64,000 bases of DNA from contig CAKPKR010000001.1 of NCBI GenBank assembly GCA_934167465.1, positions 359,732 to 423,731 on the forward strand, written 5' to 3'. The notes below the pieces were generated by a model that saw only the letters and a program-made list of their open reading frames with translations, had not been told where the DNA came from and did no database searches. Of this stretch, positions 1 through 64,000 are shown in pieces. Source of the DNA: an uncultured Bacilli bacterium (lineage in GTDB: Bacteria > Bacillota_I > Bacilli_A > RF39 > UBA660). How positions within the stretch are numbered: the first letter of the stretch is position 1; each line of letters starts with the position of its first letter. Both the position numbers and the translations under genes were made by a program.

Positions 1-11
1 TAATAAATAAG

Positions 12-33
12 ACAGTGGAAACACTGTTTTTTT
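12..33 (+). terminator. Rho-independent terminator (hairpin acagtg/cactgt followed by a T-run) for an upstream gene outside the window
   Basis: Inverted repeat plus T6 read directly in the sequence. Confidence 0.45.
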
Positions 34-93
34 ATGAATACAAATAAAAAAAAATTACATAATTTATATATGAAGTGAATAAATATATATTAA

Positions 94-120
94 TTAGCAC
101 TTACTATTGACAAGTGCTAA
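94..120 (+). promoter_or_regulatory. CIRCE-like HrcA operator, TTAGCACTT-N9-AAGTGCTAA, upstream of clpB
   Basis: Near-perfect match to the CIRCE consensus TTAGCACTC-N9-GAGTGCTAA. It sits 36 nt upstream of the clpB start. A second copy lies upstream of hsp20. Confidence 0.75.
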
Positions 121-155
121 AAAATGAGTATAATGTATATATGAGAGGTGATAGT

Positions 156-2243
156 ATGAATATGGAACAAGAAAATGTTTTAGAAAAATATGGTCGTAAT
201 ATCATTGAAGATGTAAAAAAGGGAAAAATTGATCCTGTAATTGGTAGGGATGAAGAGATAAGAGCTATTACTAGAGTTTTATCTAGAAAAACAAAAAATA
301 ATCCCGTTTTAATAGGTGAACCCGGTGTTGGTAAAACAGCTATTATCGAAGGTTTAGCTTTAAGAATTGTTAAAGGCGATGTTCCAAATAGTTTAAAAGA
401 TAAAACAATTTGGGAATTAGATATGGCTAGTTTGATAGCCGGTGCTAAATATCAAGGTGAATTTGAAGAAAGACTTAAAAATGTTTTAAATGAAGTAAAA
501 AAATCTGAAGGAAATATCATTATGTTTATTGATGAAATTCATATGATAGTTGGTACTGGTTCAAATAGTAGTATGGATACATCTAATATTTTAAAACCAA
601 TGTTAGCTCGTGGTGAAATTCATGTAATAGGAGCTACTACATTAAATGAGTATCGTAAATATATTGAAAAAGATGGGGCTCTAGAAAGAAGATTTCAAAA
701 AATATTAGTTACTGAGCCTACAGTTGAAGATACAATCACTATTTTGAGAGGATTGAAACAAAGATTTGAAATTCACCATGGGGTAACTATTCAAGATAAG
801 GCAATAATAAGTGCTGCAACTCTATCTAATAGATATATAACTGATAGATTTTTGCCAGACAAGGCAATTGATTTAATTGATGAGGCTTGTGCTACTATTA
901 GAGTCCAAATGGATTCTGTTCCAACTGCATTAGATACTTTAACTCGTAAAATTATGAAATTAGAAATAGAAAGAGAAGCTTTAAAAAAAGAAAAAGATGA
1001 ACTATCTAAAAAAAGAATAGAAGAAATAGATAGTGAATTAGGTAAATTAAAAGAAAAAGAAAAAACCTTAAAAGATTCTTGGAACAAAGAAAAACATTTA
1101 AATGAAGAAATAAAAAAGAAAAAAACAGAGTTAGAAAAAGCAAGATTTGATTTAGAACAAGCTGAAAATAGCTATGATTTAAATAGAGCTGCTATTTTAA
1201 AGCATGGTGAGATTCCAAAATTGGAAGGAGAATTAAAAGAATTAAATCATCAAAATGAAAATAAAATTTTAAGTAATGTTGTTGATAGCGATTCTATAGC
1301 AACTGTTATTTCAAAATGGACTAATATTCCAATTGCAAAGTTATTAAGTAGTGAAAAAGAAAAACTATTAAACTTAGAAGAAAATATGAAAAAGAGAGTA
1401 ATTGGACAAGATGAAGCCTTAAAATTAGTAAGTGAAGCTATTCTAAAATCAAGAAGTGGTATTAAAGATCCTAATAGACCAATTGGTTCATTCTTATTTT
1501 TAGGTCCAACTGGTGTTGGTAAAACAGAGATTGCTAAAACTTTAGCATATGAATTATTTGATGATGAAAAACATATGATTAGGATTGATATGAGTGAATA
1601 TATGGAAAAATTCTCTACTTCAAGATTAATTGGTTCGCCTCCAGGATATGTTGGATATGAAGAAGGTGGAGAATTAACTGAAGCGGTAAGAAGAAATCCT
1701 TATAGTATAGTTCTATTTGATGAAGTTGAAAAAGCTCATCCTGATGTTTTAAATTTATTATTACAAATACTTGATGATGGTAGAATAACAGATTCAAATG
1801 GTCGAACAGTTGATTTTAAAAATACTATTATAATAATGACTTCTAATTTGGGAAGTGAATATATATTAGATGGTAATACTGATAAAGTAATTCCTTCTTT
1901 AAGAGAATTCTTTAGACCTGAATTTATTAATAGATTAGATGAAATAATTGTATTTAAACCACTTGATAAAGATAGCATTTCTAAAATATTAGATAAAATT
2001 TTAATTGAAATTGAAAAAAGATTAGTTGATTTAAATATTCATTTAAAATTAACTGATAAAGCAAGAAATCAATTTATTGAAACTGGCTTTGATATTAATT
2101 ATGGAGCTAGACCTTTAAAAAGATTAGTTAGTAGAGTAGTTGAAACATATTTAGCTAAGTTAATAATTAGCGACAAAATAAAATATGGAGATACTATAAT
2201 TATTGATTATGATAAAGACTATATATTTAAAATAGACAAGTAA
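156..2243 (+). CDS. clpB: ClpB-type AAA+ disaggregase lacking the N-domain: two nucleotide-binding domains plus a coiled-coil middle domain
   Basis: Two Walker A motifs ([16 protein letters not shown]). A coiled-coil middle region between the nucleotide-binding domains. GAGAGGTG ribosome-binding site before the ATG at 156. The 5' part of the ORF-track frame (114-155) is probably untranslated. Confidence 0.85.
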
Positions 2244-2307
2244 TTCTTGTCTATTTTTTTCTTTATTATTTGTTAATTCTAAAATATAATCGACTGATAC
2301 TTTATAA

Positions 2308-2736
2308 AATTTTGCTAATGAAAATGATAATGCTATAGTTGCATTTAAAACAAATAATAATGAAACTAAATTTAGAATTACTGCTATTTCAGCAAATAAA
2401 GATTTATATTATGGAACTAACGTTATAAAATTTGTATCTAAAAAGGATGATGTTGTAAAAGATCAAGAAGTAGGAAAATTAAAATTTACAAATACTTCAT
2501 TAAAAGTTGATAAAAATTTTTCGACACTTGTTACATCAATATCGAATCCAACAAGTAATGATATCGAAGTAAAAATATTTAATATTCATATAAAAGATAA
2601 AAATGGAAATGAAATTATAAAGTTAGATGGATATGTTGGAGGAATAATACCAGCAGGTGAATCAAGAGAAGTTACTTCGAATATTGATATGGATTTAAGT
2701 AAGGCTACAAGCATTGAATATGACATTGTAAATTAA
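2308..2736 (+). pseudogene. Orphan 3' gene fragment: an open frame of 143 codons with no ATG/GTG/TTG start and no ribosome-binding site. It encodes a beta-rich Ig-like, DUF4352-like C-terminal domain
   Basis: The frame opens straight after a stop at 2305-2307 and runs to the TAA at 2734. Codon usage is coding-like but no start codon is present. Confidence 0.4.
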
Positions 2737-2940
2737 GTTTGTGAAAAGACTGCCAAAAAATTAAATTATTTTCTTGACAGTTTTTTTGTTTGGAAAGTTC
2801 TTTAAAAAATAAAAGTATGAGTGTGTTACAGATAAACTAAAAATTTGAAAACTAAAAATACTATAGAAAAAAGTTTACAAATAATATTGTAAATTATATC
2901 GGTAGTATCGATTAAATAACCTTTTTTTGCTATAATAAAA

Positions 2941-3831
2941 GTGGTGATAATAATGTGGTTTATATTTACTTTAATAACTTTTATAGCATGGGGATTAGCT
3001 GATTTATACTATAAATTAGGTAACAGTAATGATAAATATAGTCATATAAAAACTGGCATCATTGTTGGTTTAATAATGGGAATACATGCAACTATATTTA
3101 TGATATTTAACAAAGAAAGTATTAATTTATTTGAAATAATTAAATATTTACCTGTTTCTTTGTGTTACATAGCAAGTATGGTTATTGGTTATAAAGGATT
3201 AAGATATTTAGAATTGTCAATTAGTTCTCCAATTCAAAATTCATCTGGAATAATTACTTCTATATTATTGTGCTTAATTTTTAAAATAAAAATAAGTTAT
3301 TTAGAAATATTAGGAATTACAGTTATTTTTATTGGTGTTTTAATTTTATCAATTTTAGAAATAAAAGAAGGAAAAAAAGAAAAAATAATTGGGAGTTTTA
3401 AATGTTTTATTGTGATTTTTCCAATTATATATGCTATTATTGATGGATTAGGTACTTTTTTAGATGCTATATATTTAGATCAGTTAGAACTAATAAGTGA
3501 AAATAGTGCTTTAATTGCTTATGAATATACATTTTTAATATATGGAATAATTATGTTAATTTATTTGAAAATTAAAAAAGAACCATTTAAATTATTTGAA
3601 GAAAAAATTAAAATTAAAGCAGCTCTATTAGAAACTTTAGGGCAATTTACTTATGTATATGCAATATCAAAAAATTCAGTTATAGCAGTTCCTATTATTT
3701 CTTGTTATTCAGCTTTATCAGTGTTATTATCTAGATTTTATTTAAAAGAAAAATTGTCAATTTTAAGTTATATAGCAATTATAATTATTTTTATCGGAAT
3801 TATATTATTAGGTATATTAGAAGAAATTTGA
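2941..3831 (+). CDS. DMT/EamA-like permease with 10 transmembrane segments
   Basis: About 10 hydrophobic helices across 296 aa, with the two-repeat organisation typical of EamA transporters. Confidence 0.5.
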   Translation: MVIIMWFIFTLITFIAWGLADLYYKLGNSNDKYSHIKTGIIVGLIMGIHATIFMIFNKESINLFEIIKYLPVSLCYIASMVIGYKGLRYLELSISSPIQNSSGIITSILLCLIFKIKISYLEILGITVIFIGVLILSILEIKEGKKEKIIGSFKCFIVIFPIIYAIIDGLGTFLDAIYLDQLELISENSALIAYEYTFLIYGIIMLIYLKIKKEPFKLFEEKIKIKAALLETLGQFTYVYAISKNSVIAVPIISCYSALSVLLSRFYLKEKLSILSYIAIIIIFIGIILLGILEEI

Positions 3832-3921
3832 TTTTTTTATTTAGAAGTAGTATAATTATATTTACTTTCTTATAAGATGTACTTGGTACATCTTTTTTAA
3901 ACTTATGAGAGGAGAATAAAA

Positions 3922-4527
3922 ATGGAAAAAGAAAAAGAATTAATGCTTAAATATAGTTTTGCTCTTGAAGTATTAAAAACGGAAATGAATATTCTAATTA
4001 AAAATTATGAATATAAAAATAACTATAATCCAGTAGAACATACAAAATCAAGAATAAAGACAAAAGAAAGTGCAATAAAAAAACTAGAAAAAAAAGGTTA
4101 TGATTTAACCTATGAAAATTTAGAAAAACATGTTCATGATATGGTTGGACTTAGAATAGTTTGTTCTTTTATGTCAGATGTTTATGAAGTAGTGGATTTA
4201 ATTAAAAATTCAAAACAATTTAAAATTAAAGAAGAAAAAAACTATATTTTACATCCAAAAGATAGTGGATATTCAAGTTATCATTTAAATGTTTTAGTGC
4301 CAATTCATTTAGATAATGAGACAGAATATGTTGAAGCAGAAATTCAAATAAGAACAATTGCAATGGATTTTTGGGCTAGTCTTGATCATAAAATTAGATA
4401 TAAATTTCCAAGTGAAATTCCAGATGAAGTAAAAGAAGAAATGTTTAATTGTTCTTTAGACATAAGAATGCTTGATAATAAAATGGAAAATCTTAGTCAA
4501 GTTATGAAAAAATATAATGAAAATTAA
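3922..4527 (+). CDS. relQ: Small alarmone synthetase: RelA/SpoT-domain GTP pyrophosphokinase, RelQ/YwaC-like
   Basis: Synthetase-domain motifs read in the translation: DMVGLRIVC, YSSYHLNV and EIQIRTIAMDFWA. Confidence 0.75.
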   Translation: MEKEKELMLKYSFALEVLKTEMNILIKNYEYKNNYNPVEHTKSRIKTKESAIKKLEKKGYDLTYENLEKHVHDMVGLRIVCSFMSDVYEVVDLIKNSKQFKIKEEKNYILHPKDSGYSSYHLNVLVPIHLDNETEYVEAEIQIRTIAMDFWASLDHKIRYKFPSEIPDEVKEEMFNCSLDIRMLDNKMENLSQVMKKYNEN

Positions 4528-4572
4528 TAAATATGTGCTATAATATATAACTAAGAGTTAGAAGGTAGTTAT

Positions 4573-5438
4573 ATGAAAGAATTAAATTTTGGTATTCAAG
4601 ATTAGACCATAGTAAAACAGTAGCACTTATGACTTATCATTTTACTCATAATAAAGCAATGACTTTAGCAGCACTTTTTCATGATTTAGGTACACCTTGT
4701 TTTAGTCATTGCATAGATTACTTACTTGGAGATGCTATTAATCAAGAAAGTTCTGAAAAAAGTATTTGTGAAGTAATTGATAATTCTAATGAAATAAAAA
4801 AGTATTTAGAATTTGATGAAGTTAGTATTGATGAACTTGATGATATAAGTAAATTCACAATTGTTGAAAATAAAAAACCAAAATTATGTGTAGATAGGTT
4901 AGATGGAGTTTTAAGTACTTGCTTTATTTGGATAAAAACAATATCACTAGATGAAATAAAAGAGATATATAATGATATGGAAGTTTTAACAAATGAAGAA
5001 AATGAATTAGAAATTGGTTTTAAATCTAAAGAAATTGCCGAGAAATTTTTTAAATGTTCTTATGATTATAGTATAGCGCTTCAAAAAAATGAAGATAAAT
5101 TTATGATGCAATTTATTGCAGATATGCTAAAAAAATTAATAGACAATAAAAAAATAAAATTACAAGATTTATACGAATTAAAAGAAAAAGATATTGTTAA
5201 AATCTTATCTCAATATCAAAATTGGAATATATTTAGTGAATTAGATGGAATTGATAGATCTGATATTATGCCAAATTGTTATTATACAAGTGTAATGGCT
5301 AAGAAACGCTATACTAATCCATTATGTGGTAATAATCGTATTACTAATATTTCTAATAAATGTGCTGAAATGCTAAAAGATTATGAAAATTTTGAGGATA
5401 CAAAATATGCATATTCTAAAAAAATTAAGAACTTATAA
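4573..5438 (+). CDS. HD-domain phosphohydrolase. It shows an apparent frameshift near the 5' end, in the T4 run at 4587-4590, or else is an N-terminally truncated gene
   Basis: The ATG at 4573 has a strong GAAGGTAG ribosome-binding site but stops after 10 codons. The adjacent frame carries H...HD (RLDHSKTVAL...AALFHDLG) and continues for 269 aa. One extra T in the homopolymer would fuse the two frames. Confidence 0.5.
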
Positions 5439-5450
5439 GTTCTTTTTTTG
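5428..5450 (+). terminator. Rho-independent terminator (aagaactta/taagttctt palindrome followed by a T-run)
   Basis: Hairpin plus T-run overlapping the stop of the HD-domain gene. Confidence 0.5.
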
Positions 5451-5497
5451 AATATTTATTTACATATATGACATATTATTTATAGAAATAACATTTA

Positions 5498-5524
5498 TTA
5501 GCACTTATACTTGACAAGTGCTAA
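5498..5524 (+). promoter_or_regulatory. CIRCE-like HrcA operator, TTAGCACTT-N9-AAGTGCTAA, upstream of hsp20
   Basis: Identical arms to the clpB CIRCE. A TTTACA-16-TATAGA promoter lies just upstream. Confidence 0.75.
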
Positions 5525-5563
5525 TAAATGTGGTATTATTATAATTGGAAAGAGGATGAGGAT

Positions 5564-5950
5564 ATGAATTTAATACCAAGAAAATTTTATTTAGATGACA
5601 TTTTTGATGATTTTGTTACTTCTGGAAATAATAACATGAAATGTGATATTTATGAATTGAATGGTGATTATCATATTGAAATGGATATTCCTGGATTTGA
5701 TAAGAAAGATATTCAAATTGAATCTAAAAATGGTTATTTAACTGTAACAGCTTCAAAAGAAAGCAAAGATGAAGAAGAAAATAAAAACTATATTCGTCGA
5801 GAAAGAAGTTATGGAAAATTTGAAAGATCATTCTATTTAGGTGACTTAGATGATCAAAATATTGAAGCTGAATTTAAAGATGGTATGTTAAAAATAACTG
5901 TTCCTAAAAAAGAAGAAACAAATGATAAAAAATTCATCGAAATTAAATAA
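5564..5950 (+). CDS. hsp20: Small heat-shock protein, Hsp20/alpha-crystallin family
   Basis: Alpha-crystallin domain motifs (DIPGFDKKDIQIE ... GMLKITVPKK). Start placed at the ATG at 5564, after the AAGAGGATGAGG ribosome-binding site. Confidence 0.85.
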   Translation: MNLIPRKFYLDDIFDDFVTSGNNNMKCDIYELNGDYHIEMDIPGFDKKDIQIESKNGYLTVTASKESKDEEENKNYIRRERSYGKFERSFYLGDLDDQNIEAEFKDGMLKITVPKKEETNDKKFIEIK

Positions 5951-5973
5951 GAGAGTTTTCTCTCTTTTTTTTG
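5950..5973 (+). terminator. Rho-independent terminator (agagag-tttt-ctctct followed by T8)
   Basis: Perfect 6-bp stem plus T-run immediately after the hsp20 stop. Confidence 0.7.
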
Positions 5974-6038
5974 TCAACTTTACATTCTGATATTTGATTG
6001 TATTCTTTTTTTGTTTATAATAATAATAGGTGAATAGT

Positions 6039-8018
6039 ATGGATTATAATTATAATAGGATTGTTTTAGAACAATACTTAAATAAATTGTTTGATTATAT
6101 TTTGAAAGAATATGGTGAAAATGAACTTAAAAAATTATTTAATGATTTAATAGCTGGAAAAGAATCATGTATATTAAATAAAAATATTCAAAATGAATTA
6201 AATAAGTATTCCAAAGATACTATTAGATTAATTATAGAAAAAAATATACTATTCTCTTTAGAAAATAGTGTAGTTAATATAAAAAAAACATATTGGAAAG
6301 TTTTAAAAGATAGAACTCCAAGAATGAATTATGTTTTACTCAGTCATTACTATGAAAAATATATAGAATTATTAAGAAATAAACCAACAATTTATAATTC
6401 AGAAACAATAGAAGAATTAAATGAAAATTATAATAAAGAAATAACAAAGAGTATGATGTTAAATCAGAATTTTGATGAAATAATTAAAAATACTTCAAGT
6501 TTTAATTTAAATCATATGGAAAATTTAAATGCTAATGGTAGAACAATTAGTATAAATGGTAAAAGAAAAGGTGGAATTTTTTTAAGTAAGGAATCAGTTA
6601 TTGGATATGGTAATTTTATTAATAAAGATGATTTCTTAAAAAAAATTAAAAATACTAAAATTTATAAAGTAACTAATAATGGAACTATTAGTAGTGATGA
6701 TTTAAAAGAAATTGTTAATAATATAGAGCAAAAAATTAGTATTTCTAAAACTGAAAAAAACACTATAAAATCAGTAATTGATAGTAAAGTCAATAGAAAA
6801 GCTGGAAATTTGTTTTTAGGAAAAGATGGGATAGATTTACCAAATGGTGAATATGTAAGTGTTGAAGAACTTTCTTTAGCTATAAATAAATTTGTAACAG
6901 AACGAAATAGAAAAGCAAAAAAGAATAAGATAATTAAAATAAAAGGTATGTTAAAAGTTGGGATAGCAGCAGCTTCTTTAGCAATTTCACTATTGACGTC
7001 AGCTGTTTCAACTAATTCAAAAGAAAATATTCAGTCTAATATAATTCAATATGATGCGGATGATTTATATTCACAAAATAATAAAAAAATTTCTGCTAAA
7101 GTAGTTACTGAAGCAGTAAATTCAGTCAATAATTTAATCAATGATGTTGATGATTTAAAATTATCTGAAATAAATAACAATGATCTTTCTGATGAAGAAA
7201 ATAATAAAATTGAAACCGAAAATTTAATTTTTGATGAAAAACCAATTGAAAAAAATAATGAAGATTTATTAGAAAATAATAGTTTAAATGAAGAAAGTAG
7301 TAATTTAGAAAATTTAAATCAGGACACATCTAATGAGGAAATATCTGATAAAACTAATGATGTAATTAATGAACAAATCTCTAATGATATTAATGAAGAT
7401 ATAAAAGAAAGTAATGATAGTATAGAACAATTAGAAAATGATGAAGTAGATAATGCTATCGAAAAAGTGCAAAATCAGGTTGATAATACTCTTGAAGAAA
7501 ATGAATTAACTACTAAAAATGATAATTCTGAATTAACTGTTTTGAATTTAGATGAAGAAGAAATTCCTGTTCAAGAAGTGAAGGATGATTTTTCTAATGA
7601 AAATGTTTCTTTAGATGATAAAACTACAGAAATAAATGGTAATGATATTGCAAATTATGCTGTACAATTTGTCGGTAATCCATATGTTTATGGAGGAACT
7701 AATTTAACTGATGGTACTGATTGTTCAGGTTTTACACAAAGTGTATATTCAAATTTTGGTATTGATATTGCTAGAGATTCTAGTTCACAAATTAATTCTG
7801 GCACAAATATTGGAACAAATATAGAAGAAGCAATGCCGGGTGACTTATTGTGTTTTAATGGTCATGTAGGAATCTATATTGGAGATGGTCAAATGGTGCA
7901 TGCTGCAAATGCTAAAAGAGGAATAGTTATAAATGATGTTGATTATGACAATGAAAAAATATTAAAGGCAATAGTTCGACCTAATGGAGTTAATCAAATA
8001 CAAGCCAAAACAAGATAA
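6039..8018 (+). CDS. Secreted or membrane-anchored NlpC/P60 (C40) cell-wall peptidase with a long acidic N/E/D-rich linker
   Basis: C-terminal NlpC/P60 domain with Cys in DCSGF and His in GHVGIYIGDGQMVHA. A central transmembrane segment. Low-complexity acidic region from about aa 370 to 520. Confidence 0.8.
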   Translation: MDYNYNRIVLEQYLNKLFDYILKEYGENELKKLFNDLIAGKESCILNKNIQNELNKYSKDTIRLIIEKNILFSLENSVVNIKKTYWKVLKDRTPRMNYVLLSHYYEKYIELLRNKPTIYNSETIEELNENYNKEITKSMMLNQNFDEIIKNTSSFNLNHMENLNANGRTISINGKRKGGIFLSKESVIGYGNFINKDDFLKKIKNTKIYKVTNNGTISSDDLKEIVNNIEQKISISKTEKNTIKSVIDSKVNRKAGNLFLGKDGIDLPNGEYVSVEELSLAINKFVTERNRKAKKNKIIKIKGMLKVGIAAASLAISLLTSAVSTNSKENIQSNIIQYDADDLYSQNNKKISAKVVTEAVNSVNNLINDVDDLKLSEINNNDLSDEENNKIETENLIFDEKPIEKNNEDLLENNSLNEESSNLENLNQDTSNEEISDKTNDVINEQISNDINEDIKESNDSIEQLENDEVDNAIEKVQNQVDNTLEENELTTKNDNSELTVLNLDEEEIPVQEVKDDFSNENVSLDDKTTEINGNDIANYAVQFVGNPYVYGGTNLTDGTDCSGFTQSVYSNFGIDIARDSSSQINSGTNIGTNIEEAMPGDLLCFNGHVGIYIGDGQMVHAANAKRGIVINDVDYDNEKILKAIVRPNGVNQIQAKTR

Positions 8019-8027
8019 GGAGATATT

Positions 8028-8240
8028 ATGAAATTAAGTGATGGTCAAATAATAACTTTAGATGATAATAAAGATTATATTGTTGTAAAACAAGAAATAT
8101 ATCGAAATAATAATTACATTTATTTAATGACTGCATCAAAACCTATTGAAGTAATGTTTGTAAGACAAGAAAATGATGAATTAAATTTAGTAATAGATGA
8201 AGATGAATTAAAAGTAATTATGGAGTTATTTATAAAATGA
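8028..8240 (+). CDS. Hypothetical small protein (70 aa)
   Basis: AAGGAGAT ribosome-binding site 6 nt upstream. Followed by a terminator. Confidence 0.45.
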   Translation: MKLSDGQIITLDDNKDYIVVKQEIYRNNNYIYLMTASKPIEVMFVRQENDELNLVIDEDELKVIMELFIK

Positions 8241-8248
8241 AATTTTTT

Positions 8249-8276
8249 AAAGGTGATTAAATTTCACCTTTTTCTT
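8249..8276 (+). terminator. Rho-independent terminator (aaaggtga / tcaccttt followed by a T-run)
   Basis: 8-bp stem, 7-nt loop, then T-run. Confidence 0.65.
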
Positions 8277-8331
8277 GATAAAAAAAAGAAAATCTTATAT
8301 AATAATATAAGATAGAATAAAGAGGTGTTTT

Positions 8332-9951
8332 ATGGAAGTAAAATGTAAGGTATGTGGTACAATTAATGACGGAGAAACTAATTTTTGTAAGGGATGTTTT
8401 GTAAAATTAGATGTAGAAAATCCTGAAAATGTTACTTATAACCCTAAAGAAAAAGAAATATCAGCAGAAATAGAAGAAAAAGAAGAAGTTATTCCTTGGA
8501 GTGATAGTGTTGATAATGAAATTTCACAAGAAAACAACTATGAATCACCTATTTTTAATTCAAATAATGAACTAAGAAAAGAAAAAACTTTGTCTGAATC
8601 AATGAGTCAAACGGAAAATAATACATTTGAACCAATCGGTTCTGAACAAGAAAATAATCAATCATTAGAATTAAATAATGAATCATTACCACAAATACAA
8701 AGTGAAGAGGAAGAATTTAAACCAATCAATGATTTATTATCAAATGAAAATAATTTAGAAAAAACAGAAATTATAGATTTTGATTTAATTAAAGATGCCT
8801 ACAATAATTTACAAAATAATTCAGTAGAAGATATAAAAATAGAAACTCCATTTGAGCCAATTGAAACTGAAGAAAACAGTAAACTACATAATAATGAAAA
8901 TAGTACATTACTGGAACAACCAATTGAAGATATTTCAGTTGAACCATTATCAACGCAAGAAAAAATAGAGTTACCTAAAGTTGAACTTGTTGTTCCAAAT
9001 GATAATCAAATAGAAGATACAAACAATAATGAAGAAGCCTCAATCCCTGAAATATCAAATAATTGGAATGAAAATAGTTTACCAGACTTGGATATGGAAC
9101 AATTTAATATTGAAAATGATTCATGGGAAGATGAGAAAGAAGAAAAAACAGATATTAACTATTTAAGCAGTGGTAAATTATTTTTGAAGTTTTTATTAAA
9201 TTGCTTATTATTTGGAATACTATTTGGTGCTTTATGTATTGGATTTAGATATTTATTAAATAATATATTTAATTTAGGAAATAATGCAGAGTTGATATTT
9301 ATTGTAATAAGTTCAATTTCTTCAATTGCGGCATTGTTAATTGCAACAGATAAAACATTCAAAAAACAAGTACCTTTAGCTTCAAAAATAAATGAAACTA
9401 CTTTTTCGATATTGTTATTTGTAGCTTTACCATATTTATTAATTAAATTAGCTTATAATTTATATGTTGGTACAACATTTGTAATATTTTTAATTTTAAT
9501 TGCACTTTCCTTAATTATTTTAGCAATCTTTTTCAACTATATGCGTAATCTAATTAGAATGAAACATCAAATGAAAAAAGAAGACAAAGCTTCATTTATT
9601 TATGGAATATTTAGTATATTATTAATTGGATTGACATTATATGGTGTTTATACTTATAAAGATAAAGATTATATTATTTCATTTGACATTATATTTAATG
9701 ATGGCGAAAATATTAAATTAGTAGAATCATATATTAATGAGGTTGAAAAATCTATTTCAAGAAATAAAACTGAAATAGAAGGATATGAGGTACCGAATAT
9801 CATTGATGATGTTGAATATGCTGCATTTGATGGTAATAAACCAGATGGAATGGCATTATATCTAGATGAAAATGGTAATGTATCATCTGGTACTATTCTT
9901 ATAAAAAATAGAGTATATTCATATGATGGTGTAAAAGTAAGAGCTAGTTAG
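8332..9951 (+). CDS. Zinc-ribbon membrane protein: an N-terminal CxxC...CxxC ribbon, an acidic linker and 4-5 transmembrane helices
   Basis: KCKVCG...CKGC zinc ribbon, a long E/N-rich region and a hydrophobic block spanning about aa 285-440. Confidence 0.55.
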   Translation: MEVKCKVCGTINDGETNFCKGCFVKLDVENPENVTYNPKEKEISAEIEEKEEVIPWSDSVDNEISQENNYESPIFNSNNELRKEKTLSESMSQTENNTFEPIGSEQENNQSLELNNESLPQIQSEEEEFKPINDLLSNENNLEKTEIIDFDLIKDAYNNLQNNSVEDIKIETPFEPIETEENSKLHNNENSTLLEQPIEDISVEPLSTQEKIELPKVELVVPNDNQIEDTNNNEEASIPEISNNWNENSLPDLDMEQFNIENDSWEDEKEEKTDINYLSSGKLFLKFLLNCLLFGILFGALCIGFRYLLNNIFNLGNNAELIFIVISSISSIAALLIATDKTFKKQVPLASKINETTFSILLFVALPYLLIKLAYNLYVGTTFVIFLILIALSLIILAIFFNYMRNLIRMKHQMKKEDKASFIYGIFSILLIGLTLYGVYTYKDKDYIISFDIIFNDGENIKLVESYINEVEKSISRNKTEIEGYEVPNIIDDVEYAAFDGNKPDGMALYLDENGNVSSGTILIKNRVYSYDGVKVRAS

Positions 9952-9985
9952 CTCTTTTTATGTTATAATTTTGTTAGGTGATTAT

Positions 9986-10243
9986 ATGGAATATGATATT
10001 AATAAATTAGTAGAAGAAATAGATTTTGAAAAGAATATGCATAAGAGTATAAATAATATGTTATTAACTGAAAATCAAATAGATGTTTTAAATCGATATA
10101 ATATTGATTATAATAAGTGTAATTCAATGAGTGAATTATTATATTATATTGATGAGTGTTTAAATGAGATAGATGCTGAAGATTTAGAAAAAGTTTCTTT
10201 AGAAATAGCTGAAACAAATTATTATATGAATACAAATAAGTAG
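9986..10243 (+). CDS. Hypothetical small acidic protein
   Basis: AGGTGA ribosome-binding site before the ATG at 9986. Confidence 0.4.
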   Translation: MEYDINKLVEEIDFEKNMHKSINNMLLTENQIDVLNRYNIDYNKCNSMSELLYYIDECLNEIDAEDLEKVSLEIAETNYYMNTNK

Positions 10244-10251
10244 GTGATAAA

Positions 10252-12480
10252 ATGTTTAAAAATTATGATACAATTATATGTCCTGATAATATTAAGAAAC
10301 AAATATTAGAACAAATAAGTAACGAAAAAAAGATAATTAACTTGAAGTTTTATACTTTAAATGAATTTAAAAAAGCTTATTTTGGAACGTATAAAGTTGA
10401 AGCAATTTACTATTTAATGAAAAAATATAATTACAAGTATGATGTTGCTTTAACACATTTAGATAATTATTATTTTGATTCTGAATTAAAAGAAGAACTA
10501 GAGGAAAATGAGTTAATTATAAAAGAAAAAATTAATATTAATAAAATAATTATAATTGGATACAATAAGATTGATAAAAATCTATTAGATGAAATAACAA
10601 AATATGATTATGAAATAATTGAGGAAAAAGAACAAAATTACAAAAATAAAGTTTATGAATTTAATACAATGGAAGAAGAAATAAATTTTATTATAAAAAA
10701 AATTATTGATTTACAGAAAACAATTGATTTAAATGATATATGTTTAGTAAATGTAGGTAGTGAATATATTAATGATATAGAAAGACTATTTAAATTTAAT
10801 AATATTCCAATTAATTTAAATATTAAAAAAAGTATTTATGGTACTACAGTTGTGAAGAATTTTTTAAAAAATCTTAAAGAAAATAAAGAAATAATATTAG
10901 AAAATGATGAAATCAGTAAATTAATTGTCAAAATTGTAAATAAATATGCATTTAGAAAAATCGATGATACTATTATAGAATGCATTGAAGCTGAAATAAA
11001 AAAAACATATTTAAAAAACGCGATTTTAGATTGCGCTATTAATTTAGTTTCTATTGATGAAATTGATGATTCAAAATATTATTTTGTTTTAGGATTTAAT
11101 GAAGGAATCTTACCAAAACCATATATAGATGAAGATTATTATAGTGATAAATTAAAAGAAAAAATGGGAATTTTAACTTCCGTAGAAAAAAATATTTTGG
11201 ATAAAAAATTAGTTATTAATAAAATAAGTAGAAAAAATGTAATTTTATCATGTAGATTGAAAGATGGAATTAAAGATTTATATCCATCAAGTATTATTGA
11301 AGAATTAAATTTAGAAGTCATAAAAGAAAAGTTTTCAAATTATAACTCTAATTTATATAATAAATTAGTTTTGGGTAAAAAATTGGATAATTTAATTAAA
11401 TATAATGAAGTAGATGACGAACTAAATTTATTATATTCAAATTATATAGATATTAATTATTTGACATATAGTAATAAGTTTACTGGTATAAATAATAATT
11501 TATTCAATAAATTTATTAATAATAAATTACTTTTATCTTATTCTTCAATTGATGATTATAATAAATGTGGTTTTAGATATTACATAAGCAATATTTTAAA
11601 ACTAGATGAGTATAATGAAACATTTATTGCGTATATCGGAAATTTATTTCATTATATTTTATCAATTTATAATAATGATAATTTTGATTTTGAACTAGAA
11701 TTTAATAAATTTATTAACAATAAGGAATTAAATAATAAAGAAAAGTTTTTTATTAAAAAGTTAAAAAAAGATTTGATTTTTATAATAAACGTATTAAAAC
11801 AATATGAAGAATATAGTGAACTTAACAAATCTTTATATGAAGAAAAAATATATGTTAATAAAGATGCTAATATAAAAGTTACTTTTATGGGTGTTGTTGA
11901 TAGGATAATGTATAAAGAAGAAAATAATAAAACTTATATTGCTATTATCGATTATAAGACTGGTAATCCAGATATTAATTTAGATTATTCTATATATGGA
12001 TTAAATATGCAATTACCAATATATTTATATTTAATTAAAAATTCAAAAATTAAAAATCCAGAATTTATTGGGTTTTATTTAGATAAGTTAATTCATAATA
12101 AACCTAAATATAATGAAGATATATTAAAAAAATATAAGTTAGAGGGATATACTATTGATAATGAAAATTTAATTAGCATTTTTGATAAGACTTATATGGA
12201 TAGTAAAATGATAAAAAATATGAAAATAACTAGTAATGGTTTTTCTAGTTATGCTAAAACAATAAGTAAAAATCAAATTGATAAATTAATTGAATTAGTT
12301 GATAAAAAAATAGATGAAGCAAGAGATAATATATTATCATGTAATTTTAAAATAAATCCTAAAAGAATTGATAATGAATTAGTAGGGTGTAAATATTGTA
12401 AATATAAAGATGTTTGTTTTATGAAAGAAGAAGATATAGTTGATTTAAAGAAAATTAAATTTGAAGATTTCTCATTCTAA
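10252..12480 (+). CDS. addB: AddB/RexB-type helicase-nuclease subunit B: C-terminal PD-(D/E)xK nuclease with Fe-S cysteines
   Basis: C-terminal IDYKTG nuclease motif and a CxxC...C cysteine cluster (CNF...CKYCKYKDVCF). Sits immediately upstream of addA. Confidence 0.7.
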   Translation: MFKNYDTIICPDNIKKQILEQISNEKKIINLKFYTLNEFKKAYFGTYKVEAIYYLMKKYNYKYDVALTHLDNYYFDSELKEELEENELIIKEKININKIIIIGYNKIDKNLLDEITKYDYEIIEEKEQNYKNKVYEFNTMEEEINFIIKKIIDLQKTIDLNDICLVNVGSEYINDIERLFKFNNIPINLNIKKSIYGTTVVKNFLKNLKENKEIILENDEISKLIVKIVNKYAFRKIDDTIIECIEAEIKKTYLKNAILDCAINLVSIDEIDDSKYYFVLGFNEGILPKPYIDEDYYSDKLKEKMGILTSVEKNILDKKLVINKISRKNVILSCRLKDGIKDLYPSSIIEELNLEVIKEKFSNYNSNLYNKLVLGKKLDNLIKYNEVDDELNLLYSNYIDINYLTYSNKFTGINNNLFNKFINNKLLLSYSSIDDYNKCGFRYYISNILKLDEYNETFIAYIGNLFHYILSIYNNDNFDFELEFNKFINNKELNNKEKFFIKKLKKDLIFIINVLKQYEEYSELNKSLYEEKIYVNKDANIKVTFMGVVDRIMYKEENNKTYIAIIDYKTGNPDINLDYSIYGLNMQLPIYLYLIKNSKIKNPEFIGFYLDKLIHNKPKYNEDILKKYKLEGYTIDNENLISIFDKTYMDSKMIKNMKITSNGFSSYAKTISKNQIDKLIELVDKKIDEARDNILSCNFKINPKRIDNELVGCKYCKYKDVCFMKEEDIVDLKKIKFEDFSF

Positions 12481-12500
12481 AAAGTATTAGGAGGTTATTT

Positions 12501-12953
12501 ATGAAAAAAATAGAAGCAGAGATTGTTGCCCCACAAAAGGTTAATATTATTATGGAATATGTTAATAATATACTTGAAAATTCCAATAAAGTTTCAGCAC
12601 AAATGAATTTTGATTCAGTAAAAATTGATGGACAATGTATGTGTGTATTAGATATATATATGGTGAACCATGAACAACATTTAAATCTTGGAATACCAAG
12701 TCAATTTGCTGATATAATCTTTAAAGAATTACTTAATAGAGTTTTAAATGATGTATTACCATCCGAGTCTATGGGAGCTACAAAATTTTATCATTTTAGA
12801 AGTAACGATAATTCATTTGATGGTATCAATATTATGAATGAAATAGGCAGTGAAATAAGATTAAATATGTATGGAATAAACCAAAATATATCTGATGAAT
12901 ATAATCAAAAATATGAAGAATATAGAAATAGTTTAAAAAATAAAATAAGATAA
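12501..12953 (+). CDS. Hypothetical 150-aa protein inserted between addB and addA
   Basis: AGGAGG ribosome-binding site. No recognisable motifs. Confidence 0.45.
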   Translation: MKKIEAEIVAPQKVNIIMEYVNNILENSNKVSAQMNFDSVKIDGQCMCVLDIYMVNHEQHLNLGIPSQFADIIFKELLNRVLNDVLPSESMGATKFYHFRSNDNSFDGINIMNEIGSEIRLNMYGINQNISDEYNQKYEEYRNSLKNKIR

Positions 12954-13001
12954 AATGTTTTTACAAAGTAGATTAAATCTACTTTTTTTAGTATAATTAT
13001 T

Positions 13002-16000
13002 ATGGGTGGTAATATGCCAAATTGGACTAAAGAGCAGATGGCTGCTATTACATTAGATGGCAGTAATATTATAGTAAGTGCTGGAGCAGGAAGTGGTAAA
13101 ACTGCTGTTTTATCAGAGAGAGTATTAAGAAAAGTTAAAGATGGAGTTGATATTGATAAACTTCTTGTTTTAACATTTACAAATGCTGCAGCAGCTGAGA
13201 TGAAAGAAAGAATTAGAAAAAAACTAAAAGAAAATGATTTTAAAAATCAATTGACTAAATTAGATAGTGCCTATATTACTACATTTGATGCCTATTCATT
13301 AAGTTTAGTAAAAAAATATCATTACTTATTAAATATAAATAAAAATATATCAATTTGTGAGAAAAGTATAATAGATATAAAAAAACAAGAAATAGTTGAT
13401 AGTGTATTTGAAAAGCTTTATACAAATGATCAATTTAAAGTATTAATAGATGATTTTTGTGTTAAAGATGATTTAGATATAAGAAAAGAAGTTTTAACAA
13501 TTAATAATAAATTAGATATGATTTATGATAAAGAAAAGTATCTTGATGAGTATATAGACACTAAATTTAGTGAAAAATTTATTAATGGAAAAATAGAAGA
13601 GTATGTTGATTTAATTAAAAATAAAATAGCACTTATAAATAAATATTATATTGAATTAGAAGAATATGTTGATAATGATTATTATGAAAAAATAACTAAT
13701 GAGTTAAATGAACTTTTACTTGCTAAATCATATAAAGATATTATATGTCCTTTAAAATTATCAAATTTACCAAGAAATAGTGAAGAAAAAGCTAAACAAA
13801 TAAAAACCAATATTACATCATTACTTAAGGAAATAAAGGAATTAACTATTTATAATGATGAAAAAGAGATAAGAGAAGAAATTTTAAAAACTAAGAAATA
13901 TGTTGTGATAATAATTGATATAATTAAAGAGATTGATAAAAAAATTAATCTATACAAAAAAACAAATGATTTATATGAATTTGTTGATATAGCTAAGATG
14001 GCAATTAGACTTGTTGAACAAAATAAATTTGTAAGAGATGAATTAGAATATAACGAGATATTAATTGATGAATATCAAGATACAAATGATTTACAAGATT
14101 TATTTGTATCTTATATAGAAAATAATAATGTATATATGGTTGGAGATATTAAACAATCCATATATCGTTTTAGAAATGCTAATCCTAATTTGTTTAAAAG
14201 TAAATATAAAAATTACAGTAGTAATAATGGTGGAATTAAAATTGATTTGAATAAAAATTTTCGTTCAAGAGAAGAGGTTTTAAATAATATTAATTTAATA
14301 TTTAATCAAATTATGGATGATACTATTGGTGGTGCGGATTACAAAAAGGAACATCAAATGATTTATGGAAATATGGATTATTCCAATATTGGTAAAAAAG
14401 AAGAAAATTCTAATATGGAAGTACTTAGTTATGATAAATTGGATAATTATAAAATAAATGAATTAGAAATATTTATTATTGCGAATGATATTAAAAACAA
14501 AATGAATGATTATCAGGTTTTTGATAAAAAATTAAGAAAAATTAAATATAGTGATATTGCTATTCTAATGGATAGATCAACTGATTTTAGTTTATATAAA
14601 AAAATATTCGAATATTTGGGAATTCCCCTAACTGTATATAAAAAAGAAAAAATTAATGATAGTGATGAATTAAAATTAATTAAAAATATTATTACATTTT
14701 TAATTACAGCTGATGGGAACTTAAAAAATTATGCTTTCATGTCTATTTTGAGAAGTTATTTATTTGAAGAAAAAGATGAAAAAATATTTGAATGTTTAGT
14801 TAATAAAGATTATAGTCTACTAAAAGATTATTTAATTGATTATAAACTGAAAACTCCGTATGAATTAACTAGTTATATTATAGATAAGTTTGAATTTTAT
14901 CAAAAAATGATAAAAGTTGGTGATATTCAAAATAGGATGTCAGTATTAGATCATTTACTTAAATTATCGCTTGATTTGACGAATATGGGATATGACATTT
15001 ATGATTATTTAGATTATCTTGAAAAAGTTATTAATGAAGGAATAGAGATTGAATATAGTGTTCCTACAAAAGATAGTGATAGTGTTAAAATAATGACTAT
15101 TCATGCTTCAAAGGGCTTGGAATTTCCTGTTTGTTATTATAGTGGGTTGACTTCTAAATTTAATGTTAGTGAATTAAAAGAAAAGATTTCTTATGATAAA
15201 AGTATTGGAATTATTACACCTATAGTTGAGAATGGCATTAAAGACACAATTTACAAGGAATTATTAAAGAATAATTATTATATGGAGGAAATAGCTGAAA
15301 AGATAAGATTATTTTATGTTGCTTTAACAAGGTCAAAAGAAAAAATGATAGTTGTATTGCCTAACAAGGAAATAGAAAATAATGAATTAGATAATAGTGT
15401 TAAGTTAAGTTATCGTTCATTAGGAGATATGTTATATTCTATTTTTTCAACTTTAGGTACATACATTAGATTAATTGATTTAAATAATATTAATTTAAGT
15501 CATAATTATAACTTAATTAAAAAAACAAATTATAGAAACAAAATTAGTATTACGAATCAAAAAATAGTTAAAACAACTTTAGATATAGAAAGTAATTTTA
15601 AAGAGGAGAAGCATTTTTCAAAAGAAAATTATAAAGTTTATGATATTGATGAATATAACAATATAGAGTTTGGTAAACATATTCATAGTGTGTTTGAAAA
15701 CATCGATTTCTTAAATCCGGATTTTTCTAATTTATCAGATTTTGAAAAGAGAAAAGTTCAAAAATTTATGAAAAATATAGATTTTAAGAAGGTTATTAAT
15801 ATTTATAAAGAATATGAATTTATTTATAACAAAGATGATATTTCGCATGGAATTATTGATTTATTACTTGAGTATGATGATGAATTTAAAATAATTGACT
15901 ATAAATTGAAAAATATTATCGACGATGCTTATATCAAACAATTAAATGGATATAAAGAATATATAAAGGAAATTACTAATAAAAAGGTTTCAACTTATTT

Positions 16001-16037
16001 ATATTCAATTATTGATGATAAATTAGTCATTGTCTAA
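13002..16037 (+). CDS. addA: AddA/RexA-type UvrD-like helicase-nuclease subunit A
   Basis: N-terminal UvrD Walker A (SAGAGSGKT), helicase motifs and a C-terminal PD-(D/E)xK motif (IIDYKL). Confidence 0.85.
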   Translation: MGGNMPNWTKEQMAAITLDGSNIIVSAGAGSGKTAVLSERVLRKVKDGVDIDKLLVLTFTNAAAAEMKERIRKKLKENDFKNQLTKLDSAYITTFDAYSLSLVKKYHYLLNINKNISICEKSIIDIKKQEIVDSVFEKLYTNDQFKVLIDDFCVKDDLDIRKEVLTINNKLDMIYDKEKYLDEYIDTKFSEKFINGKIEEYVDLIKNKIALINKYYIELEEYVDNDYYEKITNELNELLLAKSYKDIICPLKLSNLPRNSEEKAKQIKTNITSLLKEIKELTIYNDEKEIREEILKTKKYVVIIIDIIKEIDKKINLYKKTNDLYEFVDIAKMAIRLVEQNKFVRDELEYNEILIDEYQDTNDLQDLFVSYIENNNVYMVGDIKQSIYRFRNANPNLFKSKYKNYSSNNGGIKIDLNKNFRSREEVLNNINLIFNQIMDDTIGGADYKKEHQMIYGNMDYSNIGKKEENSNMEVLSYDKLDNYKINELEIFIIANDIKNKMNDYQVFDKKLRKIKYSDIAILMDRSTDFSLYKKIFEYLGIPLTVYKKEKINDSDELKLIKNIITFLITADGNLKNYAFMSILRSYLFEEKDEKIFECLVNKDYSLLKDYLIDYKLKTPYELTSYIIDKFEFYQKMIKVGDIQNRMSVLDHLLKLSLDLTNMGYDIYDYLDYLEKVINEGIEIEYSVPTKDSDSVKIMTIHASKGLEFPVCYYSGLTSKFNVSELKEKISYDKSIGIITPIVENGIKDTIYKELLKNNYYMEEIAEKIRLFYVALTRSKEKMIVVLPNKEIENNELDNSVKLSYRSLGDMLYSIFSTLGTYIRLIDLNNINLSHNYNLIKKTNYRNKISITNQKIVKTTLDIESNFKEEKHFSKENYKVYDIDEYNNIEFGKHIHSVFENIDFLNPDFSNLSDFEKRKVQKFMKNIDFKKVINIYKEYEFIYNKDDISHGIIDLLLEYDDEFKIIDYKLKNIIDDAYIKQLNGYKEYIKEITNKKVSTYLYSIIDDKLVIV

Positions 16038-16108
16038 AAATGTCAATAAATTAGATTTCTATTGATTTAATGTAAATTATGTATTATTATTGTATTAGGA
16101 GGTTAAAT

Positions 16109-17167
16109 ATGAGGTATTTAAATTTAGATAAAGTTAAAACAGGCTCTAAATTAGGTAAAGATATTATATATAATGGAAGTCAAGTTCTTTTAAAAAGTGG
16201 TGCAATATTATCAGATAATATAATTTTAAAATTAAAAGAAAAAGGTTTTACATATGTATATATTGATGATAAATTAACGAGTGATATCGAAATAGATGAG
16301 GTAATTCCTCAATCAATTAAAAATTCTTTAGCAATTGCTTTAAATAATGTGGATATTGATAAAACCGTTGATATAGCAAGAGAAATGACTGAAAAAATAT
16401 ATGAATCAAGAAATATTGCTATTGAGAATTATGATCCAATGTTTAAAGATGAATATCAACATTCATTGCTAGTAGCTGATCTTTCGGTTATGTTGGGAAA
16501 AGCAATTGGTTATAATGAGTCTAAATTGAGTGATTTAGCTTCTGCTTCATTATTGCATGATATTGGAAAAACTTGTGTAGATAAAAAAGAAATGGAAGAA
16601 TATGGTATAGATAGATTACTAAAAAAACTTGGTATAAGTTGTACAATGGATAAGTATTGTGATTCAATACATTCATTTTTAGGGTATAGTATTTTGAATA
16701 AAAATGTCACTATTAGTGCAGTTATAAAACAAGCTGTTCTATTTCACCATGAAAATGTTGATGGAACAGGTGAATTAGGTGTTCCAGGTGAAAAAATATG
16801 CGAATTTGCTAAAATAATTCATATCACTAATGATTTTTCAAGAATGATTACAAATCCTGAAAAATATAATGTTAGTAATACTAATGAAGTAATTGAATAT
16901 TTTGAATCTAATGCAGGTACAAAATATGATTTAAATCTAGTTAAATTATTTTTAAATAAAATTCCTTTTTATCCACCGGGTATGACAGTTGAGCTTTCTA
17001 ATTGTATGAATGCAATTGTTGCTGAAAATAATGTTAATTTTCCATCTCGACCTAAAATTTTATTAGAAGATGGTGTTAAAATTGATTTGATGGATATTAG
17101 GTTTCAATCTTTAACGATTGTAGGTATTAATTTAGAAAATAAAAATTCTATTCATAAACAGTTATAA
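16109..17167 (+). CDS. HD-GYP domain phosphohydrolase
   Basis: LLHDIGK (HD) and HHENVDGTG (HHExxDGxGYP-like) motifs. AGGAGGT ribosome-binding site. Confidence 0.7.
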   Translation: MRYLNLDKVKTGSKLGKDIIYNGSQVLLKSGAILSDNIILKLKEKGFTYVYIDDKLTSDIEIDEVIPQSIKNSLAIALNNVDIDKTVDIAREMTEKIYESRNIAIENYDPMFKDEYQHSLLVADLSVMLGKAIGYNESKLSDLASASLLHDIGKTCVDKKEMEEYGIDRLLKKLGISCTMDKYCDSIHSFLGYSILNKNVTISAVIKQAVLFHHENVDGTGELGVPGEKICEFAKIIHITNDFSRMITNPEKYNVSNTNEVIEYFESNAGTKYDLNLVKLFLNKIPFYPPGMTVELSNCMNAIVAENNVNFPSRPKILLEDGVKIDLMDIRFQSLTIVGINLENKNSIHKQL

Positions 17168-17212
17168 AGATACATTTGTATCTTTTTTTCATATATTAAT
17201 ATAGGTGATAAT

Positions 17213-17641
17213 ATGTCAATTGTAAAACATACTACAGCAGAACGTGATTTACTAGCAAGATTAATGCGTGCTGAAGCTATAGGAGAAGGTAATTTAGGTA
17301 TGTTGATGGTTGGTAATGTTGGTGTTAACAGGACTATTGCTGATTGTTTAACTTTTAAGGATATTAGAAGTATTGAAGATATGATTTATCAAAATCCAGG
17401 TGGTTTTTCAGGAAAAGATAGTCCTTTATTTTTTAGTAATCCAACAACCGCAGAAAGAAATCTAGCTGATAGAGTACTTAATGGAGAATATTATTTTCCG
17501 GCAACTAATGCTTTATGGTTTTATGCGCCTAAAAAAGGTACTAGTTGTACTGCTACATGGTGGGGTCAGGAACTGTCTGGTAGATATAAAAATCATTGTT
17601 TTTATAAACCTAAGTCTGGTGCATGCAAAGAAGTATATTAA
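17213..17641 (+). CDS. SleB/CwlJ-like cell-wall hydrolase (Hydrolase_2 domain)
   Basis: ERDLLARLMRAEAIGEG...GNVGVNR resembles the SleB catalytic domain. Preceded by a conserved CATATATTAATATAGGTGAT motif. Confidence 0.6.
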   Translation: MSIVKHTTAERDLLARLMRAEAIGEGNLGMLMVGNVGVNRTIADCLTFKDIRSIEDMIYQNPGGFSGKDSPLFFSNPTTAERNLADRVLNGEYYFPATNALWFYAPKKGTSCTATWWGQELSGRYKNHCFYKPKSGACKEVY

Positions 17642-17667
17642 AACAAGAAGAGTTAATGCTTCTTGTT

Positions 17668-18600
17668 TTATATTTTTAATACTTGACCTATACTAAGTGT
17701 ATTAGATGTTAAATTGTTTTTTGCTTTGATTTCATTTACTGTTGTATTAAATTTTTTTGCAATACTATATAAACTGTCACCTTTTTGTACTGTATATGTG
17801 TTTGAACTAGTTATTGGTATTTTTAATATTTGACCAATAGATAATAAGTTAGATGATAGGTTATTTAATTTCATTATTTCGTTTTGGGTTGTATCATATT
17901 TTCTTGCAATGGCGTATAAATTATCACCTTTAACTACTGTATAAGTTGTATAATTATTGGTTGGTTGTGGTGTTATTTTTGCGGGTATTTTTAATACTTG
18001 ACCTACGGATAATAGATTTGAAGATAAGTTGTTTAATTTTTTTATTTCATCTACTGTTGTATTGTATTTATTAGCTATTTTATATAGACTATCTCCGCTT
18101 TTTACAATATATGTAGTTACACCTGATGGAGTAGGGGTTTCTGTTGTCTGTTGCGTAGGCAAAATGAGAATTTGACCTATGCTAAGAGCATTAGAGGTTA
18201 GGTTATTTATGTTTTTTAGTGTGTTTACATTTGTGTTGAATTTTTTAGCTATACTCCATAGGCTATCGCCTTTTTGGACGGTATAATAATTGTTTCCGAC
18301 TTTTTTTCCGGTATATTCGGCTACGGCATTAACTACGGCTTGAGCTAATTTCTCATAGTCATTTTTTAATTGATTTACATCATCAGCAGTACTATCAAGG
18401 AATCCATATTCGACTATTACTGGTTGTGTTTTTCCGGTATTTCTATGGATAAAATAATAATCTTTTGATGTATCTGATGGTAGTCTTCTTTGATATGCTT
18501 TTCTAACATTTTGACCAGCTGCTTCTAAACTGTTTAAAATTAAGTTTGCTAGAGTGTTGTTATTTCTTAATGCGTAAATTACTTCAGCACCATCGGCACC
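17668..18600 (-). CDS. 3' half of a split N-acetylmuramoyl-L-alanine amidase gene: C-terminal part of Amidase_3 plus three LysM repeats. It is interrupted at 18600/18601 by the integrated element
   Basis: The reverse-strand translation reads GADGAEVIYALRNN...VEYGFLDS... then three LysM units. There is no start codon, and an in-frame TGA sits immediately upstream at the element junction. Confidence 0.75.
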   Translation of the reverse strand, partial: GADGAEVIYALRNNNTLANLILNSLEAAGQNVRKAYQRRLPSDTSKDYYFIHRNTGKTQPVIVEYGFLDSTADDVNQLKNDYEKLAQAVVNAVAEYTGKKVGNNYYTVQKGDSLWSIAKKFNTNVNTLKNINNLTSNALSIGQILILPTQQTTETPTPSGVTTYIVKSGDSLYKIANKYNTTVDEIKKLNNLSSNLLSVGQVLKIPAKITPQPTNNYTTYTVVKGDNLYAIARKYDTTQNEIMKLNNLSSNLLSIGQILKIPITSSNTYTVQKGDSLYSIAKKFNTTVNEIKAKNNLTSNTLSIGQVLKI

Positions 18601-18621
18601 TCATGACGGCTCTAGTGGTTA

Positions 18622-18834
18622 TTAATTGTTATTATTAACCTTATTTTGTTGCTCCATAGCTTGCATCATTTGATATTTAGCAAGTATAGCACTTTTATTT
18701 TGTTCATGTTGAAGTTCTGCAGATAGTTTTAATAATTCCTTTGTAAAATCATTGAAGTTCCTACAATTATCAATCATTTTCTTTGTTAACTCTTTCCAGT
18801 TATTATCAATATTTATTGCTTGTTCTACTGTCAT
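18622..18834 (-). CDS. Hypothetical 70-aa coiled-coil protein at the left end of the element. Excisionase or directionality factor is a possibility
   Basis: Small ORF adjacent to attL and in the same orientation as the recombinase. Confidence 0.35.
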   Translation of the reverse strand: MTVEQAINIDNNWKELTKKMIDNCRNFNDFTKELLKLSAELQHEQNKSAILAKYQMMQAMEQQNKVNNNN

Positions 18835-18927
18835 GTCTATCTCTCCTTTCCTTATTTAATTATTATAAAACATTTCAATTATTAAATATTGCCAAATTTC
18901 TGCCATTTTTTTGTAATATTTTCGTAA

Positions 18928-19695
18928 TTATTTTAGTTCAACTTTTTCAAAAGTTTTAGATACAGTATATACATTTTTATTACCTACTTTTTCCTGTCTT
19001 CCTTTATATATTGTCAAATTATTACCTTTTATATTACAATCTAAAGTAATGTAATAATCATTATTTGAATATACTACAACTTTATCATTTCCTATAATAT
19101 TATAATTCCTAATTAGTTTTAATTGTGAATAAGTTCTACCACCATATAATAGTAATAACAAAATTATTAAAAATGGTAATGCTTTAAAATAGTTCTTAAT
19201 TTTAGCTTTTGCCTCATCATTATCTGTGATTTCATCTTTTTTAAAAAAGAAATATGAATAAATAAATTCTATTATGAGCAAGGCTATATTAAATATTGTA
19301 AAGCTAAAACAATCAACAAATTTAAAATAGACAACACTTAATATTATATTATAAAAGATTATTGTTAGTAATTCGCTGATTATTTTTCGATTCACTTTTT
19401 CTTTAAACTTTTTAGCTAAACTATTTGTACTAAATAAAATAGATAAAAATGCAACTAAAAATATAATTGACAAACATAATGAATAAATAAACCCTTGATC
19501 ATTAAATCTATATAATCCAATATTCAAGCCATAATACGAAAAATAATAACTAGCTGTGATATACTCAAAAAATCTTAAGATATATAATATTACAATACAT
19601 AAAGCCGAGCCGCATGCAATAAATAATTTATAATATTTATTAATTACTTCGATTGGTTTTTCAATTAATAATTCATCTTTATTAGTCTTTTTCAT
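18928..19695 (-). CDS. Hypothetical multi-pass membrane protein (255 aa)
   Basis: 5-6 hydrophobic helices and no conserved motifs. Confidence 0.45.
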   Translation of the reverse strand: MKKTNKDELLIEKPIEVINKYYKLFIACGSALCIVILYILRFFEYITASYYFSYYGLNIGLYRFNDQGFIYSLCLSIIFLVAFLSILFSTNSLAKKFKEKVNRKIISELLTIIFYNIILSVVYFKFVDCFSFTIFNIALLIIEFIYSYFFFKKDEITDNDEAKAKIKNYFKALPFLIILLLLLYGGRTYSQLKLIRNYNIIGNDKVVVYSNNDYYITLDCNIKGNNLTIYKGRQEKVGNKNVYTVSKTFEKVELK

Positions 19696-19728
19696 AAAAA
19701 TCCCCCTATCTAAAGTGTTTGCTATATA

Positions 19729-21408
19729 TTATAACATATTTTTATTACAATTAATCTTTTTTCCACATCTTCCGTAAGGATTTCTTATTGGATTCTTATC
19801 AACATATTTAAAAGTATAATCATCAAGTATTTTATATTTAAATTTAATTGTTATATTTCTATCTTCATCTGCTTCTATTCTATCTATTATGGTAAATAAT
19901 AAGTCTCTATTTGGTTTTTCTATATTTAATAATTCTTTTATCTTCTTCGTATAATTTGGTATTTTATTAGCACTATTTTTTCTTTTTAAAATTTCTAGTT
20001 CTATTTCTTCTAATTTATCTTTTAGATTTCCTATTTTTTCTTCATAAGGAGTTACTATCATTTTATATGATTCTAAAGAAATATTTCCATCAATTCTATC
20101 TTGATAAACAGTTTTAATATTAGAAGATAATTTTAAAATTTCTTTTGTTATATCTTTCTTTATTTTATCAAGTGATTTAGTACCTGAATTAGTTCTACTA
20201 ATTATTTCTTCATTTAATTCTTTAATACTTAATCCTTTAAATAAATCAGATAATAATTTGTTTAATTCTTCTAATACTTCTTCTTCAAAATAATCATATG
20301 GAAAGAAATGAGCCTTGCATCTACCTCTAATTGGGTCTCTAGCATATCTATTGCAGTTAATAGTCCAATAGTCATGATTCCTTCTATATATTACACCTAA
20401 TCTATTTCCACACTCTTTGCAATAGATTAATCCCTCTAATAATCTAGTAGGTCTTTTTGTTCTTACATCAACTTTTCGGTTATGATTATCTCTTTTCTTA
20501 TTAATTATTCTAAATGTCTCTTTATCTACTAATGGTTCATGAGTATTTTCAACTATTACCCATAAACTTTGATCTAGTGTTATTTTCTTTTTGGATTTAT
20601 AACTTATGTTAGTTTGAGTATGTTGTACCATATCACCTGTGTACATTCTATTTTCTAATATTTTTTTAACTGAATGTATTGTCCATACATTCTTTTCTTT
20701 TACTCTTGAAGATATTGGTAAATTTTTATAAGCACTTGGTGTTGGTGCTCCTAATTTAGTAAGACGAGTTGCTATTTCAGATATTCCTATATCATTTGCT
20801 TTCCATTCAAACATTTGCTTAACATAAGGTGCTGTATTAGGGTCTATAATTAGATGTCCTTTATCTTCTGGGTCTCTCATATAACCATAGCATGGTTTAC
20901 TACCTATAAATTTACCATCTTTTCTTTTTGCATCTAATACATTTCTTATTTTTAATGAGTTTTGTTTACTATAATAATCATTACAAGCAATAATGAATGT
21001 TGATGAATCATTACTTGCCTGATTTTTCATGCTATCATAGTTTTCAACAATGGATATAAATCTTACTTTATTTTCAGGAAAATAAGTTTCAATATAATAT
21101 CCAGTCATTACATGATCTCGACCTAATCTAGATAGATCTTTTACTACTACAAGATTAATCTTTTTATTTTTTATATCTTCAATCATTCTAATAAATCCAG
21201 GTCTATCAAAATTAGTTCCTGAATAACCATCATCTACATACTCATCTATTAAATTAAATCCATTTTTTAAACAATAGTCTCTTAATATTTCTTTTTGATT
21301 AGTAACACTTTCACTATCTGACTCATATTTTTTATCTTTATCTTCTTGAGAAAGTCTAATATAAATACCTGCATTATAACTTATATTTGTTAAGTAACTA
21401 TAATTCAT
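19729..21408 (-). CDS. Large serine recombinase: resolvase catalytic domain, recombinase domain and zinc ribbon
   Basis: N-terminal YIRLSQED...VVKDLSRLGRD resolvase motifs and a C-terminal Cys cluster (CKECGNR...CNRY...RCKAHF). 559 aa. Confidence 0.85.
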   Translation of the reverse strand: MNYSYLTNISYNAGIYIRLSQEDKDKKYESDSESVTNQKEILRDYCLKNGFNLIDEYVDDGYSGTNFDRPGFIRMIEDIKNKKINLVVVKDLSRLGRDHVMTGYYIETYFPENKVRFISIVENYDSMKNQASNDSSTFIIACNDYYSKQNSLKIRNVLDAKRKDGKFIGSKPCYGYMRDPEDKGHLIIDPNTAPYVKQMFEWKANDIGISEIATRLTKLGAPTPSAYKNLPISSRVKEKNVWTIHSVKKILENRMYTGDMVQHTQTNISYKSKKKITLDQSLWVIVENTHEPLVDKETFRIINKKRDNHNRKVDVRTKRPTRLLEGLIYCKECGNRLGVIYRRNHDYWTINCNRYARDPIRGRCKAHFFPYDYFEEEVLEELNKLLSDLFKGLSIKELNEEIISRTNSGTKSLDKIKKDITKEILKLSSNIKTVYQDRIDGNISLESYKMIVTPYEEKIGNLKDKLEEIELEILKRKNSANKIPNYTKKIKELLNIEKPNRDLLFTIIDRIEADEDRNITIKFKYKILDDYTFKYVDKNPIRNPYGRCGKKINCNKNML

Positions 21409-21700
21409 TTTCTACCTCCTCATTTTATAGCACTTAACTTTCTTCGAGACAAGTGCATCTTACCATGATATATAAAAATAAGCAAATCATTAGAATTATT
21501 TTTCTTCCATAATTTGCTTTAATAAATAATTTAAAACTAATTCTTTAAAAATTTCCTTTTTATCTTCTTTCATACTTAAATTTATGTCTACTATAAAGGG
21601 ATTATTCACTAGAATCACCATCCTTATATGGTTTAAGTAACTCTTCTAGTTCAGCTAATTCTTCATCTGTTAATGGAACTGATTCACATCTTTTACCATT

Positions 21701-22042
21701 CTAAGTTTCTACTCCGTCATAATCAACACCAATAACTGGACCATTAGTACTAATAAAATCATAATTTTCTATTTTGGTTACTGTTACATAATTGTGTATT
21801 GTTTTATTCTTATCAGAATAAGAATTTAAATATCCTTTTAAATATACATTTTTACCCAATAAAAAAAGACCTTTATTATTTTCATAAAGATCTTTATAAA
21901 CTCTTAAACTAGCATAAACTATATTACTATTTTCATTAGGTGAATACTTCTTACAAGTTAGTCCTAATGTAATATATCTATTATTAATTATAATATTATT
22001 TACCTCACCAGATAATAATATTTCATTATAAATCATAAACAA
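21701..22042 (-). CDS. OB-fold SSB-like protein. An in-frame TAG is followed by a 33-codon acidic tail
   Basis: Beta-rich 113 aa resembling SSB-type OB folds. Reading through the TAG would add ...PLTDEELAELEELLKPYKDGDSSE. Confidence 0.35.
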   Translation of the reverse strand: MFMIYNEILLSGEVNNIIINNRYITLGLTCKKYSPNENSNIVYASLRVYKDLYENNKGLFLLGKNVYLKGYLNSYSDKNKTIHNYVTVTKIENYDFISTNGPVIGVDYDGVET

Positions 22043-22148
22043 AACCCCCTGTTTAATTATATATATAATTTTTTATATATTAATTATCTTTTAATTTATT
22101 TATTATACATGCATATCTATTCATATAATTAATGCACAATACTGCATA

Positions 22149-22547
22149 TTATCCTGAATCATCTTGCATATTATTCACATATATTCTTCTTTGAATTAAA
22201 TCATCATTTTTAACTCTTTCAACATTAATATATCCTTTTTCTTTTAATCTCTTTAAAGAATAATTAATTGTTCTTATTTTAACAAAAGATAAATTAGATA
22301 ATATTTTATTAGTAGCAAAACAATAACCATTTAATCTACTAAGATTATAAATACTACCAAACAAAAAACAGTCTGATTTAGTCAAACTGTTATCTTTCAT
22401 TAATTCTCTTGGAATAATAATAAAATCTTTTTTCAAATATGATACTCTCCTTTCTATAAAATCCCAAAAACACCAATTTTTAATTGATATTTTTTTATCA
22501 GGATAAGACGATGGTACTGCAACACCAATTTTCCTAGGTAAAATCAA
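22149..22547 (-). CDS. Winged-helix DNA-binding protein, replication-initiator or DnaD-like
   Basis: C-terminal wHTH (LSNLSFVKIRTINYSLKRLKEKGYI). Lies next to iteron-like repeats. Confidence 0.4.
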   Translation of the reverse strand: MILPRKIGVAVPSSYPDKKISIKNWCFWDFIERRVSYLKKDFIIIPRELMKDNSLTKSDCFLFGSIYNLSRLNGYCFATNKILSNLSFVKIRTINYSLKRLKEKGYINVERVKNDDLIQRRIYVNNMQDDSG

Positions 22548-22718
22548 TGTTTATTATGGTACCAAACTTATTTTGCACTTGCAAAATTTATCCCATATAG
22601 GTAATTTATCTTTAATAAGACATCTAAAAATAGGCAAATAAAAAATCCCAATATATAAAATATTGAGATTTTGTTGGGATATTAACAAAAAGTAATACCA
22701 TCTTTTATTTAAACTATT

Positions 22719-22830
22719 TACCTACTATAGCAAATATATCAGAAATATTTTTATTATGCAAGTTTCATTTACTTTCCGTTTTTTTTCCTTTTTTTGTCAT
22801 ATTATTAACCTATTATAGCAACTTTATCAT
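22719..22830. repeat. Two imperfect 24-bp direct repeats, TTACCTACTATAGCAAATATATCA and TAACCTATTATAGCAACTTTATCA, 88 bp apart. Iteron-like
   Basis: 20 of 24 positions identical. They sit in an ORF-free AT-rich stretch beside the wHTH gene. Confidence 0.35.
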
Positions 22831-22999
22831 AAAAAAATTTATCTGTCCATTCGTTTTAAATGGTACTTTAACCATTACTTTAAAAGTAATTTATACTTCA
22901 CTTTATCTTGTTTTGACCTTTAAATTTAAAGAAATCTAACAATAGAAAAAGAACAAAAATATGAATCTTTTTTGAAAAATCACTAAAATTTTTTTAAAT

Positions 23000-23392
23000 T
23001 TATTTAATATCAATATTCCATAATCCTAATTTACCATTAATTACTTTGTCAGATTCTATCTTCTTAACATTCTTCAATTTCCATGCATAACCGGTTCTAA
23101 ATTTTGAACCATATGCAATATTTTTTTCATTGATAATTTGTTTATTCAATTCATCATCCAATTCTAAACAATCTTCTATTTCAACTTCTGCAACTATTCT
23201 TTTTGATGGGTATTTTAAATTTAAGTCTTTAAACCTATTCATTTCCTTTTTATCTACACCAGCACCAGCATGTATTAATATTTTACCCCTATAATTAGTT
23301 TTCCATGATCTGAATTCGTATTTTTTTATTCCTTCAGCCACTAAAGTTGCCCATGGTTGTTTCAATGTTAATATCTTCATATTTATCACCAA
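23000..23392 (-). CDS. ASCH-domain (PUA-like) protein
   Basis: LTLKQPWATLVAEGIKKYEFRSW... matches the ASCH fold signature. Confidence 0.6.
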   Translation of the reverse strand: MVINMKILTLKQPWATLVAEGIKKYEFRSWKTNYRGKILIHAGAGVDKKEMNRFKDLNLKYPSKRIVAEVEIEDCLELDDELNKQIINEKNIAYGSKFRTGYAWKLKNVKKIESDKVINGKLGLWNIDIK

Positions 23393-23469
23393 TATTATTT
23401 TATCACATTTATTAACCTAATTATTAAGAATTTTTGTTTAATATGTTATAATATATATGGAGGTATAGT

Positions 23470-24465
23470 ATGGTATTAGATAAAGTAATGTTTGATAAAT
23501 TACATTCATTTTCAGAAAACATTTGTCAAAATTTTAATATAAAAGAACCAAAAGATAGAAAATCACTTATTAAGTATCTTGATTCATTACAAAAAGGTAT
23601 TGATATTGGAGAAATAAACTCTTCATTTATTGGATTAATATTATATGATTTTGTTTCATCAGAAGAAACTCGTGATAGACATACAACTGCAAGAATATTT
23701 GAAGATATCTTTGGAGAATTAGTTGGTGAAAAAGCTACAGACACTTCATCAAGAGTTAATCCTCAAGTTCCAGATTATATTAAAGAATATGATAGTTTAT
23801 GTAATAATGTAGATTGGACGATTAGTCATGATTTAGCAGGTAATAAAAGGGAAAAGGCTGATCACAAAATTGATGAATATGAATTATCTATAAAAACATT
23901 AAAGGGTAAATTATATAATAATGATGGCAAAATCATTAATAGTGATTTTAATGATGAAATCAATATAGGTTCATTATCACATAGAGCCTTATTTATAGGA
24001 CTAACTGATAAAGCACTTAGCGATAGAAAAGGCGGTTTAGGTTCTCCAAGACAAACAATACCATTGCTTGAATCAATAAAAGAAAATAATAAATTTGATG
24101 AATTTAAAAGCAGAATAAACAATTATGTTAAATATGTATATAGTGATGACATTTTAATTGTTTATAAATGTGGGTATAAAATGAAAATAACTTTAATACC
24201 TGCAGAATCATTCGTTACCGCAATAACAAAAGCTCTTGATGACGAAAATGGTGGAATAAATTCATTTACAAAAATTTGGTACAGATGGGAAAATAATAAT
24301 TTAAGAATAAGATATACAGCATTAATGGACATGATAAGAAAGTTAAATTTAAATTATTATGACACTATATTAAATTTAGAAAATGTATTTGAAAACAAAG
24401 AATTTATAGATAATATGATTATCTTAGAAAAACTAATAGATCAAAAAATAGAAGATTTAATTTAA
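23470..24465 (+). CDS. Hypothetical 331-aa protein convergent with the C5-methyltransferase, overlapping it by 9 bp at the 3' ends. Putative type II restriction endonuclease
   Basis: Gene arrangement only. No confident nuclease motif could be read. Confidence 0.3.
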   Translation: MVLDKVMFDKLHSFSENICQNFNIKEPKDRKSLIKYLDSLQKGIDIGEINSSFIGLILYDFVSSEETRDRHTTARIFEDIFGELVGEKATDTSSRVNPQVPDYIKEYDSLCNNVDWTISHDLAGNKREKADHKIDEYELSIKTLKGKLYNNDGKIINSDFNDEINIGSLSHRALFIGLTDKALSDRKGGLGSPRQTIPLLESIKENNKFDEFKSRINNYVKYVYSDDILIVYKCGYKMKITLIPAESFVTAITKALDDENGGINSFTKIWYRWENNNLRIRYTALMDMIRKLNLNYYDTILNLENVFENKEFIDNMIILEKLIDQKIEDLI

Positions 24466-25590
24466 AAAATCTTCTATTTTTATTGGAAAAATTTTAGCTA
24501 TATTATATGCCATTAATACTGGAACAGCATTTCCTATCTGTCTATAACATGCAGAGGTACTTCCTAAAAATAAAAATGTATCTGGAAAAGATTGGATTCT
24601 TGCAACCTCTCTAACACTCATTCTTCTGTTATATTCAGGATGCGGAATAATTAAAGGCCCTCCAGTTCCACTACCTCTTCCCATAATAGTTGGAGAATGT
24701 TTATCCCAATATGTCGGTCTATTTCCAACCATATGTGATTTCTTTTGATTTAATTTACATTTAGACGAAGTATGATTTAATATTTCACAACCATCAACAT
24801 TGGTTTCTTCAGGTAATCCATAAATTGTATCTCTTAATGTTTGATATTGATATTTAATATTTGAATCAAAATAATCATTAATATTTAACTTTTTCTTATT
24901 ACATAACTTATTAAACATATCTGTAACAACTAAGTATGTATTTTGAGGCTGTTTAATATTACTATTCTTTGAATGAGTTTCTTTTACCAATAATCTCTTT
25001 TTAACTTTTTTTAAATCAACTGGTTTTTCCATGATAGGCATTTTAATTTTTTGAGCATAGTCATTTCTTACTCCAAATATTATTACTCTTTCACGATTTT
25101 GTGGAACTCCATAATTCAATGCATTTAATACATTATAATAAACAGTATATCCTTCACCAATAGATTCAATATCTTTGATAATCATTTCTAAGATTTTTCC
25201 TTTTTCCATGTTTTCTAATCCTTTAACATTTTCTAGTAATATAAATTTAGGATTTTTAATTTTAATCATTTTTAAAACTTGCAAATACAAGAAATTTCTT
25301 TCATCTTCCATACTTCTATTGATATTAGCTATTGAAAAACCTTGACAAGGGAATCCACCTATAACTATATCAGCATCTGGTATTTCTTTTTTTAATTTTT
25401 TTTCATCTTGATTTAAATATTCTAATATATCTCCTCTAACAACCTTGTGTTTATTAAATCTATTAAAATTTTCTTCATATGTATCAACTGCATAATCATC
25501 AAAATCATTTGCCCATACGATTTTGTGACCAGCTAAAGAAAATCCTAAGTCTAAACCACCAGCGCCAGAAAACATTGATATTACTTTCAT
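24457..25590 (-). CDS. dcm: DNA (cytosine-5)-methyltransferase
   Basis: Motif I (FSGAGGLDLGF), motif IV (GGFPCQGFSIAN), motif VI (ENVKGL) and C-terminal motifs IX/X (QIGNAVPV). Confidence 0.85.
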   Translation of the reverse strand: MKVISMFSGAGGLDLGFSLAGHKIVWANDFDDYAVDTYEENFNRFNKHKVVRGDILEYLNQDEKKLKKEIPDADIVIGGFPCQGFSIANINRSMEDERNFLYLQVLKMIKIKNPKFILLENVKGLENMEKGKILEMIIKDIESIGEGYTVYYNVLNALNYGVPQNRERVIIFGVRNDYAQKIKMPIMEKPVDLKKVKKRLLVKETHSKNSNIKQPQNTYLVVTDMFNKLCNKKKLNINDYFDSNIKYQYQTLRDTIYGLPEETNVDGCEILNHTSSKCKLNQKKSHMVGNRPTYWDKHSPTIMGRGSGTGGPLIIPHPEYNRRMSVREVARIQSFPDTFLFLGSTSACYRQIGNAVPVLMAYNIAKIFPIKIEDFLN

Positions 25591-25621
25591 TATTTATCAC
25601 TCCTAACTGATTGTTGCCTAA

Positions 25622-27844
25622 TTATTTTAAATCTATTTCTTCTTCGGCTTTATTATACAATTCAATTTTATTCTCAACATCAACTTTTGTAACAAGCCAT
25701 TTTCTTAGAGAACACATTCTTACAAAATCATCAATTCTATTTATTCCATTGATCTCTTTTAATGTAATTACAATTCCAAACTTTATTCCTTCACCATCTC
25801 TTTTTTCTAATCGCTCTTTAGTCTTAATGCTTATTCCCCATAATTCATTTGAATATTTCTTTTTAGGTCTGGAACCATCTTTTAATATTTCGATTATATG
25901 TTTTACATTATCCCATTTTCTGTAATTTTTTCGTGCATTTCCTTCATACATATAGTGGCCTTCTTCGGTTTGATAGTTATTGTTTATTGTTTTTATATGA
26001 CCTCTATCATCAATTCTACCAAATGATAAATCCAGCTCAGTATTAGTATAATCTACACCTTGATTTCTTGAACAATTTGGAAAATAGCATAATGTTGCCT
26101 TAGAGATAAATGGATATTTATCATTATGTAATGGAACAGGAATATCATATGTATATGTATCATATTTTTCAGAAATTCCTTCAATAACAAATTTAATTTC
26201 ATCATCTTTTGAATTAATAATATCTTCTATTCTCTTTGGAACGACACCATACCCTAATAATGGTGCCTGTTTTTGATTAATAGTTTCTTTCCAATTTGTG
26301 GCAGAATCAATTATTAATGCTTTGGCAACTTCTCTACTTAAGCCTAAAATATCAATCAAATATGACATTTTTCTTGAAATCCATGGAGCAGCAAATGATG
26401 TTCCTGCTAATAGGCATTCTCCACAAGAATTACAAGCCTTAATATAATCGTTTTTGTCTCCACCATAATAGCAAATATCAGGTTTATTAAAAAACGACAA
26501 TACTAATCCTTTTCTAGAATATGAAGCTGATTTTCCTTTTGAATCAACTGAATTAACAACCAATGCATTTATCGAATCTGCAGGAGCGCCAATCATCTCA
26601 ACACTTTCTTTTTGCTTATTAGTCCCTGCAATTACAAATATAACATTATTTTCATATTGAATTTTATCTAAAATTGCCGCTTCGGGTGATATAAAGTTTG
26701 GATTGATTTCTAGTGCCGAACCAAGCGATAAATTCCATACTCTAATATCCTTATTGGTTTTTACTATTTCTTTTATGTGTCTTAATATCGCAAACGAACT
26801 CATTTGCTTAGAAAGTGCAACACCAAAATGTCTAACTTTAAATCTACCACATCCATCATCTAGTTCAGGATTAATATTTGGACCATCTACTATAATTGAA
26901 GATACTGCTGTACCATGATCCATATCCTGTGAGGATGTTTCTATATCATCTGAAATCATTTTATGATACTCAACCCAATTAGAAAAATAGCATCTAGTAT
27001 CAAATAATGTATCAATTACTCCAATTGTTGGTTCATTGGTTGGATTTGGTAATTTAGGTAATGTATCATCATCTAATGTAATAAAATCATCTTTTGATAG
27101 TTCTGAGATATCACTTAAAGTCATGGCAATTAGATATGGTGCCTTCATTTTTAATAATTCCAATTGGTCTGGTGTTAATAATACCGTAGAATCTTCCTCG
27201 ATAATTCTTTGAGTCAAAATATCTATACCCAATTTATCCATGATTTCTTTTATATTATCATCAGTCTTATATAAAGTAACTAATGCATTGTCACTAATAA
27301 TATCACTATTATCTGGCAAATCAAACTTTTCTGCATAATATGCATCTACAATTATTTGATTGAAAGCTGATTTAGAAAGTCCAATGCTTGTCAAATATTT
27401 AGATAATGCATCTATATTATCTAATTTTTTTTGTGAAACTACACCAGACATTTTTTCTTTTACACACTTAATAACTAAATCTAATTTACTAATAGATGTA
27501 TTTAATGAATCCAAATGTATATAATGTGTAATAATATGTTTTGGATTTTTTTTATCAGTAAATTTTGCACCTACTATTGTGTTATTTGTAACCTTACCAG
27601 ATTCATGGAGAATTGCAGATATTCTATTACTCTTTGCAATTACATCGATATAATACACACTAATTAGTGCACCTTTAACAACAGTTTGTGTACTCCAAAA
27701 ACCATATAATTTTTTTAGTTGAGATAATAAAGTTTCTAAATGCTCGACTAGCACAATTGAACTACCTGGAAGTGTAGCAGGTCCCGGAGTTGAATTATTA
27801 GATCTTTGATGAAATTGTCCTTTTAATTGCAATAAATTATTCAT
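25622..27844 (-). CDS. Subtilisin-like S8 serine peptidase (740 aa) with unknown N- and C-terminal extensions. Candidate IetS-like component
   Basis: The D/H/S triad is readable: GVIDTLFD, DHGTAVSSII, GTSFAAPWIS. It begins 1 nt after the stop of the upstream AAA ATPase gene and is co-directional with it, with a 3-nt gap. Confidence 0.7.
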   Translation of the reverse strand: MNNLLQLKGQFHQRSNNSTPGPATLPGSSIVLVEHLETLLSQLKKLYGFWSTQTVVKGALISVYYIDVIAKSNRISAILHESGKVTNNTIVGAKFTDKKNPKHIITHYIHLDSLNTSISKLDLVIKCVKEKMSGVVSQKKLDNIDALSKYLTSIGLSKSAFNQIIVDAYYAEKFDLPDNSDIISDNALVTLYKTDDNIKEIMDKLGIDILTQRIIEEDSTVLLTPDQLELLKMKAPYLIAMTLSDISELSKDDFITLDDDTLPKLPNPTNEPTIGVIDTLFDTRCYFSNWVEYHKMISDDIETSSQDMDHGTAVSSIIVDGPNINPELDDGCGRFKVRHFGVALSKQMSSFAILRHIKEIVKTNKDIRVWNLSLGSALEINPNFISPEAAILDKIQYENNVIFVIAGTNKQKESVEMIGAPADSINALVVNSVDSKGKSASYSRKGLVLSFFNKPDICYYGGDKNDYIKACNSCGECLLAGTSFAAPWISRKMSYLIDILGLSREVAKALIIDSATNWKETINQKQAPLLGYGVVPKRIEDIINSKDDEIKFVIEGISEKYDTYTYDIPVPLHNDKYPFISKATLCYFPNCSRNQGVDYTNTELDLSFGRIDDRGHIKTINNNYQTEEGHYMYEGNARKNYRKWDNVKHIIEILKDGSRPKKKYSNELWGISIKTKERLEKRDGEGIKFGIVITLKEINGINRIDDFVRMCSLRKWLVTKVDVENKIELYNKAEEEIDLK

Positions 27845-27847
27845 ATT

Positions 27848-28900
27848 CTAATCTCTCCATTCTCTAGAAACCTGACTTTTAGAAATCCCAGTAATTATTT
27901 CAATTTCTCTAACAGTAAATCCTAGTTTTTGTAAATCTTTTAACTGCAATTTTTTATCTTTATTTATTTTCCTATATAATGTTTTTAAATAATCTAATTC
28001 ACAATCAGGATTACTAAAAGCAATGGATGTTTTAATTAAATTTCTCAAATCTCCAGGGTATGGAATTGGTTCCATTAAATTAATTATCTTTTTAAATAGT
28101 TTTATATTTCTTCCAGCATTTTTAAATTTTAAAAGCATTTCATTTAAGATATACTCTGAAACTTCCAATAAATCTTCTCTTGAATAATTGTTAAAATTAA
28201 TTATAGAATCAAATCTTCTTATTAATGCCTTATCAAATGAAGAAAATAAATTAGTTGTAGCAATAAATAAAATATTATCATTTAATTGATCTAATTCTTT
28301 TAAAATCGTTGAAGTTGCTCTTCCCATTTCTCTAATATCATTATCATTCATTCTGTCTAATGCTATAGCATCTATTTCATCAAAAAGTATTATCACCTTT
28401 TCAGGATGAGGCATCTTTTTTATTTCGTAGAACAATTCCGTAATATTCTTAGCAGTTTGTCCTAATTTGCTATCAACAACCATACTAAAATCCACAGAAA
28501 AAATATCCCTTTCAAGTATCCTTGATAATTGCCTTACAGTCTCTGTCTTGCCAGTGCCCGGAGCACCTTCAAATAAAAATTTATTTACCCCTACATTGTG
28601 TTTAACAGCATGAATTAATCCGATAATATCATCTTTTATGCTTTCAGGTAATGGAAATGGTTCTTTACTTGGAGATAGTTTTTTAAAAAAAACTAAGTCA
28701 GATTTTTCAATTTGGGGTACAAATGTATTTACATCAGATAGAAGTGCAAGTATATATTCTGATAATTCAACATCACCAGTTTTATCAAAGTATTTTGCAA
28801 TTTCATATGCTTCATTTCTAAAATATTCATCATTATTTTCTGTATGATATTTAATTAAATTTAATATATTCTTCTTCTTCATATTATCACCTATATTCAT
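27848..28900 (-). CDS. AAA+ ATPase with a C-terminal HTH. Candidate IetA-like component
   Basis: Walker A (GAPGTGKTE), Walker B (ILFDEID), arginine finger (IRRFD) and a C-terminal HTH (GFTVREIEIITGISKSQVSR). AGGTGAT ribosome-binding site before the ATG. Confidence 0.7.
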   Translation of the reverse strand: MNIGDNMKKKNILNLIKYHTENNDEYFRNEAYEIAKYFDKTGDVELSEYILALLSDVNTFVPQIEKSDLVFFKKLSPSKEPFPLPESIKDDIIGLIHAVKHNVGVNKFLFEGAPGTGKTETVRQLSRILERDIFSVDFSMVVDSKLGQTAKNITELFYEIKKMPHPEKVIILFDEIDAIALDRMNDNDIREMGRATSTILKELDQLNDNILFIATTNLFSSFDKALIRRFDSIINFNNYSREDLLEVSEYILNEMLLKFKNAGRNIKLFKKIINLMEPIPYPGDLRNLIKTSIAFSNPDCELDYLKTLYRKINKDKKLQLKDLQKLGFTVREIEIITGISKSQVSREWRD

Positions 28901-28907
28901 TATATAT

Positions 28908-28940
28908 TATTTGGGACACTTTTTCAATATTTGGGACATA
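28908..28940 (-). promoter_or_regulatory. Two direct repeats, TGTCCCAAATA x2 on the gene strand, 21 bp apart, 22-52 nt upstream of the AAA ATPase start. Putative operator
   Basis: Exact 10-11 bp direct repeats in the 160-bp stretch between the element's right end and the operon start. Confidence 0.4.
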
Positions 28941-29060
28941 CTTTTTATTTTTTATTTTTGATAAAATGTAAAGTAAATAAAAAGATAACTTATTTTTTAT
29001 ATAAATCGTCTTTAAAATCTTATTTTTCTCGAAGAAAGTTAATTTACCACTAGGGTTAAC

Positions 29061-29327
29061 ACCACCTCCTGCATTTATGTGATTTGATATTACAATTACA
29101 TTGTCGCTATTTCCATATGAATTTAAAATTCTATTAACCCTCTCAGTTGGATCAATAGTTTCATCCTCTGATCTAACTAAAGTAACTGGAATACCTAATT
29201 TCATAAATTGATCGTACATATATTTTGAGATTTTTAAAGTTAAATCTTTTTCAATTATTCCATTTCCACTCGCACCAGGATCTTCTCCTCCATGACCAGC
29301 ATCTATTACAATTTTATAGTTATTCAT
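29061..29327 (-). CDS. 5' half of the split N-acetylmuramoyl-L-alanine amidase gene: the first 89 aa of the Amidase_3 domain
   Basis: AGGAGG ribosome-binding site then ATG. MNNYKIVIDAGHGGEDPGA...NHINAGGG. After 29061 the frame runs on into element sequence, so the 28887-29456 ORF in the track is chimeric. Confidence 0.75.
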
Positions 29328-29403
29328 ACATATTCCTCCTAGAATTATTTTATGATATATATAGGGATGTGTTATTAAATTAGGATATTTTTGATTAATA
29401 AAA

Positions 29404-29443
29404 AAACAAATTGTATGTATAGTACAATTTGAATTCTTTTGAA
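29404..29443 (-). terminator. Rho-independent terminator (CAAATTGTA-N7-TACAATTTG followed by T7) for the upstream minus-strand gene
   Basis: 9-bp perfect inverted repeat plus T-run on the minus strand. Confidence 0.6.
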
Positions 29444-29445
29444 AA

Positions 29446-30636
29446 TCACCATTCAATAAATCTTTCCCAAGTTTCAGTTACAGAACTAGAAACACAATCA
29501 AAATAACTATCCAATTGTTTACTTATTAATTTTGCCTTTTCATTTATGGGATTTCCATTTGTATAATAGTCTTTTTTCAGTGATCTAAACATCATATCGG
29601 CAAATATTACGGCTCTATCTTCTTTATAATTTGACTTACTATAAGATGATAAAAAATAAGCAGGATTTGAAAAATAATATACATATTCATTATCCTGATT
29701 TCCGTATGCAAATCCATCTGGATTTAATTGATTCATACTATTTTCTAATTCAGTTGCACCAACTATATTTGCTAAATAACAATCTATATAGTGCATTATT
29801 TCATGATGAAGAGTACTTTCAAATAATAAGCCATCTGTATTAATAAGAATTATTACAGTATTATAATTATTATTGTCAGTTAATCCAGCTGCATAATTAT
29901 TTATATTTTCTACTAAATAAATTGTAAGTTGTTTCCATTTGTTTTTAATTTCATAGAAGAAACTACTTGGATATTTATTCAAGGCGTTATTGATTGATAC
30001 TAATGATTGGTAAATTTTTGCGTCATCATATTGTTTAGTTGGAGTTGCATAGGAATTAACATAATTCCCGTCGATCTCATCCTTATAGCCAACTGAAACG
30101 CCATATTTATTCTTTATTTCATTTCTTAATTGATTATTTGTTATCTCTTGGGAACTTTGACTAGGCATATTTTCATTATTTTGGCTATTATTTTCTTTGT
30201 CAGAATTTGTGTTTTTATTATTGTCATTTGTTTCTTTGTTAGAATCTACATTTTTTTTATTATCATCAATTTTCCCATTAGAATTTTTATTTTCTTTTTT
30301 ATCACTTTTTTTAGCGATACTATTTTGTTCATCATTCGTATTATTATTTACATCATTTATACTATCAATATCATTTTCATTGGTGTTATTATCTTGGATA
30401 TCTGTGATTTCTTCTTTTTTATTACCTTCGGTATCATCTTTTTTTTCATTTGAACTATTACTATTAGATGTATTTTTTAAATCTTTTTTTTCATTTTTTA
30501 AGCTATATGAATTATGTTTTTCATCACTTTTATTTAATATAGTGCATTTCCCAATTATTACAATTATTAAAAAAGATATTAACACTAAAAATATTTTTTC
30601 TTTTTTATTAAATTTCATATTAAAACTCCTATACAA
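29446..30636 (-). CDS. Secreted or membrane-anchored protein with an N/D/K-rich low-complexity region and a C-terminal HExxH (HHEIMH) putative zinc-metallopeptidase domain
   Basis: Signal/anchor (IFLVLISFLIIVIIG), a long N/K/D/E-rich linker and a single HEIMH motif in the folded C-terminal domain. Confidence 0.45.
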   Translation of the reverse strand: MYRSFNMKFNKKEKIFLVLISFLIIVIIGKCTILNKSDEKHNSYSLKNEKKDLKNTSNSNSSNEKKDDTEGNKKEEITDIQDNNTNENDIDSINDVNNNTNDEQNSIAKKSDKKENKNSNGKIDDNKKNVDSNKETNDNNKNTNSDKENNSQNNENMPSQSSQEITNNQLRNEIKNKYGVSVGYKDEIDGNYVNSYATPTKQYDDAKIYQSLVSINNALNKYPSSFFYEIKNKWKQLTIYLVENINNYAAGLTDNNNYNTVIILINTDGLLFESTLHHEIMHYIDCYLANIVGATELENSMNQLNPDGFAYGNQDNEYVYYFSNPAYFLSSYSKSNYKEDRAVIFADMMFRSLKKDYYTNGNPINEKAKLISKQLDSYFDCVSSSVTETWERFIEW

Positions 30637-30722
30637 TATTATTGTATCTTAAATATAAAAATGTTTCAATATTTATATTTAATAATAAAAGATACTTTAC
30701 AAAGTATCTTAATTATAATAGA

Positions 30723-31316
30723 TTACTCATGAATTTTTTTAATAGTTAAATTGACACCAGTTATAACAACATTTGATGTACCACTGTCACCTAAAATATC
30801 AGCTCCAACTTCCAAAACGGTTAATTTTTCAAATCGAAATACTATATTTTGAGAAAAACTCATTTGTTTTCCACTATTAGGTTCTAATTTAAAAGTTAAA
30901 TCTTTAAGAGCAGATCCTTCACTATTTTGAAGATAGAATGTCGCACCATGTGTTTCATCTGCTTGTTCAATTAATCCAGAAAATGTTATTTCATAAATAC
31001 CAGGTTGAACCTCTATTTCTGTATCATTTAATATTGAAAAATATTCAGATTCATTTGGAATAAGCCAAGAATCATTAATCGACATTTTTTCAGATGTGCT
31101 TGTATCGATAAAGCTGGAAAATAATAACCCTTCATTAGATGAAATTGCAATAGGCCCGGTTGGACCTATTTGTCCTTGTGCTCCTTGATCACCATTAGGT
31201 CCTTGTAATCCTTGTGGTCCAGTTGGCCCAATAAGTGTGCAACCAAAACCTAATTTTAATAATTTATTTCTTAATTTTGCATTTTCCTCTAATTCTTTAA
31301 ATTTTTGTGAAGACAT
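30723..31316 (-). CDS. Collagen-like (GXX repeat) protein with a BclA-like C-terminal domain. Putative exosporium glycoprotein
   Basis: GPTGPQGLQGPNGDQGAQGQIGPTGP triple-helix repeats followed by a beta-rich C-terminal domain. Confidence 0.6.
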   Translation of the reverse strand: MSSQKFKELEENAKLRNKLLKLGFGCTLIGPTGPQGLQGPNGDQGAQGQIGPTGPIAISSNEGLLFSSFIDTSTSEKMSINDSWLIPNESEYFSILNDTEIEVQPGIYEITFSGLIEQADETHGATFYLQNSEGSALKDLTFKLEPNSGKQMSFSQNIVFRFEKLTVLEVGADILGDSGTSNVVITGVNLTIKKIHE

Positions 31317-31392
31317 AAAAGTAACCTCCTTATCATAATATATGGAGATAATACTTTAATGTTTAAACGATATAATTAAAAAAAGATAAAAA

Positions 31393-32040
31393 CTACGCTG
31401 CTTTTATCTTTTCGATATATGCATTAATTTTACTAGCCCATGCTGTACTTTCTGCATATTTTGGATTTATTGTTTCAGGTGTAGTTAAACCAATTGCATA
31501 ATAATTATAATATAGGTTCTCTAAGAAAGAATTAATTCCTTCCTCCATAGAACTAAAAGCTCTATAAGAACCTCCCCAACATCCTGGTCCGCCTTTTTGG
31601 CCTCCAACATTATAACATTGGTTAACTAACTCACTACAATTCCATGAACATCCTGTTTCATGAAGAACAATTGCTACTGCTAAATAAGGATCTAATCCTA
31701 ATTCAATAGATTTGGAAGCAAATAAGTTTCCATATCCAGAAATTGTAGAATTTAATGATCTATTTAATTTATCACTTAATTCATCTAATGTTAAACCATC
31801 ATATACTATTTCAGGTTCACTTATTTCAGGTTGAGTTTCGTTTTCGTTCATATTTGTTTCAGAAATAAGCGGTGCAGTTGAACTGTCAATTAGATTGTCG
31901 GCTAATAATAATTGATCATTAGTTAAACTTTCTTTCTTTTCATAGCAGTATTTTGTCAAAACCGTAAATCCTATTAAACACATTAAGACTATAATTGAAG
32001 AAACAATTTTAGCCTTCTGGTCATTTTTCAAAATTTTCAC
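31393..32040 (-). CDS. Membrane-anchored glucosaminidase-like (FlgJ-type) cell-wall hydrolase
   Basis: An N-terminal transmembrane segment. LAVAIVLHETGCSWNCS resembles the glucosaminidase domain core. Confidence 0.45.
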   Translation of the reverse strand: MKILKNDQKAKIVSSIIVLMCLIGFTVLTKYCYEKKESLTNDQLLLADNLIDSSTAPLISETNMNENETQPEISEPEIVYDGLTLDELSDKLNRSLNSTISGYGNLFASKSIELGLDPYLAVAIVLHETGCSWNCSELVNQCYNVGGQKGGPGCWGGSYRAFSSMEEGINSFLENLYYNYYAIGLTTPETINPKYAESTAWASKINAYIEKIKAA

Positions 32041-32172
32041 CTCTTTGTTTTTTTGACGAAAACATTTATGATTTTATCACTATTATGATTATATGTCAAA
32101 TTAATACAAGTTATGCAATTATTATATTGAAAAATAATAATTAATGTGCTATAATTTTTTTGTTGGAACGAT

Positions 32173-32246
32173 AGGGGTATAGTTCAATGGTAGAATAACG
32201 GTCTCCAAAACCGCTGATGTGGGTTCAACTCCTGCTACCCCTGCCA
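32173..32246 (+). tRNA. trnW: tRNA-Trp (anticodon CCA)
   Basis: Hand-folded cloverleaf: 7-bp acceptor AGGGGTA/TACCCCT, anticodon loop CTCCAAA, T-loop TTCAACT and an encoded CCA end. Confidence 0.8.
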
Positions 32247-32294
32247 TGTTGAAACCAAACTCTGTAAGGAGTTTTTATTATAGGAGAGATTATT

Positions 32295-32801
32295 GTGAAA
32301 AAAGGTTTAATTTTATTAATTATTAGTGTATTGTTCATTACTGGTTGTTCAAATGATACAAAGAAAGAAAATACCAAAGTAGATAATAAATCTAATAAGG
32401 TTACACAAAAAGTGGAAAAAACTAAAGAAAATACTGAATCAAAAGAAGAAATAAGTGAAACTAAAGAAGAAGTAACTAAAGAGGAAACTACCAAAGAAGA
32501 AAATCCAACTATCAATCAACAAGTAAACAATACACCTAGTGAACCAGAAGAAAATATTCAAACAGAACAACCTGTACAAGCACCTGCATGTACACCAAAA
32601 AAATTTGATAATACTTATTCTTATGTATATAATACCCAAGATGAATGTAAAATAGGTGGTAATCTTGCATTTATGGATATAACAGAAGATGGTACTAGTG
32701 ATATTTTCGCATATGGTTGCAGAGAAATTGTCGATGAATGTGGAACTACTTATTATGGAGTTATATTTTATAATGCCCCTGATAGTATAGTATATAGATA
32801 G
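32295..32801 (+). CDS. Lipoprotein (GTG start) with a K/E-rich region and a Cys-containing C-terminal domain
   Basis: Lipobox LFITGC. AGGAGAG ribosome-binding site before the GTG. Confidence 0.5.
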   Translation: MKKGLILLIISVLFITGCSNDTKKENTKVDNKSNKVTQKVEKTKENTESKEEISETKEEVTKEETTKEENPTINQQVNNTPSEPEENIQTEQPVQAPACTPKKFDNTYSYVYNTQDECKIGGNLAFMDITEDGTSDIFAYGCREIVDECGTTYYGVIFYNAPDSIVYR

Positions 32802-32883
32802 TTTAGCTATCTTTTTTTAAATTTACTTTTTGGATTTGTTGTTGTATAATATATTATACGTGAAGGTAATGTAGAGGTTTTTT

Positions 32884-33975
32884 ATGGATGGATTAGTGTT
32901 AATTATAATAATAGATTCATTAATAATAGTAACAGTTTATTTTTTATTTAAATTGTTTGATAAAACTAAGATTATTACTGAATATGAATCAAAAAATAAA
33001 TTTGCTATTATAGTACCTGCTAGAAATGAAGAAAATGTAATTTCTAGTTTGTTAGATAGTTTAAATAATCAAAATTATCCAAAAGAGTTGTATGATATCT
33101 ATGTGATACCAAACAATTGCAATGACAAAACTGAAGAATTATCAAAAAATAAAGCAAAGATACTTAAATATGATATAAATTTTAAAACAAAAGGTGAGGT
33201 TCTAAAAGAAGCCTTTAATGATTTAATGGAATATGATGCTTTTATCGTGTTTGATGCCGATAATGTGGTTGATTCTAATTTTATTAAAACGATGAATAAT
33301 TATCTATGCAATGGTTCGTTAGTAGTTCAAGGTTATAGAGATAGTAAAAACTATGAAAATTGGTTATCATATAGTTATTCAATATTTTATTGGTTACAAA
33401 ATTTGTATTTTGAAAAAATAAATTCTTCATTTATAAGTGGAACCGGATTTATGATAAAAAAAGAAGTAATAGAAAAATATGGATTTAATGTTGAAACTTT
33501 AACTGAAGATACTGAATTTTCAGTATTTTGTGAAATAAATAAAATTAAGATAGATTTTGCTAAAGAAGCAATTACTTATGATGAACAACCAACCGATTTT
33601 ATAACATCTTGGAATCAAAGAAAAAGATGGACTGTAGGGGTAGTTCAAACTTTAAAATTATATTTTAAACGAATTATTGAAACTAATAGTATAAATTCAT
33701 TTATTATTTTAAATAATCCAGTATTTAATTTAATAGGTTTAATTATAACTTTACTATATTTAGGTAATATGAATTATTTTATAATACTTATATCATCATT
33801 GTATATATTTATGATAATAATTGCTTTTATAACAATTTTATATAACGATAAAAAATTAAATTACAAATTATTTTTGTTTCCCGTTTTTATTCTAAGTTGG
33901 GTACCAATAAATATAATATATTTATTCAAAAAAGATTGTGAATGGAAAGAAATAAATCATAATAAGAATTTATAG
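32884..33975 (+). CDS. Family 2 glycosyltransferase, membrane-embedded processive type
   Basis: GT2 motifs (IIVPARNEE..., FDADN, QRKRW-like QxxRW) plus N- and C-terminal transmembrane helices. Confidence 0.75.
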   Translation: MDGLVLIIIIDSLIIVTVYFLFKLFDKTKIITEYESKNKFAIIVPARNEENVISSLLDSLNNQNYPKELYDIYVIPNNCNDKTEELSKNKAKILKYDINFKTKGEVLKEAFNDLMEYDAFIVFDADNVVDSNFIKTMNNYLCNGSLVVQGYRDSKNYENWLSYSYSIFYWLQNLYFEKINSSFISGTGFMIKKEVIEKYGFNVETLTEDTEFSVFCEINKIKIDFAKEAITYDEQPTDFITSWNQRKRWTVGVVQTLKLYFKRIIETNSINSFIILNNPVFNLIGLIITLLYLGNMNYFIILISSLYIFMIIIAFITILYNDKKLNYKLFLFPVFILSWVPINIIYLFKKDCEWKEINHNKNL

Positions 33976-34644
33976 GTGGTAAGTATGAAAGAAGTAAAGG
34001 AAAAAAAGGCATTCGCACAGGGATATTGTTTTATTAAAATTTTTTTGTTTTTTGTAATAGGTTGTATTTTAGGAGCATATTATGAGGAAATAGGATTTAT
34101 AATAAGACACGGATATTGGGCTCCAAGAAGAGCACTATTATATGGTCCGTTCAGTCCTGTGTATGGGATTGCGTTTATGCTAGTAGCAATAGTGTTTGGT
34201 AAAAAAACAGATATGAAATGGACAAAAGCATATATTTATTGTTTCTTTTTAGGAGGACTATTAGAATATTCGTTAAGTTGGATTCAACAACTAATATTTC
34301 ACTCTAGATCGTGGAATTATGATGGATATTTTTTAAATATAGGTGGTAGAACAACTGTAATATTTATGTTTGCTTGGGGATTAATGGGAATGATTTTTAT
34401 TAAAATATTATATCCATTGATTTCTAATTTGATTGAAAAAATACCATATAAGATTGGAAATATTTGTTTTATAATATTACTAATATTTATGATATTTGAT
34501 ATATCAGTTTCTTTAGCTGCTACTTTAAGACAAACAAACAGAAGAAAAGGAAACCCACCAATTACATTTATTGGAAAATTATGTGATGAAATATATCCTG
34601 ACGATGTTTTAAAAAAAGTATATAATAATGCTGTATATGAATAG
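33976..34644 (+). CDS. CmpB-like polytopic membrane protein (putative ABC-transporter type IV family), immediately following the GT2 gene
   Basis: RHGYWAPRRALLYGPFSPVYGIAFML resembles the family signature RGFLNGPLCPIYG. Confidence 0.45.
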   Translation: MVSMKEVKEKKAFAQGYCFIKIFLFFVIGCILGAYYEEIGFIIRHGYWAPRRALLYGPFSPVYGIAFMLVAIVFGKKTDMKWTKAYIYCFFLGGLLEYSLSWIQQLIFHSRSWNYDGYFLNIGGRTTVIFMFAWGLMGMIFIKILYPLISNLIEKIPYKIGNICFIILLIFMIFDISVSLAATLRQTNRRKGNPPITFIGKLCDEIYPDDVLKKVYNNAVYE

Positions 34645-34743
34645 ATTTTATAATCTATTTTTTTGTAAATAAGTGTAAATAATAAGAATATAATAGGTTT
34701 AAAAAAAATACTTATGTTATAATTAAATAAGATAGGAGTACTT

Positions 34744-35592
34744 ATGAATAACTGGATTTTTTTAGGACTTATTTATGGAATCATAAGTGGAATTTATTTT
34801 TTATTTCAAAAACAGGCTATGAAGACTAATCATTCAATAGAAGTATTTGTAACTTATGTTACGATAGCTTTCTTAATAGTTTTTTTGGATATACCTGATT
34901 TATTAAGCATTGAACCAAAATATTTACTATTAATTTCATTTAAATCTTTGATTATGTTGGTATCATTTATTTTGTCATTCAAGGCAATGAGTAAATTATC
35001 TGTAAGTTTATATGGTGTCATCAATATGTCAAGAATATTATTTACGACATTACTGGGTATAATAATACTTAATGAGACATTTGGTAAATATCAAATAATA
35101 GGAATGTTATTAATATGCTTAGGTTTATTATTGATAAATTCATATAAAGAAGAAGATAAAAAAAGTGATAAAAAATACATATTAATATTATTTATTGGAT
35201 GTATTTTTGCTTCCATAGGAGGACTTTTAGATAAAATTATTTCTTTAAATGTTAAACCAAGTGATTTCCAATGGTGTTTCTTATTATATTTATTTTTATA
35301 TAGTTGGCTATATGTATTAGTAAGAAATATTAAGATTAATTTTAAAAAATCTTTCAAAAATCCTTGGATATATTTATATAGTATTTCTATGGTAGTAGCA
35401 GATAGAATATTGTTTATTGTTAATAGTATTTCTGAAAGTGAAATTTCGATAATATCGTTATTAAAACAAATTTCAATTATTATAATGATATTAGGTGGAG
35501 GAATGCTTTTTAAAGAAAAAAATTTAAAATATAAACTAATTTGTTCGTTAGTAATAATAATGGGACTTATAGTTATAGTGATAGGAGGATAA
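34744..35592 (+). CDS. Polytopic membrane protein, DMT/EamA-like
   Basis: About 10 transmembrane helices in 282 aa. Confidence 0.4.
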   Translation: MNNWIFLGLIYGIISGIYFLFQKQAMKTNHSIEVFVTYVTIAFLIVFLDIPDLLSIEPKYLLLISFKSLIMLVSFILSFKAMSKLSVSLYGVINMSRILFTTLLGIIILNETFGKYQIIGMLLICLGLLLINSYKEEDKKSDKKYILILFIGCIFASIGGLLDKIISLNVKPSDFQWCFLLYLFLYSWLYVLVRNIKINFKKSFKNPWIYLYSISMVVADRILFIVNSISESEISIISLLKQISIIIMILGGGMLFKEKNLKYKLICSLVIIMGLIVIVIGG

Positions 35593-35594
35593 AT

Positions 35595-36503
35595 ATGAGT
35601 AAGGTAGTTTTAGTTGGTTGTGGAAATGTCGGTATGAGTTATGTTTATGCTTTATTAAATCAAAGAACAAGTGTTACTGAAGTAGTTCTAATTGATTTAA
35701 ATAAAGATAGAACTGAAGGTGAAGTTTTAGATTTAAGCCATGGTTTATCTTTTTCGCCATCAAAAATAACTTTTAAAGCTGGTGAATATAGTGATTGTAC
35801 TGATGCTTCTATAGTTGTTATAGCAGCAGGCGCTAATCAAAATCCCGGTGAGACTAGAATGGATTTAATTAATAAAAATTCAAAGATATTTAAAGGTATT
35901 GTAAGTAGTGTTATGGCAAGTGGATTTAAGGGAATATTCTTAGTTGCAACTAATCCATTAGATGTTATGACATATTTAACTTATAAATATTCTGGTATGG
36001 ATTCTAGTAGAATAATTGGGTCTGGTACAACTTTGGATACATCTCGTATGCGCTATATGGTAGGTGAAAGATTAGGAATTAATCCTAAAAATATTCACGG
36101 ATATGTAATAGGTGAACATGGAGATTCTGAATTTATTCCTTGGTCTATTGCGAGTGCTGGGGCAATTAGAGTAAGTGAAGTTATTTCTAAAGAAGAGCTT
36201 GACAAAATTGAAGATAGTGTTAGAAATGTAGCCTATGAAATTATTAATAAAAAAGGTGCAACTTACTATGGCATTGGTATGTGTTTAGTAAGAATTACAA
36301 ATGCTATTTTAGGTGATGAAAATACTATAATGACAGTTTCTAACTATGATGAAAAAGAAGGATGTTATTATGGATATCCAGCTATTATTAATAAAGATGG
36401 TATTAAATCTCGTACTAAATTAGACTTAACAAGTGAAGAATCTTTAACATTACAAAAATCAATAAATATTATTAAAACTGCTATTCAAAGTATAGAAGAA
36501 TAA
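35595..36503 (+). CDS. ldh: L-lactate dehydrogenase
   Basis: NAD-binding GCGNVG, the substrate-binding motif region (IGEHGDSE) and length about 300 aa. AGGAGGA ribosome-binding site before the ATG at 35595. Confidence 0.85.
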   Translation: MSKVVLVGCGNVGMSYVYALLNQRTSVTEVVLIDLNKDRTEGEVLDLSHGLSFSPSKITFKAGEYSDCTDASIVVIAAGANQNPGETRMDLINKNSKIFKGIVSSVMASGFKGIFLVATNPLDVMTYLTYKYSGMDSSRIIGSGTTLDTSRMRYMVGERLGINPKNIHGYVIGEHGDSEFIPWSIASAGAIRVSEVISKEELDKIEDSVRNVAYEIINKKGATYYGIGMCLVRITNAILGDENTIMTVSNYDEKEGCYYGYPAIINKDGIKSRTKLDLTSEESLTLQKSINIIKTAIQSIEE

Positions 36504-36545
36504 AAATTCTTCTTTTTTGTGTTATAATTTTAATAGGTGATATAT

Positions 36546-37205
36546 ATGACTTTATTAATTGTTGAAGATGAAATAAAATTAAGAGAAGAATTAAAGCTGT
36601 TTTTAGAAAACAATGGTTATAAAATAATAACAATAAATGATTTTGATAATACTTTATCTGAAATTAAAAAAAATAATTGTGATTTAATTTTAATGGATAT
36701 AAATTTACCTAATATAAATGGTGAATATCTGGTAAAGGAATTAAGAAAAGATAGCAATGTTCCAATAATTATGGTTACAAGTAAAAATACAGAAATGGAT
36801 GAATTAATTAGTATTAATTATGGGGCTGATGATTTCATAATTAAACCTTATAATCCTCAAATACTTTTAGCAAGAATAGAAAGAATCTTAAAAAGAATTA
36901 ATAATAATGATAATAGGATTGTTTATAATGATTTAATTTTAGATGTTTCAAAATCTTCAATAATTAAAAATGATGAGGTTACTCAATTATCTAAAAATGA
37001 GTTTAGAATTTTTTACTATTTATTATCTAATAAGGGTAAGATTATTTCAAGAGATGATTTAATTAATTATTTATGGGATAACAATGAATTTGTTGATGAT
37101 AATACTTTAACTGTTAATATCAATAGACTTCGTAATAAATTAGCAACTTTAGGATACAATGAACTAATTATTACTAGAAGAGGGCAAGGATATATAGTAT
37201 TATGA
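36546..37205 (+). CDS. OmpR-family response regulator (BceR-like)
   Basis: Receiver domain (LIVEDE...DLILMDINLP) plus a winged-helix output domain. Confidence 0.8.
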   Translation: MTLLIVEDEIKLREELKLFLENNGYKIITINDFDNTLSEIKKNNCDLILMDINLPNINGEYLVKELRKDSNVPIIMVTSKNTEMDELISINYGADDFIIKPYNPQILLARIERILKRINNNDNRIVYNDLILDVSKSSIIKNDEVTQLSKNEFRIFYYLLSNKGKIISRDDLINYLWDNNEFVDDNTLTVNINRLRNKLATLGYNELIITRRGQGYIVL

Positions 37206-38203
37206 GTTTAATTAATTATATAAAAGATAAAGTTTTCGAGATTATACTATCAATTGTTTTTATTCTGCTTATGTATGGATTATTAAATTATATTGAAACT
37301 AATAATTATTTAATATTATTAATTTTAATTGTAATTATATTGTATTTATTAATATTATTATTTTATGATTACTTTCGTAAGAAAAAGTTTTATTTAAATT
37401 TAGAGAATATTTCTAATAATTTGGATAAGAAATATTATTTGAGTGAAGTAATTGAGAAACCAGATTTTTTAGAAGGTAAAATATTTACGGATATACTATA
37501 TGATATTGATAAATCTTATATTGAAAGTTTAAATAAATATAAATATTCAGTTGAACAATTTAAAGAATATATTGAATTATGGTGTCATGAGATTAAAACT
37601 CCAATTGCTACTTCAAAATTAATATTAGAAAATAATAAAAAAAATATTTCGGATGAAATTGATAAAATAGAAAATTATGTTGAACAAGTATTGTTTTATT
37701 CTAAAAGTGATGTTGCAGAATTAGACTATATAATTAAAAAAGTTAATTTGAAAGATATAGTTAATGATGTAATAAAGCGAAATAAAAAAAGTTTAATCAG
37801 CAAAAAAATTAAAGTTAATGTATTTACAAATGACTATTATATTAATAGTGATTCTAAGTGGTTAGAGTTTATAATTAATCAAATCATTTCAAATAGTATT
37901 AAATATATTAGTGAAGATCCTGAATTAATTATTGAATGCAAAGAAAATCCTGATAATAAAATATTAGTTATTAAAGATAATGGTATTGGTATAGATGAAT
38001 CTGAAATAGATAGAGTTTTTGATAAAGGTTTTACAGGCAGTAATGGGAGAAAAAAGTATGCTTCAACGGGTATTGGTCTATATTTGGTTAAAAGATTATG
38101 CTTAAAATTAGGTTATAATGTAAGCATAAGTTCAAAGTTAAATAATGGAACAACAGTAATGATTGTTTTTCCAAATAGTTCTATGTATGAAAAATTAAAA
38201 TAA
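37202..38203 (+). CDS. Intramembrane-sensing histidine kinase (BceS-like)
   Basis: Two N-terminal transmembrane helices with a minimal loop. H-box HEIKTP. G-boxes DNGIGI / GTGIGL. Confidence 0.8.
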   Translation: MSLINYIKDKVFEIILSIVFILLMYGLLNYIETNNYLILLILIVIILYLLILLFYDYFRKKKFYLNLENISNNLDKKYYLSEVIEKPDFLEGKIFTDILYDIDKSYIESLNKYKYSVEQFKEYIELWCHEIKTPIATSKLILENNKKNISDEIDKIENYVEQVLFYSKSDVAELDYIIKKVNLKDIVNDVIKRNKKSLISKKIKVNVFTNDYYINSDSKWLEFIINQIISNSIKYISEDPELIIECKENPDNKILVIKDNGIGIDESEIDRVFDKGFTGSNGRKKYASTGIGLYLVKRLCLKLGYNVSISSKLNNGTTVMIVFPNSSMYEKLK

Positions 38204-38311
38204 TGAAGATATAGCAATATATCTTTTTTCTTACAAAAATGTAATAATATTTAAGATAAATCGATTGTTAATAGATAATTTATGTAATAAAATTATATCT
38301 AGGTGGTCGAG

Positions 38312-39406
38312 ATGTATACAGATGTAATATTAAAAGGATTATTATATTTTCCTATTGTTGCTTTATTAATAACATTTCCATATATGTTATATGAATATCA
38401 TAAATTTGGTTCAATTCATCCATATAGAACATTTATTATATATTCATTTGTTTTATATCTTTTAATAGCTTATTTTCTAGTAATACTTCCACTACCAACA
38501 TTTGAAAGTGTTGCTACATTAACGACTCCAAGAATGCAGTTAATTCCTTTTTCATTTATAAATGATATTATAAAAGAAAATACAATTGTTTTAGGAAACA
38601 TAAATACATATTTACCTGGATTAGCTAAATCTTGCTTTTATGTTCCTTTATATAATGTTTTTTTAACTCTTCCTTTTGGTATTTATTTACACTACTATTT
38701 TAAATTAGATTTAAAAAAAGTGACAATATTTTCGTTTTTATTAAGTTTATTTTTTGAATTGACACAATTAACAGGATTATATTTTATTTATCCAAGAGGA
38801 TATAGATTATTTGATGTTGATGATTTATTATTAAATACATTAGGTGGTGTAATTGGCTATTATATTGCTTTTATAGCAATTAAAATATTGCCTAATAAAG
38901 ATGAAATAAATGATAAAGCCTATGAAATAGGCAAAAAAGTATCATTTATAAAAAGAATAACAGTATATATATTTGATATATTAATTTACTTTACAATTGA
39001 TACTATCATTTATACTTTAACAAATAAGAATGCAGTATTTATTTTATGGATTATATATTATATTTTAATTCCAATAATATTTAAAAGAACAATAGGGCAA
39101 AAATTTTTAAATATAAAATTGCAAAGTATGAATGATAAAAAAATATCTATCTTAAGAATTGTTGAAAGAGAAATCTTATTAATAACAACATACTATGGAT
39201 TTCCGATTATAATTACATATATTTTCTTTCTTTTATATTCTTATTTACATATAAATTTATTATTTGGATTTATAGTTATGTTTATAATATTAATCTATTA
39301 TATAATTGTTTTAATTAAATTAATTAGAAATAAAGATTTATTATACGAGAAAATAAGCAAAATTAAATTAAAAAGTACAATATTACAAAATTGTAATGAT
39401 ATGTAA
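38312..39406 (+). CDS. VanZ-like and RDD-domain fusion membrane protein
   Basis: VanZ-like N-terminal half (...LLLNTLGGVIGYYIAF) and RDD-like C-terminal half (FDILIYFTID...KRTIGQKFLNIKL). Confidence 0.55.
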   Translation: MYTDVILKGLLYFPIVALLITFPYMLYEYHKFGSIHPYRTFIIYSFVLYLLIAYFLVILPLPTFESVATLTTPRMQLIPFSFINDIIKENTIVLGNINTYLPGLAKSCFYVPLYNVFLTLPFGIYLHYYFKLDLKKVTIFSFLLSLFFELTQLTGLYFIYPRGYRLFDVDDLLLNTLGGVIGYYIAFIAIKILPNKDEINDKAYEIGKKVSFIKRITVYIFDILIYFTIDTIIYTLTNKNAVFILWIIYYILIPIIFKRTIGQKFLNIKLQSMNDKKISILRIVEREILLITTYYGFPIIITYIFFLLYSYLHINLLFGFIVMFIILIYYIIVLIKLIRNKDLLYEKISKIKLKSTILQNCNDM

Positions 39407-39463
39407 TTTAAATCAATTGTTAATAAAAGTCATTTAAAATATAATGTTTTTGAGGTGAAGAAA

Positions 39464-40228
39464 ATGAAAGTTTTAAAAATAGAAAATTTAGAAAAATACT
39501 ATGGTAATAGGGGAAATATTACAAAAGCAGTTGATAATATTTCTTTTGAAGTAGAAAAGGGAGAATTTGTAGCTATAATGGGCGCAAGTGGAAGTGGTAA
39601 AACAACTTTACTAAATTGTATTTCAACAGTCGATAAAGTTACAAGTGGACACATTTATATTAATGAGAAAGATATAACAAAAATTAGAGGTAAAAATTTA
39701 AATAAATTCAGAAGAGAAGAATTAGGATTTATATTCCAAGATTTTAATTTACTAGATACTTTAACAGCTTATGAAAACATTGCTTTATCATTAACAATTA
39801 ATAAAGAAAAAACAAATATGATTGATAAAAAAGTATTAGAAGTTGCGAAAGAATTAGAGATTGAAGATGTTCTTGAAAAATACCCATATCAAATGAGTGG
39901 TGGTCAAAAACAAAGAGTGGCAAGTGCTAGAGCGATAGTTACTAAACCATCCTTAATTTTAGCTGATGAACCAACTGGGGCATTAGATTCTAAATCAGCT
40001 AGAATGTTACTAGAAAAATTTGAAAATTTAAATGATGATTTATCTTCAACAATATTGATGGTTACCCACGATGCTTTTACTGCCAGTTATGCTGATCGCA
40101 TTATATTTATCAAAGATGGAAAAATCTTTAACGAAATAGTTAAAGGAAACAAAACAAGAAAAGAATTCTTTGAAAATATAATTGATGTAGTCACATTACT
40201 TGGAGGTGATTTGAATAATGTTGTTTAG
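39464..40228 (+). CDS. ABC transporter ATP-binding protein (BceA-like)
   Basis: Walker A (GASGSGKTT), signature (LSGGQKQR) and Walker B (ILADEPTGALD). Confidence 0.85.
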   Translation: MKVLKIENLEKYYGNRGNITKAVDNISFEVEKGEFVAIMGASGSGKTTLLNCISTVDKVTSGHIYINEKDITKIRGKNLNKFRREELGFIFQDFNLLDTLTAYENIALSLTINKEKTNMIDKKVLEVAKELEIEDVLEKYPYQMSGGQKQRVASARAIVTKPSLILADEPTGALDSKSARMLLEKFENLNDDLSSTILMVTHDAFTASYADRIIFIKDGKIFNEIVKGNKTRKEFFENIIDVVTLLGGDLNNVV

Positions 40229-42200
40229 TTTAGCTTTTAAAAATATCAAAAAGAGTATTAAAGATTATAGTATTTACTTTTTTACTTTAGTTATGGCTGT
40301 TTCCATATTTTATATTTTTAATTCTGTTGGCAGTCAACAATCAATGATGAATCTAACAGCTAATAAAGTGGAAATGATTACAGTTTTAGTAAAAATTATA
40401 GATTACTTATCAGTTTTTGTCTCTGTAATCTTGGGATTTTTGATTATATATTCAAATAACTTTTTGATTAAAAGAAGAAAAAAAGAGTTAGGACTATATT
40501 TAACTTTAGGAATGAGTAAATCTAAGGTATCAGCTATATTAGTTATAGAAACATTATTAGTCGGTCTTATTTCTTTAGGGGTAGGATTATTAATTGGAAT
40601 AATTGGATCACAATTTTTATCATTATTTGTAGCCAAATTATTTGAAGCCGATATGAATGATTTCACATTTATTTTTTCAACATCAGCTTTTTTTAAGACA
40701 ATTGTATATTTTGGAATAATATTTATATTAGTTATGATTTTCAATGTGTTCAATTTATCAAGAAATAAGTTAATCGATTTATTGACTGCTTCAAAGAAAA
40801 ATGAAAAAGTAAAGTTTAGAAATAAATATGTAGTTACAATATCATTTTTATTAGCAATTGTTCTTTTAGGTTATGCATATCATTTATTATTTAATGGAAT
40901 TTTTTATCAATTAAATAATGATATAATTAAAATGCTTCTGTCTGGGGCTTTAGGTATGTTATTACTTTTTTTCTCAATATCTGGATTTTCACTAAAAATA
41001 TTTCAATTAAATAAGAAAATATATTTTAATGATTTAAATATGTTTACTTTAAAACAAATTAATAGCAAAATTAATACAACTGTTATTTCAACTACAATAA
41101 TATGTTTAATGTTGTTATTAACAATTGGTATTTTATCAGGTTCTCTTTCTTTGGCTAATATGATGAATAGTGATTTAGAAAAAAATAATATGTTTGATTT
41201 TACAATTCATAGTTTTTCAGATGAAATATATGAAGGAAAAATAGATAATTATTTAAGTGATTATGTTATTTATGATATAAGCTATGATGGTGTTTCTGTA
41301 GAAGATATTCTTGGTGAAAAAATTACTTCTAAGTTGTCAAATGAGTTATCAAATGAATCTGTTGGTACAAATGCTGTTCCAGTTATAGTTGAAAGTGATT
41401 TTAATAAATTGATGAAACTAGAAAATGAGAAAACTATTCGACTTAAAGAAAATGAATATTTAATTTTATCTAATTTTGATAAACAAACAGAATATTATAA
41501 TTTAGCACTTAAAAATAATCATAAAGTTAAATTTACAGATAGTAGTCAAAATAACTATTATTTAGTTCCGGCTAAAAACAAGGTAGTAGAATTACCGATA
41601 GAAAATAGTATTAATGGTAATAGTGGTGTATTTGTAATAAGTGATGAATTAAAAGAAAAAATTAATCTTGAAATTTATAACAAAGTTATTGTTGGAAATT
41701 ATAAGAATACAAATAAAGAAGAAGCAGAAAAAGAGTTTTTTGATTATATTAGAAATAATTTTCACGATTATGGTTATACAACTAAATTAGTTGAAGAAGC
41801 AAATAGTATTGGTACAAAGGCTATGTTTACATTTATTGGTTTATATCTAGGAATTGTGTTTGCAATAAGTAGTGCTACTGTTTTAGCAATTTCAGAATTA
41901 TCAGAATCAAGTGATAATAAAGAAAGATACAAAGTCTTAAAATTAATTGGTGCTGATTACAAAATAATTAATAAATCTCTATTTATTCAAATTTCTGTTG
42001 CTTTCCTATTACCTTTAATATTTGCAATAATTCATGCTATCTTTGGATTAGGAGAGTTTAATAAAATTGTTAAATTAATGGCTTCTACTGATTTAACTAG
42101 TAATATAATTGTAACATCATTATTTATTATAATTGTTTATGGTGGATATTTTATAGCTACTTATTTAGTAAGTAAAAATATAATAAATGAAAAAAATTAA
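40218..42200 (+). CDS. FtsX-family ABC permease with a large extracellular domain (BceB-like)
   Basis: 660 aa, about 10 transmembrane helices and a roughly 220-aa soluble loop. Overlaps the ATPase gene. Confidence 0.75.
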   Translation: MLFSLAFKNIKKSIKDYSIYFFTLVMAVSIFYIFNSVGSQQSMMNLTANKVEMITVLVKIIDYLSVFVSVILGFLIIYSNNFLIKRRKKELGLYLTLGMSKSKVSAILVIETLLVGLISLGVGLLIGIIGSQFLSLFVAKLFEADMNDFTFIFSTSAFFKTIVYFGIIFILVMIFNVFNLSRNKLIDLLTASKKNEKVKFRNKYVVTISFLLAIVLLGYAYHLLFNGIFYQLNNDIIKMLLSGALGMLLLFFSISGFSLKIFQLNKKIYFNDLNMFTLKQINSKINTTVISTTIICLMLLLTIGILSGSLSLANMMNSDLEKNNMFDFTIHSFSDEIYEGKIDNYLSDYVIYDISYDGVSVEDILGEKITSKLSNELSNESVGTNAVPVIVESDFNKLMKLENEKTIRLKENEYLILSNFDKQTEYYNLALKNNHKVKFTDSSQNNYYLVPAKNKVVELPIENSINGNSGVFVISDELKEKINLEIYNKVIVGNYKNTNKEEAEKEFFDYIRNNFHDYGYTTKLVEEANSIGTKAMFTFIGLYLGIVFAISSATVLAISELSESSDNKERYKVLKLIGADYKIINKSLFIQISVAFLLPLIFAIIHAIFGLGEFNKIVKLMASTDLTSNIIVTSLFIIIVYGGYFIATYLVSKNIINEKN

Positions 42201-42353
42201 AAATAAGCTAATTTTGCTTATTTTTTTGTTTTTTTGTTTCGAATATTGAAAATTGGTTTAGTAGAAATTGAAAATTGGCATCATTTTTAACAATTTTGGT
42301 ACTTTGACTTTATAATTGTAATGCTTTATATTCTTTGTCAGAAAGGAGATTTT

Positions 42354-43682
42354 ATGAAAAAATTTATTTATTTTTTAAGTATTATGATGTTTGCAGTTAG
42401 TATTAAAGCAATAAGCCCGGAAGTTAATTATCAAGAAGGAATTTATAGTAATAGAATTGGTGATAAATTATATTCTGGTCAAATGGCTTTTATATTTATG
42501 AATGAGCATATAGTGTATTGCTTAGAACCTTTTGAGATTGTTGGTAAAACTTACTATGAAGATAGAGATTATTTAAATAGGTTTGATGAAGCTACTATTG
42601 AATATTTTGAATTAGTTGCTTATTATGGCTATAATTCAGAAAGAAATAGTATATATCACTATATGGCTGCACAAGAGATAATTTGGGAGAAAATATTAGG
42701 GGGTGATTATGTTTACTGGACAACTGGTATAAATGGGACAGGTGATATTATAAATATTGATAGTTATAAAAATGAAATAATTGATAATGTTAATGCTTTC
42801 TATATGAAACCTAGTTTTGAAGAAAAATTTTATTCCTTACCTTTTTTTGAGGAAAATTTGATTTATGATGAAAATGGAATTTTTAATACTTATACTGAGT
42901 ATGGATATGGTGGTAGTAATCAGATTGAAAGAATAGATAGTGGGTTTAAAATAACTATTTTAGAGGAAGGTGAAACTACTATTAATTATAGTAAAGTTTT
43001 AAAAACTAATAATGATACAGTAGTTTATACAGGGAAAGGTAATCAACCTTTGGCAAGTTTTGGTATTAATAAAGTTAAGTCAGGAAACTTATATATATAT
43101 GGCAGAGAATATGCAACAAGACTTAGTTTGATCTTTTATGATAACAAAACTAAAGAACGAATAAATGATGTTGATTTTAATGTAAAAGAATTAGATGATA
43201 ATTGGGGAAAATGGAATGGTGTTTATAATTATGGTGTTGCAATTGGTGAAGGAAAATATACAATTGAGGTGAATGATTATGAAATTGTTGGAAATAATTA
43301 TTTTATTATTAATAAGGAAGATATGAAGAAAAATACGATAATTGAAGTTTATTTAGAAAAACATGAATCAAAAGATGAGACAAATATTGATGAACCAACT
43401 GATAAAGATTTGGATGATGATAAATCTAATGATGAAGAAATTACTTTACCTGATGATAAGGAACAAGAAGATAAACAGCCAATAGATGAAGAAATATATG
43501 AAGAACCAAATTTTAATGGTGAATCAGATATTACTAATAAAATTCAGGATATAAATGTATCTAAAAATGATAAAGTATTTGAAGAATTACCTAACACTTC
43601 AAATTATAATTTATTTATATATATATTATTAATAATAAATTTATTTATAGGAATTATTCTATATGAAAAAACTAGGAATTAG
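42354..43682 (+). CDS. Sortase-anchored surface protein with a thioester-domain-like N-terminal region
   Basis: Signal peptide. YCLEP and AAQEIIW motifs, which resemble the Cys...TQxA(I/V)W thioester motifs. C-terminal LPNTS followed by a hydrophobic stretch and a KTRN tail. Confidence 0.55.
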   Translation: MKKFIYFLSIMMFAVSIKAISPEVNYQEGIYSNRIGDKLYSGQMAFIFMNEHIVYCLEPFEIVGKTYYEDRDYLNRFDEATIEYFELVAYYGYNSERNSIYHYMAAQEIIWEKILGGDYVYWTTGINGTGDIINIDSYKNEIIDNVNAFYMKPSFEEKFYSLPFFEENLIYDENGIFNTYTEYGYGGSNQIERIDSGFKITILEEGETTINYSKVLKTNNDTVVYTGKGNQPLASFGINKVKSGNLYIYGREYATRLSLIFYDNKTKERINDVDFNVKELDDNWGKWNGVYNYGVAIGEGKYTIEVNDYEIVGNNYFIINKEDMKKNTIIEVYLEKHESKDETNIDEPTDKDLDDDKSNDEEITLPDDKEQEDKQPIDEEIYEEPNFNGESDITNKIQDINVSKNDKVFEELPNTSNYNLFIYILLIINLFIGIILYEKTRN

Positions 43683-44145
43683 TTTAATTATTATATCTAT
43701 TTTATCATTTTTAATTTTAAAAATTTATTTATTATGTGAATATGATAGTCATTCTAAAATAATTGATAGAATATTTATCAAAGGAGAAAAGTTAGAGACG
43801 AATTATATTGGTTATGTTGAAATTAAAAGTGTAAATATTAAAAGAGGAATAGTAAATGGAATTAATAATGTTATATTAAATAATAATGATATTGGAATAA
43901 TTAGAGATAATAATATCATATTAGCCGGACATGGCGTTGAAAATGTATTTGGAAGATTGAATAAAATAAATGTTTTTGATGAAGTAAAAATACATTTATA
44001 TGATAAGGATTATTATTTTACAATACATAAAAAAATAATAGTATCTAAAGATAATTTAGATTATTTAAATGAGGATTTAGTTTTAATAACTTGTACTAAT
44101 GATGATAAAAGATTGTTAGTATTAGGTACAAAAAAACCGCTATAA
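43663..44145 (+). CDS. Sortase (small, class B/D-like)
   Basis: ILAGHG (His), LVLITCT (Cys) and RLLVLG (Arg) catalytic motifs, plus an N-terminal transmembrane anchor. Confidence 0.7.
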   Translation: MKKLGISLIIISILSFLILKIYLLCEYDSHSKIIDRIFIKGEKLETNYIGYVEIKSVNIKRGIVNGINNVILNNNDIGIIRDNNIILAGHGVENVFGRLNKINVFDEVKIHLYDKDYYFTIHKKIIVSKDNLDYLNEDLVLITCTNDDKRLLVLGTKKPL

Positions 44146-44152
44146 ACGGTTT

Positions 44153-45277
44153 TTATTTTAATATATAAGGATTTTCTATAGTTCCATCACCAGACACATA
44201 TGTTGTGTTAGCATCAATGTGAATTACAGCTCTAATTCTTGAAGTGTTGTTAGCGGTTGTAATCATAGGTGTATCGATAAATTTATATACTTTATTCGTT
44301 TTGTCAGCGCTTGTTGTTATTGACCAATATGAAGTTCTGAAATTACTTAAATAATTGTAATTTTGACATGCTCTATTTAGTGGACTAATACAATTATTAT
44401 CTAAAGAGGCTAGTCCGTATTCATTTACTTGAAGTAGGCCGATCATAAAGTTATCGTAAGTACTAGAACATTCTATAGAACCATCTTTTGAAGTATCAGT
44501 TTCTTTTCTTTTTCCAATACATAAATTTTGACTAATTATATGGCTTTTAGCGTTATCATCGAATTCTTTATTATCATTATATAATTCTTCAAGTGAATCT
44601 TTAATTCTACTTACAGCAAAGTCATTAATTCCTTCACTACTTTTAACATCAATATTATATCTATTATCCCATACAATTTCGTCACGAATTGTAGTTTCCA
44701 TCATTCTGATTGAATTATCATTGTTTATTCTAATTATACGCCATTCTTTGTCGGCAAATTTAACATAGTTATTAACTTTTTCTCCTCTAAATATATATGA
44801 ATCATTATAGGCATATAATCCATCACCAGATTCAACTACATTTTTCTTAATAACATCACTTAGATATTTTGTTTTGTAATCTTCACCACAATCTAAGAAT
44901 GCAGTATATAAGATATAATTGTTGTTTGTTTTAGCGTTTACTTTTCCTTTGCAAACTGCTTCTTTATTAGGTGTTAATTTTGTTAAGTCTTTTAAGTATT
45001 TTTTTTCGATTAATGTATCAACATTTACAGATATTTCTTTATTACTTATATTTTTAAATTCTTCTATTCCTTGTTCATCTTCACTATAATATTTTTTAGC
45101 TGCTGTAATCATTTTATCTTCAATTGAACTATAGCTAGTTCTATTTCCCTTTATTACTTTGATTACTATTATTACTGCTATAATTATAAAAATAATAAAT
45201 AAAAATGAAAATAACTTATTAATTAGTTTTTTATCCATTTTTTTTAAGTCTGGCATTTGTATTTTTTTTAAGTCCAT
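44153..45277 (-). CDS. Hypothetical membrane-anchored extracellular protein (374 aa)
   Basis: One N-terminal transmembrane segment and no recognised motifs. Confidence 0.45.
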   Translation of the reverse strand: MDLKKIQMPDLKKMDKKLINKLFSFLFIIFIIIAVIIVIKVIKGNRTSYSSIEDKMITAAKKYYSEDEQGIEEFKNISNKEISVNVDTLIEKKYLKDLTKLTPNKEAVCKGKVNAKTNNNYILYTAFLDCGEDYKTKYLSDVIKKNVVESGDGLYAYNDSYIFRGEKVNNYVKFADKEWRIIRINNDNSIRMMETTIRDEIVWDNRYNIDVKSSEGINDFAVSRIKDSLEELYNDNKEFDDNAKSHIISQNLCIGKRKETDTSKDGSIECSSTYDNFMIGLLQVNEYGLASLDNNCISPLNRACQNYNYLSNFRTSYWSITTSADKTNKVYKFIDTPMITTANNTSRIRAVIHIDANTTYVSGDGTIENPYILK

Positions 45278-45367
45278 AATTTCCCTCCGATTTCAAGTAT
45301 ATTATACAATAAAAAAAAGATTTTGTATACAATAATTTTTTTTGAATATAATTAAAAAGGTGAGACT

Positions 45368-46162
45368 ATGGTTAATATTTTGAAGGGTATTTTCATTGGA
45401 ATGGGCAAAATTATACCTGGGGTATCTGGAAGTTTAATTGCAATGTCACTTGGTGTTTATGAAAAGTGTATTGATATTATTAGTAATTTTTTTACTGAGA
45501 TTAGATATAATTATAAATTTATGTTTGAATTATGTTTGGGTTTTTTACTATCATTTATTCTTTTTAGTAATGTTATATATTATTTTATAACTAATCATTA
45601 TTTTTTGACGATGTGTTTATTTATTGGTTTGATCATAGGTACTATTCCAAATATATTATCGAAAAACAAAATAGAAACAAAAAAAGATTATATTTATATA
45701 TTTATTTCATTTTTGATTATCATTTTGATTTCTTTTTTAGGAAAAGGGTATATAAATATTGAAAATGATTTTAATGGTTATATACTAACTATTTTAATTG
45801 GTTTTGTTGATGCTATTACGATGATTATTCCTGGTATAAGTGGTACAGCTATATTTATGGTTTTAGGAGTATATGAATTTGTTTTGTTGTTATTTAGTAA
45901 GTTATTATTTCCGTTTATAATTTTTTTTGGAATTGGACTTATGATAGGAGTTTATATAACTAGTAAATTAATTAATTATTGTTTTAAAAATTTTAATCAT
46001 CAAACTTATTTATTGATTCTTGGTTTTGTATTTTCTTCTTTATTATTTTTAATTGTTGATACTTTTAGTAAATCATTTAATTTATTACAATTTGTAATAG
46101 GTGTAGTTTTGATTATATTTGGGTATTTTATTTCGTATTTTTTAGATAAAAAAGAAATATAA
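45368..46162 (+). CDS. DUF368-family membrane protein, a putative undecaprenyl-phosphate translocase
   Basis: N-terminal GIFIGMGKIIPGVSGS signature and about 7 transmembrane helices. Confidence 0.6.
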   Translation: MVNILKGIFIGMGKIIPGVSGSLIAMSLGVYEKCIDIISNFFTEIRYNYKFMFELCLGFLLSFILFSNVIYYFITNHYFLTMCLFIGLIIGTIPNILSKNKIETKKDYIYIFISFLIIILISFLGKGYINIENDFNGYILTILIGFVDAITMIIPGISGTAIFMVLGVYEFVLLLFSKLLFPFIIFFGIGLMIGVYITSKLINYCFKNFNHQTYLLILGFVFSSLLFLIVDTFSKSFNLLQFVIGVVLIIFGYFISYFLDKKEI

Positions 46163-46163
46163 T

Positions 46164-46493
46164 TTGATAGAGGTGATTAAATTGGAAAAGAAAATTCCAA
46201 AAGTGTTTGCAAACAAAATAGACAGAAAAATAGAAAATAATGAAACTTATTCATATACAAGAAATAATGAAGTTTTTAAAGATGATACCATTAAAGAAGA
46301 TATTTTAGATATTAATAGTAAAATTAATAATATTTTTAAATCGAAAGATTATATTTATAAAGTAGATGTAAATATTAAATTAAAGGATGGAGTGGTAAGT
46401 AAGAGGGTTATTGGTAAAAGAAATGATTATTTAATTACAATGGATAATGAATTAATTAAAATTTCTGATATTCTAGATATAAGTATAAAATAG
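46164..46493 (+). CDS. Hypothetical 109-aa protein
   Basis: Translationally coupled to the upstream gene and followed by a terminator. Confidence 0.4.
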   Translation: MIEVIKLEKKIPKVFANKIDRKIENNETYSYTRNNEVFKDDTIKEDILDINSKINNIFKSKDYIYKVDVNIKLKDGVVSKRVIGKRNDYLITMDNELIKISDILDISIK

Positions 46494-46520
46494 ATCATTG
46501 AAAAAATGATTTATTTTTTT
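46494..46520 (+). terminator. Rho-independent terminator (atcatt/aatgat followed by a T-run)
   Basis: Hairpin plus T-run directly after the stop. Confidence 0.6.
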
Positions 46521-47063
46521 AGTATCTGTATGGAATAACTTAATAGTAAAATTTTTTTAAAAACTACCAATTTTCTTAAAAATATTAAAAAACTCTATTC
46601 AATTTTAAATATTGACTAGATCAATTTTCAAAATTGACTTAAAAAATAACAAAATTTGGTATTTTACAATGTTTTTTAAATATGTTATAAATGTTATGTG
46701 AATTCACAAAAATTATATAAGAAAGGAGGGAGTCTCCTAGATATTTTCTGTTTTTGAGCTAATTATTATAATGTTTAAGTTGATTTGAGATTTTTTAAAA
46801 TTTTAATTACTATATTTTTAATTTTATAAGTTAGCATTACACTCATATTTTTATTTCTTCAAAATATTTATTAAAATTTTATTATTTTGCATATTATAAT
46901 GTTAGTTCCTTTAGTAATATTTTAGTTTTATTTGTATGGTCTACTAGTTATTTCTCCTTTATTTAATGAAATTGTTTCAAATATAAAAAATAGATTAGTA
47001 GAATAAGCAAAAATATTAAATAAAAATATAGTAAATATAAAAAAATCTTATTAACAGAAAAAA

Positions 47064-47089
47064 ACTCCATTATGTGGAGTTTTTTTGTT
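47064..47089. terminator. Bidirectional rho-independent terminator (A7-actcca-ttatg-tggagt-T7) at the end of a 560-bp ORF-free region
   Basis: Stem-loop flanked by an A-run and a T-run, with no protein-coding gene upstream on either strand. Confidence 0.5.
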
Positions 47090-47127
47090 ATTCAAAAATT
47101 TTTTCTAAAAATATTATAAACTCCCCC

Positions 47128-47158
47128 TTGACAAAAACGTCTTGGGGGGGGGTATGAT
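47128..47158 (+). promoter_or_regulatory. Promoter TTGACA-19 nt-TATGAT whose spacer ends in a G9 homopolymer. Copy 1 of a duplicated promoter/leader block
   Basis: Consensus -35 and -10 hexamers. G9 at 47144-47152. The block CTTGACAAAAACGTCT..G9..TATGATAT..GTAAGAAAGTAGGAA recurs at 54173-54227. Confidence 0.6.
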
Positions 47159-47181
47159 ATTGTAAGAAAGTAGGAATTTAA

Positions 47182-47631
47182 ATGAAGAAATTAATTAGAA
47201 GTAGAATATTTTTGGTAATAATATGTGGTATAGTATTTACAAGTATTGGAGTTTATGCAGCAACAGCATATAAAGCAAGTGAAATATCATATACCCCAAG
47301 TGGAGGAACCGAAACAAACGTAGAAAATGCATTGAATGATATATATAATATTAAAAAGTTAGGTAATGCTACAGCAGGTGATATAGCAAGTGGTAAGACA
47401 GCGGTAGTTCAAGGAAAATTAATAACAGGAAGTTTACAAAAAAACACAGTTGGAAATTTTAGTGCTGCTATTTCGATTCAAGCATATGATTATTATGATA
47501 GTAGAAGTTCTACATTAAATTTTCAATATAAAAATGGATCAGTTACGTTAACAAATGCTGATTATTTGTCATCTAAGGATGATAGAAGATATTCTTTTAG
47601 AATAACAGGTGTATCAATTAGTGGATTATAG
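47182..47631 (+). CDS. Secreted 149-aa protein. Paralog A of the family: a shared N-terminal region of about 55 aa and a divergent C-terminus
   Basis: Signal/anchor MKKLIRSRIFLVIICGIVFTSIGVYAATAYKAS.. and a NVENALNDIYN motif. Paralog at 54228. Confidence 0.55.
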   Translation: MKKLIRSRIFLVIICGIVFTSIGVYAATAYKASEISYTPSGGTETNVENALNDIYNIKKLGNATAGDIASGKTAVVQGKLITGSLQKNTVGNFSAAISIQAYDYYDSRSSTLNFQYKNGSVTLTNADYLSSKDDRRYSFRITGVSISGL

Positions 47632-47659
47632 AAAAAAGACTTTTTTGAAAGTCTTTTTA
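47632..47659. terminator. Bidirectional terminator (aaaaagac / gtcttttt) between convergent genes
   Basis: 8-bp stem flanked by an A-run and a T-run. Confidence 0.6.
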
Positions 47660-48115
47660 TATGCATTCAACATATGTATCATTTAAACATCTAATGCAGC
47701 AGCAGCAATTTAAATTCATAGTAAAGAAACTATTAGTTGCTACAAAAGGATAAACAGAACTACCATCAGTATTTGGTGCTAAAACTCTAAATGTTGCACA
47801 ATTATCATCTATTTTTTCTATTCTGAATGCACATGAAGTATTGTCTGTTCCGTCGCATGAAGAATTAAATTCTTTAGTTGTTGGCATTTTCCATGGAGTT
47901 CCATTACCACAACAAGTGTATAACATTACTGGTCTAGTATTGCATCCCATTGTTGTAGTTCCACAACCTAAGAATCCTCTGTCACATGTATCTAGGCAAG
48001 CATCACTACATTCAGCATTTTGTTGTAAAATACAAATTACTTTTAAGATGTCTGCAACGCAATTAGAGTTTCCATTATTATTACACATATAATCCACCCC
48101 TTCTTTTATTTTCAT
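47657..48115 (-). CDS. Cysteine-rich CotY/CotZ/ExsY-like spore coat or exosporium protein
   Basis: 24 Cys in 152 aa. CAFRIEKIDDNCATFRVLAPNTDGSSV and CCCCIRCL, recalled from memory to resemble B. subtilis CotY [29 protein letters not shown] / CFCAIQCL. Needs an alignment or HMM check. Confidence 0.5.
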   Translation of the reverse strand: MKIKEGVDYMCNNNGNSNCVADILKVICILQQNAECSDACLDTCDRGFLGCGTTTMGCNTRPVMLYTCCGNGTPWKMPTTKEFNSSCDGTDNTSCAFRIEKIDDNCATFRVLAPNTDGSSVYPFVATNSFFTMNLNCCCCIRCLNDTYVECI

Positions 48116-48211
48116 TATAGTTTATGTTAGGTGTATAAAATTGTGTTAGCTATTCACCTATGATAGACAAAAAAACAAAAAATTTGGTATAATGTTATGG
48201 GGTGAAAAAAA

Positions 48212-49405
48212 ATGAGAGCTATAGTATTATCAGGTGGTGGCTCTAAAGGAGCATACCAAATTGGTGTATGGAAAGCTTTAAGAAAGCTTAAATTGAAGTA
48301 TGATGTAGTAACTGGAACTAGCGTTGGTGCATTAAATGCAGCTCTTATGGTTCAAAATAATTATTATAAAGCACTTTATTTTTGGAGAAAATTGTCTTTT
48401 AGTGATGTAATAGATGAAGAAATAGATAAAAACATAACTAAAAAAGAAATATATAAAAAATATTTGAGCGCTGTTATGAATGGTGGTATGAAAACAAATA
48501 ATTTAAAAAAAACAGTTTCAAAAGCCATTAGTGTTAAAAAAATATACAATTCTCCAATTGATATGGGGATAGTAACTGTTAAAAGTAAAGGTTTAAAACC
48601 AGTATTACTTAGAAAAAAAGATATAAAGAAAGATCAACTATATGATTATTTAGTAGCTTCAGCATCTTGTTTTCCAGCATTTTCGAAGAAAAAAATTGGT
48701 GATTCTGAGTATATAGATGGTGGTTTGTATGATAATATGCCAATTAATTTAGCAATCGATATGGGAGCAACAGAAGTAATAGCTATTGATCTTGAGGAAG
48801 TTGGAATTAAAAGAAGAGTAAAAAATAAAGAAATTCCAATCACTTATATTTCTCCAAATAATGATATTGGTTCGTTTCTTATATTTGAACATAAAATGGC
48901 TAAAAGAGCCATTCGTATTGGTTATAATGACGCAATGAAGAAATTTAAAGAACTAGATGGAAATGTATATACATTTAAAAAAGGAGAAATTAGAGATAGT
49001 TATTTAAAATATTACAATGATTTTAGAAATGAAGTTGAAAAAATAATTGAAAATAAAATGCTTGAAATAGGTGTATATAAGAAAATAATAAATTCTAAAA
49101 ACTGGGAGCAGGATTATCTAAGAATGTTAGAACAATTAGCAAAAATCTTTGAATTAGATGATTCTCTTATATATAATATGTCTAGATTTAATAAAATACT
49201 TATTAAAAAATTTGAAGACACAAGTGAAATTATTGATATTCAAGGATTTATTAAAAAGGCGGATTTTAAAAAATTGATTAATAAAAGATTACTTGTAAAA
49301 AAAATGTATTTTTATAAGAGAGAAAAATTAGCTTCTCTATTTCCAAGGGAATATTTAATGACAATATATTTAAAATTAATTATTGGAAATGCAGTTGTAT
49401 ATTAA
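48212..49405 (+). CDS. Patatin-like phospholipase
   Basis: GGGSKG oxyanion motif, GTSVG (GxSxG) nucleophile and the DGG motif. Confidence 0.8.
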   Translation: MRAIVLSGGGSKGAYQIGVWKALRKLKLKYDVVTGTSVGALNAALMVQNNYYKALYFWRKLSFSDVIDEEIDKNITKKEIYKKYLSAVMNGGMKTNNLKKTVSKAISVKKIYNSPIDMGIVTVKSKGLKPVLLRKKDIKKDQLYDYLVASASCFPAFSKKKIGDSEYIDGGLYDNMPINLAIDMGATEVIAIDLEEVGIKRRVKNKEIPITYISPNNDIGSFLIFEHKMAKRAIRIGYNDAMKKFKELDGNVYTFKKGEIRDSYLKYYNDFRNEVEKIIENKMLEIGVYKKIINSKNWEQDYLRMLEQLAKIFELDDSLIYNMSRFNKILIKKFEDTSEIIDIQGFIKKADFKKLINKRLLVKKMYFYKREKLASLFPREYLMTIYLKLIIGNAVVY

Positions 49406-49417
49406 GTAGGTGAAAAA

Positions 49418-50674
49418 ATGAAAAAAATATTTATGTTACTTATAGTTTTATTTATATTGTATTTTGGCTTTCAAGTAGCTTTTAGATATTTGGACAAAGG
49501 GCATACATATGAATATACTTTGAATGATGATAAAAAATTTGAGATAAAAGAAGTACTAACTCAAAATATTGAAAAAGAAAAAAATAACTATTATTTTGAA
49601 ATTAAAGTTGAAGATGAAATATTTAGCTTTCAAACATACAATATTTATAGTAGAGCTACTGGTATCATAAAAAAAATAAAATATTTTTCTAATTCCAATT
49701 ATAAATGCATTTTACCTTTATTGGCTAAGAATGAATATATTACTGATATGATTTGTAAAAAAGATGATGTATATTATTACTATAGTAGTATAAGAAATAA
49801 TGACCCAGAGGTTGATAATTTTGCTGATGCTAATATAGATTTTGAGGTTTATAAAGATGATACAGATGTAATTAAGAAAACAAGCAATTTTTATGTTTAT
49901 AATAATTTGTTAGAAAACAAATATATTGCGGTAGACTACTATAAAGGAATATATGTTGTTAGTAAAAATTCTAAATATAAAAAGATAGAAATATTTGAAA
50001 AAGAAAAATATAATCGTCCTGTTTCGACACAAGTTAATAAATATTATTTAAGTGCTGATTATGATAAAGATTATGAATTTAATGAATTTAAATTAGTTAA
50101 TTTAGAAAATTCTAAAATAGAAAAAATTACTTCTGATTATACAATATCATTTGATTCATATATTCAGGGTATTATAAATGATGAAGTATATTTATTTGAC
50201 AAAACTAATAAGAAACAATATAAGATTGATGTAAAAAATAAAGTTGTTTATTATATTGGAAATGAAAAAGGAATTAAAATTTATAAAAATGGTGAATTTG
50301 TTTTAGAAAATGTATATAAAGCAATCAATGAAAATATTATGTTTGATGAGTATACTACCGACAATAACTTTGAAATATCAGGTTATAATTTATTTAAAGT
50401 AAATGGAAATAAATTATCAGGTTATTATCTTGTTTATCAAAAGGTTAATAATGTCTATAAAGTGTATAAAGTAAATGTTCAAAATAAAGATATAATTACT
50501 TATCTATTTACAACTACAGATATTAATGCTATTAAGTGTAGTAATGAATATATATTTTTTAAAGATAATAAAGAAATTAAATATTTTAATGATTTAATAG
50601 GTGTTAAAACATTATTAAAATATAATGAATTAGAATTTAATAATAAATTAAATTTCTATGTTTATAGTAAATAA
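49418..50674 (+). CDS. Hypothetical membrane-anchored protein (418 aa)
   Basis: One N-terminal transmembrane segment, a Y/N/K-rich body and no conserved motifs. Confidence 0.45.
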   Translation: MKKIFMLLIVLFILYFGFQVAFRYLDKGHTYEYTLNDDKKFEIKEVLTQNIEKEKNNYYFEIKVEDEIFSFQTYNIYSRATGIIKKIKYFSNSNYKCILPLLAKNEYITDMICKKDDVYYYYSSIRNNDPEVDNFADANIDFEVYKDDTDVIKKTSNFYVYNNLLENKYIAVDYYKGIYVVSKNSKYKKIEIFEKEKYNRPVSTQVNKYYLSADYDKDYEFNEFKLVNLENSKIEKITSDYTISFDSYIQGIINDEVYLFDKTNKKQYKIDVKNKVVYYIGNEKGIKIYKNGEFVLENVYKAINENIMFDEYTTDNNFEISGYNLFKVNGNKLSGYYLVYQKVNNVYKVYKVNVQNKDIITYLFTTTDINAIKCSNEYIFFKDNKEIKYFNDLIGVKTLLKYNELEFNNKLNFYVYSK

Positions 50675-50719
50675 GAACTATGTTCTTATTTTTTCATATA
50701 TTAATATAGAGGTGATATT

Positions 50720-51169
50720 ATGTATCGTGTTTATCAGGTACAAGTTAATGATACTTTAGAAACAATAGCTAATATGCTTAATACAAGTATTGATAATTTA
50801 AAAAAAATAAATGGAATTAAAAATGATGTTAATTTAATGCCGGGTAGTTTTTTAATTGTTCCCGTAACTGATGATAGATTTACAACTTATAGCGTTAAAA
50901 AAGGAGATACAATATATTCAATAGCACAAGCTAATGGTTTAAATGAAGATTTATTATTAATGGTAAATGGTTTAAAAAAAGAGGATTACATTTATCCAAA
51001 TCAAGAAATAATCATACCATCTAAAAACTACAAATATTATGTAACTAAAGAGGGAGATACTTTAGCATCTATCGCAAATGATTTGAAAATTGATTACAAT
51101 ACAATATTAAAGAATAATGATGAAATTAGATTAGAAGAAGATCAATTAATAATATATAAGACAAATTAA
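50720..51169 (+). CDS. Triple-LysM peptidoglycan-binding protein
   Basis: Three LysM units (YQVQVNDTLETIA..., YSVKKGDTIYSIA..., YYVTKEGDTLASIA...). Preceded by a conserved CATATATTAATATAGAGGTGAT motif. Confidence 0.75.
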   Translation: MYRVYQVQVNDTLETIANMLNTSIDNLKKINGIKNDVNLMPGSFLIVPVTDDRFTTYSVKKGDTIYSIAQANGLNEDLLLMVNGLKKEDYIYPNQEIIIPSKNYKYYVTKEGDTLASIANDLKIDYNTILKNNDEIRLEEDQLIIYKTN

Positions 51170-51239
51170 TGTCTTTTTTTTTAATTGACTTTTGATTTAT
51201 TCTATACTAAAGTAATGCTTCAAGAAGGGGTGAAAATTA

Positions 51240-51626
51240 ATGAATGGTACTATAAAGATAAATAGAAAACTTGAACCAATTATATTGGAAGAATATTGCG
51301 TTAATACTAGAATGAATGTTGGATTTGAAATTAATGTATTAAATGAATCTAGTCAATTTCTTTTTTTACCACAACTAGAAAGATGGATATGCAATTACGT
51401 TTGGGGTAAAGATAGCATAATATTACAAGAATCAATAAGAACATTGCATGGAACTGAAATTTTTAAAATAAGTGATTATATATTTAAAAAACTAAATGGA
51501 CGTAGAATTAATAATGAACAATTAAAAAAATGTCTTATCGAAACGTTAGTTGAATTAAATATAGATTTAAATGAATTTAGAAATATATCGATAGAAAAAT
51601 TACCACGATTATGTAAGAAAAAATAA
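51240..51626 (+). CDS. Hypothetical 128-aa protein
   Basis: ORF with a GGGGTGA ribosome-binding site. Confidence 0.4.
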   Translation: MNGTIKINRKLEPIILEEYCVNTRMNVGFEINVLNESSQFLFLPQLERWICNYVWGKDSIILQESIRTLHGTEIFKISDYIFKKLNGRRINNEQLKKCLIETLVELNIDLNEFRNISIEKLPRLCKKK

Positions 51627-51718
51627 TAAAGTGACATTGGCTCATGAAAAGATAATTATAAATTGTCTTTTTTTTTTAATAAATTTAGTATATAATAATA
51701 ACATAAGGAAGTGAAAAA

Positions 51719-52123
51719 ATGAAAAAAATATTATTAGTATTATTAGTTATGTTATCATTAGTTGGATGTTCTAAAGGAACATATACAGAACCTGTTGAAA
51801 TTAAATATGATGAATTTCAATCAAAAATAGAAAACAAGGAATCATTTGTACTTTTTATGTGGCAAACTGGTTGTTCACATTGTGAAGATTTTGAACCAAC
51901 ATTAGAAGAAGTAATAAAAGAAAAGGATATTTTGATTTATTCAATCAATTTAAAAGAATTATCAGAAGAAGAATATGCTAAATTAGAAAATAAAACTTTT
52001 ATAAAAGGAACACCTACTATGGTTTATGTTAAGGATGGATCTGTTCAATCAACTAAATTAGTTGGAAATAAAAGTAAAGAAGATTTAATAGATTTTTTAA
52101 AAAATTATGAAGTTATAAAATAG
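51719..52123 (+). CDS. Thioredoxin-fold lipoprotein with a CxxC motif
   Basis: Lipobox LVGCS and a WQTGCSHCE redox motif. Confidence 0.65.
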   Translation: MKKILLVLLVMLSLVGCSKGTYTEPVEIKYDEFQSKIENKESFVLFMWQTGCSHCEDFEPTLEEVIKEKDILIYSINLKELSEEEYAKLENKTFIKGTPTMVYVKDGSVQSTKLVGNKSKEDLIDFLKNYEVIK

Positions 52124-52133
52124 GAGGGTAATT

Positions 52134-53084
52134 ATGGAATTTAGTGTAATAAAACAGTATGGTGAAGATTTAACTCGTAAAACATATGTTACTAATCCAG
52201 CTATTGCCCGTGAAGAAGAAATAAAAAAATTAATAATGGTTTTATTAACACCAGAAAAATCTGGACTTTTAATAGGTAAAGCTGGTATTGGTAAAACAGC
52301 CATTGTAGAAGGTTTAGCTTACTTAATTCAAAGAAATGAAGTTCCAGATGCTTTAAAGGGATATCGAATAATTAAAATAAATTCAACATCATTATTAGGA
52401 AAAATGGATATAGATGGAAAAGAAGAAATGATTATTCAAATTTTAGTAAAGGAATTAAAAGAAACTGAAAAAACAATTTTATTTATTGATGAAATACATA
52501 CCTTAATAGGTGGTAAACAAGATGGCCCTATGGATTTAGCAAACATTTTAAAACCTGCTTTAGATAGAGGAGATATAAAAGCAATAGGTGCTACTACTAC
52601 TCAAGAATATGATACTTATATTATAAGAGATAGAGCTTTTTTAAGACGTTTTGAAAGAATAGATGTCTTAGAACCAGACGAAGCTACAACTGTTAAAATA
52701 TTGATGGGTTCATTACCTAAGATAGAAAAACAAACAGGATGTAAATTCAAATATAACGATTATGTTACAAAAATGTTAATTGAATCAATTGTAAGTGCTA
52801 CATCAGAATACAAAAGAGTATATGGTTTAGCGGCTATGTATCCTGATGTTTCTTTTTCTGTATTGACTGGAGCTTTTTCACAAGCATTATTTGATAATAG
52901 AAATGAAGTAGATGTTTTAGATGTTTATAATGCTATTAAAGTTTCAAAAAGAATCTATCCAGATAGCATAATTAAAGAATTAACAGCATTTAGAGAAAAA
53001 TTTGGTGATTTTTGTAAAGAACAAAATATTGAATTACCAATTGTAAGTATTGATGAAATTAAAGGTGAAAGTGATTTTTATTGA
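52134..53084 (+). CDS. Stand-alone Clp-type AAA+ D1 domain protein (316 aa), paralogous to the N-terminal half of ClpB
   Basis: GKAGIGKTAIVEGLA, ILFIDEIHTLIG, ILKPALDRG and RRFERIDV align with the ClpB D1 motifs. There is no middle domain or D2. Confidence 0.65.
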   Translation: MEFSVIKQYGEDLTRKTYVTNPAIAREEEIKKLIMVLLTPEKSGLLIGKAGIGKTAIVEGLAYLIQRNEVPDALKGYRIIKINSTSLLGKMDIDGKEEMIIQILVKELKETEKTILFIDEIHTLIGGKQDGPMDLANILKPALDRGDIKAIGATTTQEYDTYIIRDRAFLRRFERIDVLEPDEATTVKILMGSLPKIEKQTGCKFKYNDYVTKMLIESIVSATSEYKRVYGLAAMYPDVSFSVLTGAFSQALFDNRNEVDVLDVYNAIKVSKRIYPDSIIKELTAFREKFGDFCKEQNIELPIVSIDEIKGESDFY

Positions 53085-53114
53085 TAAAATACTATTTATA
53101 TAGAAGGTGAAAAT

Positions 53115-53582
53115 ATGAGAAAAATACCATTGAAAAACTATTTTATTTTAGCGGCAATAATAATATTGTCAGGAATTATTGTAATATATATAGCTAATAT
53201 GTATAGAAATAAAAAAGATTATGAAAAAGAAGATACAATGTCATTTTTAAGAGAAATTTATGCTAAAGATTTTGAAAACTTTATAATTGAAAATCCAGAT
53301 TCAATTGTATATGTTAATGATGCTTCTAATGAAACATTGGAGTTAGAACTAAAAAAATATATAATTGAAAAAGATTATATTCAAGATATTGTTTATATTG
53401 ATACAAATAAAATAAATATAGATTTTGTAAATGTTTTGAAAAAATATTCTAGTTTAATTGATGATAAATTACCAAATGTTCTTATAATTAAAGGCGGAAA
53501 AATTATCAATATGTTGTATATAGAAGAAGATACAACACCATCTCAAATAATTGAATTTATGGGACTTTATTATAATGATTAA
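53115..53582 (+). CDS. Membrane-anchored thioredoxin-like protein, with no CxxC
   Basis: One N-terminal transmembrane segment. Weak thioredoxin-like fold. Overlaps trmL. Confidence 0.35.
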   Translation: MRKIPLKNYFILAAIIILSGIIVIYIANMYRNKKDYEKEDTMSFLREIYAKDFENFIIENPDSIVYVNDASNETLELELKKYIIEKDYIQDIVYIDTNKINIDFVNVLKKYSSLIDDKLPNVLIIKGGKIINMLYIEEDTTPSQIIEFMGLYYND

Positions 53583-54081
53583 TGTTGTTTTGTTTGAACC
53601 AGAAATACCTGGTAATACAGGAAATATAATGCGTACTTGTGCAGGAACAGGTGTTAAGTTGCATTTAATAGAACCATTAGGTTTTAGATTAGATGAAAAA
53701 AGTATAAAAAGAAGTGGTGTTAATTATATTGAACATTGTGATTATAAGGTATATAAAAACTTCGATGATTTTAAATCTCAAAACGAAGGAACATATTACT
53801 ATCTAACTAGATATGGAAGGAAACCACATACCTCATTTGATTATAGTAATAAAGATGAAAATATTTATATAATATTTGGCAAAGAAAGTACAGGTATTCC
53901 TAAAGAAATACTTAGTAAGGATTTAGACCATTGTATGAGGATGCCTATGAATGATAATATAAGAGCATTAAATTTATCTAATACTGTTGCTATAATGGTT
54001 TATGAAGTATTAAGACAACAAAATTATCGTGATTTATTATTTACTGATCCATTCAAAGGTAGTGATTATTTAGAAAAATAA
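53575..54081 (+). CDS. trmL: SpoU-family tRNA (cytidine/uridine-2'-O)-methyltransferase TrmL
   Basis: SPOUT motifs (VLFEPEIPGNTGNIMRTCA, IIFGKESTGIP, LNLSNTVAIMVYE) and length about 170 aa. Confidence 0.8.
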   Translation: MINVVLFEPEIPGNTGNIMRTCAGTGVKLHLIEPLGFRLDEKSIKRSGVNYIEHCDYKVYKNFDDFKSQNEGTYYYLTRYGRKPHTSFDYSNKDENIYIIFGKESTGIPKEILSKDLDHCMRMPMNDNIRALNLSNTVAIMVYEVLRQQNYRDLLFTDPFKGSDYLEK

Positions 54082-54173
54082 CGAATTAGCGTTATTTTTT
54101 TAATATATAATTTTTTTATGAAATTATATATTAAAAAATTAATATATATTATGAAATTATTATAACATTTTTC

Positions 54174-54204
54174 TTGACAAAAACGTCTGGGGGGGGGGTA
54201 TGAT
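54174..54204 (+). promoter_or_regulatory. Promoter TTGACA-19 nt-TATGAT whose spacer ends in a G10 homopolymer. Copy 2 of the duplicated promoter/leader block
   Basis: G10 at 54189-54198. The flanking sequence is identical to copy 1, including the leader GTAAGAAAGTAGGAA. Confidence 0.6.
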
Positions 54205-54227
54205 ATAAGTAAGAAAGTAGGAAAAAT

Positions 54228-55058
54228 ATGAAAAATATAATAAAAAGTAGAGTATTTTTAATACTAATATGTGGTTTAATATTTACTGGGTTAGGGGTCT
54301 ATGCAGCAACCACATATAAAGCAAGTGATGTAGTATATAATGCCACTGATGGAACAAGTATGAATGTAAATGATGCTTTGAATGAATTATATAATAAAAG
54401 TGGAAATAAAGGATACTACTATTATTACGAAAATGGAACAGCAATATATTATAATCCAGTAAGTGGAACAAAATGTAATGCTAGTGAAGCTGTAAGTACA
54501 ACAGGAACAAAAACAGGATGTATGAAATGGTATACATTTAACGATGATAGTGAATCATCAACAGTTAATATGATATTGGATCATAATACAACTTCTTCGA
54601 TTGAATGGAGTTCAAGCAAAAAAAATGTTGCATATGAAGAAAGTTACGTAAAACCAGAAGTTGATAAGTTGATAAGTGTTTCTAATTGGAAAGATATCCC
54701 TAGATTAATAAGTGCGGTTGAAGTAGCCAAAATAACTGGCAAGACAGATTTTAATAGTTTAGATGATACAACATGGTATTATTTAGATACTAATATTCAA
54801 ACCCAAATATCAAAATCTAAAGGAACAAGCAAGTATGCCTGGTTGTTTGACTATACAAATGGATGCACAAGTTATGGATGTAATATAGAGGATGTAAATA
54901 CATATGGGTATTGGACGTCAACAACATATGTAACGACTTCATCTGATAACTATGTGTGGAATGTAAACTGGAATGATCTTTTGTATAGCCATAATGCTAA
55001 CTATATTGGTAATGGTATTCGTCCAGTAATAACAATTTCAAAAACAAAACTTTCTTAA
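54228..55058 (+). CDS. Secreted 276-aa protein. Paralog B of the family at 47182
   Basis: N-terminal MKNIIKSRVFLILICGLIFTGLGVYAATTYKASDVVY...NVNDALNELYN is shared with paralog A. The C-terminus is unrelated, Y/W/T-rich. Confidence 0.55.
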   Translation: MKNIIKSRVFLILICGLIFTGLGVYAATTYKASDVVYNATDGTSMNVNDALNELYNKSGNKGYYYYYENGTAIYYNPVSGTKCNASEAVSTTGTKTGCMKWYTFNDDSESSTVNMILDHNTTSSIEWSSSKKNVAYEESYVKPEVDKLISVSNWKDIPRLISAVEVAKITGKTDFNSLDDTTWYYLDTNIQTQISKSKGTSKYAWLFDYTNGCTSYGCNIEDVNTYGYWTSTTYVTTSSDNYVWNVNWNDLLYSHNANYIGNGIRPVITISKTKLS

Positions 55059-55139
55059 AAATATAATAAAATAAATAAAAAGATTGTCAAATCTTTTTTT
55101 TAATGATAATATATAATATAGAGAATAGAGGAGGATACT

Positions 55140-55931
55140 ATGGAATTTATTGAAAATAATTATGTATGGTTAATAGTTATTGGTGTCATTGTTCTTATGA
55201 CTATAATTGGTTATTTTGCTGATAAGGCTGAAAAGAGAGGACCTGTTGTTAAAGAGGCAAAACCTAAAGAAATGAAAGAAAAAAAATCAAAAAAGAAAAA
55301 AGAAAAGAAAAACCAAATAATGGAATCAGTTCCTGAAGTAGAAGAAGAACAAGTAAGCGAAGAATTACCACCTGAGTGGGATGAAAATAAGAAACCTGTT
55401 GAAGAAAAAAAAGATGTGATGAACATTGAAGGAACAGCCAATATTGATGATTGGAGTGTATTACCAGTAGTTCCTGAAGTTGATGAGTCAAATAACAATA
55501 TATCAACAGAAAATGACGAATCACTAAATGAAAATAGCGTTGACTTTGGAAATGCTACAAATTCAGAAGAAAATGAATCTACAACTGATGAAACAAATGA
55601 TGATAAAGAAACTTCAGATGATGCTGAAAACAATGATTCAACAAAAGTATTAGATGAATCAGAAAATAACGAGACTGATATTGAAAAAAGCAATGAATCA
55701 AAAACTGAAGAACTAAATGAGTCAGAATCAAATGATGAAAATAAAACTGATTATAATTTATTAGATAATGATACAGAATTAGAAAACAATTCAGAAGAAA
55801 TAGGTACTTCTGATGACTCAATTCCAGAAGAAAATAGTGAATTAAATAATTTGGAGATAACTTTACCTAACATTGAAACATTGAATGAAGAAAATAAAGA
55901 CAATGATGACGAAGATGTATGGAAATTTTAA
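55140..55931 (+). CDS. Membrane-anchored acidic (E/D/N-rich) protein
   Basis: N-terminal transmembrane segment and a long acidic low-complexity tail. AGGAGGA ribosome-binding site. Confidence 0.45.
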   Translation: MEFIENNYVWLIVIGVIVLMTIIGYFADKAEKRGPVVKEAKPKEMKEKKSKKKKEKKNQIMESVPEVEEEQVSEELPPEWDENKKPVEEKKDVMNIEGTANIDDWSVLPVVPEVDESNNNISTENDESLNENSVDFGNATNSEENESTTDETNDDKETSDDAENNDSTKVLDESENNETDIEKSNESKTEELNESESNDENKTDYNLLDNDTELENNSEEIGTSDDSIPEENSELNNLEITLPNIETLNEENKDNDDEDVWKF

Positions 55932-56001
55932 AAAGTAGAATGTTCTACTTTTTTATTTTCCTATTTTGTGATATAATCTTGTAAGAATAAAGGAGGTATT
56001 T

Positions 56002-56823
56002 ATGACATTTGAAAGTATAGCTAGTTTATTAGTAAAATTATTGGATGTTTTACTTGTTTGGCTAGTTCTTTATTATATTTTAAAAAACTTAAGAAAAAAT
56101 GTAAAAATGGTTTTATTATTTAAAGGAGTATTAATAATTGTAATTCTAAAAATTATAAGTGATGTTTTAGATTTGGTAACAGTAGGTTATTTATTAGACT
56201 ATGTAATCACTTGGGGACCTTTGGCACTTATTGTAATATTCCAACCAGAAATAAGGAATGTCTTAGAATATTTAGGAAGAAGTCAACTTTTAGGAAGACA
56301 CAAAATGCTTACAGTTGATGAAAGAGAAAAAGTCGTATATGAAATTGTAAATGCAATGGAAGCTCTAAAAAAAGATAGAATTGGAGCTCTAATAGTTATT
56401 GAGAGAGACAATAGTTTAACAGAATATATCCAAAAATCAAAAAAAATATATGCTGATATATCAAGTGATTTATTAGTTTCAATATTTTTCCCAAACAATC
56501 CATTACATGATGGTGGTGTAATTATTCAAGGTGATAAAATTACAAGTGCAGGAGCAGTATTTCCAACTAGTGATAATTTAAAAATAAGTAAAAGATTAGG
56601 GACTAGACATAGAGCTGCTTTAGGAATATCAGAAACTGGCGATTCAATTTCTTTAGTTGTTTCAGAGGAAACAGGAAGATTGTCAATAGCAATGAATGGC
56701 GAATTACGATACAATCTTACTTTAGATGAAGTAAAAATGACTTTACTAGAAGAACTACGACCAAAACAATCATTATTAATGGACTACAATGAGGAAGGTG
56801 AAGAAAATGAAAGTGATAACTAA
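56002..56823 (+). CDS. cdaA: Diadenylate cyclase CdaA (DisA_N domain), a c-di-AMP synthase
   Basis: Three N-terminal transmembrane helices and DAC-domain motifs (DGGVIIQGDKI, RHRAALG). Confidence 0.85.
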   Translation: MTFESIASLLVKLLDVLLVWLVLYYILKNLRKNVKMVLLFKGVLIIVILKIISDVLDLVTVGYLLDYVITWGPLALIVIFQPEIRNVLEYLGRSQLLGRHKMLTVDEREKVVYEIVNAMEALKKDRIGALIVIERDNSLTEYIQKSKKIYADISSDLLVSIFFPNNPLHDGGVIIQGDKITSAGAVFPTSDNLKISKRLGTRHRAALGISETGDSISLVVSEETGRLSIAMNGELRYNLTLDEVKMTLLEELRPKQSLLMDYNEEGEENESDN

Positions 56824-58150
56824 TTTTTTAAAAAACATAATTTCCTTCATAGATAAAAAAATAGTAGTTCCAATTACAAAATTAGTATTAAAAATAACTT
56901 CAAATTTTGATAAGTCTGGTAAAAAAGTTGAAAATTGGTTAACAAAAACAAACACATTATTATTCATTTCATTATTTTTAGCAATTGCTATATTTATAAT
57001 GATTGATCAAAAAATACTTATATATACAGATAACAATGCAGTTGTATTAAAAAATCAACCAGTTAAAGTAAATTATAATTCTGAAAAATATGTAGTTGAA
57101 GGATTACCTGAAACAGTTGATATAACTTTAATAGGATCAAAAACTGACTTGTATATTGCTAAACAATCATCATCACATGATATTAATATAGATTTAGCTG
57201 GATTAAAAGCAGGTACACATAAAGTTAATATTTCATATAATCAAAATACAGGATCAATTGAATCTATGGTTAATCCAAGTGTAGCAACTGTAATAATTTA
57301 TGAAAAAGTTTCTGAAACAAGAACAATGACAGTTGATATTATAAATAAAGACAAAATAGATTCAAAACTATCAATTGAAAACATAAAATATGATACTGAT
57401 AAAGTAGTAATTAAAGGTGCTGAACATCAATTAAAAGAAGTTGTAAGTATTAAAGCTTTAGTTGATTTAGGACATTTACCTGCAAACACAGTTGGTACAT
57501 ATACATTAAAAGATGTTCCTCTAAAAGCTTATAATGCTAATGGAGAAGTAGTTGATGTCGAAATAGTACCTGAAACAATCGATGTTACTTTAGATGTTAC
57601 ATCACCAAGTAAAGAAGTACCACTAAAAGTAATTCCAACTGGCGAAGTAGCCTCAGGATTTGCAATTAGTACAATGTCATTAAATGAAACAAAGGTAACT
57701 ATTTATGGTGATACTGAAAGTTTAGGACAAATAAATTATATTCCAGTATCAATCGATGTTGCTAACTTAAAGACAAATAAAAACTATAAAGTTGAATTAC
57801 AAAAACCAGTAGGTATAAAAGCATTATCAGTTAATAATGTAACTGTTTCTGTAACATTAGGAGAGGTATCTAATAAAAAAATTGATAATGTTGGGATTGA
57901 ATATCGTAATTTAGCTGAAGGATATACAGTTCAAGGAATAGATAAAACTCGTGTTACTGTTACACTTAAAGGAGTGGATTCAGTAATTAAAAATATTACT
58001 TCTGAAGATGTTATGGCTTATATTGATTTGGAAGGGCTTACTGAAGGAGAACAAGAAGTTGAAGTAAAAGTTGAAGGAACAGATAATAAAGTTCAATATG
58101 TATCTATGACTAAGAAAATAAAAATTAAAATTTATAAGTCAGATAAATAA
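56807..58150 (+). CDS. cdaR: CdaR (YbbR-domain) regulator of CdaA
   Basis: N-terminal transmembrane segment followed by repeated beta-rich YbbR-like domains. Overlaps the cdaA stop, as in cdaA-cdaR operons. Confidence 0.65.
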   Translation: MKVITNFLKNIISFIDKKIVVPITKLVLKITSNFDKSGKKVENWLTKTNTLLFISLFLAIAIFIMIDQKILIYTDNNAVVLKNQPVKVNYNSEKYVVEGLPETVDITLIGSKTDLYIAKQSSSHDINIDLAGLKAGTHKVNISYNQNTGSIESMVNPSVATVIIYEKVSETRTMTVDIINKDKIDSKLSIENIKYDTDKVVIKGAEHQLKEVVSIKALVDLGHLPANTVGTYTLKDVPLKAYNANGEVVDVEIVPETIDVTLDVTSPSKEVPLKVIPTGEVASGFAISTMSLNETKVTIYGDTESLGQINYIPVSIDVANLKTNKNYKVELQKPVGIKALSVNNVTVSVTLGEVSNKKIDNVGIEYRNLAEGYTVQGIDKTRVTVTLKGVDSVIKNITSEDVMAYIDLEGLTEGEQEVEVKVEGTDNKVQYVSMTKKIKIKIYKSDK

Positions 58151-58171
58151 AAGGCACTTTAATAGTGTCTT

Positions 58172-58378
58172 TTATTCTTCGATATGATTAAACAACAATC
58201 CAATATTAATTATTCCACATATACCTACAATTATATAGACTATAGTAGCAAGGATTTTCATATTTATTAATTCAACAAATAAGTAATTAACTAAATTGAA
58301 ATCAAATAAGCCTACTAGTAACCAGTTCAAGGCACCAATAATTGTAAAAACTAGCGCTGTTTTTTGTAGTGTTTCCAT
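58172..58378 (-). CDS. DUF378-family small membrane protein
   Basis: GALNWLLVGLF signature and two transmembrane helices in 68 aa. Confidence 0.6.
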   Translation of the reverse strand: METLQKTALVFTIIGALNWLLVGLFDFNLVNYLFVELINMKILATIVYIIVGICGIINIGLLFNHIEE

Positions 58379-58493
58379 TCTACCATCCTTTCATTATATT
58401 ATTCATAATATATATTGCTCAAAAAAATAAAAAATATTCATAATGTGTTTTTTAATAAATATAATTAAATGAAAACATATATGAGGTGAAAGA

Positions 58494-59477
58494 ATGAAAA
58501 AAATAGGTTTTGGAGTAATTACAATATTATTATTAATATGTACAGGATGTTTTGATAATAATAAAGATGTTTTAAAATCATTTAAAAACACAGTTGAAAA
58601 ATTAAATAGCTATAAAATAACTGGAACACTTGAAATAATTAATAATGAAAATACTTATACATATGACGTTGAAGCAGCTTACAAAAAAAATGATATGTTT
58701 AAAGTTGACTTAAAAAATAAAACAAATGAACATCAACAAATAATATTAAAAAATAAAGAAGGTGTATTTGTTTTAACACCATCATTAAATAAGAGTTTTA
58801 AATTTCAAAGCGATTGGCCTTATAATAATTCACAAAGTTATTTATTACAAAATATTTTAAATGATATTGAAAATGACGAAGATAAAAAAATTGAAACAAA
58901 AGGTGATTTAACTATTGTTAGTACACTTGCTAACTATTCAAATAATAAAAAATTAACAAAGCAAAAAATATATTTTGACAACAATGCAAATATTAAAAAA
59001 GTTGAAGTATGCAATAAAGATGACATAGTAAAAATAAGAATGACATTTAATAAAGTTGATATAAATGCTAAAATTAAAGATGAATATTTTAATTTAGATA
59101 AGAATATGAGTACAACAAAAACAACGATTGCTGAAACAACACTGGAAACAGCACTATATCCAATGTATATTCCAGATAACACTTATTTACAAGATGAACA
59201 AAAAGTTTCAAAAGAAAATGGTGAGAGAATAATTTTAACATTTGCTGGTGACAATCCCTTTATGTTAATCGAGGAAACAGTTAATTTAAATGAAAATGAT
59301 ATTATTCCAGTTTATGGAGAAATAGAATTACTTAATGATACTATAGGATATGTATCAACTGGGTTAGCATCTTGGATAAGTAATGGGGTTGAATATTATG
59401 CGGTAAGTGAAACAATGAGTAACTCTGAATTATTAGAAGTTGTAAATTCAATTAGTACTTTACCAGTTGGCAAATAA
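58494..59477 (+). CDS. Lipoprotein, possibly with a LolA-like fold
   Basis: Lipobox LLICTGC. No confident domain assignment. Confidence 0.4.
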   Translation: MKKIGFGVITILLLICTGCFDNNKDVLKSFKNTVEKLNSYKITGTLEIINNENTYTYDVEAAYKKNDMFKVDLKNKTNEHQQIILKNKEGVFVLTPSLNKSFKFQSDWPYNNSQSYLLQNILNDIENDEDKKIETKGDLTIVSTLANYSNNKKLTKQKIYFDNNANIKKVEVCNKDDIVKIRMTFNKVDINAKIKDEYFNLDKNMSTTKTTIAETTLETALYPMYIPDNTYLQDEQKVSKENGERIILTFAGDNPFMLIEETVNLNENDIIPVYGEIELLNDTIGYVSTGLASWISNGVEYYAVSETMSNSELLEVVNSISTLPVGK

Positions 59478-59511
59478 AAAAAATAATGTTATAATTTTAT
59501 TGGTGATTTAA

Positions 59512-59982
59512 ATGGAGCAAACATATAGTACAAAACAAATTATAATAATTATGGCAGTAATATTATCAGTTATACTTGTATTCTACGGAATAACGGTATT
59601 AGTAAGTAATAATAAAAAAGAAGATCCGAAAAATGATAATAATTCAGATACTGTAATTCAATATGAAGAAATATTGGTTGGTGAAATATTTAAACAAAAC
59701 AATTCTGAATATTATGTTTTAGCTTATGATAATACAAACAATGGTCAAAAATATAAATCAGATATCAATACATATTCGACTAAAGATAATTCTACTAAAA
59801 CATATTTTGTTGACTTGACTAATGCATTCAATAAAAAATATGTATCAACAGAAAGTAATTTCGAAAATGAATTCCCAATTTTTAAAGAACCAACATTGTT
59901 AAAAATAGTAGATGGTAGTATTGTTGAAGTATATGAAGGAAATTCAATCAGCGATAAGATAACAGATCTTAATAAAGAATAA
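59512..59982 (+). CDS. Hypothetical membrane-anchored protein (156 aa)
   Basis: Single N-terminal transmembrane segment. Confidence 0.4.
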   Translation: MEQTYSTKQIIIIMAVILSVILVFYGITVLVSNNKKEDPKNDNNSDTVIQYEEILVGEIFKQNNSEYYVLAYDNTNNGQKYKSDINTYSTKDNSTKTYFVDLTNAFNKKYVSTESNFENEFPIFKEPTLLKIVDGSIVEVYEGNSISDKITDLNKE

Positions 59983-60051
59983 AAAATTATTCTTTTTTTC
60001 TTTATTATAGAATAAATCTATAATATATGATATATTAATATAGGTGATGAT

Positions 60052-61245
60052 ATGAAAAAAATAAAGAAAGAAATTAATAATAAAAAGTTTAGTACAATAG
60101 AAGTTATTTTTTTAGTAGTAATTACATGTCTTGTTAGTTTATATTTTGGAACTAAAATTACATATAAAGAATCAAATAAAGATGGATTTTTATCGGAAAT
60201 AGAAAAAGTATATAAAGAAATTACGGCAAACTATTATACTGATATAAATAAAGATGATTTATTAAGCGGGGCAATTAATGGTATGACCAGTGCCTTAGAC
60301 AAATATTCTACATTAATAGATAGTAGCAGTAATGAAAATTTTTATTTAACACTAGAAGGAAGTTATAGTGGAGTTGGAATAGAAATATCATCAGATAATG
60401 ATAAAAATATCTTTATAATAGGGGTTTTATCTAATTCTCCTGCAGAAAAGGCAGGATTAAAAGCTGGCGATATTATTAAAAAGATAGATAATATCGATTT
60501 GTCTAATAAAGATTATAAATATGTTTCTGAATATATACGTAAAAATTCTAATAAAACTGAGTATAAAATTGAAATATCAAGAGATGGAGAAACATTAAAC
60601 TTTAATTTAGAAAAAGATACTGTAATGATTAAATCTGTTTCTTCAAAAATAATTGAAAAAGAAGATAAAAAAATTGGCTATATATATATATCTATATTTT
60701 CTAATACAACAGTATCTCAATTTAAAAAAGAATTAGATAATTTACAAAAAAATGGTATTTCATCTTTAATCATTGATGTTAGAGAAAATAGTGGAGGACA
60801 TCTTACTACAGCTGTTGGCATTTTATCAGAATTATTATCATCCGAGAATGTTATATATCAAATTGAAAAAAATAGTAAAAAAAGTAAATTTTATTCATTA
60901 GGAAAGAAAAACTTTGAATATCCAATAGCTATAATTCAAAATGGTGACTCTGCCTCAGCCTCTGAAATGCTTGCAATATCTTTAAAAGAAAATTTGAATG
61001 CTATAATAATTGGAGAAACTAGCTACGGAAAGGGAACCGTACAAGAACTTAATTATTTAAGTAATGGTGATACATATAAATATACAACTAAAAAATGGTT
61101 ATCTCCAAAAGGGAAATGGATTGAGGGAAAAGGAATAGTTCCAGACTTTGAAGTAAAACTTAATGAAGAGTACATTAATAATCCAACAGATGAAAATGAT
61201 AATCAATTGCAAACTGCAATTAATGAAATATTAAAAAAAATGTAA
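60052..61245 (+). CDS. S41 C-terminal processing peptidase with a PDZ domain (CtpA/CtpB-like)
   Basis: PDZ domain (GIEISSDNDKNIFIIGVLSNSPAEKAGLKAGD) and S41 motifs (DVRENSGGHL, SASASEMLA, GKGTVQ). Preceded by a conserved ATATATTAATATAGGTGAT motif. Confidence 0.8.
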   Translation: MKKIKKEINNKKFSTIEVIFLVVITCLVSLYFGTKITYKESNKDGFLSEIEKVYKEITANYYTDINKDDLLSGAINGMTSALDKYSTLIDSSSNENFYLTLEGSYSGVGIEISSDNDKNIFIIGVLSNSPAEKAGLKAGDIIKKIDNIDLSNKDYKYVSEYIRKNSNKTEYKIEISRDGETLNFNLEKDTVMIKSVSSKIIEKEDKKIGYIYISIFSNTTVSQFKKELDNLQKNGISSLIIDVRENSGGHLTTAVGILSELLSSENVIYQIEKNSKKSKFYSLGKKNFEYPIAIIQNGDSASASEMLAISLKENLNAIIIGETSYGKGTVQELNYLSNGDTYKYTTKKWLSPKGKWIEGKGIVPDFEVKLNEEYINNPTDENDNQLQTAINEILKKM

Positions 61246-61365
61246 TCGAAAGATTATGTTTTTTATTAATTTTTCATATAAATTGTTTGTATAATTCTTA
61301 CTCTATATTGTAAAGACTTTATTTTTTTTATAAAAAAGTTTATAATGTACAAGAGGCGGTGACAT

Positions 61366-61896
61366 ATGAAACAAATGTGCATAGGAGATAAATTGAAGAT
61401 TCAATGTTATAAACATAATGGTAAAGTTCATAGATATTGGGATGAAGCGACAATAATAGATATGAATAAGGAATATATTGTCTGTGCGAATAATAAAATA
61501 TTAGTGATAGAGTCAGATGGTAGCACAAGGAAAACGAGAGAACCAGCGGTAATGTATTTTTTTAGAAACAAATGGTTCAATATAATAGCACAATTGAAAA
61601 AAGATGGAATATCATATTATTGTAACATTGCTACACCATATATAATAGAAGATAACACAATTAAATATATTGATTATGATTTAGACTTAAGAATATATGC
61701 AACCGGGGAATATAAGATATTAGACAGACAAGAATATAAATACCATAAAAAATTGATGAATTATTCGGATGAATTAGATATAGCAATAAAAAATGGATTA
61801 GATGAACTAATAAAATTATATAAAAGTGGTAATAAAATATTTAATACAGAATATAATTTAGAGTACTACAATCAATATATAGCGCTTGATAAATAG
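61366..61896 (+). CDS. DUF402-family protein, a putative nucleoside tri/diphosphatase
   Basis: Overall DUF402 pattern (KHNGKVHRYWDE..., YIDYDLDL). Confidence 0.5.
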   Translation: MKQMCIGDKLKIQCYKHNGKVHRYWDEATIIDMNKEYIVCANNKILVIESDGSTRKTREPAVMYFFRNKWFNIIAQLKKDGISYYCNIATPYIIEDNTIKYIDYDLDLRIYATGEYKILDRQEYKYHKKLMNYSDELDIAIKNGLDELIKLYKSGNKIFNTEYNLEYYNQYIALDK

Positions 61897-61979
61897 TAAT
61901 ATAAATTATCTATTATAATAAGTAATATATACATAAAATGTCGAATTTTAAAAAAAATTAAAAAAAATTAAAAAAACTA

Positions 61980-62008
61980 TTGACTAAGGTGTTTGTATTT
62001 GATATATT
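61980..62008 (+). promoter_or_regulatory. rRNA promoter P1 (TTGACT-17-TATATT) preceded by A-tract UP repeats
   Basis: Consensus hexamers with a 17-nt spacer. TTAAAAAAAA x3 lies upstream. Followed by a conserved TAGTGCTTT..CGAGAAAG box. Confidence 0.65.
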
Positions 62009-62103
62009 AATAGTGCTTTTCGAGAGAAAGACCTAAAAAAGAAACAAAAAAATAACATATTTTGTAAAATTTAAAAAAAATTCAAAAAATGTTAATTTAG
62101 GTA

Positions 62104-62132
62104 TTGACTTAATGAAAAGTTAATGATATATT
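62104..62132 (+). promoter_or_regulatory. rRNA promoter P2 (TTGACT-17-TATATT), a tandem duplicate of P1 124 bp downstream
   Basis: Same hexamers and the same downstream TAGTGCTTTC..CGAGAAAG box. Confidence 0.65.
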
Positions 62133-62258
62133 AGTAGTGCTTTCAACGAGAAAGCCGAAATGATCTTTGAAAACTGAGCAAAAATGTCAATTCATAAGTT
62201 AGGAAAAAACAATTCAAAACTTAAAAAGTCTGACAATGCTTTTTTATTGTCAACATTT

Positions 62259-63841
<1,583 letters not shown>

Positions 63842-64000
63842 ATGGAGAAAGATTTAATAACGATATCTAGCTTATGCGTATTGACTGATTTTGCTTAGTT
63901 TTGAGAGATTGTTTCTCTCAGAATAGTTCTTTGAAAACTTGATAATGTGGTAGCAATACATCAATTGAGCCCTAACTAATTAGTTAGAAAACTGTCGGAT

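What the first reader, a model, noticed from the sequence alone, without database searches (positions are those of the whole stretch)
17668..29327. A 10.5 kb serine-recombinase element precisely splits a cell-wall amidase gene, suggesting a skin-like sporulation intervening element
The Amidase_3 catalytic domain is split. Its first 89 aa are encoded at 29327-29061 on the minus strand. The remainder, plus three LysM repeats, is encoded at 18600-17668 on the minus strand.

The two halves meet in-frame (...SNHINAGGG | ADGAEVIYAL...). The chromosomal arms CATCGGCACC and ACCACCTCCTGC share an ACC/CACC core, as expected for a 2-bp serine-recombinase crossover. The element ends carry imperfect inverted ACCACTAG half-sites. 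A 559-aa large serine recombinase is encoded 1.1 kb inside the left end.

In spore formers, elements of this kind are excised by large serine recombinases in the mother cell to rebuild a functional gene. Known examples are skin in sigK, SPbeta in spsM, and elements in spoVFB, spoVR and gerE. A late mother-cell lytic amidase of the CwlC type would be a plausible host gene of this kind.

The flanks are rich in sporulation or exosporium-type genes: SleB-like, BclA-like, CotY-like and CtpB-like.

Alternatively, it is simply a cryptic prophage or defence island that inactivated the amidase.
Basis: partly seen in the sequence, partly recalled or inferred. Interest (0 to 1): 0.85.

Follow-up and report, generated by a model that had tools for sequence, protein, structure and literature searches.

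The report
Mobile defence island splitting sporulation amidase
A 10.5 kb mobile island carrying anti-phage genes sits inside a cell-wall amidase gene that looks like a late sporulation gene, and related islands occupy the same codon in about 45% of related gut species, so this is probably a new example of a gene that is cut apart and rebuilt, although rebuilding during sporulation is not yet shown.

Summary
The split is real. A 10,466-bp element separates an Amidase_3 plus 4×LysM gene into an 88-codon head and a 309-codon tail.

An empty allele from the same species (99.3-99.6% identical flanks) fixes the boundaries to a 6-bp core, GAGGTG. The reconstructed attP is symmetric: ACCACTAG-N11-GG-N11-CTAGTGGT.

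The element is not a prophage. It carries a large serine recombinase (LSR), a conserved 37-41-aa ORF just upstream of it (a candidate directionality factor), the IetAS defence pair and a type II restriction-modification pair.

Related LSR islands with different defence cargo sit at the same GG in 9 of 29 related species. A second LSR lineage splits the same gene at the His codon of DAGHGG in 4 more. The islands move horizontally and vary within the window's species: empty, this island, or a different island.

The amidase has no signal peptide. It has a conserved AC-N16-CATAnnnTA promoter of the sigma-K type. Across this clade that motif marks almost only CwlJ-like, CotZ-like, collagen-like and LysM genes.

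A skin/gin-like role is therefore plausible. Sporulation-timed excision is unproven, and no sporulation promoter was found inside the element.

The parts
29346..29372 (-). Sigma-K-type promoter of the amidase gene: AC-N16-CATAAAATA, ending 18 nt before the ATG
   Evidence: CATAnnnTA is conserved at this position in most of about 19 orthologous upstream regions; three deviate at the TA. Consensus taken from PMC3789822.
29063..29327 (-). Amidase_3 head fragment, codons 1-88. It includes the DAGHGG, Glu26 and His83 metal-site motifs. It has no signal peptide.
29063..29068 (-). 6-bp core copy GAGGTG at the head junction. The inferred crossover is the GG at 29065-29066.
   Evidence: The alignments to empty allele L047 overlap by exactly these 6 nt.
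29046..29053 (-). Element-side half-site CTAGTGGT, 11 nt from the central GG
27848..28900 (-). IetA-like AAA ATPase (defence cargo)
   Evidence: PADLOC IetA E=2.8e-35 and Pfam AAA. A TTGAAA-17-TATAAT promoter lies at 28927-28899.
25622..27844 (-). IetS-like S8 protease (defence cargo)
   Evidence: PADLOC IetS E=4.8e-64 and Pfam Peptidase_S8.
24457..25590 (-). C5 cytosine DNA methyltransferase (type II)
   Evidence: Pfam DNA_methylase E=3e-83 and PADLOC MTase_II.
23470..24465 (+). 331-aa ORF, convergent with the methylase and overlapping it by 9 nt. Presumed restriction endonuclease. No family match.
   Evidence: The function is inferred from position only.
23000..23392 (-). ASCH-domain protein
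   Evidence: Pfam ASCH and phrog_3193.
22149..22400 (-). 83-aa winged-helix protein (HTH_36), similar to the N-terminus of replication initiators. Part of the conserved LSR module.
   Evidence: Conserved in L040, L038 and L043.
21701..22042 (-). 113-aa ORF of the conserved module. In the window it ends at a TAG where L040 has TGG, so it is truncated here.
21496..21621 (-). Small ORF: 41 aa maximum, 37 aa from the likely GTG start at 21609. It ends 87 nt before the LSR start. Candidate recombination directionality factor.
   Evidence: A positionally conserved 25-46-aa ORF with the motif FKELIxxYLxxxI is present in every class-1 locus where the region upstream of the LSR was available, with LSRs 48-93% identical to the window's.
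19729..21408 (-). Large serine recombinase, 559 aa. A sigma-A-like TTGTCT-17-TATAAA promoter lies at 21452-21424.
   Evidence: Pfam Resolvase + Recombinase + Zn_ribbon_recom. phrog_95 integrase. PDB matches to TnpX and SPbeta SprA.
18928..19695 (-). 255-aa ORF, hydrophobic by inspection (presumed membrane protein), no family match
   Evidence: A 40%-identical homologue sits at the same place in L023.
18622..18834 (-). 70-aa ORF next to the tail junction, no family match
18612..18619 (-). Element-side half-site ACCACTAG, 11 nt from the central GG
   Evidence: The identical end AATAACCACTAGAGCCGTCATGAGGT occurs in L035/L037 and L042, and with one mismatch in L040.
18597..18602 (-). 6-bp core copy GAGGTG at the tail junction. 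The inferred crossover is the GG at 18599-18600.
17668..18596 (-). Amidase tail: the catalytic remainder plus four LysM repeats. It is an open 309-codon frame with no in-frame start.
17213..17641 (+). CwlJ-like Hydrolase_2 gene, convergent with the amidase. It carries the same promoter type, at 17172-17198.

Best explanation
SHOWN:
- A 10,466-bp non-phage genomic island is integrated by a large serine recombinase (LSR) at the GG that starts the second Gly codon of the H-I-N-A-G-G motif of an Amidase_3-4×LysM gene.
- The host is a very AT-rich (about 25% GC), uncultured gut member of the Bacilli.
- Integration separates the promoter and 88 codons, which hold the three predicted metal ligands, from the 309-codon remainder, which holds the catalytic Glu and the LysM repeats. 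Neither piece can be an active enzyme.
- The island carries IetAS, a type II methylase with a presumed endonuclease, an ASCH protein and a conserved module: winged-helix protein, 113-aa ORF, small ORF, LSR.
- It belongs to a large, horizontally exchanged family of cargo-variable defence islands that all dock at this one dinucleotide. A second LSR lineage docks at the His codon of DAGHGG in the same gene.

INFERRED:
- The amidase is a late mother-cell (sigma-K-type) sporulation enzyme, functionally like CwlC or a LysM-bearing coat hydrolase. It would then be dispensable in the germ line.
- In the sporulating mother cell, the LSR together with a directionality factor would recombine attL × attR. 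The best candidate for that factor is the small ORF upstream of the LSR.
- This would release a circle and rebuild the 397-aa gene, while the forespore keeps the island. The logic is that of skin, SPbeta and gin.
For: Structure and site:
- The empty allele L047 comes from the same species. Its flanks are 99.63% and 99.28% identical, and the two alignments overlap by exactly the 6-bp core. L001 and L041 show the same empty site.
- The reconstructed attP of the window and of L028 are each symmetric about the same GG.
- The rejoined ORF equals the intact homologues in length and motif.

Family:
- 9 class-1 and 4 class-2 interruptions occur among 29 GTDB species loci.
- All five sampled LSR clusters (73-93% identical; P0122, P0129, P0215, P0216, P0231) and the one JGI hit (L042) lie in this gene.
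- All 13 tail fragments examined at the class-1 junction are open and full length.

Mother-cell gene:
- There is no signal peptide.
- AC-N16-CATAnnnTA lies 11-28 nt before the start codons of the amidase, CwlJ-like, collagen-like, CotZ-like and 2×LysM genes. These are 5 of the 9 window matches, against 4.06 expected.
- Over the window plus 47 non-redundant loci, 27 of 28 motif+RBS+ORF hits fall in these five families, 13 of them amidase orthologues.
- The motif equals the published sigma-K consensus, -35 AC and -10 CATA..TA (PMC3789822).
- B. subtilis cwlC is a terminal mother-cell lysis gene (PMC517825).

Spore-former context:
- CotZ Pfam hit at 60.5 bits. YutH and CotZ in related loci. Related uncultured Bacilli orders are predicted to include sporulators (PMC10868615).

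Precedent:
- gin uses an LSR plus a 42-aa factor (PMC5595907).
Against: - No sigma-E/K-type promoter is conserved in front of the LSR, the small ORF or any shared element gene.
- LSR genes have sigma-A-like, often extended -10, promoters.
- The islands are recent horizontal arrivals. LSR identity and host amidase identity are uncorrelated (Spearman -0.11). Intact gene fragments therefore do not prove selection for rebuilding.
- No attP or circular junction was found in IMG/VR or JGI contigs.
- The exact rejoined protein of this strain is not in the 15-billion-protein collection.
- No core spo or sig genes were seen. Sporulation capacity rests on coat-type genes and promoter motifs only.
- The role of the small ORF is a guess based on position and size.
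Confidence: 0.55

Rival explanations
1. Tolerated knock-out. The islands are ordinary integrative mobile elements whose LSRs have specialised on an ultra-conserved coding motif because it is present in every host of the clade. Loss of a redundant late amidase costs little and is offset by the defence cargo. There is no programmed excision. Empty alleles are simply uninfected strains.
For: - Horizontal spread and within-species turnover.
- Sigma-A-like LSR promoters and no sporulation promoter in the element.
- No circular form found.
- The crossover dinucleotides (GG of a Gly codon, CA of a His codon) cannot change without changing the amino acid, which makes an ideal broad-host attB.
Against: - The gene is retained and intact in all 29 species. 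Yet 45% of species representatives, and roughly 16 of 21 classifiable contigs of this species, carry an interruption.
- Two LSR lineages only 30-34% identical chose the same gene.
- No decayed fragment was seen among the 13 tail fragments examined.
- Characterised LSR insertions in mother-cell genes excise during sporulation (PMC4191935, PMC5595907, PMC5025042).
Confidence: 0.33
2. Reversible switch in growing cells, of the 'active lysogeny' or phase-variation type as in Listeria comK. The island excises and re-integrates in vegetative cells and toggles an autolysin, unrelated to sporulation.
For: - The LSR appears constitutively expressed.
- One contig (L055) ends exactly at the core, and two others end about 75 nt inside the element. 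This is compatible with mixed site states within a sample.
Against: - The amidase has no signal peptide and only a sigma-K-type promoter preceded by terminators.
- The rejoined allele of this strain was not found.
Confidence: 0.07
3. Degenerate prophage. On this reading the element is a skin-like, vertically inherited phage relic.
For: The LSR matches the phage integrase family phrog_95, and the winged-helix protein resembles the N-terminus of phage replication initiators.
Against: - There are no structural, packaging or lysis genes.
- There is no DNA match in 50,697 phage records, and the best phage LSR is 34% identical.
- There are no IMG/VR hits.
- The phylogenetic pattern is horizontal, not vertical.
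Confidence: 0.03
4. Assembly chimera or mis-join.
For: None.
Against: - The same junction ORF occurs on 19 contigs. L049 is 100% identical to the window over 8.4 kb across the tail junction, and L053 and L054 also cross that junction at 100% identity.
- Homologous junctions occur in dozens of independent assemblies.
Confidence: 0.01

Closest known systems
gin element in gerE of Bacillus cereus ATCC10987 (LSR GirC plus 42-aa factor GirX; PMC5595907)
   Same: It is a small, non-prophage element that splits a mother-cell sporulation gene. It has an LSR and a short core shared by both junctions. A very small unannotated ORF serves (gin) or may serve (here) as the directionality factor.
   Different: The host gene and host clade differ. 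gin carries three recombinases and no defence systems. Sporulation-timed excision and the GirC/GirX activity were shown experimentally there; nothing has been tested here. The small ORF here lies directly upstream of the LSR.
skin element in sigK (B. subtilis SpoIVCA; C. difficile CD1231 with its directionality factor; PMC5025042)
   Same: An LSR-mediated precise deletion rebuilds a mother-cell gene. In C. difficile the recombinase is constitutive and the directionality factor gives cell-type specificity. That model would fit the sigma-A-like LSR promoter seen here.
   Different: skin is a phage relic fixed in its species and sits in a regulator gene. The element here is an exchangeable defence island in an enzyme gene, it is polymorphic within the species, and it has no identified sporulation-controlled factor.
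SPbeta prophage in spsM (SprA/SprB; PMC4191935, PMC5499854)
   Same: An active mobile element with an LSR sits in a late mother-cell gene. Excision serves both element mobility and gene reconstitution.
   Different: SPbeta is a 134-kb functional phage. SprA matches the LSR here only weakly (PDB hit E=4.5e-12).
Regulated gene integrity candidates (TIGER survey, PMC7192596), including Listeria comK, and the yin element in yabG of C. botulinum (PMC10747680)
   Same: A tight integrase clade disrupts the same Pfam domain at the same position in several independent events, crossing species and genus boundaries.
   Different: An amidase target does not appear among the cases named in the abstract or in the text searched (the word 'amidase' occurs nowhere in the paper). 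Here two LSR lineages use two sites in one gene.
CwlC of B. subtilis (host-gene analogue)
   Same: An N-terminal Amidase_3 domain with no signal peptide, followed by a C-terminal peptidoglycan-binding repeat region, under a late mother-cell promoter type.
   Different: The C-terminal repeats are LysM, not SPOR. Orthology was not tested. The gene could equally encode a coat-associated hydrolase.
IetAS defence system (cargo)
   Same: An adjacent AAA ATPase and S8 protease pair matches the PADLOC IetA and IetS profiles.
   Different: No functional test was done. The association with an LSR island in a sporulation gene is specific to this family.

Membership tests
Sporulation gene-intervening elements (skin / SPbeta / vfbin / vrin / gin class) | The element interrupts the coding sequence of a host gene without restoring it | tested here: met
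   The head and tail are 10.47 kb apart. There is a TGA directly before the tail and no in-frame start. The Amidase_3 domain is split.
Sporulation gene-intervening elements (skin / SPbeta / vfbin / vrin / gin class) | The host gene is expressed specifically in the sporulating mother cell | tested here: inconclusive
   A conserved AC-N16-CATAnnnTA promoter is shared only with CwlJ-, CotZ-, collagen- and LysM-type genes, and there is no signal peptide. This is strong motif evidence, but there are no expression data.
Sporulation gene-intervening elements (skin / SPbeta / vfbin / vrin / gin class) | The element encodes its own site-specific recombinase near one end | tested here: met
   A 559-aa LSR lies 1.13 kb from the tail junction.
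Sporulation gene-intervening elements (skin / SPbeta / vfbin / vrin / gin class) | Precise excision yields an intact in-frame gene | tested here: met
   Tested in silico only. Joining at the 6-bp core gives a 397-aa ORF that is collinear with the same-species empty alleles L047 and L041.
Sporulation gene-intervening elements (skin / SPbeta / vfbin / vrin / gin class) | Excision is developmentally timed, with the recombinase or directionality factor under sigma-E/K control | not testable with these tools
   Promoter scans found nothing conserved. Expression data or PCR are needed.
Sporulation gene-intervening elements (skin / SPbeta / vfbin / vrin / gin class) | The host forms endospores | tested here: inconclusive
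   Present: CotZ family, CwlJ-like, collagen-like, a CtpB_N-like protease, and YutH in relatives. No spo or sig genes lie in the sequence held. One walk along the contig found none, and a second look-up found no record.
Large serine recombinase integrative elements | Resolvase catalytic domain plus recombinase domain plus zinc-ribbon domain | tested here: met
   Pfam PF00239, PF07508 and PF13408 are all above their cut-offs.
Large serine recombinase integrative elements | A short attP with imperfect inverted half-sites around a non-palindromic central dinucleotide that is shared with attB | tested here: met
   Window: ACCACTAG-N11-GG-N11-CTAGTGGT. L028: 20-nt arms around the same GG. L043: 23/24-nt arms around GG.
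Large serine recombinase integrative elements | A cognate recombination directionality factor | tested here: inconclusive
   A positionally conserved 25-46-aa ORF lies upstream of every class-1 LSR whose upstream region was available. It has no homology to known factors, and no binding prediction was possible.
Prophage or cryptic prophage | Phage structural, packaging or lysis genes, or similarity to known phages | tested here: not met
   The only PHROG hits are the integrase, a replication-initiator-like winged helix and an unknown ASCH family. There is no DNA match in the phage collection and no IMG/VR hit.
IetAS anti-phage system | Adjacent IetA (AAA ATPase) and IetS (S8 protease) genes | tested here: met
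   PADLOC IetA 2.8e-35 and IetS 4.8e-64. The two genes are 3 nt apart.
CwlC (B. subtilis mother-cell lytic amidase) | Amidase_3 without a signal peptide plus C-terminal SPOR repeats | tested here: not met
   The Amidase_3 domain starts at residue 6 and there is no signal peptide, but the C-terminus is 4×LysM, not SPOR. This is analogy, not membership.

The most novel reading that the evidence does not exclude
A late mother-cell amidase gene serves as a germ-line-safe docking bay for anti-phage defence islands across a whole clade of uncultured gut spore-formers.

At least two unrelated LSR lineages have converged on codons whose first two bases cannot change without changing the amino acid: GG of Gly and CA of His. 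Islands with different cargo (IetAS, R-M, AbiE, Gabija-like, AIPR, plasmid-like ParAB) are swapped at the site between near-identical strains. Each island is excised in every mother cell by the LSR plus a roughly 37-aa partner encoded just upstream.

If so, sporulation and defence-island carriage are mechanistically coupled.
Probability: 0.4. Interest if true: 0.75.

Novelty: new member of a known kind. Interest (0 to 1): 0.6.

Why it matters
If excision proves to be sporulation-linked, this adds a new host gene, a cell-wall amidase, to the short list of developmentally rebuilt bacterial genes. It also adds a new and largely uncultured clade related to the wall-less Mycoplasmatota.

It would show that the intervening DNA can be a freely exchanged defence island rather than a phage relic.

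The family offers dozens of natural LSR/attP/attB sets that all recognise one conserved attB, each with a tiny candidate directionality factor. That is useful material for studying or engineering serine-integrase specificity and directionality.

The sigma-K-type promoter set is also a simple marker for late sporulation genes in these uncultured genomes.

Tried and rejected
- Prophage reading: rejected. PHROG, phage-collection DNA and protein searches and an IMG/VR scan were all negative or distant.
- Search for a free attP or circular form: a 21-mer of the element end found only one further integrated copy, L042, in JGI contigs and none in IMG/VR. ENA and Logan assemblies cannot be searched by DNA.
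- Search for a sporulation promoter inside the element: CATAnnnTA and AC-N15-17-CATAnnnTA scans of ten elements gave only scattered, non-conserved hits. One lies inside the window's LSR gene, one 71 nt before the ASCH gene, and one before a 172-aa ORF in L035.
- Host-promoter read-through as the excision trigger: no terminator lies between the head fragment and IetA, and nearly all element genes run in the same direction as the amidase. However, relatives in the opposite orientation (L038, L043) make this explanation non-general.
- Vertical co-divergence of LSR and host: rejected.
- Contig walking for spo genes: one look-up added nothing and one found no record.
- Rfam and repeat scans of the element: nothing.
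- Literature search for an amidase or cwlC target of an intervening element: none found in the library.
- The exact rejoined protein of this strain is not in the protein collection.
- A structure prediction of the LSR with the small ORF was not attempted. The tool folds single chains and refuses fused sequences.

Full report
**1. The observation**

- On the minus strand, 29327..29061 translates to the first 89 residues of an Amidase_3 domain (MNNYKIVIDAGHGG...SNHINAGGG).
- 18600..17668 translates to GADGAEVIYALRNN... followed by LysM repeats and a stop.
- Between the two lie ten ORFs, nine on the same strand.
- Pfam on the rejoined protein gives Amidase_3 (residues 6-181) and four LysM repeats, not three.

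**2. The true junction**

- A search with the rejoined protein found intact proteins: P0001 (97% identical, 397 aa), P0002 (91%) and many more distant ones.
- On the gene strand the head junction reads GCAG-GAGGTG-GTGTTAACCCTAGTGG. The tail junction reads CCGTCAT-GAGGTG-CCGATGG.
- Six bases are therefore shared, at 29063-29068 and 18597-18602.
- The syntenic empty locus L001 reads AATGCAGGAGGTGCCGATGG.
- Contigs that encode a CwlJ-like protein identical to the window's include an empty allele, L047. It aligns to window 13213-18602 at 99.63% and to 29063-32099 at 99.28%. The two alignments overlap by exactly those six bases.
- The element is therefore 10,466 bp and the rejoined gene is 397 aa.
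The in-frame conclusion stands.

**3. attP anatomy and crossover**

- Joining the element ends gives AATAACCACTAGAGCCGTCATGA-GG-TGGTGTTAACCCTAGTGGTAAATT.
- ACCACTAG and CTAGTGGT each lie 11 nt from a central GG.
- In L028, a different species whose LSR is 49% identical and whose arms differ, 20-nt inverted arms flank a 16-nt spacer centred on the same GG.
- In L043 the 23/24-nt arms again centre on GG.
- The inferred crossover is the first two bases of the second Gly codon of NAGG. Those bases cannot change without changing the amino acid.

**4. What the element is**

- It encodes a 559-aa LSR with Resolvase, Recombinase and Zn_ribbon_recom domains. The nearest solved relatives are TnpX and SPbeta SprA.
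- It carries an IetA-like AAA ATPase and an IetS-like S8 protease (PADLOC 2.8e-35 and 4.8e-64), a C5 methyltransferase with a convergent 331-aa ORF, and an ASCH protein.
- It also carries an 83-aa winged-helix protein resembling replication-initiator N-termini, a 113-aa ORF, a 255-aa hydrophobic ORF (presumed membrane protein) and a 70-aa ORF.
- There are no phage structural genes, no DNA match in 50,697 phage records and no IMG/VR hit. The best phage LSR is 34% identical.
- It is a small integrative defence island, not a prophage.
- No RNA family or meaningful internal repeat was found.

**5. The same site is used across a clade**

- A scan of one genome per GTDB species found 29 loci with an orthologue. 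All are MAGs labelled uncultured Bacilli, Tenericutes, Mycoplasmatota or 'Clostridium sp. CAG:433'.
- In nine of them the match starts at about residue 76-88. The DNA diverges from the gene at exactly ...AGGT|G, and where the upstream sequence is long enough an LSR gene (48-62% identical) lies just upstream.
- L028 holds both halves, 6.45 kb apart.
- Five LSR clusters sampled from metagenomes (73-93% identical) and one JGI contig all sit in this gene.
- Their cargo differs: AbiEii; NUDIX; a methylase with an 804-aa protein; and AIPR with a methylase, a MutH-like nuclease, an OLD/TOPRIM ATPase and a UvrD-like helicase (Gabija-like by domain content).
- Two clusters (L038/39, L043/44) occupy the same GG in the opposite orientation.

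**6. A second site in the same gene**

- In L013, L014, L018 and L021, an LSR only 30-34% identical lies directly upstream of an amidase whose match starts at residue 7-13.
- In L014 and L018 the promoter and first ten to eleven codons lie about 10 kb upstream.
- Comparison with intact L010 and L011 places the crossover at the CA of the His codon in D-A-G-H-G-G.
- The L014 element carries ParA, a ParB-like protein, two ABC transporters, a PHP protein and a MazF/PemK-like toxin.
- Together, 13 of 29 species representatives (45%) have this gene interrupted.

**7. The islands are mobile, not relics**

- LSRs 87-94% identical are found in hosts whose amidase catalytic regions are 49-64% identical. 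These are the window, L035, L040 and L042, and they share the element end AATAACCACTAGAGCCGTCATGAGGT (L040 has one mismatch).
- Conversely, L025 and L027 have 92%-identical amidases but 54%-identical LSRs.
- Over 66 pairs the correlation is -0.11, p=0.36.
- Within the window's own species there are three site states among the 23 contigs read:
  - empty: about 4 contigs;
  - window-type island: about 11 contigs;
  - a different island, with a 561-aa LSR, a 30-aa ORF and a rolling-circle Rep: about 5 contigs, one of them with a flank 99.98% identical to the window.
- The exact head-plus-read-through ORF is on 19 contigs and the exact LSR is on 10.

**8. Is the host gene a mother-cell gene?**

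- The protein starts directly with the catalytic domain, so it has no signal peptide.
- Upstream, most of about 19 orthologous regions share little except a box CATAnnnTA 12-20 nt before the ribosome-binding site. Three of them deviate at the TA. In most regions an AC lies 16 nt further up, and in several a terminator hairpin precedes it.
- In the window, CATAnnnTA is under-represented overall (66 matches against 102 expected).
- The full pattern AC-N16-CATAnnnTA gives 9 matches against 4.06 expected. Five of them lie 11-28 nt before the start codons of five genes:
  - the amidase;
  - the convergent CwlJ-like Hydrolase_2 gene;
  - a collagen-repeat protein (the Collagen Pfam match is below its cut-off);
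  - a CotZ-family protein;
  - a 2×LysM protein.
- Housekeeping genes in the window show TATAAT-type boxes instead.
- Over the window plus 47 non-redundant loci, the pattern with spacer 15-17 followed by an RBS and an ORF of at least 50 aa gives 28 hits. Of these, 27 fall in the same five families.
- The pattern equals the sigma-K consensus, -35 AC and -10 CATA..TA. It is distinguished from sigma-E by the -35 element (PMC3789822).
- bclA and sleC are sigma-K genes in C. difficile (same paper). cwlC is a terminal mother-cell lysis gene in B. subtilis (PMC517825).
- This is good indirect evidence that the amidase belongs to a late mother-cell regulon.
- Direct proof that the host sporulates is lacking. 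The evidence is the coat-type genes, YutH and CotZ in relatives, and published predictions that related uncultured Bacilli orders contain sporulators (PMC10868615). I did not establish which GTDB order the window belongs to.

**9. Excision machinery**

- In every class-1 locus where the region upstream of the LSR was available, an ORF of 25-46 aa ends 61-87 nt before the LSR start. This holds for LSRs 48-93% identical to the window's.
- These ORFs share the motif FKELIxxYLxxxI. In the window the ORF is 21496-21621, with a likely GTG start at 21609.
- Gene callers annotated it as a 37-aa gene in L038 and L043 and as a 46-aa gene in L045.
- By position and size it resembles GirX, the 42-aa factor of gin (PMC5595907). 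I propose it as the directionality-factor candidate. This is inference only.
- The LSR genes have sigma-A-like, often TG-extended, -10 boxes.
- No sigma-K/E-like box is conserved before the small ORF, its upstream partners or the LSR.
- A constitutive recombinase with a regulated factor would match skin of C. difficile and SPbeta. Here, however, the regulation is unknown.

**10. Weighing the readings**

- For programmed rebuilding:
  - the host gene is of the mother-cell type;
  - occupancy of a conserved, otherwise intact gene is very high;
  - two LSR lineages have converged on it;
  - all 13 tail fragments examined are open;
  - characterised precedents behave this way.
- Against:
  - the islands are recent arrivals, so intact fragments may only reflect youth;
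  - no sporulation signal was found in the element;
  - no circle was found;
  - the rejoined allele of this strain was not found, although this is also what mother-cell-only excision predicts.
- I put programmed mother-cell excision at about 0.55, a tolerated knock-out at about 0.33, a vegetative reversible switch at about 0.07, and prophage relic or artefact together below 0.05.

**11. Comparison and novelty**

- The closest known system is gin in gerE. skin, SPbeta, vfbin, vrin and yin share the same logic.
- By the TIGER criterion for regulated gene integrity this is a candidate case, and an amidase target does not appear in that paper's text or abstract list.
- No paper in the library reports an amidase or cwlC host gene.
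- I class it as a new member of a known kind, with three unusual features:
  - defence-island cargo;
  - rapid exchange at the site;
  - two sites in one gene.

Noticed in passing
window 47128-47160 and 54174-54206 (+): There are two copies of the cassette TTGACAAAAACGTCT(T)-G9/G10-TATGATAT, each about 25 nt upstream of an ORF (47182..47631, 149 aa; 54228..55058, 276 aa). They hold the only poly-G tracts of 8 or more in the 64 kb, against 0.07 expected. The G tract lies in the spacer between the -35 and -10 boxes. These look like slipped-strand phase-variable promoters.
   Followed up: partly
L014:1-10000 and L018:1-10015; also L013 and L021: A second LSR lineage, 30-34% identical, splits the same amidase gene at the CA of the His codon in DAGHGG. 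The promoter and about 10 codons are left roughly 10 kb upstream. The L014 element carries ParA, a ParB-like protein, two ABC transporters and a MazF-like toxin, so it is plasmid-like.
   Followed up: partly
L046:4456-8243, L050-L052: Strains whose flank is 99.98% identical to the window carry a different island at the same 6-bp core. It has a 561-aa LSR (about 74% nt identity), a 30-aa ORF and a REP_ORF2-G2P rolling-circle replication protein. This suggests cassette replacement at the site and possible replication of the excised circle.
   Followed up: partly
L038/L039:10001-11941; L043/L044: Relatives with 74-75% identical LSRs are inserted at the same GG but in the opposite orientation, so the LSR end abuts the amidase head. 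Their attP arms differ from the window's.
   Followed up: partly
window 21701-21703 (stop of the 113-aa ORF): The window has TAG where the 97%-identical homologue in L040 has TGG. The window copy therefore loses about 35 C-terminal residues that are conserved in L040 and L038. This is a sign of slight decay in the conserved LSR module.
   Followed up: no
L055 (ends at window position 18601); L053 and L054 (end at 18676 and 18673): One independent contig stops exactly at the att core and two stop about 75 nt inside the element. This is the pattern expected where an assembly graph branches because several site states coexist in a sample.
   Followed up: no
window 60021-60051, upstream of the CtpB_N-like S41 protease gene (60052..61245 +): The upstream sequence ATGATATATTAATATAGGTGAT is almost identical to the promoter/RBS regions of the CwlJ-like and 2×LysM genes, but it has G instead of C at the first base of the CATA box. 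It may be a related sporulation promoter.
   Followed up: no
L045:1574-9491: The island in an NCBI MAG (GCA_964018915.1) carries an AIPR protein, a methylase with a MutH-like nuclease, and an OLD/TOPRIM ATPase next to a UvrD-like helicase (Gabija-like). This shows how varied the defence cargo of this island family is.
   Followed up: no

Follow-up and report, generated by a model that had tools for sequence, protein, structure and literature searches.

The founding toxin-antitoxin/plasmid-stability system of this kind is IetA/IetS of the Agrobacterium Ti plasmid pTiC58 (Yamamoto et al. 2009, cited in both PMC8562856 and PMC13069673). It pairs a protease toxin with an AAA-ATPase antitoxin on a mobile replicon, as is predicted for the locus described here. 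Between 40 and 89 kb of NC_003065, the annotation lists no S8 gene. In the IetAS family, the toxin IetS is counteracted by the antitoxin IetA, defence requires the protease, and the mechanism against phage is reported as unknown (PMC13069673). IetAS is routinely listed in defence-system surveys. The ietAS genes of Bacillus cereus m1293, a Bacillota system that was cloned with its native promoter, act in B. subtilis by abortive infection, for which SPbeta yosG is the trigger (bioRxiv 10.1101/2022.08.27.505566).

A validated toxin-antitoxin pair, TA132/133 (A132/T133, 353/757 aa), is known from Mycoplasma mycoides subsp. capri, where neutralisation of the protease toxicity by the ATPase was found experimentally (PMC8562856). 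This pair, for which no HTH or operator is described (PMC8562856), resembles the present one in its nearly identical sizes and gene order and in its low-GC Mollicute host, the likeness being one of size, order and host. As judged by the comparisons below, the locus is a known kind of system (IetAS) that carries a putative regulatory feature.

Family assignment and gene structure

The window, i.e. the whole 64-kb stretch of DNA analysed here, includes two genes (Table 1) that had been read from the letters as an ietAS-like pair, and this identity was borne out at the family level by PADLOC IetA and IetS profiles, Pfam and the top NCBIfam matches. The PADLOC profile PDLC02196 matched IetA over nearly its full length (2.8e-35, residues 9-346 against profile positions 4-366 of 374), and three more PADLOC IetA profiles also matched. 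IetS was matched by PDLC02197 (4.8e-64, residues 247-728 against positions 234-748 of 749), which covers the S8 and C-terminal domains and leaves the N-terminal 246 aa uncovered, as well as by several other PADLOC IetS profiles. Matches to both profiles, adjacency, a common direction, the ATPase in first place, and intact motifs and triad together agree with the PADLOC/DefenseFinder-type definition of IetAS.

The best NCBIfam matches were IteA_antiphage for IetA and IteS_antiphage for IetS, with scores of 99.1 and 153.2 bits against equivalog cut-offs of 510 and 900 bits, respectively. As these scores are far below the cut-offs, the pair does not belong to the same orthogroup as the NCBI IteA/IteS. 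Alignment with the NCBI-named pair using hhalign gave probabilities of 99.6% and 99.2%. The extra domains of both proteins, suspected at first to be non-canonical, proved to be so only in part: the IetS C-domain and the HTH-like end of IetA align, the latter with the C-terminus of the NCBI-type IteA, whereas no alignment was obtained for the first ~260 aa of IetS and the first ~100 aa of IetA, although their similar lengths leave room for a shared fold. On sequence grounds the pair belongs to a divergent clade of IetAS that differs from the E. coli-type system named IteA/IteS by NCBI.

The plasmid pair of Dongshaea marina, an example of IteA_antiphage (NF042959) and IteS_antiphage (NF042956), likewise has the ATPase gene upstream of the S8 protease gene (363/759 aa versus 344/740 aa here) and, like the pair here, is plasmid- or island-borne. 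At only ~25% identity, the AAA core, lid and C-terminal HTH-like helix of its IteA align with IetA (111-351 versus 101-339 here), as do the S8 domain and the whole C-terminal domain of its IteS with IetS (253-757 versus 262-726 here).

Table 1. Coordinates of the features of the ietAS locus and its host island.
Feature	Position	Strand	Description	Basis
ietA	27848..28882	-	AAA+ ATPase, 344 aa; predicted antitoxin and autorepressor	
HTH-like segment of IetA	27854..27943	-	C-terminal, residues ~314-343 (...GFTVREIEIITGISKSQVSRE...)	AF2, alignment
ietS	25622..27844	-	S8 subtilase, 740 aa; predicted toxin/effector	
Promoter-like site	28899..28927	-	sigma-70 type; TTGAAA (28927-28922), 17-nt spacer, TATAAT (28904-28899)	scan
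Putative operator copy A	28928..28938	-	TGTCCCAAATA, directly 5' of the -35 box	exact copy
Putative operator copy B	28908..28918	-	TGTCCCAAATA, in the -35/-10 spacer, 20 nt downstream of copy A	exact copy
Methyltransferase gene	24457..25590	-	C5 cytosine DNA methyltransferase	Pfam DNA_methylase 3.2e-83; TIGR00675
331-aa ORF	23470..24465	+	convergent with the methyltransferase gene, 9-nt overlap at its 3' end	
Large serine recombinase gene	19729..21408	-	recombinase of the island	Pfam Resolvase 3.6e-24, Recombinase 2.7e-21, Zn_ribbon_recom 4.5e-10
Integrated island	18597..29060	-	~10.46 kb, ietAS at the attL edge	split amidase frames, junction alignments
attL and attR			attL ...GCAGGAGGTGGT/GTTAACCCTAGTGG...; attR ...CCACTAGAGCCGTCATGAGGTG/CCGATGGTGC... 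(junction at the slash); shared core ~AGGTG	junction alignments
Amidase 5' fragment	29061..29326	-	interrupted Amidase_3/LysM gene, ends ...SNHINAGGG	translation, Pfam
Amidase 3' fragment	17668..18600	-	interrupted amidase gene, starts GADGAEVIYAL..., then 4 LysM repeats	translation; LysM x4, 9.9e-70

Two minus-strand genes in the same direction and 3 nt apart had been predicted (27848..28900 and 25622..27844), and this arrangement was confirmed except for the length of the ietA product, which is 344 and not 350 aa. The ATG at 28900 shares bases with the -10 box, MKKKN is the N-terminus in all 43 IetA homologues of a 44-sequence alignment, and gene callers give 344 aa on identical contigs; hence, the start was assigned to 28882, where it is preceded by the RBS AGGTGA. 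The junction between the genes reads TAG-AAT-ATG and the ietS RBS (GGAGAG) sits inside the 3' end of ietA, an arrangement consistent with translational coupling.

Domain organisation of IetA and IetS

Pfam AAA (PF00004) matched IetA with 9.8e-27 at residues 109-237 (numbering of the 350-aa ORF from the ATG at 28900). The expected Walker A/B motifs and arginine residues are present and invariant in the 44-sequence alignment, which includes (344-aa numbering) the Walker A GPGTGKT with K112, Walker B D168 and E169, sensor-1 N211, and R222/R223. The AF2 model of IetA (pLDDT 82) predicts that a 3-helix bundle at the N-terminus is followed by a classic-clade AAA core and a lid, and that three short helices form an HTH-like tri-helix at the C-terminus. 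The top Foldseek matches were Rpt, FtsH, Vps4 and Rix7. By eye, the N-terminal helical region (first ~95 aa) looks related to that of the B. cereus m1293 IetA (LFIAFSKQDNEEFYRIAEEF vs LIKYHTENNDEYFRNEAYEI). The pore-loop position reads K-L-G here and Y-L-G in the Dongshaea IteA, the single NCBI-type sequence compared, and a processive role of IetA as an unfoldase is doubtful because the K-L-G loop carries no aromatic residue. At the C-terminus, sub-threshold Pfam matches were solely to HTH families (HTH_23, HTH_7, HTH_28, MarR_2 and HTH_5; E 0.03-0.2), and the HTH-like helix SKSQV(S/A)R (SKSQVSR here) is nearly invariant throughout the clade.

Pfam Peptidase_S8 (PF00082) matched IetS at residues 271-520 (4.5e-34). 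The S8 catalytic triad is complete, as predicted, with D278, H310 and S483 intact and, together with the oxyanion N409, invariant among 48 IetS sequences. The N- and C-domains proposed to flank the S8 core appear as distinct parts of the AF2 model (pLDDT 75), in which residues 1-245 form an N-domain that a disordered linker (246-261) joins to the S8 domain (~270-545), with a beta-rich C-domain (~548-720) after it. For the N-domain no relatives were detectable, and neither a signal peptide nor a pro-domain family was detected in IetS. Subtilases of the KP-43/Tk-SP type also combine an S8 domain with a C-terminal beta-jelly-roll; they are, however, secreted degradative enzymes with classical pro-peptides, whereas IetS has a 245-aa N-domain without known fold relatives and a dedicated ATPase partner.

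Promoter and paired repeat upstream of ietA

In a 12-kb scan (17500-29600), the best promoter-like site was TTGAAA-17-TATAAT (11/12), and a consensus built from 66 divergent loci has its -35 and -10 boxes at the same positions. The predicted ietA leader is only ~10 nt, which counts against the reading given below.

The two direct repeats TGTCCCAAATA that the original prediction placed in the ietA promoter region are exact copies (Table 1), and the consensus of the repeat in the clade is tTGTCCCAAat. The count of the 11-mer by itself is non-significant (3 matches at ≤1 mismatch versus 1.9 expected). The paired form, GTCCC-N15/16-GTCCC, has a single occurrence in the window and none in 100 shuffles, and its background is one true match in ~1.9 Mb (1.89 Mb). 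It brackets the -35 box and is exact in 71 of 76 clade loci and one base off in the other five; an exact pair lies within 160 nt of the ietA start in 69 of the 76 and further upstream in two more. Across the clade, the direct GTCCCAA repeats are spaced by 20-21 nt.

In more distant IetAS clades the HTH helix and the repeat sequence change together. Macrococcus has the helix SISTLSR and the repeat TTTTTCATTA twice at 20 nt, and Dongshaea has a different helix and TCTTCAA in place of GTCCCAA, twice at the same 20-nt spacing. The repeat upstream of the Agrobacterium pAt pair, which is ~24% identical, is inverted and not direct. The upstream DNA of the B. cereus m1293 ietAS lacks the GTCCC pair, and that system thus represents another clade.

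The repeated candidate operator sites overlap the promoter of the operon, as in autoregulation of the type II toxin-antitoxin style. Since the paired repeat and the predicted HTH helix are conserved throughout the clade, a putative autorepression by IetA of its own operon via the paired repeats is well supported by comparison. No description of a paired operator throughout an IetAS clade was found in the literature consulted.

The GTCCCAA pair could instead be an activator or recruitment site, with IetA acting as an enhancer-binding AAA+ protein, or a site for a host factor. AAA+ proteins with a C-terminal HTH do include transcription activators, such as those of the NtrC type, and copy A just upstream of the -35 box is in a position used by some activators. 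However, the AAA core of IetA is of the classic clade (Rpt/FtsH/Vps4-like) and not of the sigma-54 activator clade, copy B inside the spacer is in a typical repressor position, and the promoter is of a near-consensus sigma-70 type and should therefore need no activation. A host factor is unlikely because the repeats are conserved from Patescibacteria to Campylobacterota. We consider the activator or host-factor reading very improbable and retain autorepression.

Distribution, host island and proposed role

Relatives with 52-62% identity were found in at least 590 species of many phyla, with clade members in Listeria, Enterococcus, Staphylococcus, Clostridium, Mollicutes (frequent hosts), Campylobacterota, Patescibacteria and others, and with plasmid copies in Clostridium perfringens, Carnobacterium and Macrococcus. 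In 78 of the 80 sampled loci/species, ietA is directly upstream of ietS, the other two being cut by contig ends, and the gap between the genes is 3-20 nt across the clade. The 80 loci share no conserved flanking synteny, 36 of them having no flanking ORF in common with any other locus, and the neighbours that do recur are recombinases and genes of defence type. The module is a very widespread, horizontally mobile clade, the pair moving among plasmids, islands and chromosomes. The original prediction had named a housekeeping family in conserved synteny as the finding that would speak against it; the 80 loci, with plasmid copies common, gave the opposite picture.

A housekeeping protease with a chaperone ATPase, for instance a sporulation or germination subtilase and a SpoVK-like ATPase present in the island by chance, might be suggested by the host, a spore former in which SleB-like and BclA-like genes are found nearby, and by sources that call IetA homologues 'SpoVK/Ycf46/Vps4 family'. 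However, NCBIfam spore_V_K gave 37.9 bits against a cut-off of 423, the Csp matches of IetS, in which no signal peptide or pro-domain family was detected, rank below generic subtilases, and the pair occurs on plasmids and islands and in non-sporulating lineages, including lactobacilli as well as the Mollicutes, Campylobacterota and Patescibacteria. Such a role is extremely unlikely and is effectively refuted by the distribution.

The claim that the pair is carried on a mobile element was substantiated, and the boundaries of the island could be defined precisely. It interrupts an amidase gene, the 5' fragment of which matches Pfam Amidase_3 only over positions 1-108 of the 174-position profile. 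At 96-98% identity, this island is present in three different amidase neighbourhoods; copies of the identical cassette lie within three amidase genes, and one lies in a phage-like context. The empty site of the same amidase gene was not recovered. The three domains of the recombinase, the short-core att junctions and the differing target copies are those of a large-serine-recombinase element; the serine recombinase would move the island, with a conserved motif in amidase genes as the target.

The C5 methyltransferase gene has an RBS of its own and begins 31 nt past the ietS stop, and a terminator scan found no terminator between the two genes. The 331-aa ORF has no match in Pfam, NCBIfam or PADLOC and always accompanies the methyltransferase in loci L001-L005 and L009-L011; we regard its product as a candidate restriction endonuclease from a family not yet described. 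The host element can thus be viewed as a compact defence cargo island that combines IetAS with an RM cassette.

The linkage to the RM cassette here, and to HsdR-like or TIR-like genes elsewhere, is typical of defence islands and argues against a module that is mainly an addiction system, stabilising the island or plasmid by post-segregational killing, with an anti-phage effect that is incidental or absent in the clade. In relatives, abortive infection does give protection from phage (bioRxiv 10.1101/2022.08.27.505566; PMC13069673). In favour of addiction, the earliest description of IetAS was of a toxin-antitoxin system for plasmid stability, as cited in PMC13069673 and PMC8562856, the clade is common on plasmids beside partition or replication genes, the pair is located at the edge of a predicted excisable island, and antitoxin-type autoregulation suits classic toxin-antitoxin logic. 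The two roles are compatible. Addiction as the main function is unlikely, though less so than the activator and housekeeping readings.

The best joint explanation, which we regard as probable, is an IetAS-family module with IetS as toxin/effector and IetA as ATPase-dependent neutraliser and autorepressor, acting in abortive infection and/or island stabilisation. We infer the anti-phage role and the toxicity of the pair from homologues at ~25% identity. IetS would be an intracellular S8 subtilase and IetA its neutralising partner, which would spend ATP keeping it inactive. IetA would bind both repeats via its putative C-terminal HTH, probably as adjacent head-to-tail protomers, and when bound would occlude the -35 box and the spacer and repress its own operon, like type II antitoxins. 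A phage cue or loss of the element would remove the control by IetA, and proteolysis by IetS would then arrest or kill the cell, resulting in abortive infection and/or post-segregational stabilisation of the island.

NCBI gives members of the clade no more than the labels 'S8 family peptidase' and 'AAA family ATPase'. The operator and the HTH would provide a sequence signature for finding such modules, and they hint at a role of the ATPase beyond that of a chaperone. We lean slightly towards the joint view that IetA is a DNA-binding AAA+ protein whose HTH recognises two GTCCCAA sites two helical turns apart around the -35 box, that the cassette of promoter, operator, HTH and toxin travels across at least eight phyla, and that distant clades keep the layout. 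If this is true, DNA binding may help to hold off or release the system beyond the control of expression, e.g. by a trigger-induced release of IetA from DNA that is coupled to the release of IetS, and would give the first mechanistic handle on a defence family for which the anti-phage mechanism is reported as unknown.

Assignment and distribution of the ATPase-subtilase pair

The two co-directional, minus-strand genes of the original prediction were both recovered as described, 3 nt apart, with the GGAGAG Shine-Dalgarno sequence of ietS lying inside the 3' end of ietA. Pfam AAA (PF00004) matched IetA (9.8e-27), and the Walker A Lys, the Walker B D-E, the sensor-1 Asn and two Arg residues were invariant in an alignment of 44 IetA-like sequences. 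Peptidase_S8 (PF00082) matched residues 271-520 of IetS (4.5e-34), and the Asp/His/Ser triad and oxyanion Asn were invariant in 48 IetS-like sequences, as expected of the proposed 740-aa protein with a complete S8 triad. IetS begins with a sequence, MNNLLQLKG, that is nearly invariant across phyla. The AAA+ character of the first product was likewise borne out, but its length of 350 aa was not. The ATG at 28900 and the -10 box of the region's best-scoring promoter-like site overlap, all 43 aligned IetA homologues start with MKKKN, and gene callers give IetA 344 aa on identical contigs; the start was therefore placed at 28882.

The best match of the ATPase was the PADLOC IetA profile (2.8e-35, near full length) and that of the subtilase the IetS profile (4.8e-64, residue 247 to end), in agreement with the predicted ietAS-like system. 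The best NCBIfam matches were the equivalog models IteA_antiphage and IteS_antiphage, and their curated cut-offs were not reached (99 vs 510 bits for IetA, 153 vs 900 bits for IetS). Profiles were compared with those of IteA and IteS, so named by NCBI, of a Dongshaea plasmid. IteS is homologous to IetS throughout its S8 and C-terminal domains (262-726 vs 253-757, 99.6% probability), and IteA to IetA in the AAA core, lid and C-terminal HTH-like segment (101-339 vs 111-351). The first ~260 aa of IetS and ~100 aa of IetA could not be aligned, though similar in length. Hence, the suggestion that the extra domains differ from canonical ones holds for the N-terminal parts of both proteins but not for the C-domain of IetS or the HTH-like end of IetA. 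Given the profile matches, sub-cut-off scores and partial alignment, the pair is, by sequence comparison, a true IetAS-family module from a divergent clade rather than orthologous to the system named by NCBI.

Among other members of the family, no annotated S8 gene was found in the 40-89 kb stretch of NC_003065 (pTiC58, the founder system), the B. cereus m1293 ietAS sequence deposited in the supplement comprises the first 500 nt, and an M. mycoides protein was absent from the named top 120 matches of a protein search with the Mollicute member as query, made to place the Mycoplasma TA132/133 pair.

Protein searches returned thousands of full-length homologues (52-77% identity), and at least 590 species carried a relative in a scan of genomes, with hosts in Bacillota, Mollicutes, Campylobacterota, Patescibacteria, Bacteroidota, Actinomycetota, Spirochaetota, Elusimicrobiota and others. 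Of the 80 loci retrieved, 78 have ietA 5-20 nt ahead of ietS, and the remaining two end at a contig edge. No flanking ORF was common with any other locus in 36 of the 80, and the only recurrent neighbours were serine recombinases, an HsdR-like ORF and a TIR-like ORF, labels that are a reading of N-terminal sequence motifs rather than of a family search. Copies occur on plasmids of C. perfringens, Carnobacterium and Macrococcus. Phage carriage is rare, with close relatives on only two unannotated faecal virome contigs of the phage collection. A housekeeping protease-chaperone family, which had been put forward as the refuting alternative, is itself refuted by this wide distribution, the lack of conserved synteny and the plasmid copies. 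The ietAS locus is of a known family, its clade is divergent yet very common, and its carrier island is well defined.

The carrier island and its companion genes

The Amidase_3 ORF upstream of ietA ends its profile match at position 108 of 174, and the rest of the gene (GADGAEV... and four LysM repeats) lies 10.5 kb off on the same strand. On contigs from other samples that encode an IetS-identical protein, Amidase_3/LysM genes in two further neighbourhoods (L001-L003 and L004) are split by this island (96-98% identical). Alignment of the junctions gave attL as ...GCAGGAGGTGG(T/C) joined to GTTAACC... and attR as ...CCACTAGAGCCGTCA..AGGTG joined to (C/G)CGA.GGTGC.... The limits of the island could be set from the contrast between its conserved ends and the variable host flanks. 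The insertion point falls in the codons of a conserved motif, between ...NAGGG and (G)DGAEV.... The proposal that ietAS is carried by a mobile element is thus substantiated by the att junctions and by the occurrence of the island in other amidase genes. The island could be a 'skin'-like intervening element, excised to restore the amidase gene.

Features of the window around the ietAS island, with island genes numbered from the amidase 5' fragment
Feature	Position	Strand	Details
Split Amidase_3 + 4xLysM gene	29061-29326 and 17668-18600	minus	profile break and LysM matches
Island	~18597-29060		
Promoter repeat, copy A	28928..28938	minus	
Promoter repeat, copy B	28908..28918	minus	
ietA, longest reading (gene 1)	27848..28900	minus	350 aa; ORF listing
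ietA, assigned start (gene 1)	27848..28882	minus	344 aa
IetA pore-loop-1	~28454-28474		residues 137-143
ietS (gene 2)	25622..27844	minus	740 aa; ORF listing
ietS-methyltransferase intergenic segment	25591-25621		31 nt
C5 methyltransferase (gene 3)			after ietS
ORF331 (gene 4)	23470-24465	plus	convergent
ASCH protein (gene 5)			
HTH_36 protein (gene 6) with 113-aa ORF (gene 7)	21701-22547		
Large serine recombinase (gene 8)			
Membrane protein (gene 9)			
SleB-like hydrolase	17213-17641		neighbour of island
Collagen-repeat protein	30723-31316		neighbour of island
Glucosaminidase	31393-32040		neighbour of island
tRNA gene	32173-32243		
16S rRNA gene, bacterial, complete	62258-63839		

The neighbours of the island are spore/cell-wall genes. 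The GC content of the window is ~24% outside the rRNA, and among genome records that carry the island, the closest are MAGs of human and rabbit gut origin with the label 'uncultured Bacilli bacterium'. The HTH_36 protein is DnaD/replication-organiser-like, and the 113-aa ORF beside it, which has no Pfam or NCBIfam family, has by eye the look of an SSB-type OB-fold. Together they hint at a replication module, and the island may replicate after excision.

The C5 methyltransferase (MTase) gene has its own RBS, AGGAGTGA, and no terminator-like site was found in its junction with ietS; on this arrangement, ietA, ietS and the MTase gene may form one transcript. ORF331 overlaps the MTase gene by 9 nt and has no match in Pfam, NCBIfam or PADLOC. 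In related loci it is always found with the MTase, and it may be a type II restriction endonuclease from a family not yet described. A fourth context, L005, holds only the four-gene core of ietA, ietS, MTase and ORF331 (91% identical), beside genes for Bro-N, XhlA and an uninterrupted amidase; the four genes also travel as a unit into an element other than the island. An integral role of the restriction-modification cassette in IetAS was rejected, since the two occur together only in this island family and in L005. In L005 (1380-1520), similarity to the window starts only ~10 nt inside the left end of the island (GTGGTAAA...), and the sequence upstream of that start resembles the attL arm; L005 and the island may be related elements that have related att arms. 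Its remainder (7000-14700) is phage-like, with Bro-N, XhlA and the intact Amidase_3/LysM gene, which may be an endolysin.

Paired repeats at the ietA promoter

The two direct repeats reported in the promoter region are exact copies of TGTCCCAAATA around a TTGAAA-17-TATAAT promoter, copy A abutting the -35 box and copy B lying inside the -35/-10 spacer. The count of 11-mer repeats was by itself not significant in the single 64-kb window, where the paired motif occurs once (0 of 100 shuffles). Chance was rejected on comparative data. The upstream DNA is otherwise unalignable across the 80 loci, yet the paired element recurs clade-wide: GTCCC-N15/16-GTCCC was found within 160 nt of the ietA start in 69 of the 76 loci with enough upstream sequence, at a repeat spacing of 20 nt (43 loci) or 21 nt (26 loci), and only a single match lay outside these sites in 1.89 Mb. 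Among the seven apparent misses, the exact pair lies at a greater distance upstream in two, and the other five carry a one-base difference. The clade consensus is tTGTCCCAAat.TTGa.ttTtTGTCCCaaat....TATAAT. A role as recombinase att site was also rejected, as the repeats lie ~125 nt inside the element and are kept in loci without this recombinase.

In the loci examined for the repeats, the C-terminal helix of IetA, SKSQV(S/A)R, hardly varies. In distant clades, represented by one example each, helix and repeat change together while the layout persists. A Macrococcus plasmid has the helix SISTLSR and two copies of TTTTTCATTA at 20 nt upstream of ietA, and the Dongshaea plasmid a different helix and two copies of TCTTCAA, also at 20 nt. 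C-terminal helices that differ again accompany an inverted AAATAACTAT/ATAGTTATTT pair in Agrobacterium pAt and inverted GTCCC ~60 nt apart in an E. durans plasmid. Since the cis element is kept from Patescibacteria to Campylobacterota, its reader must be cassette-encoded, and we infer from these sequences that the putative reader is the HTH-like segment of IetA, the only candidate in the cassette. As the repeats overlie the -35 box and spacer of a promoter close to consensus, a role in repression is favoured. This clade-wide pairing of a putative operator with an HTH-like segment, of which no description was found in the literature consulted, is what the present analysis adds.

Predicted structures and proposed control of IetS

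The predicted structure of IetA (pLDDT 82) comprises a three-helix N-terminal bundle, an AAA core of the classic clade, a lid and three short C-terminal helices (314-343). The best structural matches of the core were proteasomal Rpt subunits, FtsH, Vps4 and Rix7. Pfam matches of the C-terminal 38 residues were sub-threshold, every one being to an HTH family. Pore-loop-1, D-S-K-L-G-Q-T, is clade-invariant and has no usual aromatic residue; in Dongshaea IteA, the single NCBI-type sequence compared, the aligned position reads S-Y-L-G-S-T vs K-L-G in IetA. In the IetS prediction (pLDDT 75), an alpha/beta N-domain (1-245) is joined by a disordered linker to the S8 core, which is followed by a beta-rich C-domain. 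The N-domain has no sequence relatives in Pfam or PDB, though there is a hint of a tail-sheath-like fold, and a search for solved structures of IetS found none.

IetS has been described as the toxin and IetA as the antitoxin, with IetS protease activity needed for defence, ietA mutants that could not be constructed, and an anti-phage mechanism reported as unknown (PMC13069673). The B. cereus system works through abortive infection, with SPbeta yosG as its trigger (bioRxiv 10.1101/2022.08.27.505566), and toxin-antitoxin function has been validated for a Mycoplasma pair whose sizes are almost the same (PMC8562856). Both the observation and the interpretation in the original prediction were essentially correct. 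In the proposed mechanism, IetA would autorepress the operon via the paired operator and would keep IetS inactive in an ATP-dependent manner. IetA control would then be lost on a phage cue or when the element is lost, which would free the protease.

Follow-up and report, generated by a model that had tools for sequence, protein, structure and literature searches.

Phase variation in gut commensals has been studied mostly in the invertible promoters of Bacteroides, along with a few intragenic tracts. In the Gram-negative pathogen Neisseria meningitidis, porA is a single locus whose promoter spacers measure 15-17 nt. [quoted passage not shown] In Mycoplasma hyorhinis, a poly-A tract is present in the promoter of every vlp gene, according to the account in PMC10502178 (citing Citti and Wise 1995). 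As this source outlines them, the vlp genes each have their own conserved promoter with the slippery tract, encode proteins that share their signal-peptide region and diverge at the C-terminus, and switch independently; it also describes TA repeats in the promoter spacer of Mycoplasma mycoides Vmm. The polyG tracts of Campylobacter jejuni studied in PMC3401435 mediate ON/OFF switching of expression. Their modal length is 9; at G8 they mostly gain residues and at G11 they mostly lose them. The majority of C. jejuni tracts are intragenic, as described in PMC4965091. In Bifidobacterium breve, G-tract slippage controls a surface structure, the sortase-dependent pilus, and tract length is selected in vivo (PMC9187656).

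The locus described here (locus A) lies in the window, the whole stretch of 64,000 nt (24.7% GC) that was analyzed. Like porA, it has a sigma-70-type promoter whose spacer includes a run of 9-11 G, upstream of a putative surface protein gene, and isolates differ by one G (for porA, with graded expression; PMC3639595). Unlike the single-locus porA, the same cassette occurs at no fewer than 10 loci, in a Gram-positive, spore-forming gut commensal, with spacers of 18-21 nt. The likeness to vlp lies in the presence of several paralogs, each with a conserved promoter tract, a conserved leader and a divergent C-terminal region. In contrast to vlp, with its poly-A tracts, lipoproteins and single gene cluster, the tracts here are poly-G in a genome of 25% GC, no consistent lipobox is seen and the loci are scattered beside housekeeping genes. 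An AT-rich genome in which G tracts of at least 8 nt are rare outside (putatively) phase-variable loci is shared with C. jejuni (PMC3401435); unlike in that species, every tract found here is located within a promoter spacer. With B. breve the organism has in common that it is a human-gut commensal with a slippery G tract, whereas the B. breve tract is intragenic, its host is a high-GC actinobacterium and just two loci are involved. The first-pass annotation of this DNA had compared locus A with the homopolymer-controlled surface antigens of Neisseria and Mycoplasma, and the comparison fits better than proposed, because the gene at locus A (gene A) belongs to a multigene family in which every copy has the same cassette. 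The mechanism is of a known kind; what is new is that an uncultured, spore-forming gut Firmicute has a poly-G promoter cassette common to the scattered genes of a family of variable secreted proteins.

Locus A comprises the following features:

47065-47086, plus strand: terminator-like hairpin CTCCA-TTATG-TGGAG followed by T7, read from the sequence and unflagged by the scan
47123-47127, plus strand: C5 run just 5' of the -35 hexamer, locus-specific and outside the conserved cassette
47128-47133, plus strand: -35 hexamer TTGACA, read from the sequence
47134-47143, plus strand: non-G portion of the spacer, AAAACGTCTT
47144-47152, plus strand: G9 homopolymer, the hypermutable element
47153-47158, plus strand: -10 hexamer TATGAT, directly abutting the G tract
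47166-47176, plus strand: ribosome-binding region GAAAGTAGGAA in a short 5' UTR, kept in all cassettes
47182-47631, plus strand: gene A reading frame of 149 aa, with its ATG at 47182
47633-47658, no strand assigned: hairpin flanked by runs of A and T, read from the sequence and separating gene A from a convergent CotZ-like gene

Together, AAAACGTCTT and G9 give locus A a spacer of 19 nt, and the description in the first-pass annotation, a G9 run within a 19-nt TTGACA/TATGAT spacer ahead of a signal-peptide gene, agrees with both the coordinates and the sequence. From composition, approximately 0.0015 runs of G9 or longer are expected in the window, which contains just two G runs longer than 5 nt, namely G9 (47144-47152) and G10 (54189-54198). 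The consensus promoter scan accepts spacers of 16-18 nt only and did not list the locus A promoter because its spacer exceeds this limit. On the plus strand, the scan found no other promoter-like site from 47004, which is 5' of the upstream hairpin, to the start codon at 47182. By standard criteria, the near-consensus hexamers with their overlong spacer are the only evident promoter of the gene. Assuming a transcription start about 7 nt past the -10 hexamer, the 5' UTR would measure approximately 17-20 nt. The hairpin at 47065-47086 would shield the cassette from transcription arriving from upstream, and the one at 47633-47658 is probably a bidirectional terminator. Rfam searches over the window returned just one 16S rRNA and one tRNA, with no match at the G9 site.

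The second long G run of the window belongs to a second cassette (locus B):

54174-54204, plus strand: cassette TTGACA-AAAACGTCT-G10 (54189-54198)-TATGAT, with a spacer of 19 nt
54228-55058, plus strand: gene B, a 276-aa paralog sharing its N-terminus with gene A

The two cassettes agree at 33 of 34 positions of their core, which spans CTTGAC through TATGATAT, and the loci are less alike outside it, with approximately 50% identity in the upstream flank and approximately 75% in the coding sequence. Public gut metagenome contigs from the same strains or close relatives of them add at least eight loci with a near-identical cassette, which each time precedes another member of the family. These loci lie after tuf, spoIIR, aspS and mnmE, upstream of ileS and beside a transposase gene, with second cassette copies near the ileS locus and near the transposase locus (E2 and F2). 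One metagenome assembly, OGPT01, contains nine different contigs with the cassette, which together with the loci listed above gives at least 10 loci per genome.

The architecture of -35 hexamer, homopolymer and -10 hexamer is shared by 81 complete cassettes, with the consensus TTGAC(A/T), 8-10 nt, G9-12, TATGAT and a short UTR with a ribosome-binding site. TTGAC or TTGAT is kept at the -35 position in every cassette, across all loci and species examined, and TATAAT or TAAGAT takes the place of TATGAT in some paralogous cassettes. The non-G part of the spacer is 8-10 nt long, comes in A-rich and T-rich versions and mostly ends in GTCT. An upstream ACGAACAAAATTTCTAC box is conserved at many loci and missing at loci A, B and H. 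The C5 run, to which the first-pass annotation had drawn attention, corresponds to CTCTCCC or C4 at locus A of other strains and is absent at loci B, C, D, E, G and H; a role for it finds no support, as it is missing from most paralogous cassettes. One family member lacks the poly-G tract (contig L088, gene at 1501). Its spacer is an ordinary 16 or 18 nt, depending on the -10 hexamer chosen, and normal spacing rules therefore seem to hold in this organism. A palindromic sequence over the same promoter is a candidate operator, and an HTH gene lies divergently to it.

The product of gene A begins with a basic, hydrophobic leader ending VYA|A. Residues 1-26 form a signal peptide or membrane anchor, a conserved N-domain extends to about residue 85 and the C-terminal part is variable. 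The AF2 model has a pLDDT of 51, with a helix over residues 3-29 that is best modeled over residues 11-20 (block mean pLDDT of 84), and is poor elsewhere. Searches of gene A against Pfam, NCBIfam and PDB sequences gave no match, and PHROG matches were weak. The motif NVENALNDIYN (residues 46-56) had been likened to the N-termini of phage fiber proteins. This resemblance was not borne out: the best PHROG match has an E value of 0.0016 over 30 residues and is to a family of unknown function, the N-domain of the family has no Pfam or PDB match, and a search of 2.9 million viral contigs returned no cassette and no relative of the protein, with a single chance DNA match only.

In the family alignment, a signal peptide and approximately 85 conserved residues, YAATTYKASDVVYNASDGTSMNVNDALNDIYNIKKLGDAT..DI..GKTAVVQGKLITG, are followed by a C-terminal part of 60-200 residues that is unrelated between members. 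An exhaustive profile search gave approximately 2400 cluster representatives of the family, which is known from metagenomes alone. The lipobox [LVI][ASTVI][GAS]C is not consistent in the alignment, and no sequence homology to Vlp was detected with Pfam or NCBIfam; the family is therefore an analog of vlp rather than a member. For gene B, the C-terminal domain is predicted to adopt a C-type-lectin-like fold, with an Lcl C-terminal (DUF1566-type) domain as the candidate. C-type-lectin-like folds bind ligands and are typical of adhesins and variable proteins. The hypervariable C-terminal domains of the family are probably ligand-binding, and we infer that the proteins are exposed on the cell surface.

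The length of the tract varies. G10 accounts for 53 of the 81 complete tracts, G11 for 18 and G9 for eight, with G6 and G12 found once each; the lengths were taken from short-read metagenome consensus assemblies, some of 2-6x coverage, in which single calls may be wrong. Spacers measure 18-21 nt, most often 19 nt, apart from one 15-nt outlier with the G6 tract, and spacers of 16-17 nt do not occur among the 81. At locus A, tracts of G9 to G12 are found in other strains and the 23 sequences have spacers of 19-21 nt only. Contigs encoding the identical gene A protein have G9 (the window and L018) or G10, and a lineage at 93% protein identity has G10, G11 or G12. At locus B, other strains have G9, G10 or G11.

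Four contigs are near-clonal with the window, with 0 SNPs in 4238 nt (L016), 1 in 6450 (L010), 2 in 4952 (L015) and 5 in 6450 (L011). Over the 4-6 kb aligned around the gene, each of them differs from the window by one indel, which is an extra G in the tract. We also grouped sequences in which the 60 nt upstream and 200 nt downstream of the tract are identical. Tract length differs within 7 of 11 such groups, and the recurrence of G9, G10 and G11 inside them suggests repeated events. As a control, the ten 8-nt A/T runs of this region were compared; a single one of them (48205-48212) varies, and it does so only where strains differ by 30-100 SNPs.

Loci also differ within samples. Sample ERZ27287355 has G9 at locus B, G11 at C, G9 at E and G10 at F, and sample ERZ4562246 has G10 at locus C, G11 at E and G9 at F. 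The loci of one sample thus deviate in different directions, which points to loci changing independently and speaks against a technical offset common to the whole sample. Length calls repeat within lineages, with G10 in six independent samples of one lineage and G11 in six of another. One sample has an extra G at each of the two window loci, relative to the window itself. Tract length is polymorphic between near-clonal strains, independently at each locus, and the expectation of the first-pass annotation that the tract would be prone to slippage is matched by the G9, G10, G11 and G12 tracts of strains otherwise identical over kilobases.

Long G tracts in this organism group are confined to the cassettes. 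Among all fetched loci, 84 of 85 G/C runs of at least 7 nt are cassette tracts, the exception being in a different organism (L047); in fetched DNA of this organism group the proportion is 84 of 84. The tract is uninterrupted while the adjacent spacer bases vary (AAAAAC, TTTTAT, TTTTAC, AAACAC), and the GTCT next to it is changed to GCCT, CGCT or GTCA at some cassettes. In one lineage, a T-to-G change extends the tract and leaves the spacer length unaltered. The persistence of a pure G10 at many loci of a 25% GC genome is a signature of selection for mutability as at contingency loci. Tract length clusters at G10 no matter how long the non-G part of the spacer is. This could reflect a mutational equilibrium, or else a sequence-specific function of a stretch that spans roughly one turn of the helix.

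Our main reading, to which we assign a probability of roughly 70%, is that the G tract constitutes a slippage-driven, multi-locus contingency system placed in the sigma-A-type promoter spacers of a variable secreted-protein family. The system would operate in an uncultured, spore-forming, low-GC human-gut bacterium with the cassette before each of at least 10 dispersed family genes. Slipped-strand mispairing at replication would add or remove G residues, thereby altering the spacing of the -35 and -10 hexamers and their relative angle and, as a result, the use of the promoter by RNA polymerase. Each locus would drift separately, and the population would come to contain many combinations of expressed members, amounting to combinatorial surface variation. 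Tract length would affect transcription because sigma-70-type promoters are known to depend on spacer length, and switching would be frequent and reversible within a population.

The phase-variation reading of the first-pass annotation has gained comparative data and has been extended from one gene to a family, but its specific prediction of the ON length finds no support. The loss of one or two G residues was expected to move the spacer toward an optimal 17-18 nt and switch the gene ON; spacers at locus A range from 19 to 21 nt, and no 16-17 nt spacer occurs in the 81 tracts. In the majority population, most loci may be OFF or weakly expressed and need one or two steps to reach ON; alternatively, the spacer length for ON may be 18-19 nt here, the optimum not being 17 nt. 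A broader claim, which we consider about evenly balanced, is that the organism has a genome-wide "phasotype" of at least 10 dispersed, poly-G-switched genes for variable binding proteins that share a recombining promoter cassette, the first vlp-like promoter-homopolymer family outside Mollicutes, with the cassette having spread elsewhere. Slippage variation would then be a general, overlooked strategy of gut commensals beside the well-known DNA-inversion switches (invertons). We found no published reports of the protein family or of poly-G promoter switches in gut Firmicutes, in a literature search that was incomplete and is therefore weak evidence.

Several other explanations for the tract were weighed. 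The poly-G tract might be a fixed, sequence-specific promoter element that co-regulates the family, in which one-G changes are tolerated noise and not a switch; it could then be the site for a family-specific regulator, or rigid A-like DNA that makes a 19-nt spacer work. Such an element would fit the G10 mode, seen at almost every locus and in other species regardless of the length of the non-G spacer part, the conservation at many loci of GTCT beside the tract and of the ACGAACAAAATTTCTAC box upstream, and the lack of 16-17 nt spacers among the complete tracts. We nevertheless consider it unlikely, as no other site is as mutable between near-clonal strains and any change in the tract shifts the -35/-10 geometry. 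In addition, GTCT is not universal, three loci (A, B and H) do without the upstream box, no regulator gene is linked to the cassettes, and the modal polyG length of 9-10 in C. jejuni has been ascribed to mutational bias alone (PMC3401435). If the length differences were instead sequencing or assembly errors at a difficult homopolymer that is stable in vivo, the short-read metagenome sources, some of low coverage, the many contigs that stop at or inside a cassette and the sample with both window loci one G longer would all be readily understood. Against this very improbable explanation stand the reproducibility of the calls within lineages across independent samples (six for G10, six for G11), the different directions in which loci of one sample deviate, and the invariance of 8-nt A/T runs in the same contigs between near-clonal strains; the contig breaks would also follow from the dispersed, repeated nature of the cassette.

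MerR-regulated promoters typically have spacers of 19-20 nt, and in them a MerR-family activator bound within the overlong spacer would realign the hexamers. The 19-20 nt spacers and a C5...G5 inverted repeat at locus A are compatible with this arrangement, which we hold to be highly improbable on the following grounds: the spacer has no dyad-symmetric operator at its center, most cassettes lack the C5 arm, spacers are not of one length but vary between 18 and 21 nt, and no MerR-family Pfam match was found in the scanned reading frames by loci A and B or in the neighbors with recorded Pfam matches at the fetched loci. It is barely credible, too, that the C5...G9 inverted repeat folds into a hairpin or cruciform, whether to terminate or attenuate transcription or to promote slippage. 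A stem of C5-TT-GAC-loop-GTC-TT-G5 can be drawn at locus A, and the cassette in a mouse-gut metagenome-assembled genome (MAG) also has a C4 before TTGACA. The locus A fold, however, has an MFE of -6.4 kcal/mol with a non-significant z of -1.5 (19 of 200 shuffled sequences fold equally well), no such structure was found at loci B and C, both of which were folded, and no T run follows the stem. The stem would also be absent from the mRNA, because it is located upstream of the predicted start site. Three further candidates were rejected. The elements of an ECF-sigma promoter (AAC...CGTC) are spaced 16-17 nt apart at the window loci versus 20-21 nt elsewhere, and hence are not conserved; reiterative transcription is excluded by the position of the tract upstream of the -10 hexamer; and an RNA G-quadruplex is excluded by the same position and by the insufficiency of a single G run.

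If the slippage-driven contingency system is real, the contingency-locus strategy of mucosal pathogens and mycoplasmas would also be at work in commensal Bacillota. A large family known through some 2400 cluster representatives would gain its first functional handle, as variable, probably ligand-binding surface proteins. The cassettes would also systematically break short-read assemblies, leaving the genes of the family under-represented in MAGs.

A scan of genome contigs for the cassette matched three genomes, a small number that is probably due to MAG contigs stopping at cassettes; in the MAG CAZXOH01, all three cassette matches are at contig ends. This related MAG has approximately 25% GC; one of its cassettes drives a gene of the family described here, and a prepilin-type gene (MKKGFTLIEL) follows another. 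In the mouse-gut "Bacilli" MAG (33.5% GC), the cassette lies 5' of two tandem genes whose 600-aa products begin with signal-peptide-like sequences, and a contig from a different organism (metagenomic, 40% GC) has the cassette twice. The tracts in these three sources are G10-11, and besides the family and the prepilin-like gene, the genes that the cassettes drive there encode other signal-peptide proteins. The cassette type has seemingly spread to other lineages, as seen in the mouse-gut Bacilli MAG, the 40% GC organism and the prepilin-like gene.

The cassettes compared across the contigs and loci fetched for comparison with the window (L001-L089) differ outside their poly-G tracts as well as within them. 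The non-G half of the spacer falls into two types, an A-type (AAAAAC/AAAAC) and a T-type (TTTTAC/TTTTAT), and the 5' UTR likewise occurs in variants. Both are shuffled among loci and lineages: locus A carries an A-type spacer in some lineages and a T-type spacer in another, and in L029 the UTR of the tuf locus is found at the spoIIR locus. This shuffling suggests gene conversion among the cassettes. The sole large contraction in the 81 tracts lies in the tuf-locus cassette of assembly OGPT01 (L048 9940-9966), where only G6 is present and the spacer is 15 nt long; it could be a real locked variant or else an assembly error.

The surroundings of gene A in the window include the following genes:

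43663-44145, plus strand: sortase gene, 3 kb upstream
47657-48115, minus strand: cysteine-rich spore-coat gene of the CotZ family, convergent with gene A
62258-63839, plus strand: complete 16S rRNA gene, near the end of the window

In other strains, the slot between a 103-aa ORF and the CotZ-like gene is occupied by a different family allele (L064-L066 2501-3016, versus 47182-47631 in the window), which encodes 171 aa and is 50% identical to the window allele. It is preceded by a cassette of its own, TTGATT-TTTTCGCT-G11-TATAAT, and the intergenic region measures only 107 nt as against about 690 nt. The difference has the look of an allelic replacement or an exchange of cassettes. The window also contains, at 46494-47060, a very AT-rich stretch of about 570 nt that lies upstream of a terminator-like hairpin and holds no ORF; this stretch is missing in the strains with the alternative allele. 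Besides the G tract, the sole variable homopolymer within the 6.4-kb region is an A8 run at 48205-48212, just 5' of the start of a patatin-like gene (ATG 48212), which is A6, A7 or A8 elsewhere among strains and differs in length only among strains 30-100 SNPs apart.

At many loci (L020-L035, L067-L087), and also in a related MAG, a conserved box, ACGAACAAAATTTCT[AG]C, lies directly 5' of the -35 element, roughly at positions -37 to -53 relative to it; loci A and B of the window lack the box, as does locus H, another family locus. It may serve as an UP element or as the binding site of an activator.

The cassette also occurs in other organisms and before other genes. L047, a 40% GC contig that belongs to a different organism and has groEL, groES and prfB among the neighbouring genes, bears two cassettes on the minus strand (about 5450-5482 and about 7806-7836) of the form TTGACACAA[AG]GCGTC(T)-G9/G10-TATGAT, which have an upstream box in common and are followed by unrelated hypothetical genes. 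A prepilin-type gene (MKKGFTLIEL...) stands behind the same cassette in a related MAG (L038 54-85, minus strand), and in a mouse-gut Bacilli MAG the cassette (L040 550-580) precedes a tandem pair of 600-aa proteins (ORFs 604-2439 and 2516-4321), whose N-termini read ...FAYF/...YAF and resemble a TasA-type signal. One family member (L088/L089 1193-2529), which is 342 aa long and includes a glycine-rich PF12810 domain, has no poly-G. In its promoter the spacer has an ordinary length and a long palindrome overlaps it; the adjoining gene is divergently oriented and of the XRE-type HTH kind. This arrangement is apparently one of conventional repressor control inside the same family.

Many metagenome contigs begin or terminate within or beside a cassette (L003-L005, L018, L024, L030, L031, L037-L039, L042, L052, L054, L057, L062, L075 and L076). 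Because the cassette is a dispersed repeat with a poly-G run, it breaks short-read assemblies, which probably leaves the family under-represented among MAGs.

The family profile contains the motif LGDAT..DI..GKTAVVQGKLITG at positions about 58-95, corresponding to residues about 58-90 of gene A. This repeat is uncharacterised and without a Pfam model. Metagenomic proteins 1000-1600 aa long also carry it, as 10-18 tandem copies, and one such long protein has an Lcl_C domain at its end.

Follow-up and report, generated by a model that had tools for sequence, protein, structure and literature searches.

A candidate multi-gene phase-variable family with poly-G tracts in its promoter spacers in an uncultured, AT-rich gut Bacilli bacterium

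[quoted passage not shown] The vlp genes of M. hyorhinis are switched by a poly-A tract in each vlp promoter (PMC10502178), and because they switch independently the surface varies combinatorially (Citti & Wise 1995, cited in PMC10502178). Repeat-driven phase variation at multiple loci has been described almost exclusively in pathogens; a 2025 review regards this apparent confinement as an open question and proposes that it may be a database bias (PMC11868660).

The window analysed here, a 64-kb stretch of DNA from an uncultured Bacilli bacterium, has a GC content of ~21-29% in each 2-kb bin, the 16S rRNA gene excepted. Its only G or C runs of at least 6 nt are two promoter tracts, and these G9 and G10 tracts (Table 1) are also its only G runs of at least 8 nt, for which 0.07 matches are expected in shuffled sequence. 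Both tracts belong to a 58-nt promoter and leader block present in two copies (47127-47184, copy 1, and 54173-54230, copy 2), each of which precedes one gene for an exported-type protein. The exact 16-mer CTTGACAAAAACGTCT occurs at window positions 47127 and 54173 only, and in both copies the tract is followed on its 3' side by TATGATAT, a leader containing GTAAGAAAGTAGGAA and the ATG; the leader GAAAGTAGGAA is kept in the two window copies and in relatives. The DNA likeness of the copies starts at about -87 (82% over 83 nt; in blastn, 54141-54223 versus 47095-47176 at 82% identity) and ends at +169 of the coding sequence (74%), around codon 56. Accordingly with the original prediction, which had noted a block recurring with G10 for G9 ahead of proteins paralogous over some 55 N-terminal residues and unrelated beyond them, the 276-aa and 149-aa products (p54 and p47, respectively) are similar by BLASTP (E = 3e-23), with the likeness concentrated in residues 1-57 and no BLASTP similarity past residue 57.

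Table 1. Coordinates of the two transcription units and associated features in the window
Feature	Position	Strand	Detail and basis
Copy 1 putative promoter	47128-47158	+	TTGACA 47128-47133; spacer AAAACGTCTT + G9 at 47144-47152; TATGAT 47153-47158
Copy 1 gene, paralogue of 149 aa (p47)	47182-47631	+	Same N-module; GNATAGDIASGKTAVVQGKLITG linker; small unrelated C-terminal domain
Small terminator-like hairpin and T-run, end of upstream gene	54078-54101	+	RNA fold, -3.4 kcal/mol, z = -2.6
A/T-rich stretch 5' of the -35, partly common with copy 1	54141-54173	+	blastn; kept in orthologues L003, L004, L017
Putative -35 hexamer	54174-54179	+	TTGACA, perfect consensus; read in sequence
Putative promoter spacer, 19 nt	54180-54198	+	AAAACGTCT + G10 (54189-54198); read in sequence
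Putative -10 hexamer	54199-54204	+	TATGAT; read in sequence
Short 5' leader	54205-54227	+	Ribosome-binding site GTAGGAA at 54217-54223; sequence
Codons 1-26, putative signal peptide or membrane anchor	54228-54305	+	MKNIIKSR + hydrophobic core + VYA/A; AF2 helix; family-conserved
Codons 27-57, conserved N-module	54306-54398	+	ATTYKASDVVYNATDGTSMNVNDALNELYN; ~65% identical to 47182 protein
Codons 58-276 and stop, payload	54399-55058	+	Predicted C-type-lectin-like fold (DUF6273/DUF1566-like); four invariant Cys
Terminator-like hairpin and U-run 3' of gene	55072-55102	+	RNA fold, -6.5 kcal/mol, z = -3.0
16S rRNA gene	62258-63839		GC exception in AT-rich window

The promoter elements of Table 1 were called by consensus only, and the transcription starts of the window promoters are placed by inference from them. 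Our promoter scan accepts spacers of 16-18 nt and thus does not list promoters with 19-nt spacers; similarly, the consensus terminator scan misses the hairpins, whose stems are AT-rich. RNA folding places terminator-like hairpins on both sides of each window gene, which indicates that each constitutes its own transcription unit; the gene upstream of the hairpin at 54078 encodes a SpoU/TrmL-type methylase (PF00588). The A/T-rich stretch ahead of the -35 hexamer of copy 2 is a possible UP-like element.

TTGACA and TATGAT are separated by 19 nt in copy 1 (47134-47152) and likewise in copy 2 (54180-54198). Copy 1 is laid out as TTGACA, 10 nt, G9 and TATGAT, its tract reading T followed by G9, and copy 2 as TTGACA, 9 nt, G10 and TATGAT. 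The difference between G9 and G10 within the window is hence a T-to-G substitution at a fixed position that leaves spacer length unchanged. The original prediction had taken these differing counts as evidence of an unstable tract, an argument that does not hold, because a substitution at constant spacer length means that the two window copies by themselves do not demonstrate instability.

In the AF2 model of p54 (pLDDT 84.5), residues 5-23 form a helix, a hairpin and a helix make up the small N-module, and a globular domain modelled with confidence begins at about residue 60. The hydrophobic N-terminal helix is followed by a VYA/A site in a segment conserved across the family, and signal cleavage probably takes place after VYA. 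Four cysteines are invariant in the C-terminal part of p54, hereafter the payload, and fit an extracytoplasmic location. Searches of Pfam, NCBIfam and PHROGs assigned no significant family to either window protein; for PF19789 (DUF6273), there was no Pfam match for the window protein, and some homologues have mostly weak precomputed matches. The payload fold resembles solved CLec, DUF1566 or DUF6273 domains, with matches to a T. ramosa IgA protease (chain 9qa6; score 10.3), the C-terminal domain of Legionella Lcl (8.7), T. denticola TvpA (7.0) and many C-type lectins and FGE-like proteins (5-6). In this IgA protease, ThomasA, the N-terminal domain is annotated as DUF6273 (PMC12402451), and matches in BFVD are phage DUF6273 proteins, a group described as C-lectin-like receptor-binding modules (PMC10743442). 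In related bacteria, homologues of the payload with 53-65% identity are fused to a canonical type IV prepilin N-terminus (e.g. P0047, PF07963), and these fusions support a displayed, ligand-binding role for the payload. The modelled structure points to a disulfide-bonded C-type-lectin-fold domain in p54, and we infer that the family proteins are exported to the surface and that the payload binds a ligand. For p47, AF2 gave a low-confidence model (pLDDT 50), and the C-terminus has no fold assignment.

When residues 1-60 were searched exhaustively with phmmer, 299 cluster representatives at the 50% identity level were identified, so that the family, initially thought to be small, is in fact a large one; a word-indexed profile search with the N-module alignment gave mostly short contig-end fragments, and phmmer was informative instead. 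In nearly all of the 150 matches listed, out of 299, the N-module occupies residues 1-60 of proteins of ~130-300 aa, and positions Y25, A26, Y37, V47, A50, L51, L54 and Y55 are near-invariant. The C-terminal parts of 137 sampled full-length members, by contrast with this shared N-terminus, form ~90 groups that are mutually without BLAST similarity. Few payloads are recognised by Pfam; where they are, a lectin-type or ligand-binding domain is often found, the families including H_lectin, F5/8 type C, NedA-like galactose-binding domain, DUF6273 and BclA_C, and a phage tail-fibre/Gp10_C domain is present in one relative. The orthologues of p47 differ chiefly by patchwise replacement of the N-module from other paralogues, P0123 being chimeric and P0131 bearing an entire foreign N-module, a pattern that indicates gene conversion or module shuffling. 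Taken as a sequence family, these genes have a three-part architecture, consisting of a shared promoter and leader, a shared signal or anchor with an N-module of ~30 residues, and exchangeable C-terminal putative binding domains. No description of the family was found in the searchable literature. Scans of IMG/VR for the block and for the protein yielded no matches, leaving a phage-borne origin unsupported in that database.

Promoters with a poly-G tract precede each of ~20 distinct family genes found in metagenome contigs and MAGs of relatives. The design is common to them: a -35-like hexamer (TTGACA, TTGACT or TTGATT), 9-10 nt, G8-G12, and TATGAT or TATAAT, with the -35-like hexamer 9-10 nt before the tract and the -10 directly after it in nearly all family promoters. 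Spacers of 17-21 nt were found, with 19 nt strongly predominant, and the modal tract is G10. These genes occur in varied contexts (secE-nusG, spoIIR-mntP, rpsD-ezrA and other housekeeping genes), and since they share their geometry across such differing contexts, the tract goes with the gene family and not with the locus. Some occur as tandem pairs with a tract for each gene (L035, L044), a single metagenome, OGPT01, holds ten family contigs, and the promoter geometry is retained where the spacer sequence has diverged (L020, L062-L066). All 50 G or C runs of at least 8 nt in 326 kb of related AT-rich loci lie at such promoters, in a set that was fetched for carriage of the family or the tract and is thus a biased sample. 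Many copies have a conserved CGAACAAAATTTCT box upstream, and the type 2 cassettes have a GTTTGC-N5-GCAAAC palindrome overlapping the -35. The arrangement of hexamer, 9 nt, G10 and hexamer also appears before other secreted proteins and a flagellin in other gut Firmicutes.

The relatives that GTDB records name are Hadza gut MAGs labelled 'uncultured Bacilli bacterium'. Genes for SpoIIR, SpoIID, a CotZ-like protein and Cse60 are among the neighbours of the family loci, which identifies the organisms bearing the family as endospore formers. The host is a very AT-rich (~25% GC), uncultured, spore-forming human-gut commensal.

Tract length was compared in public metagenome contigs encoding proteins exactly identical to p54 or p47. 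At the p54 locus, one contig (L003) equals the window over 1.7 kb, including G10; in another (L001) one added G (G11) is the sole difference over 3 kb, and in a third (L002) one G fewer (G9) is the sole difference from the window, such that the stretches compared with G9, G10 and G11 are otherwise without difference over 1.5-3 kb. Among contigs whose p47 protein is identical, the tract reads T + G10 in six cases (L005, L006, L010 and L011, as well as L008 and L009, in which the extra G is the sole difference from the window in 3 kb), T + G9 in one (L013) and G10 without the T in three; a slightly diverged lineage (L007, L012, L014, L053) has G10 with the T absent. The sister-lineage p47 orthologue P0126 presents G10, G11 and G12 in three samples with 0 differences in ~710 flanking nt, and further loci vary between G9 and G10 (P0135 and the pilin-fused homologue P0047) or between G10 and G11 (P0025). 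Tract length is the commonest, and often the sole, change among near-identical strains, and it occurs in both directions. The lengths come from short-read consensus assemblies, in which single cases of +/-1 G could be Illumina or assembler homopolymer errors. Many contigs end at the cassette (L002, L013, L019, L021, L040, L043, L046, L055, L059), which could reflect tract heterogeneity and is explained equally well by the repeated 5' cassette. The original prediction had proposed to search for more copies, align the downstream proteins and compare tract length between strains; the contingency-locus reading that it put forward gains support on all three counts, from the ~20 further genes with a tract in related gut metagenome contigs and MAGs, from the common N-terminus joined to unrelated C-termini, and from tracts that differ in length where the flanks are identical.

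Together, these results suggest, with a probability of roughly 70%, that the genes form a multi-gene phase-variable family, with slippage in the poly-G tract of the promoter spacer as the switch. In the proposed mechanism, a sigma-A-type promoter with near-perfect TTGACA and TATGAT hexamers would drive each monocistronic gene across a spacer made over-long (19 nt, an excess of 1-2 nt) by 9-10 G set directly against the -10. The G run would be a hotspot for slipped-strand mutation, and the gain or loss of one G, giving spacers of 17-21 nt, would alter the alignment of the hexamers. Transcription of each member would then be switched or graded independently, stochastically and reversibly, with G8-G9 (17-18 nt) predicted to be ON and G10 or more low or OFF, and cells would each present their own random selection of surface or secreted proteins that bind ligands. 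That tract length affects expression is an extrapolation from sigma-70 spacer rules and from tp0126 and porA. The modal state of G10 and 19 nt is near-uniform, and, should 19 nt be the OFF state, almost every member would be OFF in almost every consensus assembly. A mode this strong is unlike a simple random walk, and most members could be held one step from ON; the G10 tract may also act as a shorter spacer, in which case 19 nt would be functional.

The main rival to phase variation by slippage would treat the tract as a fixed, required promoter element, be it a lineage-specific regulator site or a rigid A-form-like spacer that makes 19 nt work, and the +/-1 differences as neutral noise or sequencing error. 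Such an element would suit lengths centred tightly on G10 and 19 nt across species and loci, as well as the persistence of the tract where the flanking spacer sequence has diverged, and both the CGAACAAAATTTCT box and the GTTTGC-N5-GCAAAC palindrome could be operator sites. We nevertheless deem it improbable, given that five or six loci show length as the sole difference within otherwise identical stretches of 0.7-3 kb, with both gains and losses and a span of G9 to G12, as is typical of slippage and unlike random error; a regulator site, moreover, needs no homopolymer, which is mutationally costly at ~25% GC. A fixed element and a switch are in any case compatible, and poly-G occurs together with CRP at the tpr promoters of T. 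pallidum (PMC7864442).

The block at 54173-54230 folds into no structure (-3.1 kcal/mol, z = -0.1) and offers its G run no partner, a terminator-like hairpin lies immediately upstream of it, and perfect -35 and -10 hexamers surround the tract in constant geometry. These features make it very unlikely that the G run acts in RNA, by forming one side of an attenuator or terminator hairpin in a leader whose promoter lies further upstream. That reading draws on the type 2 cassettes (L020, L062, L066), whose G run and a CCYCUC-U6 stretch downstream of it can form a hairpin resembling a terminator (-17 to -20 kcal/mol, z = -2.2 to -2.6), and on copy 1, where an upstream C5 can pair with G9 (-19.5 kcal/mol); the C5, however, is not conserved and reads CTCTCCC in L007, L012 and L014. 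In the block of copy 2 the tract is unlikely to work through RNA; the caveat stays for the type 2 cassettes of distant relatives. Least credible of all is that a gene was simply duplicated along with a homopolymer that arose by chance and has no regulatory meaning: this would account for a window that holds two copies only, with G counts differing by substitution, but not for the ~20 more family genes with a tract, the lack of any other G or C run of at least 6 nt in the window or the differences in tract length between near-identical strains.

Phase variation by slippage in the spacer would bring these promoters close to those of porA and tp0126, where a G run likewise lies between the sigma-70-type hexamers of a surface-protein gene, its length sets the spacer and natural lengths are ~8-11 (PMC7864442); consensus-grade hexamers with an over-long spacer are common to both. 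The host here, however, is a low-GC gut Firmicute instead of a Gram-negative or spirochaete pathogen, the tract precedes every member seen so far of an extensive modular family, spacers are most commonly 19 nt instead of 17, and the promoter is known from sequence alone. As a system, the closest analogue is the Vlp family, which also belongs to the low-GC Bacilli/Mollicutes neighbourhood and also has multiple genes, one transcription unit per gene, and a conserved 5' cassette (homopolymer promoter, leader and export signal) joined to a divergent C-terminus. The two differ in that the tract is poly-G here and poly-A there, that the C-termini here are unrelated, globular and non-repetitive whereas Vlp proteins have tandem-repeat regions, and that the genes here are dispersed among housekeeping genes whereas vlp genes are clustered.

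The CLec fold is carried by the ThomasA N-terminal domain, the C-terminal domain of the Legionella Lcl adhesin, the variable proteins of DGRs and phage 'tentaclins'. Unlike in DGRs, variation here would be by expression and domain swapping, not by mutagenic retrohoming. The type IV pilin-fused homologues share with p54 the payload and a G9 or G10 tract in equal promoter geometry, but another N-terminal module stands in the place of the pilin in the window protein. The window genes, although analogous to vlp, are not members of the Vlp, pilin or DGR groups, because defining features of these groups were looked for and are missing. There is no canonical lipobox, as the -1 residue in LICG is Ile and many paralogues lack the Cys; the window proteins have no G-F-T-L-I-E motif and no PF07963 match; and blastn of the p54 coding sequence against the window found no second copy of its 3' part that could represent a template repeat.

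The locus thus represents a candidate multi-gene phase-variation system in an uncultured spore-forming human-gut commensal, one that can be recognised from sequence by tracts that are the only G runs in the region examined. Phase variation through simple sequence repeats (SSRs) in a promoter spacer is of an already known kind; the novelty lies in the host, with ~25% GC and no other G runs, in a design that stays consistent throughout a large modular family and in the diversity of the payloads. More tentatively, and with the odds rather against it, the low-GC gut spore formers may possess a lineage-wide SSR 'phasome', with possibly at least 10 dispersed poly-G cassettes per genome, a common N-terminal docking and export module, hundreds of swappable binding domains and gene conversion that shuffles the modules. 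If this were true, the N-module would dock payloads on one common surface structure, and phase variation would pick the occupant. The family shares its lectin-like payloads with phage receptor-binding proteins and pilin fusions, and its proteins are candidates for strain-level variation in interactions with host glycans, phages or IgA.

Alignment of the orthologues of the 149-aa family protein with the window gene (P0123 and P0126-P0131, proteins from relatives) revealed a common C-terminus, with N-modules replaced patchwise by those of other paralogues. In P0123, the chimera falls inside residues 24-50, while in P0131 the whole N-module and linker are those of another family member. The pattern indicates gene conversion among cassettes.

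Tract length and spacing vary among the family promoters. Two of the related loci (L001 and L005) are located on one contig (ERZ27287303 k141_253527) and carry G11 and T+G10, each exactly one G longer than its counterpart in the window; this shared increment may be due to chance, to a bias of the strain or to technical causes. At L061, a related locus, a G8 promoter presents the sole 17-nt spacer among the family promoters seen, with a -35 weakened to TTAACA and a downstream gene that has a 7-residue N-module deletion. In MAG CAKOTA01 (L033), two family genes combine the poly-G promoter with a conserved leader of ~100 nt (AATCGACAAATTAYTTATGTAAAAC...) that replaces the usual ~23 nt, and the spacer of the first gene is apparently 21 nt. 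In the window, the C5 run directly 5' of the copy 1 -35 could pair with the G9 tract (predicted hairpin of -19.5 kcal/mol, z = -2.7). This run is missing from copy 2, the promoter of the 54228 gene, and has decayed to CTCTCCC in the L007 lineage. At its other end, the 149-aa gene is convergent with a Cys-rich ORF, and the two genes have in common a bidirectional terminator-like hairpin. The assignment of this ORF to a CotZ-like spore-coat domain is based on a Pfam match to the 143-aa product predicted in homologous contigs.

A second cassette type is present in distant relatives (L062-L066 and L020), consisting, in order, of GTTTGC-N5-GCAAAC, G9/G10, TAWAAA, CCYCTC and T6-7. The first element is a palindrome overlapping a TTGCCG -35, and the promoter geometry (hexamer, 9 nt, G9, hexamer) is that of the window. 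As RNA, two hairpins are predicted, one of them terminator-like with a G-run:CCUCU stem (-17 to -20 kcal/mol). Some genes in these cassettes encode a type IV prepilin fused to the same lectin-like payload as the 276-aa window protein. The poly-G promoter design was also observed, in other gut bacteria, upstream of genes unrelated to the family, as TTGACA-9 nt-G10-TATAAT or CGTCT-G9/10-TAWRAT, where CGTCT was imposed by the search pattern and TTGACA at 9 nt was not. The downstream products are a flagellin, a lipoprotein with Listeria-Bacteroides repeats and two proteins of ~520 aa, whose signal peptides are TasA/SipW-like and contain an AYF motif.

Coordinates of cassettes, promoters and neighboring features in the window and in related loci
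Feature	Location	Strand	Details
149-aa gene, region compared	window 47182-47350		
C5 run (47123-47127), -35 and G9 tract of copy 1	window 47122-47152		
Bidirectional hairpin	window 47633-47658		
CotZ-like ORF	window 47657-48115	-	
Large serine recombinase	window 19729-21408	-	Resolvase, Recombinase, Zn_ribbon_recom
Minus-strand block	window ~17.6-32 kb	-	
16S rRNA gene, complete, bacterial	window 62258-63839		Rfam, 1522 bits
17-nt-spacer promoter	L061 10506-10530	-	
Long-leader promoters	L033 435-550, 4647-4758		
Second cassette type (example)	L062 1441-1500		
Design before unrelated genes	L025 4396-4416		
Design before unrelated genes	L032 7321-7341		
Design before unrelated genes	L026 5656-5677		
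Design before unrelated genes	L030 632-651		

The block that holds the large serine recombinase of the window has its genes in the opposite orientation and an inverted GC skew, and may represent an element that was integrated or one that is excisable, of the sporulation type. At another related locus (L044), a similar recombinase adjoins a tandem pair of family genes. The window also contains a 16S rRNA gene, which could serve to place the organism.
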